Positions 1 to 64,000 of a stretch of 64,000 nucleotides of DNA are shown one piece after another. The first letter of the stretch is position 1, and the number at the start of each line of letters is the position of its first letter. The notes beneath the pieces were generated by a model. That model saw nothing but the letters and a program-made list of their open reading frames with translations, was not told the DNA's origin and did no database searches. A program made the translations under genes and the position numbers. This stretch comes from Marsupella aquatica. Lineage: Eukaryota; Plantae; Marchantiophyta. The stretch spans positions 11,716,771 to 11,780,770 of the forward strand of contig OZ316891.1 of NCBI GenBank assembly GCA_973895155.1. The letters are read 5' to 3'.

Positions 1-254
1 AAACAGCCATACGCTTTACAAATGCGCAGGATAGCACCAAATGTCTGCATTTGCATTTTGCAGGAAGGATTCTGTATCATACTCCAAGCTTTGCTTCACG
101 TAGTCGCCTATGGTATTGAACAAAATGCCTTGACATAACTGCATACGGAACATCTCAGCATAGTTGCTTGTTTACGCAATCTAGTCATATGCAAACGCGA
201 TGGACACTCTACCGGGAGGGAGGGACGAAGGGAGCCTAAAATTCGTTCCCTCAC

Positions 255-3200
255 CCATCAATAAGCGCAGTGTAGCGAACACAGAAGTCTGTCATGATGA
301 TCATGATGTTGTTGCGCACGGCAGCCAAGTCTGACCTTCCAAGCTCCTGTATCAACGCCAAATATGAAGCACTTTATTTCAATATGACGCTCTCGTTAGA
401 GTGCAATTCCAGCACCAGAGAGTTATAACTTCAACCCTCGGGAATAGGAACACTTATGCTCCCTCCCCATGACTTCTTTGAATAGGGACGAAGCCGGGAG
501 AGAGGAAAACTTTACTCAGGCAAACATTCGCAATGAAGCAGGACTTGAAGTTTCCAGTAAGCACATAGCAAGGATGTCCAGTAACTAGCGAGCTCCTCAT
601 GGATCGCAATAGATTGACATCCCCATTTAAAAATTGAACACCAATCCAGCGGGACCGACATCACGTCGAGCCAATTCAAGTAGCGACTCTAATAGTTATT
701 CACTGGGGGACTTACCTGCACGAAGAGAGGTATGCAGCGCTTGGCAAGCGTATCATCTGCAAGGCATAGCTTTCCGAGAGCTACCCGGACATGTACATTA
801 ATTTCAGGCGTCAGTTTCTCTTCCAGCAAGATCCTCTCTGTCCCTCTACCTTTTCTGTGTCCAAGCAAGCCACTTGCGCGGGTCAGCAAGGTTTGCAGCA
901 AAGTGACCACATGACCTGCTTTCACCTGAGGACATGTCAGTGCCAAGGCTCCTACAGTGAATATCACAGTCACAATCTGGGGTGATGATTCGTTCTGCTC
1001 GTTGGATGTCTCATTTTCTCCCCTGCGGCTGTGCCTGCTCCTGCTACGCGTCAGCCTTCCTGCACTAGTGTTTCCATCCCTCGGTTTTGGGGTCAGAAAC
1101 ACATCTGCTGCGGTAGTCACAGGGAAGGACGGGGATAGCGAGGCATGGAGGATGTTCTCAGCTTGTCCAAGAAGCTCCTTCGCCCAATGGATGACAAGCT
1201 GATCTCCTTCTGCAGCAGTGAGTGCTTTCCTTTTGCAGAGTGTAGCGAGCGCCTTGATGTGAGCACCAACCTGCAGAAAGCCTGCGTTAGAATCAGTTAA
1301 GGTGCAGTTAAGTGCCGCAAAATAAACGGCAACTCATACGTCGAAATTGAACGTGAGCGTAGATGCGTTTACATTCTGAATTGAAACTCATAGAGTTTTA
1401 GACGGAGGCAAACGATCGTGAGTATGGATCTTTCAGAAGCGTCCAGCAGCTGCCGAAGTTTTTAAAGGGGAGGGACAAAGTGTCCTAGTGTGTAGACACA
1501 GCACCTCAGCTGGATGCATGTCGAAGGCTTTCAATCTGTCCAGAAGCTCTGTGGCCAATTCAACAGCTGCTTCAGGTGGAAGCTCAACTGCCACATTGGA
1601 TATTGTTTGCAACAGATATACACGATTAACTGCCCACGTAGCCAGATTCCAAGACGGCTTATCAGCTGCCGAAGCTCCTGTTGGCTGCTGCTGGTCGTCA
1701 ATTGAGCAATTATCTGTATCACAAGCGTGGATTTACTTCCTGATCCCCAAAGTAGCAAACTATATCTAAGCCTACCCGTCGAACAAGTGAAATATGAGGT
1801 AGGAAAATTGGAATGTTGAAAACACAAAACAGGGAGGTGAATTAGTAGACACCAGTTTCAATGCGGTATAAAACTGGAGTACTTTAATGAGCAAGATTCG
1901 CTGAAAGTTTTTATAATCCTTAGATATACCTGTCTTATCAAGAAGTTTCCAATGCGTCCTCAGAAATTCCCAACCAACAGCTTTGGGAACAAAAGCTGTG
2001 ACTTCAGAGAGGAGAAACCAAGCCCCGTCTGGAGAACGATGCGCAGAGATCAAGCTTTGGAGTGCTAATGCTAGGCCTGGCCTTATCCGTTTCTTCTTGC
2101 CCAAATTGGTGCATATACGCCTCACACACGAAGAAATCGAGCTTCCATCTGCCATTTCCTTCAACAAACTTAATGCACCTAGAGGTAACAGACGCTCGAC
2201 AGCCTTTTCGTCCTCTGTTTCCCGGGAAGAAGATGTTTCTCTTTGTCCGGAAGAGCATTGGAACTTGGAAAGGTTCAAAGTTGAAATCAAAGTAATTCTG
2301 TCCAGGACGAGTTCTTCGAATAAACTCAAACACTCATCTTGCAAAGACTGTTCATTGTCAAAAGCCAACGGTAGGGCATATTTGAGCCATTCCCTTGTCA
2401 CCTTCGCGTCGCTTGGAAATCTTCGCAGAACCTAAGAGCATGCAAACGTCGCCAAGTTAGAATGCTAGGTGTATCTCAGTCTGCATTCAATAAGACAAGT
2501 TCCAATTATTCCAGTGTCTAGAGTGGCACACCTCAGAGAGTGCAGAAAGGGCGGCCTTCCGAATGCTGATCATGGAATCCCCACATGCCGCACCCATGGC
2601 ATGGAGAATTGCCTCATCTGGTGCTTTTCCTAGTAGGGCTGTTGATTTCTTCATCAGTAGAAAAGTCGCTTTCCTCACCGCTGCTTTGTCATCCAAACAT
2701 CTCCGTTGCAGAAGTGACCATAAGTCACGATGCCCTGCACCTGGAGTAAGAGGGGTGGCAGTTGGCAAATCCGAGCTGAGCTGCGGAGACGGGGTTCCTC
2801 CTCCAATGACGGGGGTATCAGTGGAGCTGAAGAAAACAGAATTCGGAAGATTCCTGACGTTACAACCTGCTCCGTGATTGCTGTTGCTGTTAAAGCCGAG
2901 AAGAGTTTGAACTAGCCGTCGGGAACTGACGTCTGCTGAGAGGAATTCGACGGCTTGCGCGAGATTAGTGAGAGATCGCGCCCGAATAGCTGCGGCTTTG
3001 TCAGAGCTGCGATGGAGAAGGATTTCAAAGCAGGTAATCCCCCACCACTGACTCTCTGAATGAGAAACACTTGCGCCTTGCTGGCCATTTCTATCAGATT
3101 TATCCCTCTCTTCACCTTCGACGCCCGATTCCTCATCGATGTCCACTTGATCCACAATCTCTGGATGCTCATTATCGCTGCGATCACCTCGAGGCTCAAG

Positions 3201-4466
3201 AACTTGATCCTCCTCGGAATAATCTGGCAAGGCATTTTGCTTGAGAGGGTCGCGTAATCCTCCGAGCAGAGCCAGAGCTGCATCGACTGCAACGAGACGA
3301 TGGCGAGGTTTTGAATGAGAAAATTTGCAAAGAAAATCAGAAAATCTGCACAGCTCTTTAGAATTGGAGGCCCTCAATAGCGTTAGGACGCTGTCCACGG
3401 CTACGGACCGGCCTTCAGTCCTCTCGGGCGCTTTGAAACATAGATATCGTGCAAGAGCCACAACTGCAGGCCGAATTGCGGTTAAACCTGCTGTCAGTAA
3501 TGTATTCGTTACAAATTGCATTGCTTTGTTACGAATCTCGACCTTGCCACTTCCACTTGCATGAGTTAGAAGGATGGTGGGAGCGAATGCTCGCAGGACC
3601 AAAATTGCAGTCTTCCCCGGGTCCCCGTGCATTGCTGCTAGCAAACTACAAAGGGTTGAGAAGACAATGTCCGGGACCGCAATTCTGAACGGTGCTACAC
3701 CTGCTCGTTTCTTCCCTCTAACAAATGTTTCGTTCCTGTCATCTTCGTCTTCTTTCATATCACTCAGGAGGTGCAACATGTCCACGAGGAGCCCCACAAT
3801 CAACTTCAATGTCTCTTGACGTTCTTTAAAATGGAGAACGAGAGCAATCTTCTGTAGCTTAACGAGCAGAGACCTTATATCTTCAACGCTCACAGTTACC
3901 GTTGCCTGTGGACTTCCATGCTGTTCGACGTCGTGATCCGCTTCATCACCCCCAGATTGTCTATCCTTCCCCCGAACCCTCTTTCCCCTCCTTTGACCCC
4001 TTTTCCCCTTTTCGACGACCACGGCACTTCCCTGTCCTTTAGCAGCCTTGGAGCTTGACAAGCACGCGTTTCTTAAGCATCGAGCTAAACTGTCAAATGC
4101 CATTTGACTGAAAAGGCTGTAAACGGGCCAACCAGGCACCAACAACAGGCACAAATAAATATCCGCTGCCTTTATCCCTGCCTGTCCTCCGCACTCCATA
4201 GTTAGAGTCAGAATTCCCACAATGCCGCCTGCCGATATTTTTTTCTCTGCAAGATCCTCCCATATTCCACCAATTTCTGACGACCTTGTGTCGTGTCCCT
4301 GGAAAAACTCGCTAAGCTCCGACAGAACGGAGATGGAAAGACAAAATCCTTGCACAGAGGTCGAACCCGTCTCCGAGGAGTTATCCGTTGCACCACCAGC
4401 TCCATCGTACTCAAATGCTGCAGCTTGTAGCAGAGCAGAGAGGCGTTTCAAACCGTCGTCCTCCAT
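255..4466 (-). CDS. CAP-D3: Condensin II complex subunit D3 (HEAT-repeat, Cnd1-type), spliced; 3' end lies beyond the left edge
   Basis: Exons with GT-AG borders at about 4466-2532, 2431-1930, 1735-1505, 1270-716 and 346-255. Recognisable motifs: RSSDKAAAIRARSL, RCLDDKAAVRK, VALGKLCLADDTLAKRCIPLFVQ and ELGRSDLAAVRNNIMIIMTDFCVRYTALID. Confidence 0.88.
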
Positions 4467-7400
4467 TGTACTCGACCCTGACAAAGCGAACCAAAGGGCG
4501 ACTAATCGATGCGCATTTTTGCTCTACTAAAGTAGCCTTCGTAACGGGTCCGAAAGCTTGTGATGGACAGATATCACAAAAATGAGTGCCAGGATCACTC
4601 GTGAGCAGTTACATAGAGGAGCACAACTTCATTCCCATGAACACTTTTCTTCGGTAGCTCACAACGTGCCCTACACTCGAGGAGCACTCTTGAGCAATTA
4701 CGACGATATACCACGAGATATTATTGTATGCGTCGCGACTTGAGGGTAGTTTCCACAATCGGCCGTGTTTGGATACGGGAGGATCGTGGACATCGCTACA
4801 AAATGAGTGCGAAGGAGCACGCGTGAGCATCACAGAGGAACACCACTGGATTCCGTCGTCAGCTCACGAGAGAATGTATGTTTCTATTGTCAAGGTAGTC
4901 TCTGGCAACGAAAAGATAGTGGGGATCGATTCCCATAGCCTTTCATTCTTCGCTTGCCTCCTTTCTTGGTTTCTCGTTCCTCGTACAGAACATCAATTGT
5001 TCACAGCTCTAACTTTCCTTGTTGAGCTTTCTCTCATGCCCGAACCGAAATGGGCAGAGCCAGCTTCGGCGTTTTCTCCCATCCCGCCTTTTGTTGCTCC
5101 TTTGAACTTTTTGAATTTGAGTCGGCTCTGAAGAAGACGGCTCAGATTGAGCCTCGGAGATACAATCGACGGCTCAAATTGGACTGAGTAGAGGGTCAAC
5201 CTATCAACCATGGACCGGTCTTGGACAGAGGGCCAGAAAAGGAGATCAGGCAAGGGGGCCAGCTAAAAGGGACCACAGCATAAGAGCAGTTACTAAAGGG
5301 CAAGCCTGTTGCCTGCTAACCCAGGTAAGTGTTCATCTGTGGCGCCATTCACAACTCTAGGAAATGCTTGAGTAAAGAGGAGGTTGTGTTTGATGGACCC
5401 TAAAAATGAAAAATGTTATTTGATGGGACCCATGAGTGATCCAGACTGTTGATAAACCTTGATAGACCTTAAATCAAAGTACGTAAAACCTCATGGGTTG
5501 GTTGAGGAGAAAAGTTTGGGTTTGGAGGTCCATGAAGCAAATCCCTTGAGTTGAGAGTTGAATGGCAGATCAGCTCTCAGTAGCGTATTGTACCCAGGCA
5601 ACATCCCCACCCAATGCACAATGTGCAATGTACTGCAGTGGTCTTTGTCAAATCCATTCACACTGCTACTATCAAGATGTCTCCCAATTGCTTGATTTGG
5701 GTTGTCCCCGATTATTGGGGAGGGTTGGCGGACAACCCTTCTCCTCACATAAAATGGCCAGTTTTGGCATGTAGGAGGCAACTTTGGCAGGCCTGGCTCC
5801 AGAGTTTTAATTCTCATGGTTCATTGGGGGATATATCAAAAAATTGGTTTCCAGAGAACCTTCACACTAGAGTTGTCCCTGGCAAGGACTACTTGTGGGA
5901 ATGCTCGTACAGACTTTTCTGGTGGAATGATTTCACTATTTATCCACAAATCCCCCCACCAGCATTTGCGATTAAAACACAATCACATGTAATCCTTGGC
6001 TTTGGTGCACTTTCAACCAGACCTCTGCTACTCTCGGCCCACTGTACTCTGCTACCCGGGCCCCACTGACCTCTGCCCTCATGGAGTGAGGTCATTCTGG
6101 CCATCTTGCCTGTCCTTGCATCCCCTTGTTCTGAGTGAAATTCAGGACTGTTCCATCATCCTCCAATTTGTTGCACATCATATCAGTTTTGGTTTTTGGT
6201 TTGAGTCAATCTCTTTGTTGATGTTGGAGAGACATATTGCAAATGTGTAGGAAACTTGATCTTGTCCCTTTGTTTTTTGGTTCCTTCAGCAACCACAGAT
6301 TGCAATTATACTTTGTGGTTTACCATTTTAGTCCTTGGTTCCTTGTCCATTCATAAGTTGTCTACAATTTGAGCTTGAGGTCAGATTGTAGAGCTATTAG
6401 ATTAACTCTTTGCTTCATTGTAGTCATTTCCTCCATTTCCATTTCCATTACTTTTGTTGGGCACTTGTCTAATTGTTATGGAGATTCAAAATGATTTCAA
6501 CCTCCTTTGGTCAATCCATGACAAGAAATTGTAAAAAATTGTTGACTCAGACTAGACAACAAATTCGGAACATGAGTCAGAATACACTACAACAACCAGA
6601 CACCATGAGTAGACACCATGAGTGGAGAAACTCTTCAAGAATCCAAAGCATTTGAGACTACATCAGGGAGTACATGTGAAGAGTGAGGGAGAGAAGCTCT
6701 CCCTCTAACCTATACCCCCACGGGGGGACTAAGATATGAATGTGGGTCTCAATAAAGTGGATCTTATCCTAATCTAAGCAAGGGTTGACTAACCCTGGTA
6801 AGGCCAAACTAACATAAATGTCAATAAATTATGACATCAGGCCAATGATGTGTCTTGGTGAGATTCCTTACTCTTACAGGTGGGTTGACTTTCCCTGATA
6901 TTGCATTCAATGCAAAGAGTACTGAACCGGTAATTGATGTCTCCCACAGTCTCCTTTCCCTACTCCTCTCTATTGGATTTGCTCTTCTATTGGGGGAGCG
7001 TCTAGGAATCCTTCATTGAAAAAAATAGCCATGTGCTCAACCCTCACCACAGTTCAATCTAGCAACTAGAATTTGATATGTTGGGTCAATCACATGGACA
7101 AAAATGTTTCATTGCGATGTTTCTCAACACAAGCAAGTAAGCAACCTATTTACTCGAATGCTTGCGGAGGATAGACCACTTGTGACATGAAGTTTTGTAG
7201 ATGATGAGTTTCACCATTGATCTCCCCCGGGATCTCCCTATTTTGAGCCCTATTAAGGAGTTCATAGCATTGATTTGGAGATTCATTTCTCATTGTGAGC
7301 AAAACCACCGCATAGAACAAGCTAACAGCAATTGTTGAATCTTTTGACTATGCCCCGTCGATGCACAATGCTTGAACAAAACTTACTTTATTTAGTGCGC

Positions 7401-8489
7401 TATGGAAAAGCCAATCTGTCCACTGCATCTCCTTGACAGTTTGTATCAGATTTTGCTGACTTTGCTCAAAAAAATTCTCAAGCCCATGACTTGCTTTCAC
7501 CACAAATTGTGAAGAGTTTCTGGATAAACAAACTAAAACATACTGTTAGCTGCTGATTGAACGATTTACATGAATCAAGGATACCCTTTTTCCCTACCCT
7601 ACATTGTTTGTATTCTATCATGGAGACCTGGATCATTGCACACAAAAAATGAGATGTTTTTTTTCTGCTCCCAAAATGAGTTTTTGATCAAGCTATCGAC
7701 TACCACACCGCACAATTTTTAGATAAAGATGTACAAACTGCCCCACAACGTACTCTCTTTCTCAGGTCTTTGGTTTAGTGTTGTTACACTGCTCATTTGC
7801 TATGAACTCCCCCTGTCTAAGGAGTTATCCATACATGTGTCATTCTCACTAAACTCATGTGGTAACAAAGAAAAAGTAGAGAACAAGAAAAGCAAAGAAA
7901 AAGGGAACATGGAAGGGAGAAAGAAAAGGAGAAACTAAGGGAGAAGGAAAATTAAAAGAACAGGAACCCTGCCTCCTTGGGGTGGCCTCTTCACAAGTCT
8001 TCCCCTTGGAACCAACCAAAGTCATCAAGATTACTGTGAGGCCTCTTAGTCTTGTACTCCACACTTCAGGAGGATGGCCATGGAATTCCAAATTTTAAGG
8101 CATTGTTTTATGAGCACAATTTCTTCCCAAATTCTTAAAGTTATGATCATCCATTTGGCTGGGTAGATCACAAAATGATGTGCTAACTCAAGCTTCAGAA
8201 TGAGTCCAAACATGACAACACTTAAATTAATGCTAATGAAGAAAAGGCAGTTTTAAGGTTTGGTACTTTCCATATTTAGAGCCTTTCTCTGGATTTTGCA
8301 TTCAAATGTAGATCTCTAATGTTCCCCCCTCTTAGGTTCCTGGTTGACCCTTTATGTGTGTTGAGGTTTGTACAATGACATTTGGTAGTATTTGAGTGGA
8401 AAGTGATTTGATTTTAGGGTACAATTTTGCATGGGGCTCATTGAGAGCTTCAAAACAAGTGCAAGTATGACGTCACTACAACACTATGC

Positions 8490-9010
8490 ACCTCTTTTGC
8501 GAACCGCCACCCTTCGCATCATACAAAGGAAACAAAATCCGAAATACCCAATTTGCGAACTTACTCGCATCGCAACGTCTTCGCTACTTCCCATCTCAAA
8601 TCCTTTGCAAATGGCCCTTCGCAACTACTTTGCAACTTGCGATTCTAAATATGTCGCAACATCTCCGCAACGTTGCGACGGCATTGTCCTTGCAAATATT
8701 GAGAAACGACGAATTTCATTATTTTGCGAGAACAAATGAATCGCTCGTGTTGCGATAACATTTACATCGCAATTTCCGATGTTAAATTTCTCTATAACTT
8801 GTGATGCAAACTAACTTGCAAGATTGCGAAAAGCAGATGACCGCTTTGTTGCGAAGGCATTTAACTCACAAACGTGTGGAGAGGTAGTCTTCGCTAGGGT
8901 TGTGATTTAGACAACATCGCAAGCGTTGCGATGCGTTTTTTCTCGGAATTGTTGCGATATGTTTGCCGTGGCTCTTTGAGATGGGGGTTGGTTCTCAAAA
9001 GCTTCGCAAA
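8490..9010. repeat. Left subterminal TCGCAA/TTGCGA array of the outer CACTA
   Basis: Many copies of ttgcga/tcgca(a) in both orientations next to the TIR. Confidence 0.8.
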
Positions 9011-9202
9011 ATGTATATTTCATGGGTTTTTGTGTATTTGGGTTAGGGTGAGGGAGACCATTCATGGGTTTTGAAGGAGGGAGGAAAGTGATGTTGACCC
9101 AGTCTGCCGCAATTAAAATGGCATTACTGAAAAAGTACAAAAGTTACAAAATGGAAGGGTAAAAACCCTTAGGTAAAGCGCCACGGCCATGCATGCTGAT
9201 CG

Positions 9203-11350
9203 CTATACATGTGAACTCGATGTAAGTGCTCTAGCTACAACCTGTCTACATAGAGCTAGAAAGGAGTGTTCCTGCCCCTCCTTGCCTTCTTCCCCTTGGC
9301 CTTCTCCTTGCCCTTGCGTGCTCTTGGGGGGTGCAACCTGGACTTCCTCCTCCTCTTGGTCACCCTCGGGGTCACCCTCCTCCTCATCCTCATCCTCATC
9401 CCCACCTCCACCGCCCTGGCTTGCCGCGCTACCACCCCCAGCACCACTGGAACGTGCTGATGCAAATGACTGGTCTCCAATGCTAGTTGGCCTGGCTTGA
9501 GTAGCAGGAGCTATGCTCCCCTCCCCTGTCCCCTCCACATCCTCATCACTACTATCGGTGCCACCCTCGGTATGGGAGTCACCATCCTCCCCTCCCTGCT
9601 TCCATTAGCAAACCAGGGTGTCTGTTAGTCTCATATTCTTTACAAGTGTGAACAAAAGAGATATTCATTCAAAATTGCAATGAATGTAATAACCTAAAAA
9701 TTCTCACCAGTAATTCATCAACTTGCTGAAAGAGATGCTCCTTCCCATGTTTCTGGCCCACCTCCATCTCAGCCGCCGTAATCTTCCTCTTGTACCTCTT
9801 GTACTAAGCCAAAACAAAACCAGCACAATTGGGTTAACACCAACCCATAACCCGATTCACATGGCTTCTAAAACTTAGGGGGTTTGTTGGGGCTGGTGGG
9901 GTGGTGCATCAAGGTTTTGGGTTTATGGAGGGTGGCATATATGGGGAAGACCCTCAAAGAACACTTAAACGACCGGAAAATTTAAAAATTCAAATTTTAG
10001 AAATTTTGCGAAGGCGCCAGCTTCGCAATCATAAGGACAATTACGTTTGCGAAGCTGGTTGCGATGCAAACGTCTTCGCAACGCCTTCACAAATGTAAGC
10101 AAAAAAAGGGCATAATAAGGTTTGCGAAGGATTTGCGAAGCTACCCGCATCGCAAATGCATCGCAAACTCTGTCATGGCAAAAACCCGAGAGGGAAGCAA
10201 CTGTACGTGACCTAATCTGACACAACAAGTCTAATTGTAACTACTTGGTGGAAATGCAAGAAAGAGTTGGCTCATTGCAGGTGTGTTGGAATAGGAATTG
10301 GAGTAGCAAGAAGTCAAGGGAGGAGAGGGAGGTGCACTCACGAATGCTGCTTTGAGGCCGGGGAGGCCACCTTGACCCAGCCTGTGGGTGATGTTGGGCT
10401 TGTCTCGGACTCGCTCAGCTGCCTTCAGGAACTTGTTGGGTGGATCGCCTACTTCTGCTACAACCTGCTTGAACTGGGCTACCTTCTGCTCCATCACCTT
10501 CAGGTCCCGGTCAGACTTCCCGGCCTCCTTTGCCCTTCGAGCCTTTGCCAGCTTCTCTGTGAAATCATTGAGGAGCCTGGCTGCTTTCAACTTCACCTCT
10601 GTCTGGTAGAAGGCCTGCCAGATATCTTCTGAGAATTGCAGCGGCCTCTGCAAATTCCTATACTCCTCCAAATCTCTAAGGTGAGACCTGATCTTCATTC
10701 TATCATGGTATCTAGCTTGTGACATGGAGTTTGAAATTTTGTCAGCAAGCCACTGTGAATCCATCTCTCCTCCATTTCGAAATGCATCTTTCACCTGATT
10801 GATGACTCGCTTTTCCTCTGCCTTTGAGCGAGTGCCCCACTCGACTCCTCTTGCAAAATTTGTGGATACAATGTGCCTGATTGTGCTCTTGGCCCCATTG
10901 TAAGCAAGCTCGGTGGGAATCCCCTCATCCTCTAAAGTAATCAGAGGCAGCTTCCTCCTTGCTGCCTCCTTCTTTCTTTGCTCCTCCCTCTGTTTCCTGA
11001 TCAGGTCTCTCTCATCTTTCCTCCTCTTCTTTTCCAATGCTTGAGGCGAGAGCACTCCAGCTTGAGCTCTCTCGTCCCTCTTTCGCTTCCTCTTAGCAGC
11101 CGCCTGCTCTGCTGCCTTCCTTGCATCCTCCTCCACTGCTGCTTGCCCTGTAGTGAGACCTGCTTGCAAGGCTTGGCCCAGAAGGGCACTCAATGATGCC
11201 AGCCCTGCTGGACTAGTGAAATCAATTTGACTCAATTGTGCAACCAAAAAATGCTCATCCCCAATCGCCTTCAATCGATCCCCCCCCTCGGTTGCCTCCG
11301 CTGCTGCCAGAAGCTCCTCCATCACCACCAGTCCCCTCTCCGCTCGCCAT
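9203..11350 (-). CDS. TnpA-like (Ptta/En/Spm, Transposase_24-like) accessory gene of the outer CACTA
   Basis: Main exon 11350/11328-10342 ends with ...FSEDIWQAF...THRLGQGGLPGLKAAF then gtgagt. Next exon about 9804-9708 (YKRYKRKITAAEME). Acidic low-complexity last exon to 9203. A frameshift in the C8 run at 11280-11287 is possible. Confidence 0.6.
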
Positions 11351-12082
11351 CACTCCGCCCTTGCCCTCGTTGCTCTCCTCAGGCCTGAATGAACTGAATC
11401 CACCTTGTCTGCGCTCGGCAATCCATAAGGATTCAAAATATTAGGCTTTGTGATTCGTTTCGCATCGCAGTTTGCGATGCATCGGCCTTCGCAAAAAGCT
11501 TCGCAAATGCTATCTTTGCGAAGCTTCAGGATTCGCAAACACCTTCGCTATTTGGTTTTGCCATAACCCCCGTCTCGCATGCGTATTTGATGTGTTGTTA
11601 GGGATACTAAGGGGGCTTATGAACATTAAATGGGGTAGAAGTAGAGGATTATGTTGCATTTTAGTGGGATGTGATGAGATAAGGATTGGGGGGGTTAGAA
11701 AATTGAAGGAGTTATATTGGAGGGTAAGAGGAGGGGGTTTGGCCTGGTTAGGGGAGGGTTTCTTTTGTGAAGGTTAGGCTTAGATTGGCTTAGATACAAG
11801 GGGTTTTATGTTTTGGGTTTGCAGGGGGTTTTATTTATGAAGGTTGGGGTTATATGTATTGGAGGGTAAGAGCTAGGAGGGGTTTTATGTTTTGGGTTTT
11901 GGGGTTTAGGCCAACTTAGGAGGGTTTGAAAGAGAGGTTTCAGTTTTATAGTATCTTGGGTTACTTTTATGGTATCTTAGGAGGGTAACCAAGAGGGGTG
12001 GCATATAATTATGGTAGAGAGAAGCATAGGATGGTTGAAGGGAATTGACCATTTAGGTTTTTGCTAACTTCATTGGCTTACG

Positions 12083-12671
12083 CTTTTAGAGTTCCCAAGG
12101 GTCTATGGTGGGTTTTTATTGCATGACACTCACCTTTCACTTGAAGCGGGATGAGGTTTTGGTTTTTATGCTAACAATTGAGGGAAATCCCATGTAATCA
12201 TGATCCAGTGCAGGACCATCACTGCTTCCTCAACTTTTGTCTAATGCATATGCATTGTGGGAACCCGAACATCTAAAAGGTATATTTAAACATGTATGTT
12301 AGCAGGGTTTGATAAAGAGATTGTTCATAAACCTTGCCCTTCTTTGTTGTGCAAGAATATCTATATGCACATGTTTGGGGGTCTACAACTTGAGAGAAGC
12401 TAATGGCTATCCAAACTTACTTTTTGTTTCCAGTATTTTCCTCGTGCTTCTAGATTCAGCTCATGTTCAATGAGCCACACGACCTACAGGCACTATTGAG
12501 TCCGGATCTCATTCAGGTAATTATTGTCCAACTTCATTCTGGGCTTAGGCCTTTAGAGTTTTCCCAGGGGTCTAGGGTGGGTTTTTATTGCATGACACTC
12601 ACCTTTCACTCGAGGGGGGATAAGGGTTTAGGGTTTAGGGTTTTATGCTAACAATTGAGGGGAAAACCCAT
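12083..12671. repeat. About 470-480 bp tandem repeat in the centre of the outer CACTA; copy 2 continues at 38065-38495
   Basis: gcatgacactcacctt...gctaacaattgaggg occurs at about 12121 and 12590. caacttttgtctaatgcatatgcattgtgggaacccga occurs at 12231 and 38105. Confidence 0.85.
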
Positions 12672-15600
12672 CACTAGAAGAATCCGAGGTGAACTGAGAC
12701 CGCAATATATGACTCATTTTGGCTCATGTGACTTCATTGTGACTCAATGTGACTTGACCCACGCTGTGACCCTTGGAGTTGCAAAAGTTGAGACCAAAAA
12801 ATGGAAGTCACTATTGATACTGGGCTTTGCAACTTGCTTGATACCCATTTGTGACTGATCTGTGACTTTATTGTGGAGTCTAGCCTTGTTTCGACGTGAC
12901 TGCAATATGACTTCAGCGAGTCACATCGTAAGTCACATACATGACTTACCCGCATTCAACAACGACTAGCGTGTGACTATTTAGTGTCACAGGAGAGACC
13001 AATGGAGACCCTGGCCCGCGTCACACAACAGAACCATTTGGGACTCTATATACTCATGTTTATAACTAATAAGGTTCACATGCAAGTTATAACCATGACT
13101 AATGAACACAGAGGGACAGTTCATAAGGAGAGAGAGCACTCGACATTACAATACATAGAAACCTGATGTTCTAACTTTAGAAATATAACACATTGAATAC
13201 AAGAAATGAACATAGCATGAATGACATCCACATGAAACAAAGCATCATATAAGCAGATCCTACATAAAACATTCATAAGAATTAAACACAATCACAATCT
13301 TGCTAAAAAATGAAGATCATTTGAATTCCAATGGAATAGTTTACAATGTGATCAATGTAATTTAGACAAAACAGGAACTCATAATTGATGACTGTAGGAT
13401 GAGATAACTGAAAGCACATGCATGATACTATGAATCTCCAAGAGGACATGATTCTTGTACTGTTTCTTGACATCTAAAATCTACATAACATGACTCACAC
13501 TACAAACAAATAATGGCATGACATTGTTATGGATCCTCTATGAACTTGCTTGGCCATAATACCAAAGAACCTGCAGCATCTCCAAGTGTCTTTTGAGGAG
13601 GATCATCATTTGTGTTTGGAATGGGAAGGACAACTTTAGGTTTCACTAGTAATGTGACTAACACTACTGAATAACCTGGGGGAATCCTCTTGCCATGGAA
13701 CGTTGTGGAACCAACCTGCACTCTGGCAAATCCTACTCGTGTTCCACTCTCATCAACAGCTAACAAGCCACTTTGTCCCTCAGCATTAGGTGCTTTCCCC
13801 ACTTCCACCTTAGATCTTTCTGCCAGCACTGTTCTTGGAGGTTTGTATGAAACCTTTGACGTGGCTCTGCTCCCACCAGCAGACTTGCTTCGTGTGCGCA
13901 TGCTTCCTCTCTTCACAGTAGTGAAGCTAGGCTCAGTAGGTTCCTCTGTTAGGACTGTCACAGTAGCAGGTTCATCACCTGGGAGTGTCATACCAACTAA
14001 CTCTTTGGTTGGATTTATCTCAACAAGAGGCACACCTGTCATTGAGAATGATACATTCTGCAAATCATTTATCTCTGCAATGGAGTCAAGATCTACATAG
14101 CATGAATCTGGCTCAATGGTATCATTGTCATGCTTGCTGATATCCTCATTTGCCCCAACATTGATATCATCCACTCCCTTGCCAATGTCATCCTCATCCA
14201 AACATGGTTGACTGCCCTCTGTCAAACAAGTTGCTTGTACAGACTGCAACTTTGTTGCCTCTAAATTACAGCGAGTATTTGCCAGGTTCTCATACTTCTT
14301 CTCTGTAGCACCTGTCTTATTCTCTATGGACACAACAACCACAATATATGTTACTGAAAATAACACATTCAACAAACAATGTCAATTCAAACTGTACATT
14401 TAATAATCATATCCCACACAGTTGTAAAGGCCTTACCTTCAAGCCTACATGTCGTTGGCATGCCAGAAGAGTGCATCGACTTTGCCACCTCAAGTGGTGA
14501 TGGTGGAACTCCTGCAGAATTGGAATCAATTTTATCTCTCACCGACACAACAGCTTCCATTAATGTCTTGAAGTTCACATGGAACAAGTCAGTCAATGAA
14601 TTCAAACGTTCATTGATCTCTGGAAGACATGTTTCGACAGCCTTCAAACGACCACTTATCTCTGTAAGTGAAGATCCACCTCCCTACATGACACAGGGGT
14701 ATAGGTTCAATCACTCCATATGAAATGTTGGGCAATATATGCACAATCAATGTTATATACAGTGTACACCTGAAATTCAACGCAGGTCATTCAATTACCA
14801 ATCAGAACTCATATAACTTACATGCTTGGAGGATTCAGATGCACCCTCTTGAGCCCGGGTGTTCACAATTTCAGCCCTCAACTCTTCTTTTGAAGGGCTT
14901 TGCCCCAATTGGGCTTTCTGCACATGCATGGCAAACACAAGTTATCGATCAATATTCAGGGAACGTACACTAAAAAACAAAGTTTACATGTATGGGTTTA
15001 CACTAAAAAATAGTACATAGTGTAGCATAAATTACATAGCTAGGCCATTCATTCTTACCAAACGTTTAGCTGTCGGTGCAGTGCCGGTCCTTCCTGTTAG
15101 ATTAGGGTTCTGAACACTCAACCTGGCCTCGGTCATCTGTGAACTCTTCTTTTTTGAAGCATCTGTTACAAAATAAGCTACTAACCTTGCCCACACTTTA
15201 TCATCACAACTGGCTGGTGGAGGCATATCTGGCTTCTCCCCACCTTCCTTCCAAGCCTTATGCATTCTCCACCTCTCTTGCTTGATAATTTTACCTGCTG
15301 TACTCTCTAGGCAACCTATGTCCACGCCATCATCACTGCCCACATAATTCCATTTGGCAGCAACATTTTCACATACAGTCTTCCAATCTTTTGGATGCTG
15401 TTTTTTAAAATTAATAACACTCACATCTAACCAACGCAATACTTCAGCTTTCAAATCAGCATGCCATCGGTTCTTGCGAGGACACTCAGCATCCACCCAT
15501 TGTCTCTCATTCAACTTTACGTTCCCTTTCTTTGTCACCTCCCCTCGTGCACTGCTCTCGGTAGTACTGGGCGTTGTATTGGCCACCCCTTCATTCACCC

Positions 15601-16176
15601 TACTTGGGGTTCTGAAGCCACCTGGGAAAATACAATGCCATTCATGCTTGAGAACTACATATAGCAGAATGGATGACGGCAACATTCAATGCTTCACTTC
15701 AAGAAAAATTCTTCAAACATACATACCTGTAGCTCTGCCTGTAGATGCCTGTGCAGGGACTGCACTCTGAAATTGTTGCGACCCTGGACCACCTGTCCAG
15801 CCTAGTACAGGGGCCGGATGATGTCACTTTCTAGGTATGTGTGTGCAAACATATGTACTGAAAACTAAGTACAAACTGTAGGAAAACAACTGAACATTCA
15901 CCGACATACCTGTCCCCCTTCCGTGCTGCATCTGCATAGGGGCATTAGTGAATACTTGAGTTGATGGTTCGACTGTCCAACCTGCACACATACATTTTCT
16001 ATCATTATACATGTGCAGAGTCCCCCCCACATGAATGGACTCCACATATAATGAGTTCTTCCATTGCTGACAAGATCAGACATTACCTGCTCCTCTTCCA
16101 GCGTTTGTAGGTACTGAATTTTGATATCCCTGCCAATTACCTTCACCACCTTCCCAACCTTGTTCATTCCACGACC

Positions 16177-16651
16177 TGTTGAGCATAGACGACGATCGCA
16201 ACGGCAAGCCCATGAACCATCCAACGCACAATAGTCGACACAAGAGATACGTGGTTCACCTCCTTGAGGCTACGTCCACGGGAACACACAAGAGAGCTTT
16301 ACTGAACTCTAAGCCCGTCGGCTATACCGAGTCTCCACAGTGTAAGCTCTCCCTATCTCTCAAGTGGCTCCATAACAATGAGCCTTGGTTCTACCTCTCC
16401 AAGCACACATGCCTCTTATGATATAGTGTGCAACTTAGTTGTACCTAACCACATAGTTGTACCTAACCACATAGTTGTACCTAATCACGTAGTTGTACCT
16501 AACCACATAGTTGTACCTAATCACGTAGTTGTACCTAACCACATAGTTGTACCTAATCACGTAGTTGTACCTAACCACGTAGTTGTACCAACCCACGTTG
16601 TTGTACCAACCACGTCATACCTAACCTAGACGTAAGAGTAAATACCCAACA
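16177..16651 (-). repeat. Copia 3' LTR with about 10 copies of an 18-bp unit (tagttgtacctaaccaca)
   Basis: Direct repeat of 22305-22779; internal array at about 16436-16625. Confidence 0.95.
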
Positions 16652-16842
16652 ATCTTCCCCTTGACTCTGGTCTAGGGGAGAGTAATACTGCCAATGTATA
16701 TGATCCCTCAGCGGGAAGTTCTGGACAGAAACCAAACCGGTTTCCCTCTCTAACTAGAGCAAACCAGAACTAAGCCGTAGCCTAATACATAGGAATGAGG
16801 AAGAGCATATATCAGTAATTACAATGAATGTTTAAGAAAACT

Positions 16843-19800
16843 CTACTTGTGATGCAATTGCAAAACCTGCAATACGTCACGGTGTCTAGAGAAACTCTCC
16901 AAAGGAATCACTTTGGTAAATGCGTCAGCCGGGTTGAGTTTACCATCAATCTTGACTAGCTCAAACAATTTATCAGACACAGCCTGCCTGATAAAATGGT
17001 ACCTGACGTCAATGTGCTTCACTCTGCTGTCCATCACCTGGTTCACAGCAAGGTGGAGCGCACTTTGACTATCACAATGGAGCTTCACATTCCCCTGTGG
17101 CAATCCCATTTCAGTGATAAGTCTATCCAACCAAATCGCTTCCTTTGCTGCTTCCGCAGCTGCAACATACTCCGCTTCTGTAGTAGACTGAGCAATACAC
17201 TTCTGCAAAGTAGACCTCCAACTTATGCATCCACCGCCAAGTGTGAACACGTATCCTGTTGTTGATCTCCTTCGGTCCAAATCTTGTCCATAGTCAGAAT
17301 CTACATAGCCAATCAATGATCTAGCATTCTTTGCATTCGCATCAAATAAAAGACCATGATCCACGGTACCCTTCAAGTACCTGATAATCCACTTCACTGC
17401 TTCCCAGTGTACCTTCCCTGGATTCGACATGTACCTGCTCACCTTGCCCATAGCCATGGCAAGATCAGGTCTAGTGCAAGTCATCAAATACATGAGACTC
17501 CCCACTGCCTTGTCATATGGAACCTTTGACATCAACCCCTTCTCTGTGTCATCCGTAGGACAGAACGCTGATGATAACTTGAAGTGTGGAGCCAACGGGG
17601 TACTTACTGGCTTGCTATTCTCCATGTTGAACCTTGCAATTACCTTCCTCGCATAACTGCTCTGCGTCAACCATAGCTTGCCAGCCTCCAAGTCCCTAGT
17701 GATCTCCATACCCAAAATCCTCTTAGCTGGCCCTAAGTCCTTCATCTTAAACTCTGCACTAAGCAGTGCCTTGAGCTTAACAATCTCAGACCTATCCTTG
17801 GCTGCAATTAGCATGTCATCCACATAAAGTACTAAAACAATGAACCCAAAGACAACATTCTTCACCGGTTTCAAATACACACAAGGGTCAAATACACTTC
17901 TGTGAAAACCTTGTGACCGAATCCAATCGTCAAACCGCTTGTTCCACTGTCTTGGTGACTGCTTCAACCCATACAAGGATTTCAGCAATCTGCAAACCAA
18001 TTCCTCCTGTCCTCTCTTCACAAAACCTAGCGGTTGTCTCATGAAGATCACCTCTTCCAATGTGCCATAGAGGAAAGCTGTGACAACATCCATCTGATCT
18101 AGGAGCAGACCAAACATTACAACAAGTACACACAATAGTCGTATTGTAGAGTACTTAGCAACTGGTGAGAAGACCTCATTGTAATCCACACCTTTCTCTT
18201 GTGTGAATCCCTTTGCTACCAATCTAGCCTTGTAGACCTTCGATCCACCTCCTATGGAATTATCCTTCAGCTTGTAAATCCACTTGCTGTCCACCACTTG
18301 CTGACCCTTAGGCAGCTTAACAAGCTCCCAAGTTTTGTTGTCCTTTAGTGACTGCATCTCTGTTTGCATTGCTGCAGTCCACTTTTGCTTCTCCTTTGAA
18401 GCACTTGCCTCATGAAATGAAGAAGGTTCTCCTTCTTCCAAAATTAACGCATCACCCTCATCATCAGCTGTAAAATCATCCTCTTGCAGTTGAGATGAAT
18501 CAACCCACTGTCCATACCTTGATGGAGCGCGTACAGTGCGACCAGATGTTCTTCTAGCCGATGACTCCGGTTGATCTGCGTGTGCTGGTACAATTTGAAG
18601 CTCAACAGCATCCACTTGCTGCTCACCAGCATCAACAAACTCCTCTGGTTCCTCTGGCACAGGAACCAGCTCCATAATTGGAGCAACTCCTTCTCTCCGG
18701 TCATGCACCTCATAACCAATCTCCCCCTCAACGAGATCCGGGATAGGAGATTTTCTTTTGTCAGTACGGGAGACCTGAGTATTCTCCCCCTCCTTCAATA
18801 ATCTGGATTCATTGAAGGAAACATCCCTACTGACAACGAGCTTACAGGCAATAGGATCCCATAGCCTATAGGCTTTCACACCACTCTGGTACCCAAGAAA
18901 AATACATTTCCTGGAGGTAGGATCCAACTTGGTCCTATTCTGCTTTGGTGTGAGAGCATATGCATCACTTCCAAAAATTACCAAGCCATGATAGTCTGCT
19001 TGCCGCTTATAGCGCATCTCAAACGGCGTTTTGAAATTGATAGCACTAGAAGGAGAAAGATTTACCAAATAAGCTGCGGTATTGACAGCTTCTGCCCAAA
19101 ATTCTTGTGGTAAACCTGATTGGCTCAACATACTCCGTGACCACTCCAACAGTGTCCGATTGAGCCTCTCAGCGACACCATTCTGCTGCGGAGTATAAAC
19201 TGTGGTGAGATGGCGAGTTATCCCCTGTTCTGAACAGTACTCTTCAAATTCCATTGAAGTGTACTCCCCGCCGTTGTCTGACCTCAAACTCTTCACCCTT
19301 GTATCCAAACACTTGATCGTGTTTCCAGTCTGATTCTCCACCTGGGCCTTCCATTTCTTAAAAATGGACAAGACATTAGACTTATGCATCATGAAATAAA
19401 TCCACACAAATCTTGAGTAATCATCAATAAATGATACATAGTACAACTTTCCAGAGTGTGAGGGAGTCGGGGATGGACCCCACACGTCACTATGTATGTA
19501 CTCAAGAACCGCTTTGGAACGATGAGTTCCAACACCAAAAGCACGACGATGCTGCTTTCCAAGAATGCAATGCTCACAAAACTCTAATTTACAAGATTGC
19601 AAATCAGAAATGAGTCCATTCTTCCGTAAGATAGCCAAACCCTTCTCACTCATGTGGCCTAGCCGTGAATGCCACAGTTGAGTCATCTCCTCGTGAGACT
19701 TGGTTACATTGGCCTCTCCACATACAGTATTGCCCTGTAACACATACAAATTCTTTTGTCTACTCCCCTTCAAAATCACTGTCTCTCCCGACCTGACTTG

Positions 19801-20070
19801 AAGTTCACCATCAATAACGCTCCATTGATGACCATTTGAATCCAACACACCGAGTGAAATCAGATTCTTACGCATGCCAGGTACATACCTGACTCCGGAC
19901 ACTGTGCGCACAGCGCCATCAAACATTTGAATCTTCACAAACCCAATTCCCTCAATTTGACAGGAGTGATCATTTCCCATCAGAACTGAACCGTTTGAAA
20001 TAGAGTAAGAACTGAAAAACTCACGAATGTAACAAATATGAAAAGAGCAAGCACAATCAAGAATCCACAC
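16843..20070 (-). CDS. pol: Copia pol (protease, GAG-pre-integrase, integrase, RT, RNase H)
   Basis: WILDCACSFH (protease-site variant), LWHSRLGH, HSDVWGP, SDNGGEY, PQQNGVAER, YKARLVAKG, LYVDDM, GYVDSD, KHIDVRYHF; uninterrupted ORF. Confidence 0.95.
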   Translation of the reverse strand: MWILDCACSFHICYIREFFSSYSISNGSVLMGNDHSCQIEGIGFVKIQMFDGAVRTVSGVRYVPGMRKNLISLGVLDSNGHQWSVIDGELQVRSGETVILKGSRQKNLYVLQGNTVCGEANVTKSHEEMTQLWHSRLGHMSEKGLAILRKNGLISDLQSCKLEFCEHCILGKQHRRAFGVGTHRSKAVLEYIHSDVWGPSPTPSHSGKLYYVSFIDDYSRFVWIYFMMHKSNVLSIFKKWKAQVENQTGNTIKCLDTRVKSLRSDNGGEYTSMEFEEYCSEQGITRHLTTVYTPQQNGVAERLNRTLLEWSRSMLSQSGLPQEFWAEAVNTAAYLVNLSPSSAINFKTPFEMRYKRQADYHGLVIFGSDAYALTPKQNRTKLDPTSRKCIFLGYQSGVKAYRLWDPIACKLVVSRDVSFNESRLLKEGENTQVSRTDKRKSPIPDLVEGEIGYEVHDRREGVAPIMELVPVPEEPEEFVDAGEQQVDAVELQIVPAHADQPESSARRTSGRTVRAPSRYGQWVDSSQLQEDDFTADDEGDALILEEGEPSSFHEASASKEKQKWTAAMQTEMQSLKDNKTWELVKLPKGQQVVDSKWIYKLKDNSIGGGSKVYKARLVAKGFTQEKGVDYNEVFSPVAKYSTIRLLCVLVVMFGLLLDQMDVVTAFLYGTLEEVIFMRQPLGFVKRGQEELVCRLLKSLYGLKQSPRQWNKRFDDWIRSQGFHRSVFDPCVYLKPVKNVVFGFIVLVLYVDDMLIAAKDRSEIVKLKALLSAEFKMKDLGPAKRILGMEITRDLEAGKLWLTQSSYARKVIARFNMENSKPVSTPLAPHFKLSSAFCPTDDTEKGLMSKVPYDKAVGSLMYLMTCTRPDLAMAMGKVSRYMSNPGKVHWEAVKWIIRYLKGTVDHGLLFDANAKNARSLIGYVDSDYGQDLDRRRSTTGYVFTLGGGCISWRSTLQKCIAQSTTEAEYVAAAEAAKEAIWLDRLITEMGLPQGNVKLHCDSQSALHLAVNQVMDSRVKHIDVRYHFIRQAVSDKLFELVKIDGKLNPADAFTKVIPLESFSRHRDVLQVLQLHHK

Positions 20071-20115
20071 ATCATCTGCTCTCCTAGATGACGTGCACAG
20101 GGCATACCCCCGGCT

Positions 20116-21150
20116 TCATAAAACATACTCATCATTGAGTAAATCAGCTTCTCCATCAGCCCTAGCCACATTTGCCGATGAAGTTTCCGCTGCCTTTCCC
20201 TTACAGTCTCGCTTGAAGTGTCCAACTTGGTTGCACTTCCAACATGTCACCTGCCTCCTCTGAGGGGATTTACCCTTGGACTTAGATCTGGATTTAGATC
20301 TAAACTGGGTTCTACGGTCCCCAGTTGGTCGCTGCATACTCCTCCCACGGTTAACATTGAGGGCAGCACCAGATGATGAAGGCTGTGACGTGATGTGCAT
20401 CTTCTGCTGAAGATCATCACTAAGCAGAGAACTTACCACGTCATTGTATGAAATGGTATCCCTATCACGATGCAACAACACTCGTGATAGGGACTGGTAA
20501 GATGGAGGCAATGAACTAAGAAGCTGCAGAGCCTTCGTCTCATCATTCAAAGTCTCCCCAAGGTTTTCCAAGTCAACGACCATGTCGTTGAAAGCATCCA
20601 CATGGTCTTGCAACTTCGTACCAGATTCCTTCATCCTGAAACTCATCAGTTTGTAGGAAGTGTAGAGCCGGTTCGACAACTCCTTGCGGTGATACTTGCT
20701 CTGCAATTCCGCAAATAAGGACATGCAATCCTTATGTGCACCCAACTGCTTGATGATGGGAGGCATGAGATAGAGTGTAACACACCACACTCCCTGCTCC
20801 TGCATGCGGTCCCATTGTTTCTCATCAACATCGTCTTCACGAGGGCTCAGCAGTTGGCCCATCCCTGACGCATAAAGCACTCCCTTCACCTGCTTCTCCC
20901 ATAGCAAGTAGTCAGAGCGCCCATCATACTTTGTCACTTCATACTTGGGTCCCCCAAGCTTGAAAGTCCCCATCTTCTTCTTTACCGTGAGCTCCGGTAG
21001 TAGTACTGCTTCCTCCACCACACGCCGCACCGGTGATGGTATCGGTGTCACGTGCTCTTCCTCCTGCTCCTCTCTCTGCCCCTGAAACCTCCGCGGTGAC
21101 CCTCGTGCTTCAAGTTCCACGTCTTCGAAAAACTCCTCCGAATCACTCAT
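20116..21150 (-). CDS. gag: Copia gag (UBN2-like capsid plus CCHC zinc knuckle)
   Basis: KYDGRSDYLLW, LLSSLPPSY, CWKCNQVGHFKRDC. Same frame as pol, separated by one TGA. Confidence 0.92.
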   Translation of the reverse strand: MSDSEEFFEDVELEARGSPRRFQGQREEQEEEHVTPIPSPVRRVVEEAVLLPELTVKKKMGTFKLGGPKYEVTKYDGRSDYLLWEKQVKGVLYASGMGQLLSPREDDVDEKQWDRMQEQGVWCVTLYLMPPIIKQLGAHKDCMSLFAELQSKYHRKELSNRLYTSYKLMSFRMKESGTKLQDHVDAFNDMVVDLENLGETLNDETKALQLLSSLPPSYQSLSRVLLHRDRDTISYNDVVSSLLSDDLQQKMHITSQPSSSGAALNVNRGRSMQRPTGDRRTQFRSKSRSKSKGKSPQRRQVTCWKCNQVGHFKRDCKGKAAETSSANVARADGEADLLNDEYVL

Positions 21151-22304
21151 ATGAGAAAGTCACAAAAAATGTTGTTTTTCACAACTTCTCAAAAAACTCG
21201 AAACTCAACACCGCCGCGTAGCCCACAAAGCTAGGAGTCCAATACTGAAAACCGAAATCAAAATCGAAATTTGACGGAAAAGTTATTCAAATTTCGGTCG
21301 AGGTGGGTAAAACCTTGGGAAACTCCCCCGTTTTGACCACCTCAGGGAATAACCGAAATACCAAGTACAACCCGTTGTCGGAATTGCGATGTGATTGGTG
21401 CGCTGCATTGCCAACTTCAATGGCTACGACCTCGTCGAAAAATAACCAAAAAAGTTACCGTTCGGTGGATGAAATCTTTGTCGGACGGTCAAAAAATAGC
21501 TCTCTGGTTTTTTGGAATATTCTATGACCCTTGTACAGGCCCTGTGGGAATTTTGGAAGAACAATCGAGGGGATGACATGTGTCCTCGAACCCCCAAAAC
21601 CCCCTACCACCCTTCGTCGTCGAAATCTGGTCGCGCGCGCAGAAAATACACATGGCAGAATGTACCCCTCGACACCAAACGCAAGATATCTCACTCGGGT
21701 TTTGACTAAATCAAGATCCGATTTCAGATTTGGAAACTAGACTCCGAGGCGATGAAGATCGATATAAGAAGCACCCAAAACGAGGAAAGAACGAGGGAGA
21801 AAAAAATTGGTAAAGATGACAGATTTCTCTCAATTGCCATAGCCAATTTCGAATCAGTTTTTCAAAGAGAAAAAAATGGTACCTTGTCAACAACGAATGT
21901 TGATCAATTGCACTTGGTGTCGTCACCAAGTCCAACAAGGTAATTGATTTTGCTTAGCCTTCCTCTTTGCATCAAAGAGCCAATCCCGGACTCAAAAACA
22001 ATCGTCTTGCCTCAATCTCTCCGTTGAGTCAAAACACTTGACGCTTCTCCCTCCGAGTCGATTGCCAACTTTCTTCACAAAATCCAGAACGACGAAAACT
22101 TAGATCTCTCTGCACCACGAGCTCCGTTCAACGATTTCTTCACACCGTTAGAAAGCTCTTGCCCTGATCTATCCGTTGAGCCCATAAACTCCAAGTTCCA
22201 TGCGATGGAACTCTGGAAAATCCACCAACACTCAACGCTGGAAAAACCGTCATGAAATCCCGTCACGAACACACGTCACCTCCCAAGCATGCTCTGATAC
22301 CAAT

Positions 22305-22779
22305 TGTTGAGCATAGACGACGATCGCAACGGCAAGCCCATGAACCATCCAACGCACAATAGTCGACACAAGAGATACGTGGTTCACCTCCTTGAGGCTA
22401 CGTCCACGGGAACACACAAGAGAGCTTTACTGAACTCTAAGCCCGTCGGCTATACCGAGTCTCCACAGTGTAAGCTCTCCCTATCTCTCAAGTGGCTCCA
22501 TAACAATGAGCCTTGGTTCTACCTCTCCAAGCACACATGCCTCTTATGATATAGTGTGCAACTTAGTTGTACCTAACCACATAGTTGTACCTAACCACAT
22601 AGTTGTACCTAATCACGTAGTTGTACCTAACCACATAGTTGTACCTAATCACGTAGTTGTACCTAACCACATAGTTGTACCTAATCACGTAGTTGTACCT
22701 AACCACGTAGTTGTACCAACCCACGTTGTTGTACCAACCACGTCATACCTAACCTAGACGTAAGAGTAAATACCCAACA
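22305..22779 (-). repeat. Copia 5' LTR
   Basis: Adjacent to the PBS; matches 16177-16651. Confidence 0.95.
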
Positions 22780-23998
22780 CGACCCACCACCATCCTCCCA
22801 ACCTGGTTCAACCCATGTCTGTCCTTGTGGACATTGGAACTGATCATTACTAGCATTTGCCCAATCAGGTTGGGCAGAATCTGCATGCAATGGCAGGTGG
22901 ACAGAATTTCATGTTGTCTGAATCCAATACATCCCAAACAATGTCAAAAATTGATATGCAGTCTGAAATTCAGGAGTGCCATGCCTTCACAAAGAACTGG
23001 CATATAGATATATACTCACATCCCCATGGTTGAGGTGGACGTCCATACCCACGAGATTGTGGGTTTGGACCTGCTCTGCCTCTACCACGGGCATAACCTA
23101 GAGCTTGCCCCCTGCCATAGTATTGGGCACCAGCCTGGGATCTACCACTACTACCACCTCGCCAACCTTGATCAGAGGTCAGCCCCCCCTGCTGGTATGG
23201 TGCATGCACAGGCTTTGAAGGCAAAACAGAACTGGCAGGACACTGCATCACATCACCAACTACAATGTCAGGAACTAAGCAAGGTACATATGTGTAGTAC
23301 TGAACATATGAAACCTCTAAACAAGAGTTTTTAACTCAAAAACCTTGTTGGGAAAACTACTTACATGTTTCTTTTGGGGCTGCTCTGCAATGTATTCATC
23401 TTCATAACCCCCATCCTCATCCATTTCCTCTGGAAAATACTCATCATCTGCATCTTCTTGTCTAGTGTCTGCACCCACCTGTGCAGCATCAATGTCATCT
23501 CCACATTCTGCCATTGTAGGTACGACCTTCTTGCTCAACCTGTCACTCCGACGTACAGGCCCAGAGATAGTGCTGGTCACCCTTCTTGCGTATTCCTTTT
23601 GTTTCTTTGAAAATGCTGTGGCTCTGCGACATTCCAATATGAGAATACAGTCACAATTTCAGTGCCACATTGAACTATTCATGTCACACAAACTCAGCGG
23701 AGGGGTGTAGTTGAGAATCGTTCCCTTACAATTCAGCCACATCCTTTTCCAGATCCAGTTCTGCGATTTTGGCTTTCACGTATGCTCGTTGTTCCATAGC
23801 TTTCCTTTCATACTCACACATCTCTGTGTCACTCTGTTCCATCCTACTGGACCACAAAAACATGTCATCTATGGTCACCCCGTATAACACAATGCAACCA
23901 CAATCACCAGGCATCCATCCATACATCTGTGCTGCTTCAGAATTACTTTATTACACATCCTTCCCCTCACTAATGTCCATGCAAACAATTCATATTAC

Positions 23999-26900
23999 TC
24001 ATGGCACAGGCACACTGTTGGCATCTACATCTCTGAATTCGCCTCCTTCAGCAAATGCATCTACCCTTGTCACAGGAATGAAGTCCCCGCTATCATGAAC
24101 TACAGGCACTTGGTCTGAACGCCGACGATCAAAGGCACTATGAGAGTGTAAATGAAACTCAAGGTTTGATCCTTCCATCCGACGTTGCCTAGCCTGTTTA
24201 TGACACACTACACGCCAACCTGGGGAGTCTTCCACATCCAGGAAGAAAGCTTGCTCCACCTGACTAGGAAACACAAATGGCTTAGACCATTCGGGCAATT
24301 TCCCTCTGAAATTGGCCAGCAAGAAACCGTCATTGTCTCTCTTCATGGTAGCCCTGTTACCAAGCCAATCCTGCCGCACCCATGAACCTTTCATAAGAAT
24401 CACAGGACTGGACACCGCCCCATAGTCCAGAGCCCATATGTCAACTAATTCTCCCACATATCCCATCTCCATCCAGGCCCTGTCGTGATTGTGGCTCTGT
24501 TGCTCAAATACAGTGATGAGCCCGCAGTCATTCGTCACCCTGTAGGCACTGTCACCATCCTTCACTCGGAAGTGATTCCCATATGCTCTCATCCGTTTGT
24601 AAGTCTTCACTTTCAAGCTAGGGGCATTAGACAGTAGGTAAATATCTGCATCCATGTCTGGGTGGGTCTCGTGATGCTCTCTAATTGCCACTCTGATCAA
24701 CTCCATGAAACCTGGAAAAGTTGTTCCTGCAGTGGGATGGGCCGCCTTCAATGACTCATACTCCCTGAACGAACAACCACACAGCATTAGCTTGGGTAAA
24801 CATGAACAGGCTGAAGGAGAAAACCACACGAACACAACATTTAAGCTCATGAACTGGATTATAGCACATGTATGCACTCACTGTATCCAGGGTTCCATCA
24901 CCACAGTGTTGTGCAATACAAAGTCATGTGCCAAGTCTCTCATAGATATGGTCAGGTTCTTTGTGGTTGCAGCCCCTTCCAGTACTTCACCTATCACCCC
25001 TTCCTCCTCATCAGAATTCCACACCCTGGTCTTCACATGCTCATATTGTGCTATGTATTCGGTCAGAAATCCCAGAGTCTCATCCTTGATGTAACCTTTA
25101 GCCATGCTTGCTTCAGGTTTGTAATATGTTCTCACGTGACCTTTGAGTAGCTTCATGTACCGTTCCAAAGGGTACAACCAACGAGCACTCACAGGCCCAA
25201 ATTGGTGTAGCTCTTCCACAACATGGACAAGTAGGTGGGTCATGACATCAAAAAATGCGGGAGGAAAATAAATCTCCAGGTCACACAGCACCTGAGCGAC
25301 ATCTTCTGTCAGTTGTGGGAAGTGTGTTTCATCCCAAACCTTCACACAAATACGACGAAACACATCACTGAGTCGCATGATCACAGTACGAACAGACTTC
25401 TGCAACAGGCCCCTCAGGCATAAAGGCAACACCTGTTGCATCAACATATGGTAGTCATGGCTTTTTATACTACCAAGCTTTCTAGTCATGATATGCTTCT
25501 TGAAAGCACTGCCATAGTTTGAAGGAACCTTCAAAGAACTCAACCTCTGCACAAATAGTTCCCACTCTGTGTCTGTCAGAACATAGGGCGCTTGGTACTT
25601 CAAGAGCACATCAGCTTTGTGGGCATGTGGCCTCAACCAAAGATGGGGTTTCATTCCCCTCTGTTCAAGATCCAATCTCACTGAACCAGTGTCTTTCTCT
25701 CCACACAAGAATCTGAGTAGACTCTCACAAATATTCTTTTCAATGTGCATAACATCAATGTTATGTTTGCTTGGCTCAAACTCCTGCATCGTTGCAATGC
25801 AAAAGCGTCAGGAAATGCCTCAAGTTTAGTCTCTCTCTTTGAAATGAATGCACATGCTCTGAACCAAAACATGTATCCCAATTAGCATCAACTCCAAGAG
25901 GCTTACCCTCCAGTACTTGAGCTCCAAGTCCAATATGCTCAGTCTTTTTACACCATATCGCTTTATTGGATCACTCACTCCATCTTCCCTGCCCCCTCGT
26001 TTGATATAGTCATCCCTCAGTGCTCCCCACTGCCTGATCTCCTCTTTGGTCACTCGTGCCGGGGGTCCACGTTGCTCAATCTCATTGCCAAAGTGTGCAA
26101 TCAGTGCCTGTCTTTCTCTGTAAGGGTGATCTGCCTTCAGAAAACGACAATGGCCCATGTATATCACTTTCTGCAGGGCTCTGGAGTACTCACTGGTGAC
26201 ATTGCGCCCACAGATAGTACAAGCACAATATCCTTTTGTTGTTTGGCCTGATATCATCCCATGGGCTGGGTAGTCAGCTATAGTCAGAATGACAATGGCT
26301 CTAAGGATGAATGGGTTTAACCTCCCAAGCCTCTGTAGGACATCATATGTGAGAACTCCTTCCTCCCAAAGCTTTCTCAATTCCTCCACTAGGGGAGCCA
26401 GAAACACATCTATGTTGGCAGATACAGCACTGTCTGGCCCTGGTATCAGTAGGACCATCAGAACAAAAAATCGCTTTGTAGTCATCCAAGGAGGAAGGTT
26501 ATAATTCAAAATAGTTACAGGCCAGCACGAAAATTTGTTGTTCTTGTCTCCAAATGGGTTTACCCCATCCAATGACAGCCCAAGTCTGACATTCCTCGGC
26601 TCAGCAGCAAATTCGGGATACATCTCATCTATGAGTTTCCATTGCCTTGAATCTGTAGCATGTCGTTGTAGCCCATCATCACTTTTCTTGTCAGTTGCCC
26701 AAGTCATCATCTCCGAGATGGCACGGCTTCTGAACATCCGCTGAAGTCTGGGAATGAGTGGAAAATGACGAAGTACCTTGGCGGGAACCATAGACTTTCC
26801 TGAGTTTCGATACCTGTGCTTCCCACACTTAGGGCATGTCAACGATTCTTTATACTCCTTTCTGAAAAGAACATGCCCATCAGGACATGCATGGATCGAA

Positions 26901-27730
26901 TCATAGTTCAATCCAAGATTAGATATGCATCTTTTTGCCTCGTACATGTTCTTGGGCAAAATATTACCATCTGGTAGCACAGTTGTTCGCAAGAATGCCA
27001 ACAACTTAGAAACCAAAACGTTGGGGACATTGTGGTTGCCGCAAATGTTCAGGAACATGATGACAAATCCCAGTTTAGAACATTTGCTACCGGGGTACAA
27101 AGACTTCCTGCCTTCCTGTATTTGCAGGGGAGAGCCAAACATCCCATCATGCCCAGGGGTTTCCTGCCCTATCTCAAACTCATCAAGAGGCTCTTCGACA
27201 GGGGGCACACTTGCATCTGCAACCGTATCCTCTTCATTGTCCAGCCCATCATGAAATGCATCCAAGTCTTGGAAGATGTCTCTCACCATCTCTTCCACAT
27301 GAATTCCTTCGTCACGTGGTGCTGCCTGAGCACCATCCCGTTGGAGAGCTGACAACCCACAGAGACCAGCTACAACATTTTCAAATGCACCAGGCAGAAC
27401 CTCACTTGCCCGTCTTGCAGCATTGGCAGCATCAAATTCTAACCTCCACTCCTCGTCGGAAGAATCTTCCTCTGCAGGATCATTCCAAACTCGATGTTGT
27501 GGATCTCTTCCATGAACCGCGATATGCCGCCAAACCTCATTCAGACCCCTGGTACGGGATCCTTGGCAGATTGCACAAGGATATCTCATCCTACTGGCTC
27601 CTGAAAGTCTGGTTCGTAACCTTTCATGCTGCCAAAGCTTATTATCATGGCGTGATATCCTTGTGGGATGATGCAAAGGCAGTGCCTCTGCCCTGGGCTG
27701 GGTCTGGGGAGGGTGGTGACCAGGGTGCAT
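23999..27730 (-). CDS. TnpD-like CACTA transposase of the inner element (transposase-associated Zn motif, Transposase_21, DUF4218, DUF4216)
   Basis: Exons about 27730-25907, 25783-24882 and 24764-23999 with in-phase GT-AG introns. Motifs YPCAIC...WRHI, IHACP, RNVRLGLSLDGVNPF, NLPPW, DYPA, DVMHIEKN, KSHDYH, PPAFFDVMTHLLVH, WLYPLER, PFVFPSQVEQAFF. Confidence 0.92.
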
Positions 27731-28163
27731 TGTAACAGGCTGGGAGCTCTGCAGTCATGGACAGCAGTGAACAAGGATGCCTAATGGTGGTATTTGTGTT
27801 CCATATATCCCTGACTGTATCTGCCAAAAGAGTTAACATAACGTGTACTAAATTCTCACAAACCCTAAACCACCCCAAAAGAAAAAAACAGGTTCGCAAG
27901 TAGTGTACCTATTGTCAAGTGAATGACACAAAATTCCTAAATGTTGGAGGGTGTCACCACCTCCTCCGCTGTCCTCAAATGTACCGCCTCTGCATGTACG
28001 TTTACAGTGACACCCCCAGGCAGCAGGAAACAACAATCCGCCAACAGTAAAATAAGCCCAACTGCCACCAACCATAACAAGGTACATTAGTTCAAAGATC
28101 ACATTTATTTCAATGATCTGATTTATACAAAAAAACTTGTGTCCAAACTGATGCTACTACTTC

Positions 28164-29042
28164 TCACTCTGATTCAGAATCGCTAATGACCCATTCCTCA
28201 CTTGTTGTCTCATAGTCCTCTCTGTAAGGATCCTGACCCTTCCATGGCCAGGCCTCAAAAAGATCATAGTCCATTGGGTTTTGACGCTTCCCAGCTGCTA
28301 CTGATTCCACAAGCCAAGCATATGAAACCACAAACACATTATGGGACATGACATAAAAGCGAATGTCTCCCTTCCCAAACTTGCGGCAGGCTTTGGGATA
28401 TGACTTAGTAATGACATGAGTGGTGTCCTCTGTTATATTCTCCTCCACTGTCCCACCTAGGTCAAGCACTGTGGACTTGTACACTTTGCACTTAACCTCT
28501 CCAATTCCCGCCTCCACAAATACCATGCTCAGCCCTTTCAGAATGGGGGTTGGTTGCTTCGTCTCCTCAGCCAACATACACTTCAGCCTTGTAGAGCTCT
28601 GTCCTTTGTTGAGTACAGGTCCATATTGGAGATCAGCAAGCCGTGCCTTTGCTTCCCAGACTTCTTGTTCAGCCCAAGCTGATGCAATAGCTTCTTCATC
28701 CTCCCACAACTCATATTGCTCAGTATCCTGTACAATCTTATGTGCTATGGAATCTGTGATCCAAGAGGCCTCAACTACTTTTAGGCCTTGCTTAGTAATT
28801 GCAGAATTCATGTAGGACCATGACCACTTCTTTATCACTGATAGCCATGTCCCTGCAACAACATGTGTAGTCTCTGGAGTGATGTCCTGAACTACAGTGC
28901 CATGGAGCTCAGAGAATCGTTTCTGTACAGTTGGCCAATGCACTTTGGTCAACCCATGCTGGCCATGGACCAAAATCGCTCTGACCCCTGTAAACACTGC
29001 TGGGTGGTCACACTTTCTACGTTTACCAGGCTCCATGTACAC
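28164..29042 (-). CDS. Tandem BRCT-domain protein (Pol lambda-type BRCT), cargo of the inner CACTA
   Basis: Two related repeats: VFTGVRAILV...LHGTVVQDITPETTHVVA...VVEASWITDSI and ILKGLSMVFVE...LGGTVEENITEDTTHVIT...VVSYAWLVESVAAGK...DYDL. Both show the BRCT GG, THxI and WxxxS hallmarks. Confidence 0.8.
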   Translation of the reverse strand: MYMEPGKRRKCDHPAVFTGVRAILVHGQHGLTKVHWPTVQKRFSELHGTVVQDITPETTHVVAGTWLSVIKKWSWSYMNSAITKQGLKVVEASWITDSIAHKIVQDTEQYELWEDEEAIASAWAEQEVWEAKARLADLQYGPVLNKGQSSTRLKCMLAEETKQPTPILKGLSMVFVEAGIGEVKCKVYKSTVLDLGGTVEENITEDTTHVITKSYPKACRKFGKGDIRFYVMSHNVFVVSYAWLVESVAAGKRQNPMDYDLFEAWPWKGQDPYREDYETTSEEWVISDSESE

Positions 29043-29339
29043 ACACTCTACGTGATGACAGTGAATTTTGGAAGAATGGGTTCACTTGACAATACAAGGA
29101 CAACAAAATTCCTGCTTTTTGAGTTGATCTGGCCCACTGGTGCTCAGGTCCGATTTTGATAGGTACAAGGGATATGTGAACAATACGTACTAGGCACCTG
29201 CACGGATGCAGGACATTGTTTGAATATATACTACAAAATCCATATCCGTGGTGAAATGAAGTGCAACCAACTTGTCATGGCACATACATATTTTGTTGTA
29301 AAGGAGGATACATTCAATGACAAACTTCATTGCAGTAGC

Positions 29340-29483
29340 AAATGCCTTTGTACCTTAAATGCTAAATATATTTTACTTTCTGTGCAGTCTGCTAAATTGT
29401 AGAGTCTATCTAAATGCCTTTGTACCTTAAATGCTAAATATATTTTACTTTCTGTGCAGTCTGCTAAATTGTAGAGTCTATCT
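29340..29483. repeat. Exact 72-bp tandem duplication
   Basis: aaatgcctttgtacc...agagtctatct at 29340-29411 and 29412-29483. Confidence 0.95.
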
Positions 29484-29494
29484 CATGCGCAGGC

Positions 29495-30174
29495 ATGGCA
29501 CGGCCTAAAATTCAAGCCAAAAAGCGTGTGACAGAGGTGAGAAACACAGGTGTACTTGGGGCAGATGCTACTAACTTCTCTGCAAGTCAGATTTTCCAGA
29601 AGGCAGCTCATTGTTGTGCCATTTGTGACGATGGTGGGGGCCTGGTCATTTGTGAGGGCCTTTGCATGAGGCATTTCCACCTCAACCCGGAGTCTGACCT
29701 TGCTGCAGAAAACAACTGTCCAGGGGTGGGCCTCCCGTCAACACACCAGGGAGACTGGATGTGCACTGATTGTTTGGAGAAGCAGGCTAAGTGTGCACAG
29801 TGTGGGAAGTTGGGGTCCTATGAGGGCTCTGTTGATGCTGCAGCAAATGTTAGGAAATGTCCAGACCGTTTTTGTGTGAGATTTTTCTGTTTTGAGTGTT
29901 TGCCTGCTCATGCCACAGCTTGCCCACTTCATAGGTGCAAGGCATGTGGTGAGCATGATGATGACTACTGGACTGAAATAGTCCACTGTGCTAGGTGTCC
30001 CACTATGTGGCACTATCATTGCCTGAAAGATCATCAAGCAGAGGGTTATGCTTGTGACAGAGAAATCTATGATCACTCTGCACATGGTGTTGATCGATAA
30101 TATTTTATTGTCATCGCCATGCCATTGATCCTACCTCGCGCACTCCTGTGAAAGATCACATATCTTGGCTGTGA
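29495..30174 (+). CDS. EDM2-like composite PHD-finger protein, cargo of the inner CACTA; 1-bp frameshift near 30098
   Basis: CAICDDGG.LVICEG.CMRHFH...CTDC...CAQCGKLGS...CPLHRC...CARCP..WH..CL. After the frameshift it reads IFYCHRHAIDPTSRTPVKDHISW, matching the EDM2 pattern LIYC..HEID..L.TPVRDH. Confidence 0.8.
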
Positions 30175-32531
30175 AGCTGAACATTGTACATGCACAGTGC
30201 ACCTGATGTGGATGTACTATTTTTTGAGATTGCAGAGATTCCAATTTTGAAAAGGAGTTGGGTAGGCGAGTTTATATAGGCAGCACTTATCTTGTGCTCT
30301 AGCGTCAGTGGCTGGGTACATGCCTATACAAACTTATCCTTACAAGCCTTCTTGGAAGTATTTAGGCTGAGTGGTCATTTTCATAAACACTTTCATCAGA
30401 CTGCTAAATTAAAACAGGACTTCTAAGTTGTAAGCGTATAAATTATCAGGCATGCAATTAATCAAATTGCCCTATGAATGGCCACACAAGGATGCAGAGC
30501 ACACATACTTTTGGTATGTTGAGCCCACACACAAAACTGATCCCCTAATACAATTTCTCCACCAACACCTCAATTTTAATTGTGGCTATGATTCACCAAA
30601 GGAGATCTGCAACAACATTTCATGCATTTGAATCACATACAATAGTCGTGACATGTAAAACAGGCATTCTTCGAAGAGGATTGGTATGAAGCAGTGTCAT
30701 AAGGGTTGAAATTTATACATCCTAAATAGGTTATGATAGTGGCTGAGACAAATAAGTGAGGCATAAATCATTTTGCATATTATCACATGGCCCATTAATT
30801 CATTCAACGTTGCAATGTTCACCAGGTTAAAGCAGTCATGAAAGCAGTCTTTCAATAGAGACTTTTATGCGAGTTTGCTAGCTTCTTAAATTAGGATATT
30901 TTGCTTAGTGCAGGCATAATAGGATATAAGTTATGTACTGTTGACCCTAAACCCTGGACCCAAAATTGCTCATACATCAAAATTTTAAGTAAATATCCTC
31001 TGTGTTGAAGTCAGAGTGTTAAGCTATAGGTCAATGGTATCTGGTCTGTGCATGCGGTGTGACAAGTGGTCCTCTAGAGCATGTGATCCAAACATGTGTA
31101 GACACCAAAGTCACCGATGGTGGGGTCTGGGAGGGCAGGACAAGTGACATCACCAGGCACACTGCAGGATGGCGAGTGGTTCCAGATGATACATTGTGCT
31201 CTGTGCAAAAATCAGCATCCAAGAGAACGGTCATCCAATTCTGGGCCAGAAGCCCTACAGGCAGGACAGTCATATTGGCAACTGTGTACACACCCTTGGC
31301 ACCTAATTTGTGGCGGGTCATGTACAAGAGACACAAATACCAAGGATGTCGGGAAGGGAACTGAAGCAGGTAGAGGCCGGCTGTAGTTGTTCCTGGAAAC
31401 AACAGGGTACTCAAAGTACCATGCAGACTGGGCTGGAAGGATCCCAAGTCTGATATACTCAAGGCGCAACATCTCTGCCTTGCGTGCAAGTCGCACATGT
31501 TCAGCGTTGCGGGTCCTCACCATAAGTGTTGCTTTCGTTGTGATGTCCTCTGTTCACGTCCTTTGATGAGCAAGGTGAGCAGGAGGTCGACTTGCCTCGC
31601 CAACAGCAACCACCTAAACTAATCAGTTCCCACTCATTGTCTTGGTTCCAACTACAGGTCATAGTATACACATAGCATGAAACGTGCATAGTACATATTT
31701 GATTCTGAGTTTATGAGTTTCCTAAGACAAAGAGCTTGGTGATAAACCCATATTCTCGACGGACATGTATATCAATCATATTAAACTCCTGTTTTTTCAT
31801 CCAGAAAGACCGAAAGTCTCACCTTGCAGGTTGCAGCAGAGAGAAAATTCACTGGTTGTCATGTTGTGCAAGTGAACCTCCACTGATGCCCCGGTGTAGC
31901 CCCTCAGATGCAGGTGACACTTACCAACTCCCAAGTTGCCTGGTCTAACAGAAAATGCTTATATCTTCAGAACTTTATAGAGCAAGTACATGATCACATA
32001 CTTCTGGATCTATTCATATTTGGAACTCTTGCCAACTACAACTCCCATTATGCACAAGCTCACATCAACAGAGAAAGATACAGAATGCATACTTACTATG
32101 GCTCTAAGCACCTTCACTACCTTGTTGAACCTAGTCCTGAAGTCTTTTCAGCGTGTTTGTTGTGCTGTCTCCTTTGGCACCCAACACCTTAGTCCTTGAT
32201 GTAACAGAATGCGATTTTACAAGTTAGATGCTTTGGAACCTTCTATGGTCTTAGCTGAATTGATGTCATCGTAAGTGGTGAAAGACAAGGAAGACGAAAG
32301 CTGGTTGAAGAGCTGTGGACAACACACTAGCATGAAGTGCTTCAACCAATCCACTGCCAAACGGAACTCTTACACAGTCACATTCTTTTAGTAAACAAAA
32401 ACTCAGTCAAACTTCAGAATCAAAGTACAGACTCTGAAGGACCAAAGGAGGATGTTGTGAGTTTCTCTGTTGTTTAATGTGTTACCCTTCTAGTTTCGAA
32501 GTTAGCAAATGCTGAATAATGTGTCTACCAG

Positions 32532-32874
32532 ATCTTCGAAAAGAAGCCCACCACAATTAAGAACTTCGGTATCTGGGTCCACGTATCAGAGTCGTACAGG
32601 TTATCACAACATGTACAAGGAATATTGTGATACCACAAGAAACGGAGCTGCAGAGTAGATGTATGATGAGATGGCTTCTTGTCATAGAGTTCGGTTCCCT
32701 TGCATCCAGATCATGAAGACTACGACAGTCCCTGTCTCTCTGTGCAAGCGAGAAAGTACCAAGCAGTTCCATGATTCAAAGATCAAGTTCCCCTTGACAT
32801 ACTGCAAGATTCAACCTCCATTGCGAAAGCTAAAGAAGACTTACAAGGCCACCAAGCCCAACACAATTGTTTGA
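32532..32874 (+). pseudogene. RPL18A: Captured last exon of 60S ribosomal protein L18a (eL20)
   Basis: [29 protein letters not shown]...[15 protein letters not shown]...[19 protein letters not shown], with a frameshift and an internal stop. Preceded by an intron-like acceptor (ctaccag). Confidence 0.92.
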
Positions 32875-35800
32875 GTAGTGCGGGTGCAGGTTCCCAATTT
32901 TGAGACAATTTGGCTCATTTTATGTCCCGAGGGAATCCTGGAGTTTATGTATTGAGTTTCTAGGTGAAGATGCTTAATATAAGGAAATTCAATTATCACT
33001 TCGTTCCCAACTTCTATTAATTGAAAATACACAAGCTGGAAGCAAGAAGACAAGCCACAATCTAGCATCTTAGCCAAACACAATCGTCCCGACAAAGCAA
33101 AACTCAGCTGGACAGAAGTCACTCGGATCCACAAAAAATTGAAGATTCACCTCCAAGCCGGAGGCTGATCACTTCAGTACAGCAGCTTCTAGACGGAACA
33201 AACTCTGCTCAGCCCCACAGAAACACAAATGTTAAGGCTCCAAGTCAGAGCTCACAAACAGAAACTCAGATAAATAACATTCAAAATCTGTCCAGGTTTG
33301 TGCAAAGTGTACATATTCATTCTTCTGGAATGAACACGCAATGCATACATCACCTAGACACAGTCATTATAAATCATTGGGCGATTGGGGACCACTAAGC
33401 AGGTGTGTTCCTATTTCGAGGCTACAGGAAAGGATAGAGTGACACCAAACTCAAGAGTACACCAAAAGAAAAACAGCAAGAACCAAAGTCAATCATGTGT
33501 GGATAAACTGCACATGGGAAGTTCCCCTGAAGAAGCATCAGTTGCTAACATTGTCACCCGAACCACACCTAGTTTATGACCTCAATGTCTTCAGCCTCAA
33601 TATCCAATCCTCAGCCCCCTGGTGCTTCCGTGTTTGTTCTGAAAATTTCTGTGATGAAATAATTATTCAATACATTCAATAGGAGTTCAGACAATCTGAA
33701 GAGGACTTTGGACTTGAATGGGGGACAGCGTGGCCATATAGTTATCCTTGTGGCCTTCAGCTACGTGTCTCACGCTGAATTTCACTTTCCAGTTTCGAGA
33801 GTTGTGAAGGTCTAGTTTTAGTAACTTCCTCCTGACTCGACTTGGGAGCATTCTCTGTATTTGCTAGCTTGTAGTTAGCTTTGACTCCTTTCAGCTTAGT
33901 TGACGACCCTCTTGAGATATTAACAATTAATATCAAAGGCATTGAAACAAAGCGGGTGGCAGTTTCAGTATCTCAGGCAATGCAAAATTAATCCATACTT
34001 AATCAGCCCTGGCCACACATTCCTTCAAAGCCCCTCATACTAGCAAGCAGGTCTGGCCTGTGAATCTTGTAGTGCTTAACGATACAAAGCCTTCCCAAGT
34101 ACCAATTCAAAAGTAGCAGAAATAGATCGAAAGCTAGTTCCGATGATAGCTCCCAAAAGCTTTCCTCAGCCCAATTCCTATGCACATCAGAGGAGCTCAA
34201 ACCATTTAGAAATGAGATCACAGATTACTCTTGACAATCTCAAAAATGCCACAACCTAAGCACTGACAGCTCCGTCCCCCCATTCTAATTTCTCCGACAA
34301 GTTTGCCTTAAAGCACATCCACTCGCAATTCAAGCAGATTCAGAATCATCATAGACAATAGAGTGTTCTACCATAGCCCACGGTAGGTCCACGGCCATCG
34401 TAACAAACGCTCCACCCCCGGGGCTTATTAGTATTGCTCACTTTTAAGAAGGGCAGTTTTCGCAAAAGCAGTCTAATTGCCTAGACTGCACTAGAAAAGT
34501 TGGAGGCAATATCACAGTGGAGCATTCTGCGTCTAAGGGAGAGCGACGCCGTTCAGGAGATAGATGCGCGAGAGAGTGAAGATGGTGGGGAGCGGAAGAC
34601 GGGTTGGGACTGGACCCTTGGTGCCGGTGGGTAATATGTGGGGTTTCAATGAACAATGGGCCAGTTTGAGGAGGATTAAGAAGCGCGCACCCCACGTTCT
34701 TGTGTGGTGGTTGGGTGGGGTTTTGTTTGATAGAAGAAGAAATCACCATTCTCTTATGGAAGAAAGAAAATCGCAGGAAACAGTGGGCGGGAGAACAAGG
34801 CATGTAATAGAGAACAACGAGGCATGTAATAGAGTACTTGCGGTTACTCTAACGGTGCATGAACACTCACCTTTGTCTTCCGCTTTGTCTGCTGTGGCCA
34901 ACAAATCCCAGAGCACTGCCGAGCTTGGTGGTTGCTTGATGGTTGAAAGTGCGTAGCTCACGTCCCTACCTCAATGTCCAACTCAATGTGGGATGCAGCA
35001 GCTTCTCTTGGTCGCATCTCCTCTTCGTCGCATCTCCTCTTGGTTGCATCTCCTCCTTGTCGCAGCTCCTCTTGGGGTTTACAGCTAGCGCGCAGCAACG
35101 CTCGATGGTTGACAATGCGCAGCTGAGCTAGGAGAAGAACTGAATGACTGTGGTTGCTCTTCTTTGCAGTCCAAGCACCCGGCTGGCAGAATGCTACGAC
35201 ACCTGAAAGAAGCGCACTTTCAGCTGCATGGCCGGGACTAGTAGAAACCGTTGACGGTGAAGGGCATTCTCGGTTTGGACCTCCTCTCTCCAACCCCTTC
35301 TAACCCGCACCTCCAAAGTTGATTCGGGAGTTGATTAGCAATAACGTCGCTCCTATGCCAAAGGCACCAAGAACCAAGCCAAAAGAAAGGGTTTAGCAAA
35401 GGGAGAGCGATGTAGTGTGCACTGATCAATGACTCAAAGTTGACGTCGAATCCTCCATTGCGCTAGCTATTGGCGATTGCCACACAGAGAGCAGCCGTAT
35501 GTAGCAAACTGTAATGCAGATACTCCCGTCAAAGGTCGATGCGTCACACTCAGCTTTAGAGGAAGGATAAACGATTGAGCAGCATTGCATTGTGAAAAAA
35601 TGTTGGAGAAGCACATTGCTTCCAGGCCCGAACTCACCTCCTTCCCCTTTCACCACTTCGCAGCTCCTCCAAGAGACATTCACTCAAGGGCACATCACGC
35701 AGTTGCTTGCCCTCCTCAGAAGCTCAACACCACAGCCACCAAAGTTGTCAGCTCCCACTGCAACTAAACAGGTCACTACCAAAAGCCCGCTCCCACCGCA

Positions 35801-38627
35801 GCTGAACAAGTGAGCGACACAAGAGTGTAGGACCTCCGCCAAGCCCAGGGCAGCAGCTCAATGAAACTCAATTTGCAACTCGTCTCACTCTCGCTCTTGC
35901 TGCAAAGAAAAAAAAGCGCAGGTCAAACTCCTTTGTGGCCTCAGTCCCCACCGCTTTCCCCAAGCTATGGACAACTACTAGCAGCTTGCGCTCACAGCAT
36001 GACATCCAGGTCTTTAGCCAACTGCACACTGGAAACCGAGAGAAGTGAGCGCAATCACGCAAGGCCAAAAAAGACCAAAGTTGAGCCAAAGCAAAACTTT
36101 ACTAATGTATTTACAGTCAAGCATGAGGGCAATCAGGTAAGCAGAAGACCACGCATTCCCGCAAAGAGTTGTAGGTTCTCGTCACTTCCTCGCCTCTGTA
36201 TAGAAGGTCGATCGTTGTGTCTCGGGTACCCAATGATAGTGGAGATGAATGCAAATAGGCCTCACCAATCGCCAGTCATCCGCGATAAACCTCCCGACAA
36301 CCTTGCTCCTATACACCTTAGCACCCGCGTTGTCACCACAGGAAAGACGAATGTAAGATTTAGGGCCCACCTAAACCCTATAGTGAGATTGCAGTCGACA
36401 ATGGGTCATATAGCAAAGGTCGAAGCTCCAAGCCCTACGCAATGACATGAAATCCCACCTCCAAAAGCGCTAAATGTATTGACTGAGTGCGATCAGGTGC
36501 AAGAGTCGAGAGCAACTGAGGAAAAGTGCATTATCGGGCGCAAAGTGTTTGGCCTTGGATTCCCTTGCAGAAACGTGAAGGAAAACCCTGGTGGTAGCCG
36601 TCGACACTTTGTGCAATTTTCCTTTACAAAATCTGTTTACCCTAAACATTGAGTTGACTGGAAGGACTCGTTCATAGGCATTCTGCAAGCACCTAACACA
36701 TTTAGACGTAAGTTCACAGTTAGGATTAAACGGTAACTAAGACCAAGGGTGCATTTTTTTTTGGGGGGGGGGGCTTTTAGTTGGGTATTTTGGGTATAGT
36801 CATTGGGTTAGATAAATATCCTAAGTCACCCAGATGGCAAAAAACAACACCTACCCTTAAACTCACCCTCCTCAAGCATAAACCCTCTGAAAACCCATTG
36901 GACATTTGGAGTCATTGGCAAAAGAGGGTTAAATGGATGAAGAATGGACCGGGGGGGATGGATGCCGACAATCCAATGGTCCCTAAACCCCCATCCCCTT
37001 AACATGCAACCCCCGACCCTTGACATCAAACCCCCCCCTAAACCCCCTTTAGTGAAAACCCAGCCACCCCCTAGCCTTGACATATAAATTGCCCCGGTTT
37101 CTACTAGTGTGTGAAAACTTTCCCGCTCATGAAACAACAAGACTCTCACTTTGCGGGCGCACTCTCTCTTTCTCCAAGTCCCTCCACAAAAGCTTTTGGC
37201 AGTCAAAAGTTTAGGGCAAAAGCTATTGCCAGTTGTATCAACTTGCAATTGCGCAACATGGTTCATTGGAAGAGGGCTTCCGATAGAGAAATTGATGCAA
37301 CGGCATTGCATTGTGCACTTAAGGAAAAAGAGGTCCTAAATTGGGCCCTTCAATATTCCCATATGAAGGGGGTTCCATTTGATATTGGCTAATTATGGGG
37401 TATATATGCAGAGCAAATTTTTAAAATGAGTTAGTGGATGAAGTGAGTTTTAATATGTGTGTGAGCAGTATGTGACAAGTACCACTAATTGGTTGTGGTG
37501 ACTTTTTTAAGGTAACTATGTATGTAGAGTATTAGGGTTTAGGGTGCATCATTATTTTTGGGGGCATGGCACAAATTTTCACACCTTTTTGAACTCAGTT
37601 GCGGCCGTGTACATGAATGTTAACTTAAATTTGGTTGGTTCTTGTCTAGCTAGAATCACAAATTTGCCCTACTTACCTAAACTTCAATTAGGGTAAAAAT
37701 GTCATGTATACTTTCTTACAGGGGAACAATAAAGAGCAACTCAGTGATGGTTAAAGCAAAGGGAGGTAACTATATATAATTGCATGACATAATGTGATTA
37801 ATATGATGGATCCAAAATCATATGTATTGGGCAAGGAAATCATGTAAGTCATGGTCACTTATATAACTTCAATATACTTGCCTTAACTCAGTTACAGAAG
37901 CAACTTTCCCAATAGTTAAATACATGACTTCCCAAAACTTCACCAAAAGTGAGTCAAGAAGATGTAACAAAGATGACACCCTAAACCTTGGAGTCACTTA
38001 TTTTCAAAGGTCTCACACAAGTCATGTAAGGCTGGGTCTCATAATGGCTCGGTTTCTTCTAGTGCATGTAATCATGATACAACGCAGGGCCAGCACTACT
38101 ACCTCAACTTTTGTCTAATGCATATGCATTGTGGGAACCCGAGCATCTAAAAGGTATAACATCATGTATATAGTCAATGTTATTAGTACAGATTTTTATG
38201 CTTGCCCTTCTTTGTTGTGCCATGATATATGTGGGTAAATGTCTAAGATTCCACAACTTGACGGTTGCTAATTACCATCCAAACTTACATTTTGTTTCCA
38301 GTATTTTCCTCCTACTTCTAGATTTGGCAAATGTTCCAAAAGCCACGTGACCTATAGGCACTGTTGAGCCCGGGTCTCATTCAGGTAATAATCTAACCTC
38401 ACTTAGGACATAGGGTATTACAATTTTCCCAAAGGTTATAATGTGGTTTCTTCTTGCATGACACTCACCTTAATTTGGGTTTCATGCTAACAAATATAAA
38501 AGGGTAATAAAACCCCATGTATAAACCAACCTAATTGTTTTTTGAGTTCATTTTTTTGAAAATCGCTTTATATAAGGCCTAATTTTTCCTAATCATGCCC
38601 TACATGCAATGTAATGTGGCACTGGAT

Positions 38628-39794
38628 ATGTCCTCTTCCTCTGAACTATCCAGTAGTGAGTACTCCTCCGATGACGATATACCCCCTCCTCCTCAGCCCG
38701 AGGTTACCGGTCCTCGTGGTCCACCCCGAAGGCTTTGTGACTGCACCAGATGTGTGGGCCAAATTTCTCAAAAATCTTATGTGTGTGCTCAACATATCGA
38801 GAGATATGGACGTCATAGAGGTCTTACTCCCGGGGCTTCTTCATCCCATATGGTAAGTTTGTTTCAATTGATTGTCGTTCTTTACTGTTATTTTTAGAGG
38901 TGAATCAATGTTTACACATATGGTTTACACATTTGGTTGTTTGTGGGTGTTTGCATGGAATAGGGATCCAGTATGCGTAGATTGGTGACACCACCATCCT
39001 ATGTCCCATCACAAGGAGTTTTAGATGCTATAGGCAATGCACTTTCACAAGCCTTGGGTTTGGGAATTAGTACCAGTCATGGGACAGAAGGGGAACACCC
39101 TCATGTGCCCACTGAGACACAAAGACCCTGGTCCAGGCCCCAATCCAATAGGAGGCCACGAGCACCCAATGACCCATCCAGAACACTAGTTCAGGGTAGG
39201 TGGGGTGTTTGTTCATTCACTGGCAAGTGTGCCTCTATCATCAAGGATTGGGAACCTATCACTCTTGGCTTGCCTTATTTTACAGATTTTGATGAGGAGA
39301 TTGTGGTTTGGAGTAGACGTTGGATTGTGAAAACTTCCACACTTGGAGAGAGACATGGATATGGAGTATTTGCTTGTGAGGATATCATCATGGATGAGGA
39401 GGGTGGGTCAAGTGTTCGTGGTAGAGAGGGTCCTACTTTGTTCCCATATGGTGGACCCATCTACAAGAGAAGACATTGGAACATGATCCTTGCACAACAT
39501 CCTGAGTGGAAAACATATGCTCTAGAGATGGATACTTTTGATGGTAGCACTAGAAGGTATAGTGAGCAGCGGGTGATAGACGGTGATCCCATACGTAATG
39601 GGAATATTGCTGGTTTCATAAATAGTACTGTGGGGACTCGGCCCAAGCGTAGGGCCAATTGTGAGTGGGTTTTTACTGATGGTCCAATGCCGGCACCATA
39701 TGGCACGACATATCATAAGGACCATTGCTTAGTTCTTGCTACTAGGACCATTAGAGCAGGAGATGAGTTATTCACACACTATGAGTGGGATTAG
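38628..39794 (+). CDS. SET-domain protein isoform: exon 1 (38628-38852, Zn motif) spliced to a SET exon (38964-39794)
   Basis: SET motifs VKTSTLGERHGYGVFA, YGGPI, IDG..RNGNIAGFINS...ANC and LVLATRTIRAGDELFTHY. Phase-0 donor gtaagt at 38853 and phase-0 acceptor tag ending at 38963. Confidence 0.8.
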
Positions 39795-42700
39795 GAAATC
39801 ATGTCCTTTATCCTCTTGCACCTGTTTTGGACTTCCCATTTACTATTATATATATATGGCCTTTGGGCTCATTTTGGAGTAATAAGGTTTTAGCCCATGC
39901 ATTTACTTTAATTCTTAATGTCTTGAATGAATGGTGTTAAGTCTATTTTAATTTGTTGTACTTGGTCAAATATACATGAGGAGGTTTTTTGGTTGTAATG
40001 TGCATAGAATGCGCAACCATCTCAAAAAATGTTACCACGAAGGTTGAGAGCAACATATCGGGAGATGGGTATGCCAAAAGAGGGAGAACCATCAGAGGGT
40101 GATTCCTCATCAAGTAATGATGTAGGTGGTGCTGATGAGGAAGCCGCACCTCGGACTGATGACCAGGTCATGCATGATCAAGATAGAGCCATGGATGACT
40201 TCATGGTTGATTGGTTTGGTGCCGATGTTGAGGATGATGTGCCTCACATTGGTCATGAGGTTGGCCCTTCAAATGACCCACGGCCACAACATACTCCAGA
40301 GGGACAACAACAATGGAAAGAGGCAGAGGAACATGCTCGAACACCTATTTTTGAGGGTGCTCGGTTGAGCTGTCTTTTTGCCATATTGGGGCTCTTGAAC
40401 ATTCAAGCCAAACACAAGGCAAGCAATTCTATGTTATCAGACATATTTGAATATTGTCATGACTTGATGTTACCCTCGGAGAATGTGTTGCCAGGGACTT
40501 GGAAGGATGCAAAGAAGGTTCTCTCATCCATTGGTATGGATTACCATATTATTCATGCCTGTGTGAATGATTGCATGTTATTTCACGGGGATACAGCCCA
40601 TATCACAGAATGCATAGTGTGTCATGAGCCACGGTATGAGCCAAACATGCTAACCCAGAAGGTACCAAGGAAAGCAGTTCGTTGGTTCCCCATAATTCCT
40701 CGCTTGTTGCACATGTATAGATGTTCTAACTTGGCCGAGTTGATGGTATGGCACAAGAAACATCGTTCGGAGCCCGGTGTCATGCAATTACCAGTTGACT
40801 CTCCTGCTCATAAACATGTGGAATCAACATGGCCAGATTTTGAGCGTGACCCTCGGCATGTGCGACTGGGGTTGGTATCAGATGGAGTTAGCCCTCATTC
40901 ACTTGGAGGGAAGGGGAGACCTACATCGGTCTGGCCTGTGGTTCTCATGAATTACAACCTTCCACCATGGTTGTCCATGAAAAAGGGTTTTTTGTTGCTA
41001 TCTTTGATTATCCCAGGGCCAAAGAAGGTGAAGAACATGGACACCTATTTGACATTACTGGTTCAGGAACTCCAGAAATTATGGGAAGGAGTATGGGCAT
41101 ATGATGGTCGAAAGACTACATGGGGTACCCCACGGGTTTTCAAACTCAAAGGGGTTTGTATGTGGACCATGCATGACTACCCAGGTAAGAACTTTGTTGT
41201 TTAAATGCATCATATTCTAATGCATGGTATCCCCTCATTTCCATGTGCTAATCCTAACATAATGTGTGTTTATATGACCAGGATTTGGCTTTGTGAGTGG
41301 GTTGCAAACCCAAGACTACAAGGCTTGCTCCACTTGTGGCCCAAGCCTTGGTGATGTAGCCAAGTATTCATCACATCTTCGCAAGATTGTTTATCTTGGG
41401 CATACAAAGTTTCTTCCAATGGGACATCAGATGAGGCGTGACCCACTACTATTTTCCTCTATTGATATGCCCTTTGGTGACGAGCGTGATGTACCTGAGC
41501 CAACAACTTTTACACGCTGGAAAGACATGGCTGCAAGAGTGGCAGACCCAGAGGATCCCATACAATTTGAGGGTAGTGGCTTGACAAGGTGGAGTATATT
41601 AACCACTTTGCCCTATTGGGGTGAGTTGAAGATCCGCCATCTATTAGACCCCATGCACATTGAGGGAAATGTGGGAAAGGCTTTGATAAAGGCTTTCTAT
41701 GGAGAGAAAGACACTAACTTCAGGGAGGCTTGTGAGGATCTTGAGATGCATCCAGACGTGTGGGTCATAAGTGATCCTATCACAGGGATCGAGCATCGAC
41801 CTTCAGCTCCATGGGTGCTTCCTGTTGACCAGAGAAGGGAGTTTCGGAATCGCATAGAAGACATGCGGTTTCCTACTGGTTATGGTGCCAATCTCCGAAA
41901 GGCCTTTGGGATGGAGGACAATCATAAGTGGCCAAGGTATCTCAAGACACATGACTACCATAGGTTATTGCAGCACATATTGCCTGAGGCCATAATAGGT
42001 TTGGCAAGTGAAGAAGTGCAAGATGCCCTTTGGTCATTGGGAAAACTATTGAGATGGGTATGCTCTAAGGAGATATATACTGACGAGATCCCTGGGATGG
42101 AGGTTTTGGCAGCAGAGGTGGTATGCAAGTTGGAGAAGGCCCTTCCTCCTTCCTTTTTTGACTGTCAAGTGCATTTACTTGTTCATCTTGTTCATGAGGT
42201 GGCCATTGTAGGTCCTGTGCATTGTCGGTGGATGTATTGGCTAGAACGATACATGGCAATGTTAAAAGGTTATGTACGTAACCGTGCACGGGTTGAGGGA
42301 AGCATGGCTACAGGATACTTAGCAGCTGAGAGTATGTTCTATTGTAGTAACATATTGGCCACAATTGATTGTACCTCTCCCCGTACTTGGGTAGAGGAGA
42401 GGGAAGATGAAGAGGATCGTTTAACAGGTGCTAGGAAAACTCGCATGTTGACACCAGTGGAGGTGAAACAACTGACCACATTCATGTTGAGTAATAACAC
42501 TATCATGGAAGAATGGAGGGATTTCTACGAGGATGCCAAAAGTAACAGCACAAGACCAAGGATTTTTCCAAAGTACCTTGACTATATGAAGGAGAAGTTA
42601 GTTGAGGTGGATGACATGGTGGTCAGGGGAGAGAGTGTATTACATTTTCTGGCTATCACAGATGATGTTCGTACCATTGTTCATGGTCCCTTGAGAGTGG

Positions 42701-43401
42701 TTACAACAAGGACAACAATGTGGACACAAGAAAGACATTTCAGGTGATCTCCATCTACCTTAGTAACCTTTGATTTGAATCACTTGGTTTAATTTAATTC
42801 ATTTGTAATACAAGCACGTATATTGAAGAGGCAGATTCTTGGTGTGTTCAATTAATTGGAATATGTTTGTGTCTATTTTTGTGTAACATATCCTTATGGT
42901 TTGATGGATTTTAGGATTTCTTCCCTTGATGAGAAGAGGGGTCGTACCTTTGATTGTGGAGTTCAAGGACAATTCTCTCAAGATTCCCGCAGCAGTCGCC
43001 ATGACACAAATATTATTCGAGATGTTGTGCCACATTATGGAAAGGTAGAAGAGATTCTATTGATATCTTATGATGCACAATCAAAGTTTGAAGAGTATGT
43101 CTTCAAGTGCAAGTGGTTCAAAGTGAACCTTGCAGGTAACAATCCTACTGTGGTTCAAGATGAGTGTGGATTTACACGACTGAAGACGTCTGCCACTAGT
43201 TTCCAGCCATCTCATTGGCAAACATCAGAGCCGTTCACTTTTCCAAGTCATGTGGAACAATGTTTCTATATTCCATACCCCCCAAACCCAGAGGAATGGT
43301 CACTTGTCATCACATATGTGCCACGGTCTCGTTCAATCGTTGGGGAAAAGCCTGATATTCTGGTTGTGTCCCAACCTGAAGATGATGAGGACCAAATTTG
43401 A
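38628..43401 (+). CDS. TnpD-like CACTA transposase of the outer element
   Basis: Exons 38628-38852, 40008-41184, 41282-42743 and 42915-43401; all intron phases are compatible. Motifs IHACVNDC, RHVRLGLVSDGVSP, NLPPW, HDYPG, DPMHIEGN, KTHDYH, PPSFFD...HLLVHL, WMYWLER, EPFTFPSHVEQCFY. Confidence 0.92.
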
Positions 43402-43794
43402 GGGGTCTGTGTTTGTGGATATATAGCTACACGGATATATAGTTAGATTTGATGATATGAAGATTTCTCTTCTCGATAGAATGGAGAAATATGTGCTTCT
43501 CAATTATCAATAAACTTATGTTTTGTAAGTATATCATTTTCAAATGTTGTTTTCTATATCTCCCATCCCTACCCCACACTCACCACACCTTTTGGTAGAC
43601 TTTATGCAAAGAAAACTCATGTTGCTTGTAGTCCTCTATCCTCCATGCTTTCCTAATCCCCCCCTAGCCGTTCTCCTTATTACTTGTACCCACCTCCCTC
43701 CTCCTTTCTTTCATTGTCTGTCCCTCTTATTAAACCCTCCTTTACCCTCCCTCCCCAATCCCATTCCTTTTCCACCTCTTTGAAGCGCTCATAA

Positions 43795-44330
43795 TATTTT
43801 GCGAAACATCTTGCAAAACCCCGACACCCGCAAACTCATCGCTACATTTGCGATACTTAACTGCTCGCTAATTGCCATCATGAACTCATCGCAAACTTCC
43901 GAAGATACCACGATCTCAAAGTTGTGAAACCAAAACATTCACAAAATGAGACCCTAGACAGGCACAGGATTTGTGAGCCTATTACTATCGCAAGTTAGCC
44001 ATTCCGTAAACATCGCTCATTTGCGAGACAATAAGACTCGCAAAATATTTTGAGATGCTAAAATATTTGCAACTATTTAGTTTCTCGGCGCATCCCAATG
44101 AATTTGCGAAGCGGTAAAGATCGCTAAATTGTTCAATGATAATTACTTCGGAAATTTTTTGCGATACGTGAAGTGTGGTAAAATGTTGCGATTGTGTAAG
44201 TTTTGCAATTATGTGTTGCGATGTGGATAGATTCGCTAAGTGCGATGCGTATCGTATCGCAAGTTTAGCGATGAGATTAATCTTGCAAAGCTTTCTTCCT
44301 CTTGTAAAATGCCTTCGCAAAATTGGCAAA
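43795..44330. repeat. Right subterminal TCGCAA/TTGCGA array of the outer CACTA
   Basis: Same motif density as 8490-9010. Confidence 0.8.
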
Positions 44331-45261
44331 TATGTAGTAGTGCATGTTATTGGAGCAACACATTATTTAAGTTTCAATGCAATTTATTTTTGAGTCATGA
44401 TTCCAATTATGCACCTTGTGTAGAGTCCCCAACCAGCCCCCTCCCACCAGGATACCTCCACCTAAGCCTTCAACTCCTGGGGCCCCCTTTCCAGCCTCCT
44501 TGCTCCAATGCCACCCTCAGACAAAATTCCACCACCACCAGAAACCCCCTCAACTTTGACTTCTAGTTGTGGCATCTTTATGCAAAAAACAAGACTTATT
44601 AAACTTAAGAATTTTTTTAAAATCAATCACTTTCTATGTGCCTACCTGTTTTTGAGTAATATATATAATCATAAGTTGCCTCTGTCTAAGTAACTACCAG
44701 GTTTGGGGAAACAATGAATTTATCACAAAAAATAACCGACATTGCTATATGGTGAACCCTACTTATGTTTTTTTTCCTTTCATTTTGGCAAAAATCAAAC
44801 TCTTAATGTGCTCTTGCAGTAAGGCATTTCTTAAAATTATTGCCTTATTGACTATTTTGATACCCCTTTGCCGAAAAAACAAATCTTTACTTTTCATTTA
44901 ATTTTTTACCCCTCTAAGAAAAATTAAAGGTTGTGTTTTACCCATATCCATAAATCCCAAAAAATGTTGGTAATTTTTTTCCAACTTTTCACACAAACAA
45001 GCTCCATGTAATGTAGGGTATGGCTTTGAGAAGTTTATGGATTAGCTCCATGCAATGTCCTCTACATTTAGTTCTAACCAAATTTCTAAGGGATGGCTTA
45101 CAAATTTATAGGGTTTAAATCAGCATCTCAAGAACTTTGTCAGGGAATTGAACCCTGAACTGTCCAACAGACAGTCTTCCAAGCAAAGTACCCCCCCACC
45201 CTTTAACCCCACACCCCCTCTCTTTAACTCAAATAGAAAGCAATGTAATCAAAATTTTCCA

Positions 45262-46787
45262 TTATTCATTTGTAGGTTCTGTTTTCACTCTAAAAATTGA
45301 TTTGTACAAAGCAACTCTTCTGCTGATCTTCGTGGGTGGCACTTCCTCGCAATCATCATCAGAGGACAAATAGATTACCTTAGCATTTGCACATTTTCCA
45401 GAGTTTAAAAGATCAGTGGTCTCAAGATAATTAGAATCTGGCATGGGCACAGTGTCTTTCAAGGACACATATTTAGGCAAATTATTCCAAGAACATGTTT
45501 CCAAAGCTTCCTTCCTCGTCTCTGCAAAAATATCATCAAATCTTACAACTTTTTCTTTACCCTCTTTCTTCATTGGAACTCTGTGTAATGCACTTTTCAT
45601 AGGAGACACATTTATTACATTACTTCTTGGAGAATCCTCTTCACCAGAATCATCATCCCAATATCTACCATGCAGGGATCTTTGTTTCTTGACGAAAATA
45701 TTCTCCACATCTTCTTTCTTAATATTGCAAGGATCTACTATACATTTCCAGAGTGAAGTCATCCTAGAAAATTGTATACCTTGTTCATTTAGAGGAATAA
45801 TCCAACTTGCAGCAGGCATAAAAATTCCAAACTTGATCATGTCAGTAAGGGTGGATAAAAAAGTAGCACCAAGAGGTCTGTCACATTCAAACATACATTC
45901 TTTCACCCACGTTTTGTTAGTTAAAGTTACCCTGGTTTTCAAATCAGCTTTCCCATAGATAGAATGTAATGTTTTACCTGCTGTCACTTCTGCATCAGTG
46001 ACATTGAACATTACAGACTCAAAATGCTATGCACCTGTATCTTTCAAACAGTAACCAGTCATGCCTTTGTAGGTTTGAATAAATCTATTAGTTAACAACT
46101 TACAATTCACCTTACCCACAGGATTCATGTTTTTCAAACAATGCCAACCCATATATTTCTTGACAAGCACACCAAAAGATCTAGCAGATTTAGTTCTTGA
46201 TCTGACGACCATTTGCATATGCAAGTGATTTTCAATATCACCTCTCTCAATGGCAACAAGACCTGATACACAATGGTCTCTCATCAGAGTATTCATGAGG
46301 TCAATCTCAGTTGGATTTATATCTGCACCTAAGTGTCCAATGGTAATACTTAATTCTTTCACATTATCAACCATACTAATATTTTTCTCCTCTGCTATCA
46401 CAAGTCTTGCCTTTCTTTTCAAAGAAGCCATGACAAATGAGGACACTGTTCTCTGCACTGTAAATTTTCATCACCTTCTTTACAGATACAAGGTAGAATA
46501 TCAAACACAAACACATGATAAATATCGTCACTTTTAACAAGAAAAAATACTTTCTCTTTACATTCTACTACAATCTCATCCTCCCCAGTTTCTGGAGTTG
46601 AATCTAAGATTCGAAATGGACCACCAAGTATTTTTTATTGACCTTGTTTACATACAAACCAACAATACTTCACGTCTCTTACACAACTAGAAGTTTCCTT
46701 TGGGATATTTTCCAAGATAGATTCTCCTATGTCAGATGTTGCATAAGGTGTGAGAAGCTCCTCTAGAAGCTGACTTTCCAAGGACAT
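45262..46787 (-). pseudogene. Replitron-like HUH endonuclease/transposase with premature stops
   Basis: LSITIG (motif I), IERGDIENHLHMQ (HUH motif II), GMTGYCLKD (catalytic YxxK). ORFs 46027-46458 and 45262-46011 are in frame across one TAG. Probable upstream exon at about 46551-46787. Confidence 0.75.
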
Positions 46788-46844
46788 GAAGCTTATAGGA
46801 CGTTAGAGGAGAAAGTAGAACATTGGTTAGCAAACTATGTCTCA

Positions 46845-47560
46845 GCAAAACAGAAAAAGTAGAACACTGGTTAGCACAAGATCAGTTGGTTAGCACAAGA
46901 TCACAGAACAACACCAGTTGGTTAGCACAAGATCATAGCACAAGATTAGTTGGTTAGCACAAGATCAGTTGGTTAGCACAAGATCACAACACAAGATCCC
47001 ACTGAAGCGATGACACGGTTGAGCACTAAGAAGCTAGAGCTAGCACTGAACGAAAGCCCACTGGTGCACTGTACAATAGCCCACTGAAACGATAGCAAGG
47101 CTGAGCACTGAGAAGCTAGAGCTAGCACTGAACGAAGGCCCACTAGTGCACCGAACGATAGCCCACTAAAACAATAGCAGGGCTGAGCACTGAGTCTTGA
47201 GACCACAATGGGAGCGATGGCAGAGCACAAGATCACAACACAAGATCACTGGTTAGAATGATCCCATTGAAGTGATGACACGGTTGAGCACTAAGAAGCT
47301 AGAGCTAGCACTGAACAAAAGCCCATTGGTGCACTGAACGATAGCCCATTGAACGATAGCCCACTGAAACGATAGCAAGGCTTAGCACTGAGACGCTAGA
47401 GCTAGCACTAAACGAAAGCCCATTGGTGCACTGAACGATAGCCCACTGAAACGATAGCGCACTGAGAAGCTAGAGCTAGCACTAAACGATAGCCCACTGC
47501 ATGGGAACCTGATCACTAAGACTTGAGGCAATGGCAGAGCAGCGCACTGAGAGCAAGAGT
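46845..47560. repeat. Mosaic array of short repeats (ttggttagcacaagatca; gagctagcactgaacga; gatagcccactg)
   Basis: Recurrent 12-20 bp units, with a longer internal duplication (about 46975-47200 versus 47225-47500). Confidence 0.8.
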
Positions 47561-49379
47561 AGACAACAAACTCACTTAACAAGGAGGGAGGTACTGAACT
47601 GAGAAAGGAGCTCAGCTTAAGTAGATGTGAAGCAAGTTTAAAGGAGGAGGACTAAATGCTAAGGTGAGTCACCCAAACATACAGCCTGGAGACCAGATTA
47701 TACGCAACGTTCACTTTTCCTCATACTTTCAAACTCCAAAATACTTGGAAATCTCCAAGATACATGGATCAGACAACTCTCGCTGCTGGGGAGCTGAAAG
47801 CATCGATCCTGGAGAGCTGAAAACGAGAGGCAACAGCCATGGAGTACAGCACCATCCCATCACCATCAACAGCTCACCATCAGCAGCTCACCATTAGCAG
47901 CGATCAACAACAGCCATGGAGTCCAATCCAGCAGCGAGAGCAATAGCCATGGAGTCCAACAGCGAGAGTCACATCACCATCAGCAGCGATTGTACAGTGG
48001 TTTCAGACAAGCCCTCCGCTTGTCTGAAGAGGAACGAGCCAATTCAGAGCAGACCACAGAACATCACAGAATGCAGATCTTCTACTCGAGCTTTCGTCTC
48101 TTGACCAATGCTCTCATCCGATCAATGCTCTTCTTTAGCTCTCTCGTCTGATCTCTTCCAAAGAATCCTCTTTTGTCGACCAAAGACTCCTGTATGCATA
48201 GTCCTACAAATCCCAAGCCTTACCCGAATGCGAGCCATTACGCCCTTCATTTCTAGTGTCTTAGTGACGAGTGTCTCAATCCCACCAGCCAAGCCAGCAA
48301 GTGAGGCTGAAATTGAGTGATCCAACTGATGACAATTTTGATTGGCCGAGCACCGCACCAGCAGAAGTTCACCCTCCTCTACGACATCCATACAGCAGAT
48401 ACCAGGGACAGATACCTCTCTCACGTTCATTTTGCGTGAATGAAGCACATCGACTATCATTTCAAGGGAAAAACAGAGTCCTCCTCCTCTGCTGCTACAA
48501 GGGCACTTTTGCAGTGAGATCTTTGCTTTCAGGACCAGAGGCCCGAGGACTCTAGAGGTCGTCTCGACTCCTCTAACATCGAGAGCGAGATCAGACAGCA
48601 GCAAGCAAGATCGACATCGAGAGCTAACATCGAGAGCTAAGATCAGCTTGAGTCCATCAGCCACCAGCCACAGCAGCTCGAGTCCAGCAGCCAGTAGCCA
48701 CAGCAGCTCGAGCTTTCAGCACCCACCGCAGCCACCATCAAACATCAAATTTGATCGTTCCCCAACCCTTCGCCAGCCCTCCACCAGCAGCCACTTCGCC
48801 CAGCGCCAGCCCCTTCTTGTCGACTGAACACCCTTGCCCTTTGCAAGCCCTTCCCTTGCTGCTCGATGCCTTGTCCGGAGACAAAACATAGTCAGAGCTC
48901 GAGCTCCAGCTCCAGCTCCCGCTCAAGCTCCTTTCTTTTGAGGAGGAGGACGACACCGAGACGGAGTCCAACGTGATACCCAAATCTGAGTCCACCAACG
49001 TGATGCCCACCAAGTCTACGGTTGAATGTGGGCCGGGACAAAGAGGTCGAGGTCGAGCCCACTACTCCAGCCAAGGTGCCGAGGAAGAAGAGCGCCTACG
49101 AGTTGGAGACTTTCACGCACTGGTCACTGAGGGAGTCATCGACCATCGTGCTCTCCAGCTGCCTGAGGTCGAGCGCCTCCCGCTCAAGCTCCCTTTCTCA
49201 TGAGGGAGTCATCAACCATCGCCCTGGTATCTCCAACGAGGTCTTCTCCAGCTGCCTGAGGTTGAGCGCGCGATCCCTTGGACGGCTCTTCCAACATCTA
49301 TGAGCCGACCGAGGAGTGCCTTCTAGACCTCGACAACGAAGACAATCTCGGTAAAGCTGAACAGAACTGTATCGTAAAT

Positions 49380-49620
49380 TTTTAAAAATGTACCCCTATA
49401 CCCGCCTTGGATACCCCTAACCTTGGATACCCCTATACTCCTCCTTGGGATCCTACTGCCCCACGCCATGCATACCCCCACCATTATGTACTAATTGATG
49501 CTCCCACCATTTTTGAAAATGTACCTCTATACCCGCCTTGGATACCCCAACCTTGGATACCCCTATACTCCTCCTTGGGATCCTACTGCCCCACACCTTG
49601 CATACCCCCACCATTATGTA
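49380..49620. repeat. About 131-bp tandem duplication
   Basis: aaaatgtacc...cataccccca ccattatgta occurs at 49385 and 49516. Confidence 0.9.
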
Positions 49621-51298
49621 TCTAATTGTAATTTATGCCTAAATATCTCCTTCTTTTTGCTAGATGCCAAAAGAACTTGGTATGTTCCAGGATGAGTATG
49701 CTATATCACAATAGACAATAACCAACCCTAACACCCTACCTTTATACGAGGGAAACACTTCCAGGCCATTGGAAAAACCCAGCCCCCAAGAAAACAAAAA
49801 CCCCTCACCCCTCTAAGTAAGAAAGAAAAATGGTATGGGTTGCCCTTTGGCCTAGCCTTTTGTTGGAGAGTTTGGCCATGGGTCCTTCCTTTAAAATCAG
49901 TAGAAGAAGATGTCATAAAAAAGACAAAAAGAAATAGCTGGGCGAAAAAAATCTGGGTGCCCCTATGCATTGTGGGCCAGGCATATATAGGAGTTGAGGG
50001 CAGGACCCCAAGGTAGCCTAGGCATGGGCATTGCAAGCTGCAAACACTGTGGGCAAGAGGCAAATCAATGATGAATGGTGATCAAAGGTCAGGGAAAATG
50101 CACTTTATCTCCAATGGCTGAGATTGATTATGGCCAAATATGTTTTTGTAAGCAAAGAATGCCCAAAAATAAGCAGGATTAAGTGTTACTGTTCTAATCG
50201 CAATATGATAAAATCTGTCATTGAAGTGAATTTTGCCCAAAAACCTAGGACAAGGAGTTCATTGGGAAGGCTAATAATTTTGATCCCATGTAGGACTTGG
50301 AAGCCAGACCGAGGAGTACAGAGATAGAGGCCTTGCCCCACAAGAGTCCTTTCAAGAGATTCAGTGAAGAAAGAGTCCAATGCAAGGATCATTTGATTTG
50401 ATGACATGTTTGCAAATGCCATCACCCTTGATCATACTATGCTCATCTTGGAATATGTTTCATTTTTTTGTCTGTGTGTGGGTGATTAATTGTTTTTGCT
50501 AAATTGCATAATATTTGTTAAGATTGATAATGTGCAAGAGTAGAAGTATAGCACATGCAAAGAAAAGTATTTGTTAAGACTCAGTGGGGCAAAATAAAAG
50601 AGTAGAAGTAGAGGCATGCAAGAAAATAAATTTCACATAATGACCAGAAAAGTACAAGTCTATGGTAAGAAGGTATTGAAGAGCTGTGTACACAAGGTGC
50701 AGATCCTCACTTGCTAAGTAACGAGAGTCAGATCAATCAAACCATAGACTGAGGAAGCAAAACCACAAAGAGAAGGTAAAACATAATGTTTCTAGCTCTT
50801 GAGAGCCATTTCTCTCTCTTACTCATGAGAGAAGATAAAATCTCTTGCAAGCTAAAATTAGTGAGAAAAAATAGCTCTTGGATAGCAAAGTTTTTTTTAA
50901 TTTTTAATTTTTAATTTTAATTTTATTCCGCGTGAACCCCACGGATGGGGAAAACAAGCAGGCCAAAAGGCGGCAAGCCATCGAGGGCAGAAAAAAGCAA
51001 ATACCCCATAACAACCGGAGAGGGTGTAGTCAGAGCAGGAGGGCTCCCTTCAGAGTGGACACAGTCCAAAGCACAACATGCTGATCAGGCCTTAAAAACA
51101 GCAATGTGGATCCTAATAGTGTTCACCCTAGTTGGCCACTATAGTACTGTAGAGCCTGGCTAATCGTAGACTTCAAAGTAATAGCAGAATGTTTGCCTGG
51201 TTATACCTATGAGAGATAGCCTCAACCAAGATTTAACACAAGTCAGTGTGTAACAGTGCGGTGTACACCGCTACCAAGGATCCTAAGTTGCTCCGCTG

Positions 51299-54200
51299 TT
51301 AGAAGTGAGATGGCTTGAGTGAGCCGGTGGTGTTCCTGCCCAGGGCAGAAGCCGTAGCAACAGCAGTCAAGTGATCTAAGGTTTCAGAAAAGATCAGTAT
51401 CTGATCAAAAGTTCTCAGCTTAGAACGGTCAAACGTTTGAGAATTTCTCGCCAGCCAAATGCACCACAGTGATTGATGTAAGAGGAAGAGACGCAAAGTA
51501 GTCAAAGGCTCCTTCCCCAAGGTGGATGAGAGCAAGCCAACAATAGACACGTGTCCAATGTTGAGTAGTCCATTCATCCAGCTCCTGGCCAAACTCCAGC
51601 AACAGGTCGCGTGTCTGCAAAAAAGGAAAATGTGGGGAATAGTTTCCACAGTGCCGACACACAGAGTACAGGAGCCATCAGATTTGTCCATCCTGAGAGC
51701 CCTAGAGCCAGAGAAGAGCCCCTGATCCAAAATCCGCCAAAGAAAAGTTTTTGCCTTAGTGGAGAGATCAGCACTCCACACCACTACCCAGACCCTGCCC
51801 CATTCAGCCTCAGTCAGGGTTTCATTCCAGATCCGGTTAAGCTTGCCAAAGTCAGAGCCCTTAGGGTGGAGCATTTCATACACCCGGTGATTAGAGAGCC
51901 TAAAGCAGTGGGGAGCAACATCTTTGTCAAGCCACCGCCATTGCCTGGCTATAGAGTCAAAAGCATGTCCCCTGAAGGCTGATCCGTGAATAGCCTGGAA
52001 AAAGGCCAGCGTCCCCTATTTTGCCTCCCGAGAGAGTCCCCTGAAGCGTGACAGCAAAGCATCCACAGATTTCCACTCATTGTCCGCATCAGACCACAGG
52101 TCAGAAACAGATCGAAAACCCAGACGGCCACAAATCTTAACAATCTCCAAAAGGTGCGACTCAGGAAGGTCATAGAAGCCTATCATACTCCGTAGCAGAT
52201 CCTCCATACCCCAGTGGCCAGGGATAGCAAATCCCCCAGGTGAGAAAATAAGATTGGCTCACACTAGATCCCAAGCAGCCCATAGTTGACCAGTGTAGAT
52301 GAATCTCCCAAAAGAGCGTGGGGTGCTGAGTAGCATCTTGTCCGACATCGAGTACCTATTCCTGCGTACTGTCTTATAGTTCCTCCATTTGATTAGGGTG
52401 AGATTCTCTGCATACAATAAAGCCCATTCAGAAGTTGGATGATTGAGGGCTCCGGTGAACCACTTACTCAACAGTGCATCAGAGTGGCTTCGAAAATCCT
52501 TCAGATCGAGGCCACCATCTCCCTTGGGCCGAGTAAGCTTCTCCCATGCCACCAGTGGAACACGCTTGCCCCCCAGCTCATTAGTGCCCCATAAAAAGGT
52601 TCTGCTCAGAGCAATCAATTTCTTGGTCAATGCATGAGGTGACCGCAGGAACATCATGTGGTACACCGGAATGGCCTGCAACACATGCCTCACTAGTAAC
52701 AATCTGCCAGTAAAAGATAAAAAGCGTGTTGACCAAGAGGAAAGCCTGGATCCAATACGATCAAGACAGAAGGAATGCAACTGGCTCTCCGATAATCTAC
52801 TCCCAAAAGGGGCACCCAGATACTTCTGGACGGTACCAGGGTCACTGATGACGCACCCGAAGTCCTTCAGTCAATCAGGAATCACATCCAAAGAGAGTGG
52901 AATAACAATAGATTTTCTCAGGTTTAGCTTGGCTCCCGTTGCAGTCTCATAGCAATGAATTGCGTCACAAGCTTGATTAAAGGCCACCTCCATAGCAGGG
53001 ATAAAAAGACCTAAGTCATCAGCAAAAAGACGGAAACAGATATTCAGAGACCGAGAAACCTGGATACCTTGTAGCCTACCAGCATGGATTTCAGCACTGA
53101 AAAAGTCCATCAACGGCTGTGTGGAGAGAGCAAAAAGTAAGGGTGACAGGGGGCAGCCCTGTCTCACACCCCGAAGCATCCGAACATTGGATGTCCAGAG
53201 TCCATTAACAAGTACCTTGGAGCTTGCATTACTGAGGAGCGATTTAACTACAAAGATAAAATGAGGGCCAAGCCCTAGCAGGTGCATTGTTTCCCAGATA
53301 TACGAGTGGTCTACCCAATCAAAAGCTTTTTCGAAATCCAATTTGAGGAAGAGAGCAGGGGTTTCTGTGTAGCTGAGCCAGTCATTCATTAACCAGGTTA
53401 GAGAGATGTTTTCTAAGATGTGACGACCAGGGATAAAGCCGGTTTGCTGAGGATTGATCAGCTTAGGGAGAAGCACCTTCAATCTCAGAGCCAACAACTT
53501 AGCCAGAATTTTGTATGTGGTTGTCAGCATAGTTAAAGGTCGCCAGTCACTTAGTTTCCTTTTATCAGTTTTCTTGGGGATGAATCGAATCACCCCATCT
53601 TTGATGCATTGTGCAAGCTCTCCCGTCCTCCAAAACTCACAGACCATGCAGTGAAAGTCTACTTTCATAAACTCCCAACAGGCCTTGAACACCTCCGCAG
53701 TCATCCCGTCCACCCCTGGAGCTTTGTCAGCAGGCAGCAACAACAATGAATTGTGTAATTCTTGTAAGGATGGAAGCTCTGCAAGTCTCCGGATTTCACC
53801 AACAGAAGGGGCAAAGTGCGTGTGACTGCTCAACATCCTGCGGGCAACTGATCTCTCTCTCAGGAGCACCGGGCTCATCTCGGGTGGCGAATATAGTTCC
53901 TCACAGTATTGATGCACTTCCTCCACAATAAGTGTTTCATCCTGGATCACCCTGCCTCCTTCAACTAATAGAATTTCCATTTTTTCCCTCAGACGTTTAG
54001 CCTTTACTAAGGAGAAATAGAATTTAGATGGTTCGTCTCCCTGGCCAAGCCATTTAATCCGGGAGAGCCTGCGGTTGTGACGTGCTTCTTCAAGATCCAT
54101 CGTGCGAACACTGTCCGCCGTGGAGGAGAAGTCTCTGATGCTATCCAGTGAGTAGTCATCCATGATAGTGATTTTTAAAAGACGTAGCTTCTCTTTAAGT

Positions 54201-55162
54201 CGAGACAGTTCAGCGTCCCTGGGTAACTTCAGGGACTGGAGCTCCATGTAGCAACTACGAAGCCTTTGAAATGCCCGGTCAAATTTCAAGTGGGGGGGAG
54301 CCGGATCTTCAGCACCAGCATCCCAAGCCAATTTAAGTCGTTCCAGATTCCTGTTGTCTCAGAGCACGGCCGGATTGGCCTTAAAGTAAGTGCCTCTGCG
54401 CATCAATGATTCCACCAGGGTAATTGGTCCCAGACGGAAAGAAACAATCACAGGATCATGATCGGACAAGGCAGAAGTTCTGTCATGAGTGAGATCAACA
54501 AGCTCGTCAGTCCATCTTCCTTTCTCGCTGAAGTAGAACCTATCAAGGCGGGATTGAATAAGTACACCATTGCGCACCCTGCGCCAAGTAAACCTGGAAC
54601 CTGCCACCTCGTCCAGAATGGTAAGCGCGTCTTGCAAATCGAGGCAAGTTTTTAGAAACCTCCAAAACTCCAACTCTCGACCAGAAATCAGAGGGGACAG
54701 ACCGGTAGAATCGCAGCAAAGTTCAGTCATATTAAAATCCCCACAGAGAATCCAGCGGTCACTAGGGAGTTCATTTCGAAGGTTGTTCCACAGCAAGATC
54801 CGCTCACCCGTAGTATTCGGTGCATATATTGATATCAGGCCAAAATTTCCCCCTGCATGCGCCAACCGGGCCCATACAGCACGTCCCTTATCTAACAAAC
54901 CGGTAGAAAGAACAGTAAAAGAGGGGTGGAGGAGAATGGCCGATCCTCCCCTACCCCCATCTGGGGCAGAATAGAAGTGGTGGTAAGTAGGTAAAATAGT
55001 TCTGAGTGCAATGTCCAGACGAAAGCTGTCAGCTTTAACCTCTTGCAGGGCCAGGGCATCCAGAGGAGTGCGTAGGGAAGAAATCCATTTGGCCACCACC
55101 AATTTTCGGTCAGGATCACATAGGCCGCACACATTCCATGAGGCAAAACAAAAAATCTTCAT
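51299..55162 (-). pseudogene. LINE ORF2 (APE endonuclease, RT, zf-RVT) broken by in-frame stops
   Basis: SWNVCGL, LQEVK, GDFN, SRLDRF, SDHDPV; KAPGVDG, QTGFIPGR, KLDFEKAFD, GVRQGCPLSP, FADD, YLGAP; CTLC...ETIPHIFLFC. Confidence 0.92.
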
Positions 55163-55433
55163 CAGCCTCCCTCCCCACCAGGGATGACATGCAAGGGGGA
55201 GAGGTCACCAGGTGTTGTTAGAGGCCTCCAGACCCAGCTCCCCGGGGAGCCATGCTTCCTGAAGGTAAAATCCCACTAGGGGGTGAAGATGAGAAAGCAG
55301 TAGACCGCACAGGAGCCACAGCTCCGGGAGGAGAAACAACAGATTTCTGCTTCATCTCCCGAGAGAGCCGACGTCCTAGCGTCACCCAACCCTCAGCATC
55401 CTGCACATGAGAATCAGAGGAGAACTATAAGGA

Positions 55434-57399
55434 TCATTGATTTTTGGCTTTCTTCTTGCCACTCTCCTTCTTCTTTTCGTTAGGTGGTGAGCGCCTAGCC
55501 AGCTTCCTAGCCCGCTCCTTCTTAATAGCGGTGCAAGATATGAAACCTTCGTATTCGGATAACTCCATGTCAGAAGGGATATCCGATGCCGAGAGCTCCT
55601 CATCGCCTTCATCCATTTCTTCAGAAGCCCCCTGGATATGCTCAAGACGTGTCTCAGTTGGTAACACAAGGGCCAGAGCCAAAGGGTCCGCTTCAGACTC
55701 CTCAGGAGCCTCCAAAAGTGCGAGGGGAGCAACAGTGTTCAACTCTTGTAATTCATGGAGAACTCTGGGCATTTCTTCTTGATCCGATAACAACTGGGTA
55801 GCTGTGACTTCTAAACTGAGAGTTACAACAGACTCATCAATAGCCCGAGCAATCACCACGGGGGGGGCCAGGGCTATCATCTAAAGGAACAGTCCCGAAC
55901 AACACGATTTCGTTATCAAGCGGTTCACCAGGATTGAGAAGTGGTAAGGCCAACTCGCCAATGGGTGGAAGCTCCGTGTGTGCAGCTTCAGAGCGTCGAC
56001 AGTCACTAGAGGTCGGCGGGGGTACCCTCGTGACCAGGTTAGGAGTGTCAGACGCAGGAGGAGGGGGTGGGATTAGCACATCCTCCTCAATAGAGGCCGC
56101 AGGTGCCTCATGAAGTTGGCAGTCCCGTGCAAGATGTCCCTTCATTTGACATCGATAGCAGTGGAAGGGGATGTTCTTAAAAATCACAGGCTGCCAAATG
56201 GAAAGGCCCACCTTAATCTGCACCTCAACACTCCATGGCACCTCTCGTTGAGTATCCCATAGTATACAAGCCCGGTCATGCGGGTAGGAGCTCAACATAT
56301 CACCCTGGATGTAGTGTAAAATATCCCCAAGGGAAGAAGCCAACCTCCTGCGGCAAGGCTCCAACACAAGAGCACGAAAAGGAACTTCGATCCACACTGG
56401 CAGCATCGTGTAAGATTCATTTAGCACATCAAACGAAGGGTCCCACGGAAAAGAGAAAACAAATTTTTGATCCAGAAACCATGGGGCACCAGCTAGCGCC
56501 AGATCCCGGTGTTCTGGATGCTGGAATACCACCATATAGAAATTTTTCCCCACAAATTTCACTTGGGTAACAGGCCACTGCTGCTCCTTCACAAAGGTAT
56601 TAGTCACCCAAAATTTGAAGGTGGGTAACATAGGAGTCCTATCAGTAAAATAACACATCATTGTACAATTAAAGAGCTCCTTCACTGTATCCGCAGCTTC
56701 TTCTAGTGACCAGGAGATAGTGGTATGCAGTTTAGAAGGCCAGTCTTGCACGGAAAGATCGACAATCCTTCTCAAAATGGGAACACATGCTTCAGCTTCC
56801 TCAGCTCGTACATGAGCAGGGGTCTGTGAAGATGCAAAAGGTCCCCTCGTAGAGGGTCTGGCAGGAGTGCCAGGGACATTCAAACGTGGAGTAGCATCGA
56901 TCGATTGATCAATAAGCATATCTTCTTCATCCCTTTCGCCGATGTCCTCGCGAAAGTATTCCCCGTAGTCCGCCTTTCCCCGTCCCTCCAGAGAGTCCAT
57001 TATCGTGTTCTCATCCGGAATAGGGGCAGGGCAATGTGAAAATCCATCCGCATTGGTGCCAGAGGTACGTAATCCAAACCAGCTCTGTTTAGCTTCCGCA
57101 GAAGTGGAAGCAGAATTCACCTAATTGCTCTTCGATCTCCCCTCAGGAATTCCATCAGATCTAACATCCTGATGAGAGAAAGTAGCATCAGTCCGTTCTG
57201 AGTGCCTCGTATCAGTTGCTAGATGTTGTGCCCCCTTCTCAGCAGCACGAGAGCCCAAATTCGACCAGTGCCCAGCACCACCTTCCGCATCCCTCCTGAG
57301 GGATTGGTTCCTCATGAGGTCACCACGGCCGCCACCAGTAATTTCCCCGGTACCCCGCCATAGAGCCTTGCCCTGCAGAGTTAAGCCACATTGAGTCAA
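55434..57399 (-). pseudogene. LINE ORF1 (DUF4283 plus CCHC zinc knuckle)
   Basis: GAPWFLD...WDPSF...PVWIEVP, CYRCQMKGHLARDC. In-frame TAG at 57121 and a frameshift near 55860. Confidence 0.8.
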
Positions 57400-58350
57400 G
57401 CAAGGGCATTCTACCCTAGGAATCGCACGTCGTCAGCAATGTCAACAGTGCCATGCATTCGATCCCATTTTCCTTATTCGCACAGCAGTATTAGGCTAAG
57501 TCAAAGTTCCCAGTAGTTTGTCCAATCACAGATATGGAACATTTATCGGCACCTTCACAACTCAAACTCCAAGTGAAAAGGATCTTCGAAAGCCCCGCGA
57601 AGTCTGAGAGGATTACGAAGCTTCTCAACCACCACTCTAATCACGCAACCAGCTCCCCGTAAGTATGTCCAGACACGTCTTTTCGCTCTGGTCCAGATAG
57701 AAGTCCACGGTTGCAGGCAAGCCTTGATCAATCACCTCCTTGACGAGCCCATCCTTACAGTAACCCCCAAGCACTTCTTATGCGCAAAATCCTTAGTACC
57801 TCGATGGGACAGCAAAAGACGAAGGCAGACCCTAGTCTAAGCAAAGCTCTAGATCGTCATCGTTAGAGCGCCTAAAGAGTCAAGGTTTGGCTTCAAAGAT
57901 AGTAATCGAGACCTCCACGTAGGAGGTTAAAGGACAGAAGTTCACAGCAGCAGAATCAATCCGCAACAACAACCAAGAAATCCCAGACCTGAGTGCACAC
58001 AGTCCATCAGTTCCGCCCAGCTCGTTTTTCAGTCCAACAACCCGTTGGATAGCAAAGATTAGAAACATTTAGAGGCCCGGTACCAAAATAAATTTGAAAC
58101 CCAAATGATACAAATAATGCAGCCTTGCCAAGGCACATTGAAAGTATGACAAACTAAGACAAAATATTGAACGGTGGATTTGCCATGCAATACAACAACA
58201 TCAAATCAAACTGATGAGTGACCTTGATTTGATGGCATTTTTACAAAGGCCATCAATCTTGATAAGAGAGTGATGTTTGGCTATCCTCTTGGGAAACTTG
58301 AACATTTGAGGCATAGGGAGAGAATCTCTAATTGATAGAGGAGAGAATAT

Positions 58351-58661
58351 TGTTGGGGATCTAATCGGACAACATGCATGATAGCAAATAAACTAGCATA
58401 CACAATGAATTGACACCAACAAGGAGAGTACGTGGTTCACCTCATCTGGGCTACGTCCACGGCCATGAGAGAAGAATCAATATTATGAACATAACAAGTA
58501 TGTCCACCCCTGGCTTCACTATGACCTGACCTCTCTTACCCTCCAGCCACTGCACACACAGAAGACTGAACTCTCAAATGTGTCATCCATTTGGGTATAC
58601 CCCATCCCATGGTCTATGAGAACTTGGAACTCAACTGAGTGACCCGAGGCATAACCTAACA
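58351..58661. mobile_element. Copia-type solo LTR
   Basis: TGTTGG...CTAACA ends; flanks aatat/aatac (4/5 TSD). Shares tacgtggttcacctc...ggctacgtccacgg with the LTRs at 16177 and 22305. Confidence 0.75.
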
Positions 58662-59294
58662 AATACCTATTTGATTGGCATGTTGACCTCTCTAGGAATG
58701 TGGTGTTCAGAAAGGGAAATAAAAGGTGGAGGATGGGTAGAGATGGTGGTGTTATCCTGTGAATGATAATGATGCTCTAGGTCAAGTAGGGGCTCAATTA
58801 CAAACCCCAACCACATGGGATCTAAAAATATATATAAATTCTAATAGGCTTTTGACCAAAATTCTATAAAGTGTTGTAAGTAAAATAAAGTATTTACAAC
58901 AGAAAAGTCAAACATATTTGATATTGTACACTTTGTATAAAGTAGAAATGGGTCATTTAAGAAATAAATAAAACATTCTCCTTCTAAATATAAGCATTTG
59001 TATTAGATTATTAGATCATCATCACAAGATTCGAGAAAATATACTAAGCTACCTTTAGAGTGATGATGAGGATAGCCTCCAGCTAGAGTGTATGGGCATA
59101 GAGGACACACTAGTGCGGGCACAATAGGGTGGACCTTGTCTCTTAGTTTGACACTTTGTTCTTTGGCACTCTGATATACAGGTAATTTAGTAACTTGTGA
59201 ACTGATAGAAAGCTCAGACACAAAAGCTTGATAAAATGCTTGGGTGGACTCACACAACCTTGATAAGTACAATTCAATCCAAGGAGCGTAAATG

Positions 59295-59775
59295 AACATA
59301 GAAATGACAACAAAAATGATCATGCATGTATATCATTTTTACATATTTATAATATCCATCCTTTTTTTTCATCCACATAAATCTCAGTGGGGCTTTAGAG
59401 TCACGTCACTCTAGAGCCTAGACCCACACTCCATTTTCTCATGGTGATTAGTGACATAGATGACAAAACTAATCATGCATGATATCATTTTAACATGCAC
59501 AATATTCAATTCTTCTTTCCATCCACAAAAGTGGGAGGGGCCCTAGTGTCAGGGTGTAGAGGCTTCACTCTAGAAGCATAGACCCGAACTCTAGCTTCTC
59601 ACGCACAGTCACTTATATAGATTGTGATTAGTCTCCCAAACCAAGCTTTTTATCTATGGGACCGTCACTTACATAGATATAGATAGATTGTGATTAGTCC
59701 CCCAAACCAAGCTTTGCATCTATGGGACCGTCACTTATATTGATTGTGATTAGTCTCCCAAACCCAGCATTGTAT
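59295..59775. repeat. Short diverged tandem duplications
   Basis: About 160-bp pair (catagaaatgacaac... / catagatgacaaaac...) and three copies of gattgtgattagtc.cccaaacc. Confidence 0.7.
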
Positions 59776-61165
59776 CTCTGTAGCTTTTCTTTCAGTAAGG
59801 ACAATTTTGTAGAAATAAGGTATTGGACGCACCATATGAGCCGTCGATTGTGTATTCCAACGGACCATCACGATCGCTCGCCTTCGACGGAGCCGATGGA
59901 GTTGCCGAAGCTGGGGGTACCGACAAGAAGAGCCGGGGGTGGAGCCGGGGGCCAAGCAGGCCGGTCACTCTGGCAGCCGGCCAGCGAGCCAGCCAGACCG
60001 GCAAAGGCCACGGTGACTCGACCAGCTGGCTCGCTGGCCGGAACTCCGGAAGGGAAGATGGGGCAGAGCGCATGTCGGGGATGTCGTCGCCTCGGATTGG
60101 GATCGAAGCTCTTCTTCTGTTCTTCAGCTCCCCACTGTTCTCTCCGCGATGGTGGTGGCGGCAGTGGCAATGAATATGCGCTGCGCCTCGTGACCTCGTC
60201 CCCTCACTCGCCACGTTAGGCGAATGTCTGTCCTGTGCTGTTGCTCCTACCTGCATCAAAACAGCCTGAGGCTCGTCATCCCTCGAGAATCCGTCGAAAA
60301 GGTTACGGTAATCACAAAACCATAATGAGAATGCGGGATTTCGCAGACCGAACGGATGAGTGTACATAGTTTTAGTCTCGGGCAGTGGTTCGACTTCCGG
60401 TTGCGCACTCACCACTGTACAACAGCGGACGTTGTTTACGAAGACGAGGGTGACGCGGTCTGGGAGGAGAATGCTTCATTTGCTATAGCACGAGGTGAGA
60501 GAAGAGTGGTTTGTCGGACGGAGGAAGGGAGCTCGGGCAGGGCTGTGAAGTGTAATCGAAGCTGTGAGTGTTTTGAAGGAATCGCAATGTCCTCTATTGT
60601 CTTGGGAGTCCATTCTTGGGAGCGTTTTTTTTTGCCTTTGAGAGATTCGAGAAATCATCGTTGTGGATTTCGGTTTTTCTCTCTTTTTATTTGAGCAGGA
60701 AAAATATAAATTTCTTTTCTCTCGGATTTGTTACTTGATCCGCATGTCTTTCGCCTTCTTGTGCTTTGCCATTTTAGTGACGAGCTTATTTATCTGACGA
60801 GGTTGTAGAAGAGCAAGTGTTTCGGGTTAGTGTTTTTGTCTTTTTGGGCATCTGCGCTCTAGGAAGTTGTGAATGTGGCTTGTGATTCTGAGCTTTTGTG
60901 TCATTCGTTGTCTGGGATGGGTTATGCAGATCTTGTTAGACAGTCCTGCGGAGTCAGCTCTGAGGAATTTGGCGACGTTGGCTCGTCCGTGATCTTTGTT
61001 TAAAATATTGCTGGCGCATTGAGATTCGGACTTCCCATTGTCAATGCTCCCTTTGCCGCAAGAAGTCCATTGTGTATCCCTGCCTCCCTCTGCCAGATTT
61101 TGCGACGATACTTGCGCCGAGAGTCTACAAACCTCAAATTAATATACCTCTAGCCGGGGGCAATC

Positions 61166-63986
61166 ATGCAGGCTGTTGCTGGCGGTCGACTGGTCTTGTC
61201 TTTTGTGTGTAAGTCAAGACCATTGTTGCATTCTATAGCACAGCCGAGCTCTCAGTTCCAATCGCAAACGATTGGAGTGCAATCTTGGACCCTGCAAAGG
61301 AAGAGTAAGGCAGTGTTTGCCGCAAGCGACTGGTCGTCTTCGAAGCCAAGTCCTTCCAGAGGTGTTGTAAGGGATGATATCGAAGGTATTCCCGTGGGAG
61401 AGTATGGGGAAAGATACTTGGTGCCAAATCATATGGAAGATGATGACGACGGCCTTGGAGATGTCCGAGTGGAATGCGACTCTAACGGCTGCATTATTGT
61501 AATGCCCGAATCAAGAAGGCTCGGGGACGAAGACCATAGTGGACGGTATCTGCGCTGTGATCTCTCAGGTACCTTCTGTCTTCTTATAATGTGTGGAAGA
61601 GAGTAATCGTCCGAGTGCTCTGAGGTCATCGAAATAGAAAATGTGTCTCATGGGAGAACTAAATAGGTCGTGATCAGACTCTGGAAAATCTCCATTGTTA
61701 GTGCTCGCCCTTTGCTGACTCCGTTAGCAGTCGTCGTTGAAGTACAGCAAGAGCTCACCCGTGGTACGAATTGCCGACATGACAATGTCACCTACTGTGT
61801 TTCTAGAAGAGTCTGGAGTGTTTTTTCTGCATTTTTGATCTCCTGATCTCCTGACGGAATTTCTCTGGAAAGAAAAGTTTGCTTGCTTTAGTAGTTTGGT
61901 GAGAGAATGGGCTTGCTGTTGTCACACTATGAAAGTAAGGTATGCTGTTCGGCAGTAACATGATGTGAACTTGCAATCATTCAGGTTGCTATTTCACTCC
62001 GGACGCTCCCACTACAAAAAGCTTCGAGGTTATAGAGGGCGAAGGTTGGCGACTGGGCTACGAAACTGCGCCCGAATCAGAAGGCAGCTTCTGTTCCATT
62101 GTGCGTTGTTCAGTTTTGAGGGAGCTATAGTTGAAGCGTTCTAAGATGTGGGTCGATGGCGGTGCTTAGTGTTTTCCTTTTCTGAGCCCTGCAATTTTGT
62201 TCTGTTCCAGAGGTCATGCGATCTTTTAGTTGAGGTCTTGTATGGTATTGGGTTCTGACAGGCCGAACGTCACATATGAATGGAACCCAGGTGGGAGCTG
62301 GAGGATGGAGCATCGCTTTGACTGGCGGAGAGTTTGATGACTTCTGCACTCTGATTCAGGCAAGAGACATGATCCCCCGACAGCTTACGGGCTTAGCTAC
62401 AAACTAGTTTTATTGCCCGATCTTAGTTCGATTGTTAACTTTACGGGTGCCCTTTTGCAGTCAGTGAGGAAAGGGATCATGACAATGGACGAGGATACAA
62501 TCTCTGGACGCAATGATGTCGTGCTGCAGGTGAGTTCCGAATATTTGGGTACTGATAGTTTCCATATTCAGAAATTCAATGGCTCACCAGTGTCTGCTTG
62601 TGTATCCACCTTGGTATATTGAAACAAGGATCTAAGTTTTTCGAACCTAAGTCCGATTTACCAGATGTCAGCTCGTGTAACATCGTTGTGTCAAGTTATG
62701 TGTTGTGCAAACTGACCTTGGTTTGTAGAGAGGTCCTGCATAGAACTCTGGAAAGTTAAAAGAAATTGTTTGATGAGTCTGTATCATTGAAGGTGTTTTA
62801 CCACCACCAATGTCACCTAGGTACACATGATAGATCTCCCAAATCTGCAGGTTGAGAAGGGAACCATATGGATGCAATGCACGCTACCAAAGACGAGGGT
62901 GGGAGCTCTTCAACTTCTGTGGCAGGTAACACACAGTTTGTTCCCAATGGTGCTGGGTGCCTAATAGATTCGTTCAAGTTTTCACAGTAGGTTTCAAGCT
63001 TTATTTTGGATTGTGTCATTATTTGTCTTAATCAATCACCAATCTTTGAGCCAGCAATTTCCTAGAAACTGAATCATCGATCTTTGTGTCATCAATTGCC
63101 TAGAAAACTGAGTCACTGGATGCATCCGAGTCTGTAAAACATTCTTCAATTGTCACGTGCTAAAGGAATTCAAACCATCATTGATTTATCTAGCGAATAC
63201 AATTGTGATACTGGGTATTCACATCTGGTCTGAGAATACCTATGCCGCGTGGAGTTGCACCTCCAATGCTGATGAAATTCTTATTTGCAAGTCTCTAGCG
63301 AAGGATGAAGTTGTGTGTTCGAGTGCATTTACCTCTCATGGGACCGAGCTACACATAAGTTTTACGACCGGAGCCTCGCACCAGACTTATTGCTACACAT
63401 CATTGAAGTTTAGTAGGGTGCAGGAGCTATGGCGTTTGGCTCGATTTGGCCCTGCAGAGTCAGCACGATTCGAGGAAATCTAAGATCTATTTGATAGCTT
63501 TGCTAAAACCTCGGTCCAGAGACTCGAAATTCTCAATTTGAAATCGAGTGTTGTTGACATCTCTGTTTTTCTGGGCAGCCTGGAGTCCCTCATAATCTTA
63601 TCGACGAACAACTGAAAGAAGCATTTGAGTTGCGCTTTATATTATCAGGTGGCGAAAACAAGAGACAGGTATATGTCTTCCTATGCTCCTGCGGCTTCTC
63701 TGAGGGCACGTTACAAGGCGTTTCCATTTCTGTACGAGCTGTTCGATGGTTTCAGACGTACTATAGTCTCATAACTGTAGAACCTCAATTAAGATAAGTT
63801 TGTAGCATTGGTAATTTACAAAGAAGATTTACTGTCTCTGAGAAACTTTCCTTGCTCCAGGTGGAGGGTTACTGGCCTGCACAGGCAGTCTTTGACATGC
63901 TGAAGAAAATAGATTCATCCTCTTTCAATCATTCTGGGGCTTCGTTTGCTGAAAATGTTACGAGACAAGCTGCAGCTAAGGTGTGA
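61166..63986 (+). CDS. Plastid-targeted DUF1818-like protein (cyanobacterial family), 7 exons
   Basis: Exons 61166-61568, 61985-62100, 62291-62359, 62461-62529, 62851-62925, 63579-63668 and 63861-63986 join in frame. Motifs EGEGWRLG, VGAGGWSIALTGGEFDDFC, IWMQ, ELRFIL, VEGYW. N-terminus is S/R-rich and transit-peptide-like. Confidence 0.7.
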
Positions 63987-64000
63987 TGAAGCAGTTCGTT

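Follow-up and report, generated by a model that had tools for sequence, protein, structure and literature searches.

A candidate double-BRCT accessory gene in a CACTA transposon of the liverwort Marsupella aquatica and its likeness to DNA polymerase lambda

Cut-and-paste elements need host break repair to survive and to gain copies, and gap repair from the sister is a route to transposon copy gain. The accessory proteins of plant transposable elements (TEs) known to us have either silencing or the transposase as their target. Table S6 of a survey of 1007 plant genomes (PMC12973397) holds one BRCT hit (RTT107_BRCT_5) in CACTA accessory proteins (775 clusters) and one BRCT-clan hit each in MULE transposases and hAT accessory proteins. 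The word BRCT is absent from the main texts, in their available form, of this survey and of PMC13547354, and from the available text of a giant-transposon review (PMC6431247). Among the papers listed by our literature search, with subscription journals and Repbase outside its scope, none deals with a BRCT gene carried by a transposon. Human DNA polymerase lambda (Pol lambda), according to the available text of PMC12056208, docks helix 1 of its BRCT domain (Arg57, Leu60) on the Ku70/80 bridge, and its catalytically dead form is dominant-negative only if Arg57 is intact. In Arabidopsis Pol lambda, a 13-aa NLS precedes the BRCT domain, which binds Lig4/XRCC4, and the protein has been linked to excision-site repair, the latter two points as cited in the available part of PMC4444747. 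Here we describe a double-BRCT open reading frame (ORF) in a 64,000-nt stretch of the Marsupella aquatica genome (the window) that is a real and, apparently, hitherto undescribed CACTA accessory gene.

The BRCT gene lies inside a CACTA element, as an earlier note on this DNA had proposed, within the limits set by the sole pair of terminal inverted repeats (TIRs) and target-site duplications (TSDs) in the window under the criteria of our search script (12672/38064; Table 1). The TIRs carry CACTAGAAGAA at both ends, with 13 of 14 terminal bases matching, and a 3-bp CAT duplication (12669-12671 and 38065-38067) flanks the element. TnpD matches Transposase_21 (E 4e-69) and DUF4218 (E 5e-28), with DUF4216 below its curated cut-off, and no Pfam family was matched by 13530-14381 in the TnpA-like exon region. 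The nested LTR retrotransposon has identical 300-nt LTR segments at a spacing of 6128 bp; each LTR contains an 18-bp tandem array, and a stop at 20116 separates the gag and pol frames. Read along the minus strand, the element comprises the L18a fragment, which is passive cargo, the PHD ORF, the BRCT ORF, TnpD, the LTR element, and the TnpA-like exons, and 48 of the 49 small frames in its remainder have no Pfam family. The set of domains is indicative of a plant host.

Table 1. Coordinates of the features of the CACTA element, given as positions in the window
Feature	Position	Strand	Composition or evidence
CACTA element, 25,393 bp incl. nested LTR retrotransposon	12672..38064	-	CACTAG termini, TIRs, CAT duplication
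TnpA-like exons	13527..15685	-	Transposase_24 E 1.5e-4, below cut-off, on 15035-15685
LTR retrotransposon between TnpD and TnpA-like exons	16177..22793	-	Copia-type by eye; gag/pol frames
TnpD transposase, three reading-frame pieces (introns inferred)	23999..27730	-	Transposase_21, DUF4218, DUF4216
BRCT ORF, 290 aa, intronless	28164..29036	-	basic N-terminus, BRCT1, helix + loop, BRCT2, acidic Ser/Thr-rich tail
BRCT repeat 2, residues 162-261	28254..28553	-	Pfam; predicted structure; PARP4 BRCT superposition
BRCT repeat 1, residues 12-111	28704..29003	-	Pfam second stretch; model pLDDT mostly 79-89
Inverted segment (window copy vs other copies)	29327..30475	.	opposite-strand joints 29326/29327 to 30475/30476, 4/4 runs
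Cys/His-rich ORF, NSD-like PHD fingers	29468..30100	+	PHDvar_NSD, PHD-1st_NSD, PHD_NSD, all below cut-off
Ribosomal protein L18a fragment, decayed, intronless	32510..32874	+	Ribosomal_L18A E 1.9e-5; one frame change, one stop

The insertion splits a repeat unit, an uninterrupted paralogous copy of which lies near 12190. This unit seems to belong to a second CACTA element, whose TnpD (Transposase_21, DUF4218, DUF4216) occupies 38964-43401 on the plus strand and whose ends were not found within the window. Directly upstream of this second TnpD, a SET-domain ORF (E 5e-6, above cut-off) takes the slot held by the BRCT gene in the inner element. Dense subterminal-type TTGCGA/TCGCAA repeats extend over 8474-11539 and 43788-44315; a CACTACAA start is located at 8474, and a 372-aa ORF without a Pfam family (10231-11349, -) lies between two repeat clusters. 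The rest of the window includes exons of a HEAT-repeat host gene (689-4523, -; HEAT E 0.004; condensin subunit-like by eye), frames of a Replitron HUH endonuclease (E 7.5e-12) and Replitron_C with a stop between them (45262-46467, -), followed by short direct repeats (46868-47499), and stop-broken LINE-like frames for endonuclease, reverse transcriptase, and ORF1, recognized by eye (51299-57120, -).

The BRCT ORF is embedded in a minus-strand, stop-to-stop frame of 305 aa (28164-29081), the plus strand being closed by stops. Translation from the first ATG at 29036 yields 290 aa with two BRCT domains and nothing catalytic; the 292 aa counted originally are accounted for by a GTG at 29042, two codons 5' of this ATG. 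Four related proteins (P0002, P0003, P0007, and P0010) start at a methionine aligned with the ATG at 29036. None of 100 shuffles of the region 27800-38064 reached a stop-free run of 305 codons, the longest shuffled run being 207. Apart from the length, the original description of an intact two-BRCT ORF without a catalytic domain is borne out by Pfam, which assigns two stretches to PF00533 (E 2e-13, 50.8 bits, cut-off 21.3) and also matches BRCT_2 (E 2e-11), but detected no catalytic family, including the Pol X palm, fingers, and thumb. The proposed position on the TnpD strand, about 430 bp upstream of the transposase gene, likewise agrees with the 433 bp that separate the BRCT stop from the first TnpD ATG at 27730. 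The observed/expected CpG ratio is 0.21 in the BRCT ORF, 0.20 in the PHD ORF, and 0.82 in the HEAT-repeat gene.

Structure prediction from a 21-sequence alignment (pLDDT 72.5, pTM 0.40) gave two confident domains connected by a helix (residues 114-138) and a low-confidence loop (137-161); it was used instead of a model from a 3-sequence alignment, which was discarded (pLDDT 35). Repeat 2 superimposes on the PARP4 BRCT domain over 93 residues (Z 15.5, rmsd 1.4 A), so that the BRCT identity found by profile search also holds in structure. PARP4 and XRCC1 lead the structure ranking for this repeat, and the 50 structure matches listed contain no Pol lambda entry, which does not amount to an exclusion. 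A Foldseek search with the whole model was set aside, as two-BRCT chains dominate it at rmsd 13-20 A and the repeats cannot be classified from it. The term "tandem BRCT" used in the earlier note is correct for two repeats in one chain, but is not supported in the BRCA1 sense, since the repeats are modelled as separate domains with a spacer of approximately 50 residues, the helix and low-confidence loop. In comparisons of family profiles, repeats 1 and 2 score 140 against each other and 62-115 against any outside class; being closest to each other, they point to an internal duplication.

A word-based search recovered two relatives that are 59-60% and 54% identical over the full length (P0002/P0003), whose clusters come from Logan contigs only and have no database name. 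Profile searching across 1.84 billion representatives yielded 61 matches. The top 14 range in length from 111 to 313 aa; the 13 of these scanned with Pfam (56 of all 61 matches were scanned) contain BRCT or no family. A Pol X-type catalytic domain is absent from the best family matches scanned and present in three other matches; no fused form ranks among the family matches, although gene calls of this kind capture single exons. Seven full-length two-BRCT relatives share 60, 54, 26, 26, 23, 21, and 21% identity with the window protein; they are unnamed or unchecked, are known without genomic context, and may or may not be transposon-borne. Among the relatives, the BRCT domains are conserved more than the connecting loop, and a Trp/Tyr pattern in helix 2 occurs in 12 of 15 and 8 of 10 family domains. 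An acidic Ser/Thr-rich tail is common to five relatives and missing in four. XRCC4 Thr233-type CK2 sites tether FHA proteins according to the available text of PMC13649775, and the acidic tail may resemble such sites, a likeness that we offer purely as a lead. Three short single-BRCT proteins without catalytic domains (P0030, P0035, and P0058), placed between the family and Pol lambda in trees, are possible one-repeat relatives. A protein atlas search with repeat 2 returned only generic BRCT clusters, all under 0.9.

Judged by sequence comparison, descent of the repeats from Pol lambda is moderately probable. Repeat 2 scores 33.1 bits on an angiosperm Pol lambda profile and at most 21.5 bits on BRCA1-, REV1-, PARP-, and TopBP1-type profiles, and its best non-family match is P0021 from the plant clade (136 vs. 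122). Pol lambda is the best non-family match for 19 of the 25 family domains, which are not independent of one another, with Pol lambda making up 28 of the 54 targets. The family and Pol lambda are joined on one branch to the exclusion of other BRCTs with an SH-aLRT of 97 (bootstrap 58), and again in two reduced trees, one with an SH-aLRT of 93 (35 of 83 rows dropped, as also for the AU tests) and one with 95 under a mixture model (29 of 84 dropped), near-duplicates and long branches having been removed. The relatives P0002, P0003, and P0007 begin with MAP, and 84 of 103 angiosperm Pol lambda proteins begin with MAP[KR]. Among the profile-search matches, P0034 represents the N-terminus of an angiosperm Pol lambda, with 104 relatives that contain Pol X domains, and P0050 has human Pol lambda as its first match; the other Pol lambda labels and the BRCA1-, PARP-, and TopBP1-type labels were assigned from tree position and Pfam architecture. 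The comparison set was picked by the family's own profile and is made up of sequences other than bryophyte or fern Pol lambda, Pol mu, TdT, Lig4, and XRCC1.

The likeness to Pol lambda asserted by the earlier note is therefore favoured by most sequence tests, but the alternatives are not rejected. In AU tests, sister groups of BRCA1-type (p 0.28), REV1 (0.077), PARP-type (0.10), and TopBP1-type (0.10) all remained acceptable. Size-matched profiles place repeat 2 level with BRCA1-type (96.5) and all Pol lambda (93.7) domains and lowest with the angiosperm-dominated plant Pol lambda set (70.8), and three BRCA1-type domains reach 41-44 bits on the repeat-2 profile vs. an angiosperm Pol lambda median of 33. 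Raw identity fails to separate the BRCT classes (21.7% vs. 22.8%), and in PDB sequence searches BRCA1 and Rtt107 come first, with Pol lambda (2jw5, E 1.2e-6) far lower in the ranking. The plant Pol lambda sequence pattern cited for repeat 2 is present in angiosperm Pol lambda domains, and repeat 2 fits it in part. The best trees join the family with Pol lambda, but outside a plant Pol lambda clade (support 100/98), and repeat 1 lies nearer to Pol lambda than does repeat 2 in the mixture-model tree and the family profiles. With the plant Pol lambda profile, repeat 1 of the window copy scores below 5 bits.

Ten listed sequencing runs from 8 studies contain the query stretch wholly or partly, five of them with at least half of its words, and no RNA dataset is among these ten. 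Contigs of runs X1, X2, X4, and X6 cover all 30 bins of 23900-33000, the region by which the runs were picked, and fall into several identity classes, which indicates that the CACTA element is multi-copy; contig depth was not taken as copy number. A 1381-nt X6 contig spans 27664-28918 and connects the BRCT ORF with the start of TnpD at ~95% identity (47 other letters in 922), and two X6 contigs span the entire ORF with 0 gaps. X6 also contains contigs with depths of 393 and 476 that match the BRCT cores with ~80-86% identity, suggesting further, more distant repeated subfamilies. No frameshifting indel within the ORF is listed in 4 runs, the sole listed indel being an in-frame 3-base insertion in run X9; X7, X8, and X9, which contain small shares, yielded short pieces, and we make no claims on those organisms. 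Retention of the gene in other copies, the subject of a check proposed in the earlier note, is supported, with linkage to TnpD in X6. The substitution lists are partial and biased, as sites where several subfamilies overlap were dropped. They comprise 6 synonymous and 17 non-synonymous changes between the BRCT ORF and the X6 copy (expected synonymous share 0.22), 3 and 10 in a second contig (9 of 36 synonymous for both contigs), and 8 and 15 in TnpD (8 of 23). None of the 36 listed and classified BRCT substitutions creates a stop. Set against the expected share, the ratio of 6 to 17 is no clear sign of purifying selection at a divergence of 5%.

The neighbouring Cys/His-rich ORF matches a streptophyte PHD_NSD cluster in the protein atlas (best match 0.90). 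It may resemble the plant EDM2 PHD cassette; a search for longer proteins found neither EDM2 nor other long relatives among 36 candidates. In other copies, this ORF is longer, has the orientation of the BRCT/TnpD strand, and lies upstream of the BRCT gene. The opposite-strand joints indicate an inversion private to the window copy, at whose ends 5 bases of inverted microhomology were read by eye. All four runs also have an extra G behind position 30099, and the window copy is thus one base short near the end of the PHD ORF.

In the alignment to human Pol lambda, numbered by eye, repeat 2 has Lys182, Val185, and Tyr186 at the positions of human Arg57, Leu60, and Phe61, a conservative match that keeps the hydrophobic/aromatic pair as Val185/Tyr186; repeat 1 has His in the Arg57 column and Thr/Val at Leu60/Phe61. 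All 28 Pol lambda domains have Arg in the Arg57 column, vs. K3/R2/other 4 in family repeats 2 (n = 9) and Arg in 4 of 14 repeats 1. That the element keeps the BRCT gene under selection is likely in our estimation. Our favoured but tentative reading goes further: a retained accessory gene, probably derived from Pol lambda and internally duplicated, might act as a decoy or scaffold in non-homologous end joining (NHEJ). The earlier note had suggested that the element may recruit NHEJ factors, or compete with them, where it excises or integrates. The gene would stem from the non-catalytic N-terminus of Pol lambda and have been duplicated internally, and the encoded protein would bind Ku and XRCC4-ligase IV, factors of end joining, at breaks made by the transposase. 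As an anchor without a polymerase, it could serve as decoy or scaffold and take the place of host Pol lambda at the excision site. This would slow end joining at the donor break and favour sister-chromatid repair, by which the element copy would be restored. An unlikely extension is a reverse domestication, in which a CACTA lineage would have taken over part of the host repair machinery: in a three-gene cassette of PHD chromatin reader, BRCT decoy, and transposase, the doubled, catalytically empty Pol lambda anchor would occupy Ku/XRCC4-Lig4 at breaks left by excision and tilt repair toward recopying of the element from the sister chromatid.

A doubtful alternative, though the strongest of the competing readings, is that the gene was retained but lost Ku binding and became a general adaptor for TnpD, TnpA, the PHD product, or chromatin, with effects on target choice or anti-silencing. 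It accords with the variable Ku-contact Arg across the double-BRCT family, with conserved features that lie elsewhere (the helix 2 pattern and, in five relatives, the acidic tail), with the co-oriented PHD ORF that immediately precedes the BRCT gene in other copies, and with the description of TE accessory proteins as fast-evolving interaction hubs in the available text of PMC13547354. However, the Ku-contact residues of repeat 2 remain K/V/Y in the subfamily of the window, and the adaptor interaction is itself hypothetical. Selection need not be invoked if a host gene or gene piece was captured as in Pack-CACTA elements and amplified without benefit, the relatives then representing a small unannotated plant host family. 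The decayed L18a fragment in the same element provides a precedent for such passive cargo, the listed near-copy substitutions lack a purifying signal, and the intact relatives are known without genomic context. Yet the BRCT ORF is intact where the L18a cargo is broken, and this, together with the better-kept domains, we count in favour of a retained gene. The deep X6 contigs, moreover, point to several repeated subfamilies, and the clusters of the two closest relatives derive from Logan contigs alone, without a database name. On balance, we consider capture without benefit decidedly unlikely.

Still less probable is a BRCA1/MDC1-like tandem BRCT that reads phosphopeptides and directs the element to damage marks such as gamma-H2AX. 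BRCA1 does top the single-sequence PDB searches, repeat 2 fits BRCA1-type and Pol lambda profiles equally well, and a BRCA1-type grouping is retained by the AU test. The phosphate pocket of BRCT phospho-readers is formed by Ser/Thr-Gly after strand 1; this motif, present in the BRCA1-type rows, is replaced by His-Gly and Ala-Gly in the window copy. The long spacer and the low pTM of the model also speak against a phospho-reader, as does the deviation from packed tandem BRCTs (rmsd 12-17 A), although the model does not reliably place the two domains relative to one another. Finally, each repeat has its closest counterpart in the other, ahead of all outside classes.

Should the decoy or scaffold reading be true, an element-encoded BRCT protein would give direct access to the means by which a transposon influences the choice of repair pathway. 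Independently of whether the Ku link holds, the double-BRCT proteins form an unnamed stand-alone family that here gains its first genomic home. Compared with known systems, the element resembles CACTA/En-Spm transposons in its CACTA termini, 3-bp TSD, TnpD with Transposase_21/DUF4218/DUF4216, and downstream Transposase_24-like exons, but has two extra ORFs (PHD and double BRCT) upstream of TnpD. The BRCT protein shares with the BRCT region of Pol lambda (2JW5/9G9L; plant) a basic N-terminus followed by a single type of BRCT domain, and, in repeat 2, the helix-1 pattern G-I-G-x-x-K-x-x-V-Y, and the best trees group both. Unlike Pol lambda, the BRCT protein has two BRCT copies and an acidic tail and lacks the Ser/Pro linker and the Pol X domain; its family does not keep Arg57 invariant and falls outside the plant Pol lambda clade. 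With the packed tandem phospho-readers BRCA1, MDC1, Rtt107, and TopBP1 it has in common two BRCT repeats per chain, but it differs in the long helix-plus-loop linker, the absence of predicted packing, and, by eye, the lack of a Ser/Thr-Gly pocket. As an element-encoded, non-catalytic helper beside a transposase, it is comparable to VANC and MURB as described in the available texts of PMC12973397 and PMC13547354, although VANC and MURB are not BRCT proteins.

Follow-up and report, generated by a model that had tools for sequence, protein, structure and literature searches.

A frameshifted member of a conserved stand-alone EDM2-type triple-PHD family lies inside a CACTA transposon of the liverwort Marsupella aquatica

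The factors with which plant transposons are known to counteract silencing, VANC and TnpA, are sequence-specific DNA binders. Accessory genes of transposons also include the Plavaka PAGs (PAG2/PAG3), SET-domain genes on HarbingerS elements and Helitrons, and VANDAL VANC (bioRxiv 10.1101/2025.02.11.637652), as well as TET/JBP genes on fungal EnSpm elements (PMC12730594) and PHD fingers in Chlamydomonas Gypsy elements and CR1 LINEs (PMC9940879). Together with Spm TnpA, these cases resemble the locus described here in that a transposon carries an extra conserved chromatin-related gene, yet each of them is a DNA-binding factor, an enzyme or a domain within a polyprotein fusion, whereas at our locus a plant CACTA element carries an EDM2-type reader that is free and effector-less. 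Arabidopsis Spm elements retain H3K9me while active (bioRxiv 10.64898/2026.08.24.746577). EDM2 itself, at ~1300 residues, is defined by 2.5 atypical PHD repeats, the last unit being C4HC2H (PMC7529245, PMC3776765), carries in addition acidic, PGR, ELP and proline-rich regions, and works with the partners AIPP1 and ASI1 (PMC7529245, PMC7472560). EDM2 binds H3K9me2 through its PHDs, and distal polyadenylation is promoted by the AAE complex (PMC7472560, PMC7529245).

The window analysed here is the whole 64,000-nucleotide stretch of M. aquatica DNA, and a stand-alone EDM2/NSD-type triple-PHD ORF occupies 29495..30174 of its plus strand. The reading frame opens with an ATG at 29495 and closes with a TAA at 30098-30100, giving 201 residues (MARPKIQAKKR...HGVDR), and the family's last 24 residues (IFYCHRH...TPVKDHISWL*) follow in the adjacent frame as far as 30174. 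The full length of 680 nt equals 226 codons and a stop, minus one base; correspondingly, tblastn with the intact relative P0001 aligns to the window in frame 2 at 29495-30106 and in frame 1 at 30100-30171. A Trp codon shared by P0001 and P0002 is also substituted at the break, so that at least two changes must have occurred there. Beyond the break lie the family-invariant finger-3 ligands C206 and H209, and also H222; because finger 3 is thereby deprived of two zinc ligands, the copy in the window is probably non-functional. Forty codons precede finger 1, and the Pfam matches follow in the order PHD-1st_NSD (residues 39-93), PHD_NSD (96-140) and PHDvar_NSD (148-180), at E values of 4e-5 to 3e-3 that each fall under the curated cut-off. 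The original prediction of an EDM2-type Cys/His cluster in stand-alone form, with its own basic N-terminus, a stop at the domain end and a 1-bp frameshift near 30098, agrees with this complete three-finger cassette running from the MARPKIQAKKR start to the DHISWL tail. Its description of the gene as free of introns holds for the coding part and is amended upstream, where a 5′-UTR intron is possible given an acceptor-like AG 2 nt before the ATG. Just 5′ of the start, at 29340..29483, is a perfect 72-bp tandem duplication with an acceptor-like tract.

P0001 aligns to residues 254-455 of Cryptomeria EDM2 with 34% identity (E 6e-32). The atypical PHD cassette of EDM2 recurs in the family, down to the spacer behind the finger-1 His, a last finger of C4HC2H type and the tail YCxxH...TPxRDH. 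Intact members have every ligand of the 2.5 repeats, as does the window copy if it is read through the break. In contrast to EDM2, family proteins measure ~225 residues and lack the RFD, acidic, PGR, ELP methyltransferase-like and Pro-rich regions; they also have Cys for the finger-2 His and a deleted inter-finger insert, form a long-stemmed clade, and include a copy within a transposon. The first PHD cluster of NSD1/2/3 has the finger order, Pfam families and short finger 2-3 linker of the family, and an 11-sequence family profile matches NSD2 and NSD3 with E values from 2e-11 (NSD2) to 5e-10. However, NSD1/2/3 possess PWWP and SET domains, both missing from the family, and lack in our alignment the EDM2-type spacer and tail.

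Intact relatives, which the earlier analysis had proposed to look for, were recovered. A word search confirmed three among 43 candidates, at 80, 72 and 51% identity and none of them with the frameshift; DHISWL is the exact C-terminus of P0001 and P0002, and P0003 extends 9 residues beyond. The full search returned 226 matches, and among the best 150 of these short proteins lead, followed by long EDM2-like proteins, mostly at 33-45%. A profile search added 13 of 400 candidates. A clade profile outscored a host profile in 36 of 175 collected proteins, and removal of three BRCT proteins with negative scores left 33 short relatives of 93-257 residues, a count to be read knowing that 14 of the 33 built the profile, that several are cluster-mates and that contig ends or errors of gene calling may account for some of the truncated ones. 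The three motif tests are passed in full by 18 of them; each of the other 15 fails one or more. Neither the best 150 of the 226 representative matches nor the 33 members include a longer, fused form of the clade cassette. The family is conserved and unannotated: annotated NCBI genomes hold none of the 20 clade representatives looked up, and 19 of the 20 lie on contigs of <5.7 kb, though this says little in a collection made up mostly of short contigs. The family seems absent from annotated proteomes, probably through repeat-masking.

Pattern scans for relatives yielded no confirmed match among 29 in viral sequences and none among 94 in a first metagenome scan; a second metagenome scan confirmed three of 136, namely a clade member (L001) and two NSD-like PHD+SET genes (L002 and L003). 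The clade member, on a 1.5-kb sequence, is intronless with one frameshift and 14 CpG observed against 40 expected, and its 753 bp of upstream sequence have no transposase or BRCT similarity. Transposon context for the family was observed at one locus, that of the window. Some annotated host genes do encode an EDM2-type cassette by itself or at the C-terminus, in Marchantia (P0024, 280 aa) and in Riccia and Calypogeia (690-770 aa). Liverwort EDM2-like paralogues that end at or shortly after the PHD cassette are P0014, P0021, P0024, P0033 and P0037, and further short, PHD-only EDM2-like proteins with basic N-termini are P0016, P0020 and P0026.

Phylogenetic analysis used 36 rows, comprising the window copy, 14 short relatives, 19 host-type sequences and the two NSD-like genes as outgroup; P0013, which escaped the cutting pattern, is absent. 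All 15 short rows group together as a clade apart from host EDM2s (support 97/94) on a stem of 1.36 substitutions per site, and a quick 84-row tree agrees. Grouping this clade with the liverwort paralogues bearing a terminal PHD cassette costs 0.2 log-likelihood units (AU p=0.48), and three other sister groupings cost 9.5-11.2 units (p 0.18-0.23), with none rejected. Between the window copy and P0001, differences affect 2 of 51 columns conserved in 14 other relatives and 42 of 174 other columns (p=0.0006), consistent with purifying selection at the protein level while the gene resided in the element. The refuting case of a neutral, single-copy fragment of host EDM2 is at odds with this distribution, with the intact relatives, with the 33 short proteins and with the 15-row clade. 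CpG observed/expected counts are 10/39 for the PHD ORF, 40/106 and 24/63 for Tnp2, 10/47 for a neighbouring BRCT ORF and 11/44 for a SET ORF; unlike the PHD ORF, flanking host-type exons have 101/123 and 22/27. CpG decay equal to that of the transposase, in a protein that stayed constrained, fits selection inside methylated DNA, and we infer long residence of the gene there under protein-level constraint, followed by a recent loss.

The element that carries the PHD ORF (element B, 12672..38064, minus strand) has the termini of a CACTA/EnSpm transposon, with CACTA/G ends, a TIR of CACTAGAAGAA(T/A)CCGAG matching at 16 of 17 positions, and the 3-bp TSD CAT on both sides, and it encodes both Tnp2/TnpD and TnpA-like genes, in keeping with the CACTA setting already proposed for this locus. 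Its Tnp2/TnpD exons (23999..27754, minus), in which two introns were deduced from splice signals, contain a weak Transpos_assoc match, Transposase_21 (E 4e-69), DUF4218 (E 5e-28) and DUF4216. The TnpA-like exons (13527..23658, minus) contain Transposase_24 (E 1.5e-4, under the curated cut-off, within 15032-15685) and are split by a Copia retrotransposon (16177..22779, minus) with identical 475-bp LTRs and the TSD CGACC, which evidently inserted very recently. The Copia LTRs contain 18-bp internal repeats, and at ~20116 one in-frame stop separates the gag frame from the pol frame. A search around the PHD ORF for an element of its own nested there gave no convincing TIR pair and no Helitron-like end.

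Directly upstream of Tnp2, and head-to-head with the PHD ORF at a distance of ~460 bp, is an intact twin-BRCT ORF of 290 residues (28164..29036, minus). Two of 493 candidates, at 59 and 54% identity, are stand-alone BRCT relatives, and such relatives measure 294-295 residues at 54-60% identity, so the neighbour evidently also belongs to a conserved stand-alone family. Weak BRCA1 and ligase IV matches were observed in the twin-BRCT ORF. On the 3′ side of the PHD ORF, a decayed Cys-rich reading frame or frames (31023..31619, plus; two internal stops over ~200 codons) with CpG decay like that of the transposase is possibly a third cargo gene, though searches of Pfam and PDB with the Cys-rich frames at 31.0-31.6 kb gave no match. 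A decayed, intronless copy of ribosomal protein L18a (32520..32875, plus) with a stop and a frameshift, also inside element B, illustrates by contrast what a neutral captured passenger looks like. Pack-CACTA elements, like this locus, have host-derived sequence enclosed by CACTA TIRs and a 3-bp TSD. Unlike their gene fragments, the PHD family has its own start, basic leader and stop and is conserved, with constrained ligands, down to ~30-50% identity, and element B also encodes a transposase.

Element B is evidently inserted into another CACTA, element A (8474..44342), such that two CACTAs are nested: a ~470-bp repeat of element A (12191-12605 versus 38065-38471, 77%) runs across the insertion point. 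Element A has CACTAC ends, the flanks CGT/CAT and subterminal TCGCAA/TTGCGA clusters at both ends; the Arabidopsis Spm1 TnpA motif is CCVTCGCAAA (bioRxiv 10.64898/2026.08.24.746577). A SET-domain ORF (38964..39794, plus; E 5e-6) lies directly upstream of element A's Tnp2 (40008-43401). With a short Cys-containing exon it spans 38625-39794 (plus) just 5′ of that transposase, to which both are possibly spliced; this region returned no PDB match. CHG observed/expected is 0.53-0.67 in the SET and Tnp2 portion of element A (38964-42740) versus 0.98-1.29 in the element B ORFs (24878-30174), a pattern not followed by the TnpA-like ORF of element A (1.03) or by Copia and LINE sequences (1.09-1.21). 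CHG depletion was considered as a trace of protection and set aside as inconsistent across these ORFs and retroelements. Elsewhere in the window are a Replitron HUH endonuclease ORF (45262-46467, minus; E 7.5e-12) split by a stop and followed by tandem repeats at 46.9-47.5 kb, and a near-complete LINE (51299-57120, minus) with a DUF4283 ORF1, endonuclease, RT, zf-RVT and in-frame stops. The transposon families of the window are those of a plant host, and the Replitron domain together with the liverwort EDM2-like matches would suit a non-seed plant. Large host exons at 689-4523 (minus) have a weak HEAT match and presumably resemble the condensin II subunit CAP-D3.

Structure prediction was undertaken for the intact relative P0001. 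AlphaFold2 gave a pLDDT of 67 with 11 sequences and of 74, at a pTM of 0.72, with 18, and a disordered basic N-terminus. Fold searches with this model recovered PHD tandems, including NSD PHD-C5HCH, as partial and modest matches (best Z 5.5), and no solved EDM2 cassette was among them. In an alignment with AIRE, the R2-contacting D312 corresponds to Glu54 in the window and to a nearly invariant Asp in 18 relatives, and the K4-contacting D297 corresponds to His39, where an H3K4me0 reader of the AIRE/BHC80 type would carry an acidic residue; in AIRE, D297A weakens H3 binding >20-fold (PMC2261226). None of the 15 clade rows has an acidic residue in the six positions before the first Cys of finger 1, whereas one or two occur in each of the 19 host-type rows, and the acidic patch of EDM2 is replaced in the clade by QxAAH/QxSPH. 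The clade has furthermore exchanged His for Cys in finger 2 and lost a ~25-30-residue insert between fingers 2 and 3. With the acidic patch missing from all 15 rows, H3 binding by the clade may have been lost. The His at the D297 position, the acidic loss, the finger-2 Cys and the insert deletion together mean that EDM2 specificity cannot be assumed.

Overall, the ORF is best explained as a frameshift-bearing representative of a conserved family of small, free-standing triple-PHD proteins of EDM2 type, whose intact members are candidate transposon accessory proteins that would mask nucleosomes from host silencing readers; we favour this reading tentatively. The PHD gene is probably transposon cargo, and it is fairly likely that the family is generally transposon-borne. 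In the proposed mechanism, the Lys/Arg-rich N-terminus would import an intact protein into the nucleus and may touch DNA; once there, the protein would bind nucleosomes and conceal them from the silencing readers of the host, and it would likely help such transposons to weaken their silencing. Finger 1 somewhat more plausibly retains than lacks a grip on the H3 N-terminus, through the acidic residue equivalent to AIRE D312, with a K4/K9 preference changed by the His at the D297 position. If these steps hold, the protein might act by occupancy, as a competitor beside TnpA-type activation, a possibility we regard as somewhat doubtful and which its lack of an effector domain favours. A bare reader would compete with EDM2 more plausibly than replace it. 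It counts against the masking model that such a reader, in contrast to VANC or TnpA, would not recognise its own element by sequence. The decoy role that the original prediction named as an alternative may still apply. All functional readings are weakened by the single locus with transposon context, by the broken state of its copy and by annotated host genes of comparable stand-alone form, such as Marchantia P0024.

Three other explanations rank below nucleosome masking, in the order of a captured host gene, transposase tethering and an EDM2-like adaptor. The family could instead comprise fast-evolving host PHD-only genes, as in Marchantia, with element B having captured one copy that decays as a passenger. 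The annotated host genes whose cassette stands alone or is terminal, the AU result for the liverwort paralogues (p=0.48), the L18a copy as proof that element B picks up junk, and the broken state of the window copy all agree with such a history, which we nevertheless consider unlikely in view of the transposase-equal CpG decay in a constrained protein, the 15 of 33 members that fail a motif test, the 20 representatives looked up without one in an annotated genome, and the intronless coding part at both loci seen (the window and L001). Slightly less probable is that PHD and twin-BRCT proteins serve the transposase, tethering it to a chosen chromatin state and passing ends to repair, with no anti-silencing role; the head-to-head arrangement of two conserved stand-alone families directly upstream of Tnp2 would suit this, and PHD fingers of Chlamydomonas transposable elements have been proposed to limit harmful insertions (PMC9940879), but the upstream sequence of L001 is devoid of BRCT similarity, and the PHD protein shows neither a linker nor an additional domain through which it could bind the transposase.

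The original prediction held that the protein reads H3K9me2 and promotes full-length transcripts in the manner of EDM2. Under such a scheme, H3K9me2 binding would be followed by recruitment of AIPP1/ASI1, and long, intron-containing transcripts of the element would use distal poly(A) sites. Although intact members possess a complete EDM2-type cassette, the properties of EDM2 and the AAE complex cited above fit this role, and the genes of element B are spliced, every non-PHD domain of EDM2 is missing, the finger 2-3 insert of ~25-30 residues is deleted, and the acidic residues are gone in 15 of 15 rows. The absent domains and the acidic loss leave the prediction unsupported, and we regard this explanation as improbable.

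Beyond nucleosome masking as such, a CACTA lineage could have turned the EDM2 reader module into a free, re-specified decoy within a modular kit, with PHD and twin-BRCT genes in one element and a SET gene in its neighbour; this is a speculative extension, and reader-only anti-silencing of this kind would be so far undescribed. Among the titles and abstract openings returned by literature searches, none describes a CACTA element with an EDM2-type PHD gene, and subscription papers, Repbase or supplements of curated TE libraries may hold one; in a 2026 gene-capture review the term ‘PHD’ does not occur (PMC13317346). If the favoured explanation is true, cargo consisting of a maintained histone reader that is EDM2-related and effector-less would represent a strategy different from that of VANC and TnpA. 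The cargo family would also provide a natural probe of what the EDM2 PHD cassette reads and binds, and its intact members, at ~220 residues, are small enough for direct testing.

Follow-up and report, generated by a model that had tools for sequence, protein, structure and literature searches.

Can one transposon gene make either its transposase or a chromatin-modifying enzyme, depending on which acceptor its first exon is spliced to? The question is raised by a SET-domain exon of a Marsupella aquatica transposon, which an earlier note took for an alternative terminal exon of a CACTA transposase gene. To answer it, the 64-kb stretch of DNA holding the locus (the window) was compared with related loci, gene models and structures. 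The explanation that we favor as a whole, with slightly more confidence than doubt, is that the SET exon belongs to the CACTA transposase gene and that alternative splicing yields either the transposase or a predicted methyltransferase.

A full-length CACTA element carries the SET exon

The SET-bearing element, from 8474 to 44342, is a full-length CACTA (En/Spm) transposon. Its 5' end (8474..9010, + strand) has a CACTAC terminus, the left flank CGT and TTGCGA/TCGCAA subterminal repeats, while its 3' end (43780..44342, - strand) has subterminal repeats, the terminus CACTACTACATATT on the - strand and the right flank CAT. The terminal inverted repeats, with CACTAC at 8474 and 44342, are short and imperfect (9 of the first 10 bases match), and TTGCGA/TCGCAA-type words cluster at 8500-9000 (16 words) and 43500-44400 (17 words). 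The flanks CGT and CAT are one CpG-type transition apart, and no related locus had both ends. Three loci (L006, L008 and L024) open with the same type of end as 8474 (CACTACAACA...TTTTGC) and share it between unrelated flanks, indicating dispersed copies; the SET lies inside the element ends in three loci with differing flanks, and L019 carries an end similar to the 3' terminus. The sequence CACTACTAC at 38094 was also considered as a 5' end and was rejected because it lacks subterminal repeats and lies inside a repeat unit.

A nested, unrelated CACTA of 25.4 kb (12672..38064, - strand), with an 11-bp terminal inverted repeat CACTAGAAGAA and the target duplication CAT, splits the 5' half of the SET element (8474-12671, with a third gene) from the rest; the earlier note had overlooked both. 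This insertion has its own TnpD and a Ptta-like ORF and is separate from the SET element. It interrupts a region of internal tandem repeats that precedes exon 1 (12066..12671, no strand assigned), of which unit 2 resumes at 38068-38471; the empty-site repeat unit matches unit 1 in 437 of 529 columns, with the junction within an ungapped block. Lying 560 bp upstream of the exon-1 ATG, the insertion may have silenced this copy. The 5' half also contains a divergent accessory ORF (main exon 10231..11349, - strand, 372 codons stop to stop), with a further conserved piece near 9696-9806 and best segments 66-73% identical in the five loci that matched. The ORF had no Pfam match, no Atlas match of at least 0.9 and no match to the Ptta ORF of the nested element; from its position and an HRLG motif that we take to be TnpA-like, it is perhaps a TnpA-like gene. 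Rfam gave no match within the window.

Exon 1 faces two phase-0 acceptors

In an intact transposase gene, all on the + strand, the SET exon is flanked by exon 1 on one side and the Transposase_21 exon on the other. Exon 1 is followed in this gene by T2 (40008..41184; Transposase_21, E 2e-38, with the first two catalytic Asp motifs), T3 (41282..42743; DUF4218 and the WLER catalytic Glu motif) and T4 (42915..43401; DUF4216). Together the four exons read 1,117 amino acids without an internal stop; PF02992, PF13960 and PF13952 score above cut-off, and the SDG, DYP and WLER motifs identify a TnpD-type DDE transposase. T3 is without the intron-like gap of about 150 nt found in peat-moss-type copies.

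Exon 1 (38628..38852; 225 nt, 75 codons, phase 0) has a Ser-rich, acidic start and a CxCxxC-x13-H Zn-type motif. It ends at the donor ATG/GTAAGT at 38853, and both the motif and this donor were found where the earlier note had placed them, as were two phase-0 acceptors. The first, AATAG/GGA at 38963/38964, opens the SET exon after a short intron (38853..38963, 111 nt, 46% T), and the second, CATAG/AAT at 40007/40008, opens the Transposase_21 exon. The donor GT is kept in 11/11 loci holding exon 1, the SET acceptor AG in 15/16 and the transposase acceptor AG in 22/23, plus two loci checked by hand. Three lineages (the window, the peat-moss-type family and L003) retain the donor together with the two phase-0 acceptors, and comparison thus strongly supports a shared exon 1 with two alternative acceptors. 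Exon 1 is likely common to both products.

Between the SET stop and the far acceptor lies a T-rich spacer of 213 nt (39795..40007, 43% T), predicted to be both the 3' UTR of the SET isoform and the closing part of the transposase isoform's long intron. It contains stops in the transposase frame and is only 35-43% identical to other families, with the terminal CATAG kept; no conserved poly(A) signal was seen in it across the compared loci. Nor did these loci show a conserved donor after the SET catalytic Tyr or within the spacer, and exon 1 is therefore the only evident donor for T2.

Exon 1 has a dN/dS of 0.09-0.16, and its Zn motif is kept in distant Riccia proteins. A profile comparison with the N terminus of a SET-less CACTA transposase gave a weak, in-register match (E 0.018; control, E 0.35), and with an HMM of the exon-1 motif the neighboring transposase did not rise above background. 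The resemblance of exon 1 to the transposase-associated domain is weak as a sign of homology. Each downstream exon has an in-frame Met close to its beginning, at codon 4 of the SET exon and codon 8 of T2.

The exon encodes a minimal SET domain

The SET exon (38964..39794, + strand) stays open to a TAG at 39792-39794 and consists of a linker of about 72 codons and a SET core ending ELFTHYEWD-stop; it would be the terminal exon of a 351-aa Zn-SET protein. The earlier description of an intact exon stood, except that its length is 831 nt including the stop and not 830 bp. The claimed SET fold was borne out by a PF00856 match in Pfam that covers the full model (E 5.4e-6; 27.2 bits, cut-off 22.4), a first match in the ESM Atlas that is a SET (0.98), an AlphaFold model with a pLDDT of 92.8 and Foldseek matches in the PDB, which among those listed are all SET methyltransferases. 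VIA gave a SET-fold Z of about 12 (11.2-12.3 across all SET classes, tied), with an rmsd of 2.2-3.1 over 118-135 residues. An earlier fold prediction from 18 close sequences had reached a pLDDT of 35, and in PDB searches only the 59-sequence profile matched, single sequences and shallow profiles giving no match. As profile and model indicate, the exon encodes a SET domain and is not a chance resemblance.

Motif I (GxG), motif II (YxG) and motif IV (ELxxxY, with the catalytic Tyr) are present. Among the 59 aligned proteins, G62 is kept in 57/58, N148 in 52/59, N160 in 59/59, E196 in 55/56 and Y201 in 51/54. The canonical RFINHxCxPN with its His is absent; the family reads G(F/Y)INS, with Ser in 57/59. 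Only 3 residues follow the catalytic Tyr (family median, 7), so that no post-SET region closes the cofactor pocket, and the model ends at the position equal to SET8 residue 339. Regions flanking SET are reported as required for activity, as far as the description in PMC3980110 goes. Pfam found no domains for the pre-SET, CXC or post-SET Cys clusters of the host classes Su(var)3-9, E(z), Trx, ASH and ATXR5/6; the earlier note was right on these clusters as on FINS replacing the NH motif.

A viral, bacterial or PR-type affinity had also been suggested. The 59-sequence profile matched eukaryotic SETs at E 4e-4 or weaker, and Legionella LegAS4 was its best match (E 5e-8) as well as the best Foldseek match (E 2.9e-7, TM 0.50). 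The LegAS4/RomA SET (PDB 5czy and 8swi) likewise lacks the His, its NH-motif region reading YINFS; in contrast, LegAS4 carries ankyrin repeats, and identity is only 26-30%. At that identity, and with eukaryotic SETs tied by VIA, no origin can be claimed, and the suggested affinity is weak. No relative occurred among 79 pattern matches in viral contigs, and the 18 BFVD matches at E<=0.001 were only generic SETs, 14-22% identical; a viral origin is therefore unsupported. The equal VIA tie among SETD7, SETD8, EZH2, MLL and ASH1L likewise means that no histone target can be read from the fold.

The SET product retains the SAM motifs and the catalytic Tyr and has a non-aromatic switch position; it is therefore probably active and capable of multi-methylation, and we regard catalysis itself as reasonably probable. 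The strongest competing explanation keeps the same splicing and makes the product a self-restraint device or pseudo-enzyme, diverting transcripts from the transposase and acting as a Zn-motif repressor, a decoy or a methyl-lysine reader, much as the 66-kDa repressor isoform of the P element works. The missing His and the near absence of a C-terminal cap would suit a pseudo-enzyme. Self-restraint would fit a near acceptor that necessarily competes with transposase production and an N-terminal Zn motif that both products would have. However, SAM-binding glycines, Asn and catalytic Tyr kept across proteins only 22-50% identical fit catalysis better than a decoy, and LegAS4, described in its literature abstract as an H3K14 methyltransferase, is an active enzyme without the His. 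We consider this explanation unlikely, though it deserves to be kept in mind.

The SET exon is old and under purifying selection

The SET exon is also present in sibling elements. The layout exon 1-SET-T2-T3-T4 is conserved among the metagenome loci: T2 follows the SET in 24 of 30, and the other six contigs end <=228 nt past the SET stop. Because 29 of the 30 appear to belong to one young family, the loci are not independent. Related Zn-motif-plus-SET proteins occur in Sphagnum, Calypogeia and Riccia; NCBI gene models from Sphagnum and Calypogeia join exon 1 to the SET at the same point, and Riccia models read Zn plus SET or SET plus Transposase_21. These database models are predictions, one of which spans exactly the coding sequence and intron with no UTR. 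Among 43 candidates (13 matches), no database protein joined exon 1 straight to T2, and the absence of longer SET fusions among 1,474 candidates is weak evidence. The one peat-moss copy with readable expression stayed near zero, at 0.069 in one condition and 0 in seven others (PMC9946827 Table S6).

Comparisons between families show purifying selection on the SET core, with a dN/dS of 0.21-0.29 (about 0.24; upper bounds <=0.45), whereas drift is neutral among the copies of the young peat-moss family (0.77-1.33). The family is old, as its 74 clusters at E<=1e-10 and the Riccia models indicate. The SET has the same position in elements only 31-47% identical in it. Two Sphagnum genomes have an orthogroup with 90 and 44 members, which stands in a table of gene families expanded in Sphagnum; it is probably this transposon exon, and it too points to dispersed copies. 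No host parent gene was found among 118 representative matches or in the orthogroup counts of Physcomitrium, Ceratodon, Marchantia and Anthoceros. Identity to the SET of the window is 79% for one Calypogeia SET and likewise for one Sphagnum SET, against 38-45% for Riccia, and dS between the window and peat-moss-type copies is 0.6-1.5. Horizontal transfer was considered; judged from a quick tree and with no host-gene controls, old paralogous families explain these values equally well.

The SET could instead be a small gene of its own nested in intron 1, starting at its own Met (about 263-273 aa), with exon 1 serving the transposase only. What makes this conceivable is that the window, P0003 and the Sphagnum family all have an in-frame ATG just past the acceptor, at which many database entries begin. 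Yet all three lineages retain a phase-0 TAG/G acceptor after a T-rich intron of 111-118 nt, no Met lies between the junction and the SET core of Calypogeia P0002, and the Logan ORF P0087 reads Zn motif and SET in a single frame. A nested gene is therefore improbable, and alternative splicing of one transcript, judged from the conserved sites, likely.

A probable splice choice between transposase and Zn-SET protein

Under alternative splicing, exon 1 joined to the near acceptor would give the 351-aa Zn-SET protein from a transcript ending in or beyond the T-rich spacer, and a direct join of exon 1 to the far acceptor would produce the 1,117-aa transposase. Because the two proteins would share their N-terminal Zn motif, the simplest view is that the Zn-SET protein would be brought to the ends or the transpososome of its own element and there methylate histones, keeping the element competent for transposition. 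We hold self-chromatin as the target only tentatively. More doubtful still is the fullest version, an old moss and liverwort CACTA clade whose splice switch would yield transposase or a minimal, element-targeted histone methyltransferase writing a protective mark; this writer would be tied to the amount of transposase made and may have passed between mosses and liverworts.

An active SET might instead modify proteins of the element, either the transposase or the accessory protein, or silencing factors of the host. The product has no reader or clear DNA-binding domain other than the small Zn motif, and the fold ties equally with several histone-methyltransferase classes; against this, the close structural neighbors listed are all histone methyltransferases, and other transposons carry chromatin-modifying cargo, as far as described in PMC12730594. 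Such a substrate seems to us distinctly improbable. Splicing from the end of the SET exon into T2, giving a SETMAR-like fusion, is a very remote prospect: models P0021, P0057, P0101, P0123, P0154 and P0160 do join a cut SET to T2, but they leave it at varying points, mostly before the catalytic Tyr, while 28 of 30 loci retain the SET stop and the last phase-0 GT, 20 codons from the end of the exon, is non-canonical (GTTCTT/GTTATA). Passive Pack-CACTA cargo, a captured host exon without a role for the element, would fit the neutral drift of the young family and is hardly credible, being largely refuted by between-family selection; the constant SET position and the lack of a parent gene among the matches and orthogroup counts examined also speak against it.

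Comparison with known systems and significance

The Drosophila P element chooses by splicing between transposase and a 66-kDa repressor isoform, and like it the present element would use one promoter, a Zn-binding module at the N terminus of both products, and splicing that selects either transposase or a non-transposase product; unlike the P repressor, a truncation by intron retention, the alternative exon here adds a foreign enzyme domain. SETMAR/Metnase also combines SET and transposase at one locus, as a domesticated single-copy host gene encoding one fused polypeptide of a SET with pre- and post-SET and a mariner transposase. Here the element is multicopy and mobile, the products are predicted to be mutually exclusive, and the SET stops, with no conserved donor past the Tyr, speak against a SETMAR-type polypeptide. 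The known anti-silencing proteins of plants, VANC among them, act as sequence-specific regulators.

Maize En/Spm, which in the part of PMC13547354 that describes it makes TnpA and TnpD by alternative splicing, shares with this element the CACTA termini, subterminal repeats, Transposase_21/DUF4218/DUF4216 transposase and, as predicted, two proteins from one transcription unit; a 3-bp target duplication may be shared as well (here, CGT versus CAT). It differs in that the second product here is a SET protein and not TnpA, the accessory ORF being a separate divergent gene. The red-algal Plavaka PAG2 (bioRxiv 10.1101/2025.02.11.637652) is likewise a SET on a DNA transposon of the EnSpm/CACTA superfamily. 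It belongs to a different lineage and host and is an accessory gene of its own, in which the SET is fused to an adenine methylase, and the available text describes no exon common to PAG2 and the transposase. SET methyltransferase genes are also reported in Phytophthora HarbingerS and MuDR and in Helitrons (PMC12730594; bioRxiv 10.1101/2025.02.11.637652), which by these descriptions are other superfamilies in other hosts. In all four, the SET is a separate gene as far as described, though a splicing layout like the one proposed here may exist in HarbingerS, MuDR and the Helitrons. We found no description of a shared-exon SET layout in land plants (bryophytes) in the openly searchable literature, which excludes subscription journals and Repbase Reports.

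Transposons of oomycetes, red algae and fungi are reported to carry enzyme cargo such as SET or TET, and the accessible portions of the same two sources describe no experimental test of a transposon-borne SET. SET cargo as such is already known; within the literature searched, the shared-exon layout in land plants, as read from the DNA, would be the new part. The Sphagnum orthogroup marks a probable annotation trap, a transposon exon counted among expanded gene families. If active, this family would add a class of SET domains that function with neither the His nor a post-SET cap. The element offers a compact candidate chromatin writer in a multicopy land-plant family, with model species among mosses and liverworts, and makes testable whether transposons write their own histone marks and whether splice choice balances transposition against self-marking. 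If this is true, a jumping gene could write methyl marks on chromatin.

A SET exon within the CACTA transposase gene

The earlier note had placed a SET exon between the first exon of a CACTA transposase gene and its Transposase_21 exon, and the sequence bears out this layout. Exon 1 (38628 to 38852, plus strand, 75 codons) ends at the donor ATG/GTAAGT. A frame of 276 codons begins at the phase-0 acceptor 38963/38964, with ELFTHYEWD as its last residues before the stop, and an exon in which Pfam confirmed Transposase_21 follows a second acceptor of this phase at 40007/40008. The SET domain was itself detected over the Pfam cut-off (E = 5.4e-6), and three TnpD domains were detected 3' of the SET exon. 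Joining exons 1, 2, 3, and 4 of the transposase gave 1,117 residues with zero internal stops, in which the catalytic motifs SDG, DYP, and WLER are present. The SET exon within the CACTA transposase gene is a real feature.

The SET element extends from its 5' end at 8474 to its 3' end at 44342, which is preceded by clustered TTGCGA-type repeats. Since its flanks, CGT (left) and CAT (right), differ by one transition, a target duplication is likely present, though not clean. A second CACTA (12672 to 38064), with an 11-bp TIR and CAT duplicated on both sides, is inserted between these ends; its in silico excision rebuilds a unit of a tandem repeat, with 437 of 529 columns matching and the junction within an ungapped block, and leaves an element of 10,473 bp. 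This insertion lies approximately 560 bp upstream of the exon 1 ATG and may have disabled the window copy; all frames of the SET element are open nonetheless. In the 5' half, a divergent minus-strand ORF (10231 to 11349; best segments 66 to 73% identical in five matching loci) received no name from Pfam or Atlas; by its position and an HRLG motif only, it is perhaps TnpA-like. Two short non-coding blocks 5' of exon 1 (38100 to 38160 and 38291 to 38373) are 75 to 86% identical to the metagenome loci L003, L004, or L024 and recur in the repeat unit at 12191 to 12605; they are candidate promoter or binding sites.

Relatives of the SET element

A protein search gave 41 matches among 717 candidates, the named ones belonging to species of Sphagnum and to Calypogeia fissa, a liverwort; one cluster has 360 members. 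Several NCBI gene models, which are predictions, use the expected junction between exon 1 and the SET exon. One S. angustifolium model, with BDL97_ and Sphfalx gene numbers equated via their common numbering, is listed at 1,148 bp, the length of the CDS and a 116-nt intron together, which leaves no UTR (PMC9946827). The orthogroup containing one of these models is tabulated with 90 members in one Sphagnum genome and 44 in another, 0 in Physcomitrium, Ceratodon, Marchantia, and Anthoceros, and 2 in Pseudotsuga (PMC9946827, Table S5). A profile search recovered 118 representatives at E<=0.001 (74 at E<=1e-10); SET was found in 30 of 45 scanned (E<=0.05) and Transposase_21 in 3. Twenty representatives were traced to source: 8 from Riccia sorocarpa, 1 from Calypogeia, and the rest without an organism name. 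The Riccia-type proteins have a SET core 31 to 47% identical and keep the N-terminal CxCxxC...H motif, and transposase sequence follows SET in their gene models. In a quick 53-row tree, the window protein groups with a Calypogeia protein (SH-aLRT 96), adjoining the Sphagnum clade. The related protein P0087, from a Logan contig of 2,141 nt, holds the Zn motif and SET in a single 423-aa open frame; it represents a spliced transcript or else a member of the family that has no intron.

An HMM test of exon 1 for kinship to the transposase-associated domain gave no signal; the related protein P0120 matched that domain (PF13963) at E = 0.031, and an exon 1 profile matched the SET-less transposase of the nested CACTA in register at E = 0.018 (control, 0.35). 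These matches are only suggestive of homology.

Scanning metagenomes reduced 77 pattern matches to 30 loci, 29 apparently of one peat-moss-type family, with L003 as a third lineage. The Transposase_21 exon follows SET in 24 of 30 loci, and the remaining six contigs stop 8 to 228 nt past the SET stop. Upstream of SET, exon 1 is present in 11 of the 30 loci; most remaining loci begin too near SET, and L020, L021, L025, L028, and L029 have a 5'-truncated SET without any exon 1 match before it. The sequence shared by L006, L008, and L024 starts at a CACTAC end and their flanks are unrelated, indicating that SET is part of the mobile unit. The window element belongs to the family as a separate member; its transposase frame is intact and its two ends are present. 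Peat-moss-type copies L001, L012, L013, L015, L021, L024, and L026 have an extra intron-like gap of approximately 150 nt in transposase exon 3 (window 41877-41878), absent from the window element, through either intron loss or gain.

Selection and splice sites

Ten of the 30 loci were used for dN/dS. In comparisons of the window with nine loci, which are not independent, the SET core gave 0.21 to 0.29 (bootstrap upper bounds, 0.35 to 0.45), indicating purifying selection, and the SET-exon linker gave 0.29 to 0.59; exon 1 gave 0.09 to 0.16 (five loci) and the transposase exons 0.09 to 0.19. Inside the peat-moss-type family the ratio was 0.77 to 1.33, as expected for dead copies following a burst. 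Active lineages thus maintain the SET exon.

All 11 loci that have exon 1 retain its donor GT. The SET acceptor AG is kept in 15 of 16 and the Transposase_21 acceptor AG in 22 of 23, plus L011 and L003 by hand inspection; 28 of 30 loci retain the SET stop codon. The spacer between that stop and the second acceptor (39795 to 40007) is 35 to 43% identical between lineages (146 versus 213 nt), and the acceptor CATAG/AAT is kept at the homologous codon despite this divergence. Since the spacer has no conserved GT and no phase-0 GT lies 3' of the catalytic Tyr, the Transposase_21 exon has no evident donor other than exon 1. The conservation of these sites makes splicing of exon 1 to either downstream exon probable. 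Against splicing count the lack of a database protein with exon 1 joined straight to the Transposase_21 exon, the lack of a conserved poly(A) word in the spacer, and an early in-frame Met in each downstream exon, which also favors a main rival, in which SET is a separately started nested gene. Expression is near zero in the one family copy examined for it (PMC9946827, Table S6).

Predicted fold and catalytic features of the SET domain

A structure model from a 59-sequence alignment (pLDDT 92.8) agreed with the Pfam match, the top Foldseek rows being exclusively SET methyltransferases, led by LegAS4. The FINS motif noted earlier lacks the His, which is Ser in 57 of 59. The proposed viral, bacterial, or PR-type affinity is weak: VIA Z scores (11.2 to 12.3) are alike for Set1, EZH2, SETD8, SETD7, ASH1L, and LegAS4, so the fold reveals neither origin nor substrate. 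The family keeps the SAM-side glycine, the Asn, and ELxxxY, with the catalytic Tyr present in 51 of 54, and the residue at Tyr-2 is non-aromatic in 50 of 51. A non-aromatic residue at the Phe/Tyr switch position permits di- or trimethylation, which the SET product would thus be allowed.

The other main rival is that the SET isoform is a repressor or pseudo-enzyme. The missing His and a chain that stops 3 residues past Tyr, at the position of the cap in other SETs, favor it and call for caution; regions flanking SET are reported to be needed for activity (PMC3980110). However, the conserved glycine, Asn, and Tyr speak against a pseudo-enzyme, and LegAS4, reported to methylate H3K14, likewise lacks the His. 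On these motifs, catalysis seems somewhat more probable than its absence.

Proposed mechanism and genomic context

Alternative splicing is reported to yield both TnpA and TnpD in En/Spm (PMC13547354). SET genes are reported in HarbingerS and MuDR of Phytophthora (PMC12730594), in Helitrons, and in Plavaka, a lineage of the EnSpm superfamily in which SET belongs to a separate gene, PAG2 (bioRxiv 10.1101/2025.02.11.637652), whereas the window SET is an exon of a CACTA transposase gene. Our literature search, Repbase Reports excepted, found no description of such an exon or of the bryophyte family. SET on transposons is already known.

Most likely, a single promoter 5' of exon 1 would feed two products by acceptor choice, the near acceptor yielding a 351-aa Zn-SET protein and the far one the transposase. 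Through the Zn motif that they would have in common, the two would be drawn to one place, the ends of the element or its transpososome, and there SET would mark nucleosomes; by analogy, this target is possible, though less likely than not.

Just past the SET element lies a minus-strand Replitron HUH endonuclease gene (45262 to 46467; PF21859, E = 7.5e-12), accompanied by tandem repeats at 46.8 to 47.5 kb. The window also has a minus-strand LINE (51299 to 57120) with ORF1 (DUF4283, zinc knuckle), endonuclease, reverse transcriptase, and a few stops. The nested CACTA contains a Ptta-like ORF (15.0 to 15.7 kb), an intronless L18a ribosomal protein copy broken by stop(s) (32506 to 32874; either a processed pseudogene or a captured fragment), and, as a third nesting level, a Copia retrotransposon (16177 to 22779; 5-bp target duplication CGACC), which is very young because its 475-bp LTRs are 100% identical. 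Chromatin- and repair-type ORFs form the cargo of the nested CACTA: adjoining its TnpD (24 to 27.7 kb) are a minus-strand twin-BRCT ORF (28164 to 29081; PF00533, E = 3e-13) and a plus-strand NSD-like multi-PHD ORF (29468 to 30100; E = 5e-5, under the cut-off). A CACTA with a candidate histone reader sits inside a CACTA with a candidate writer.
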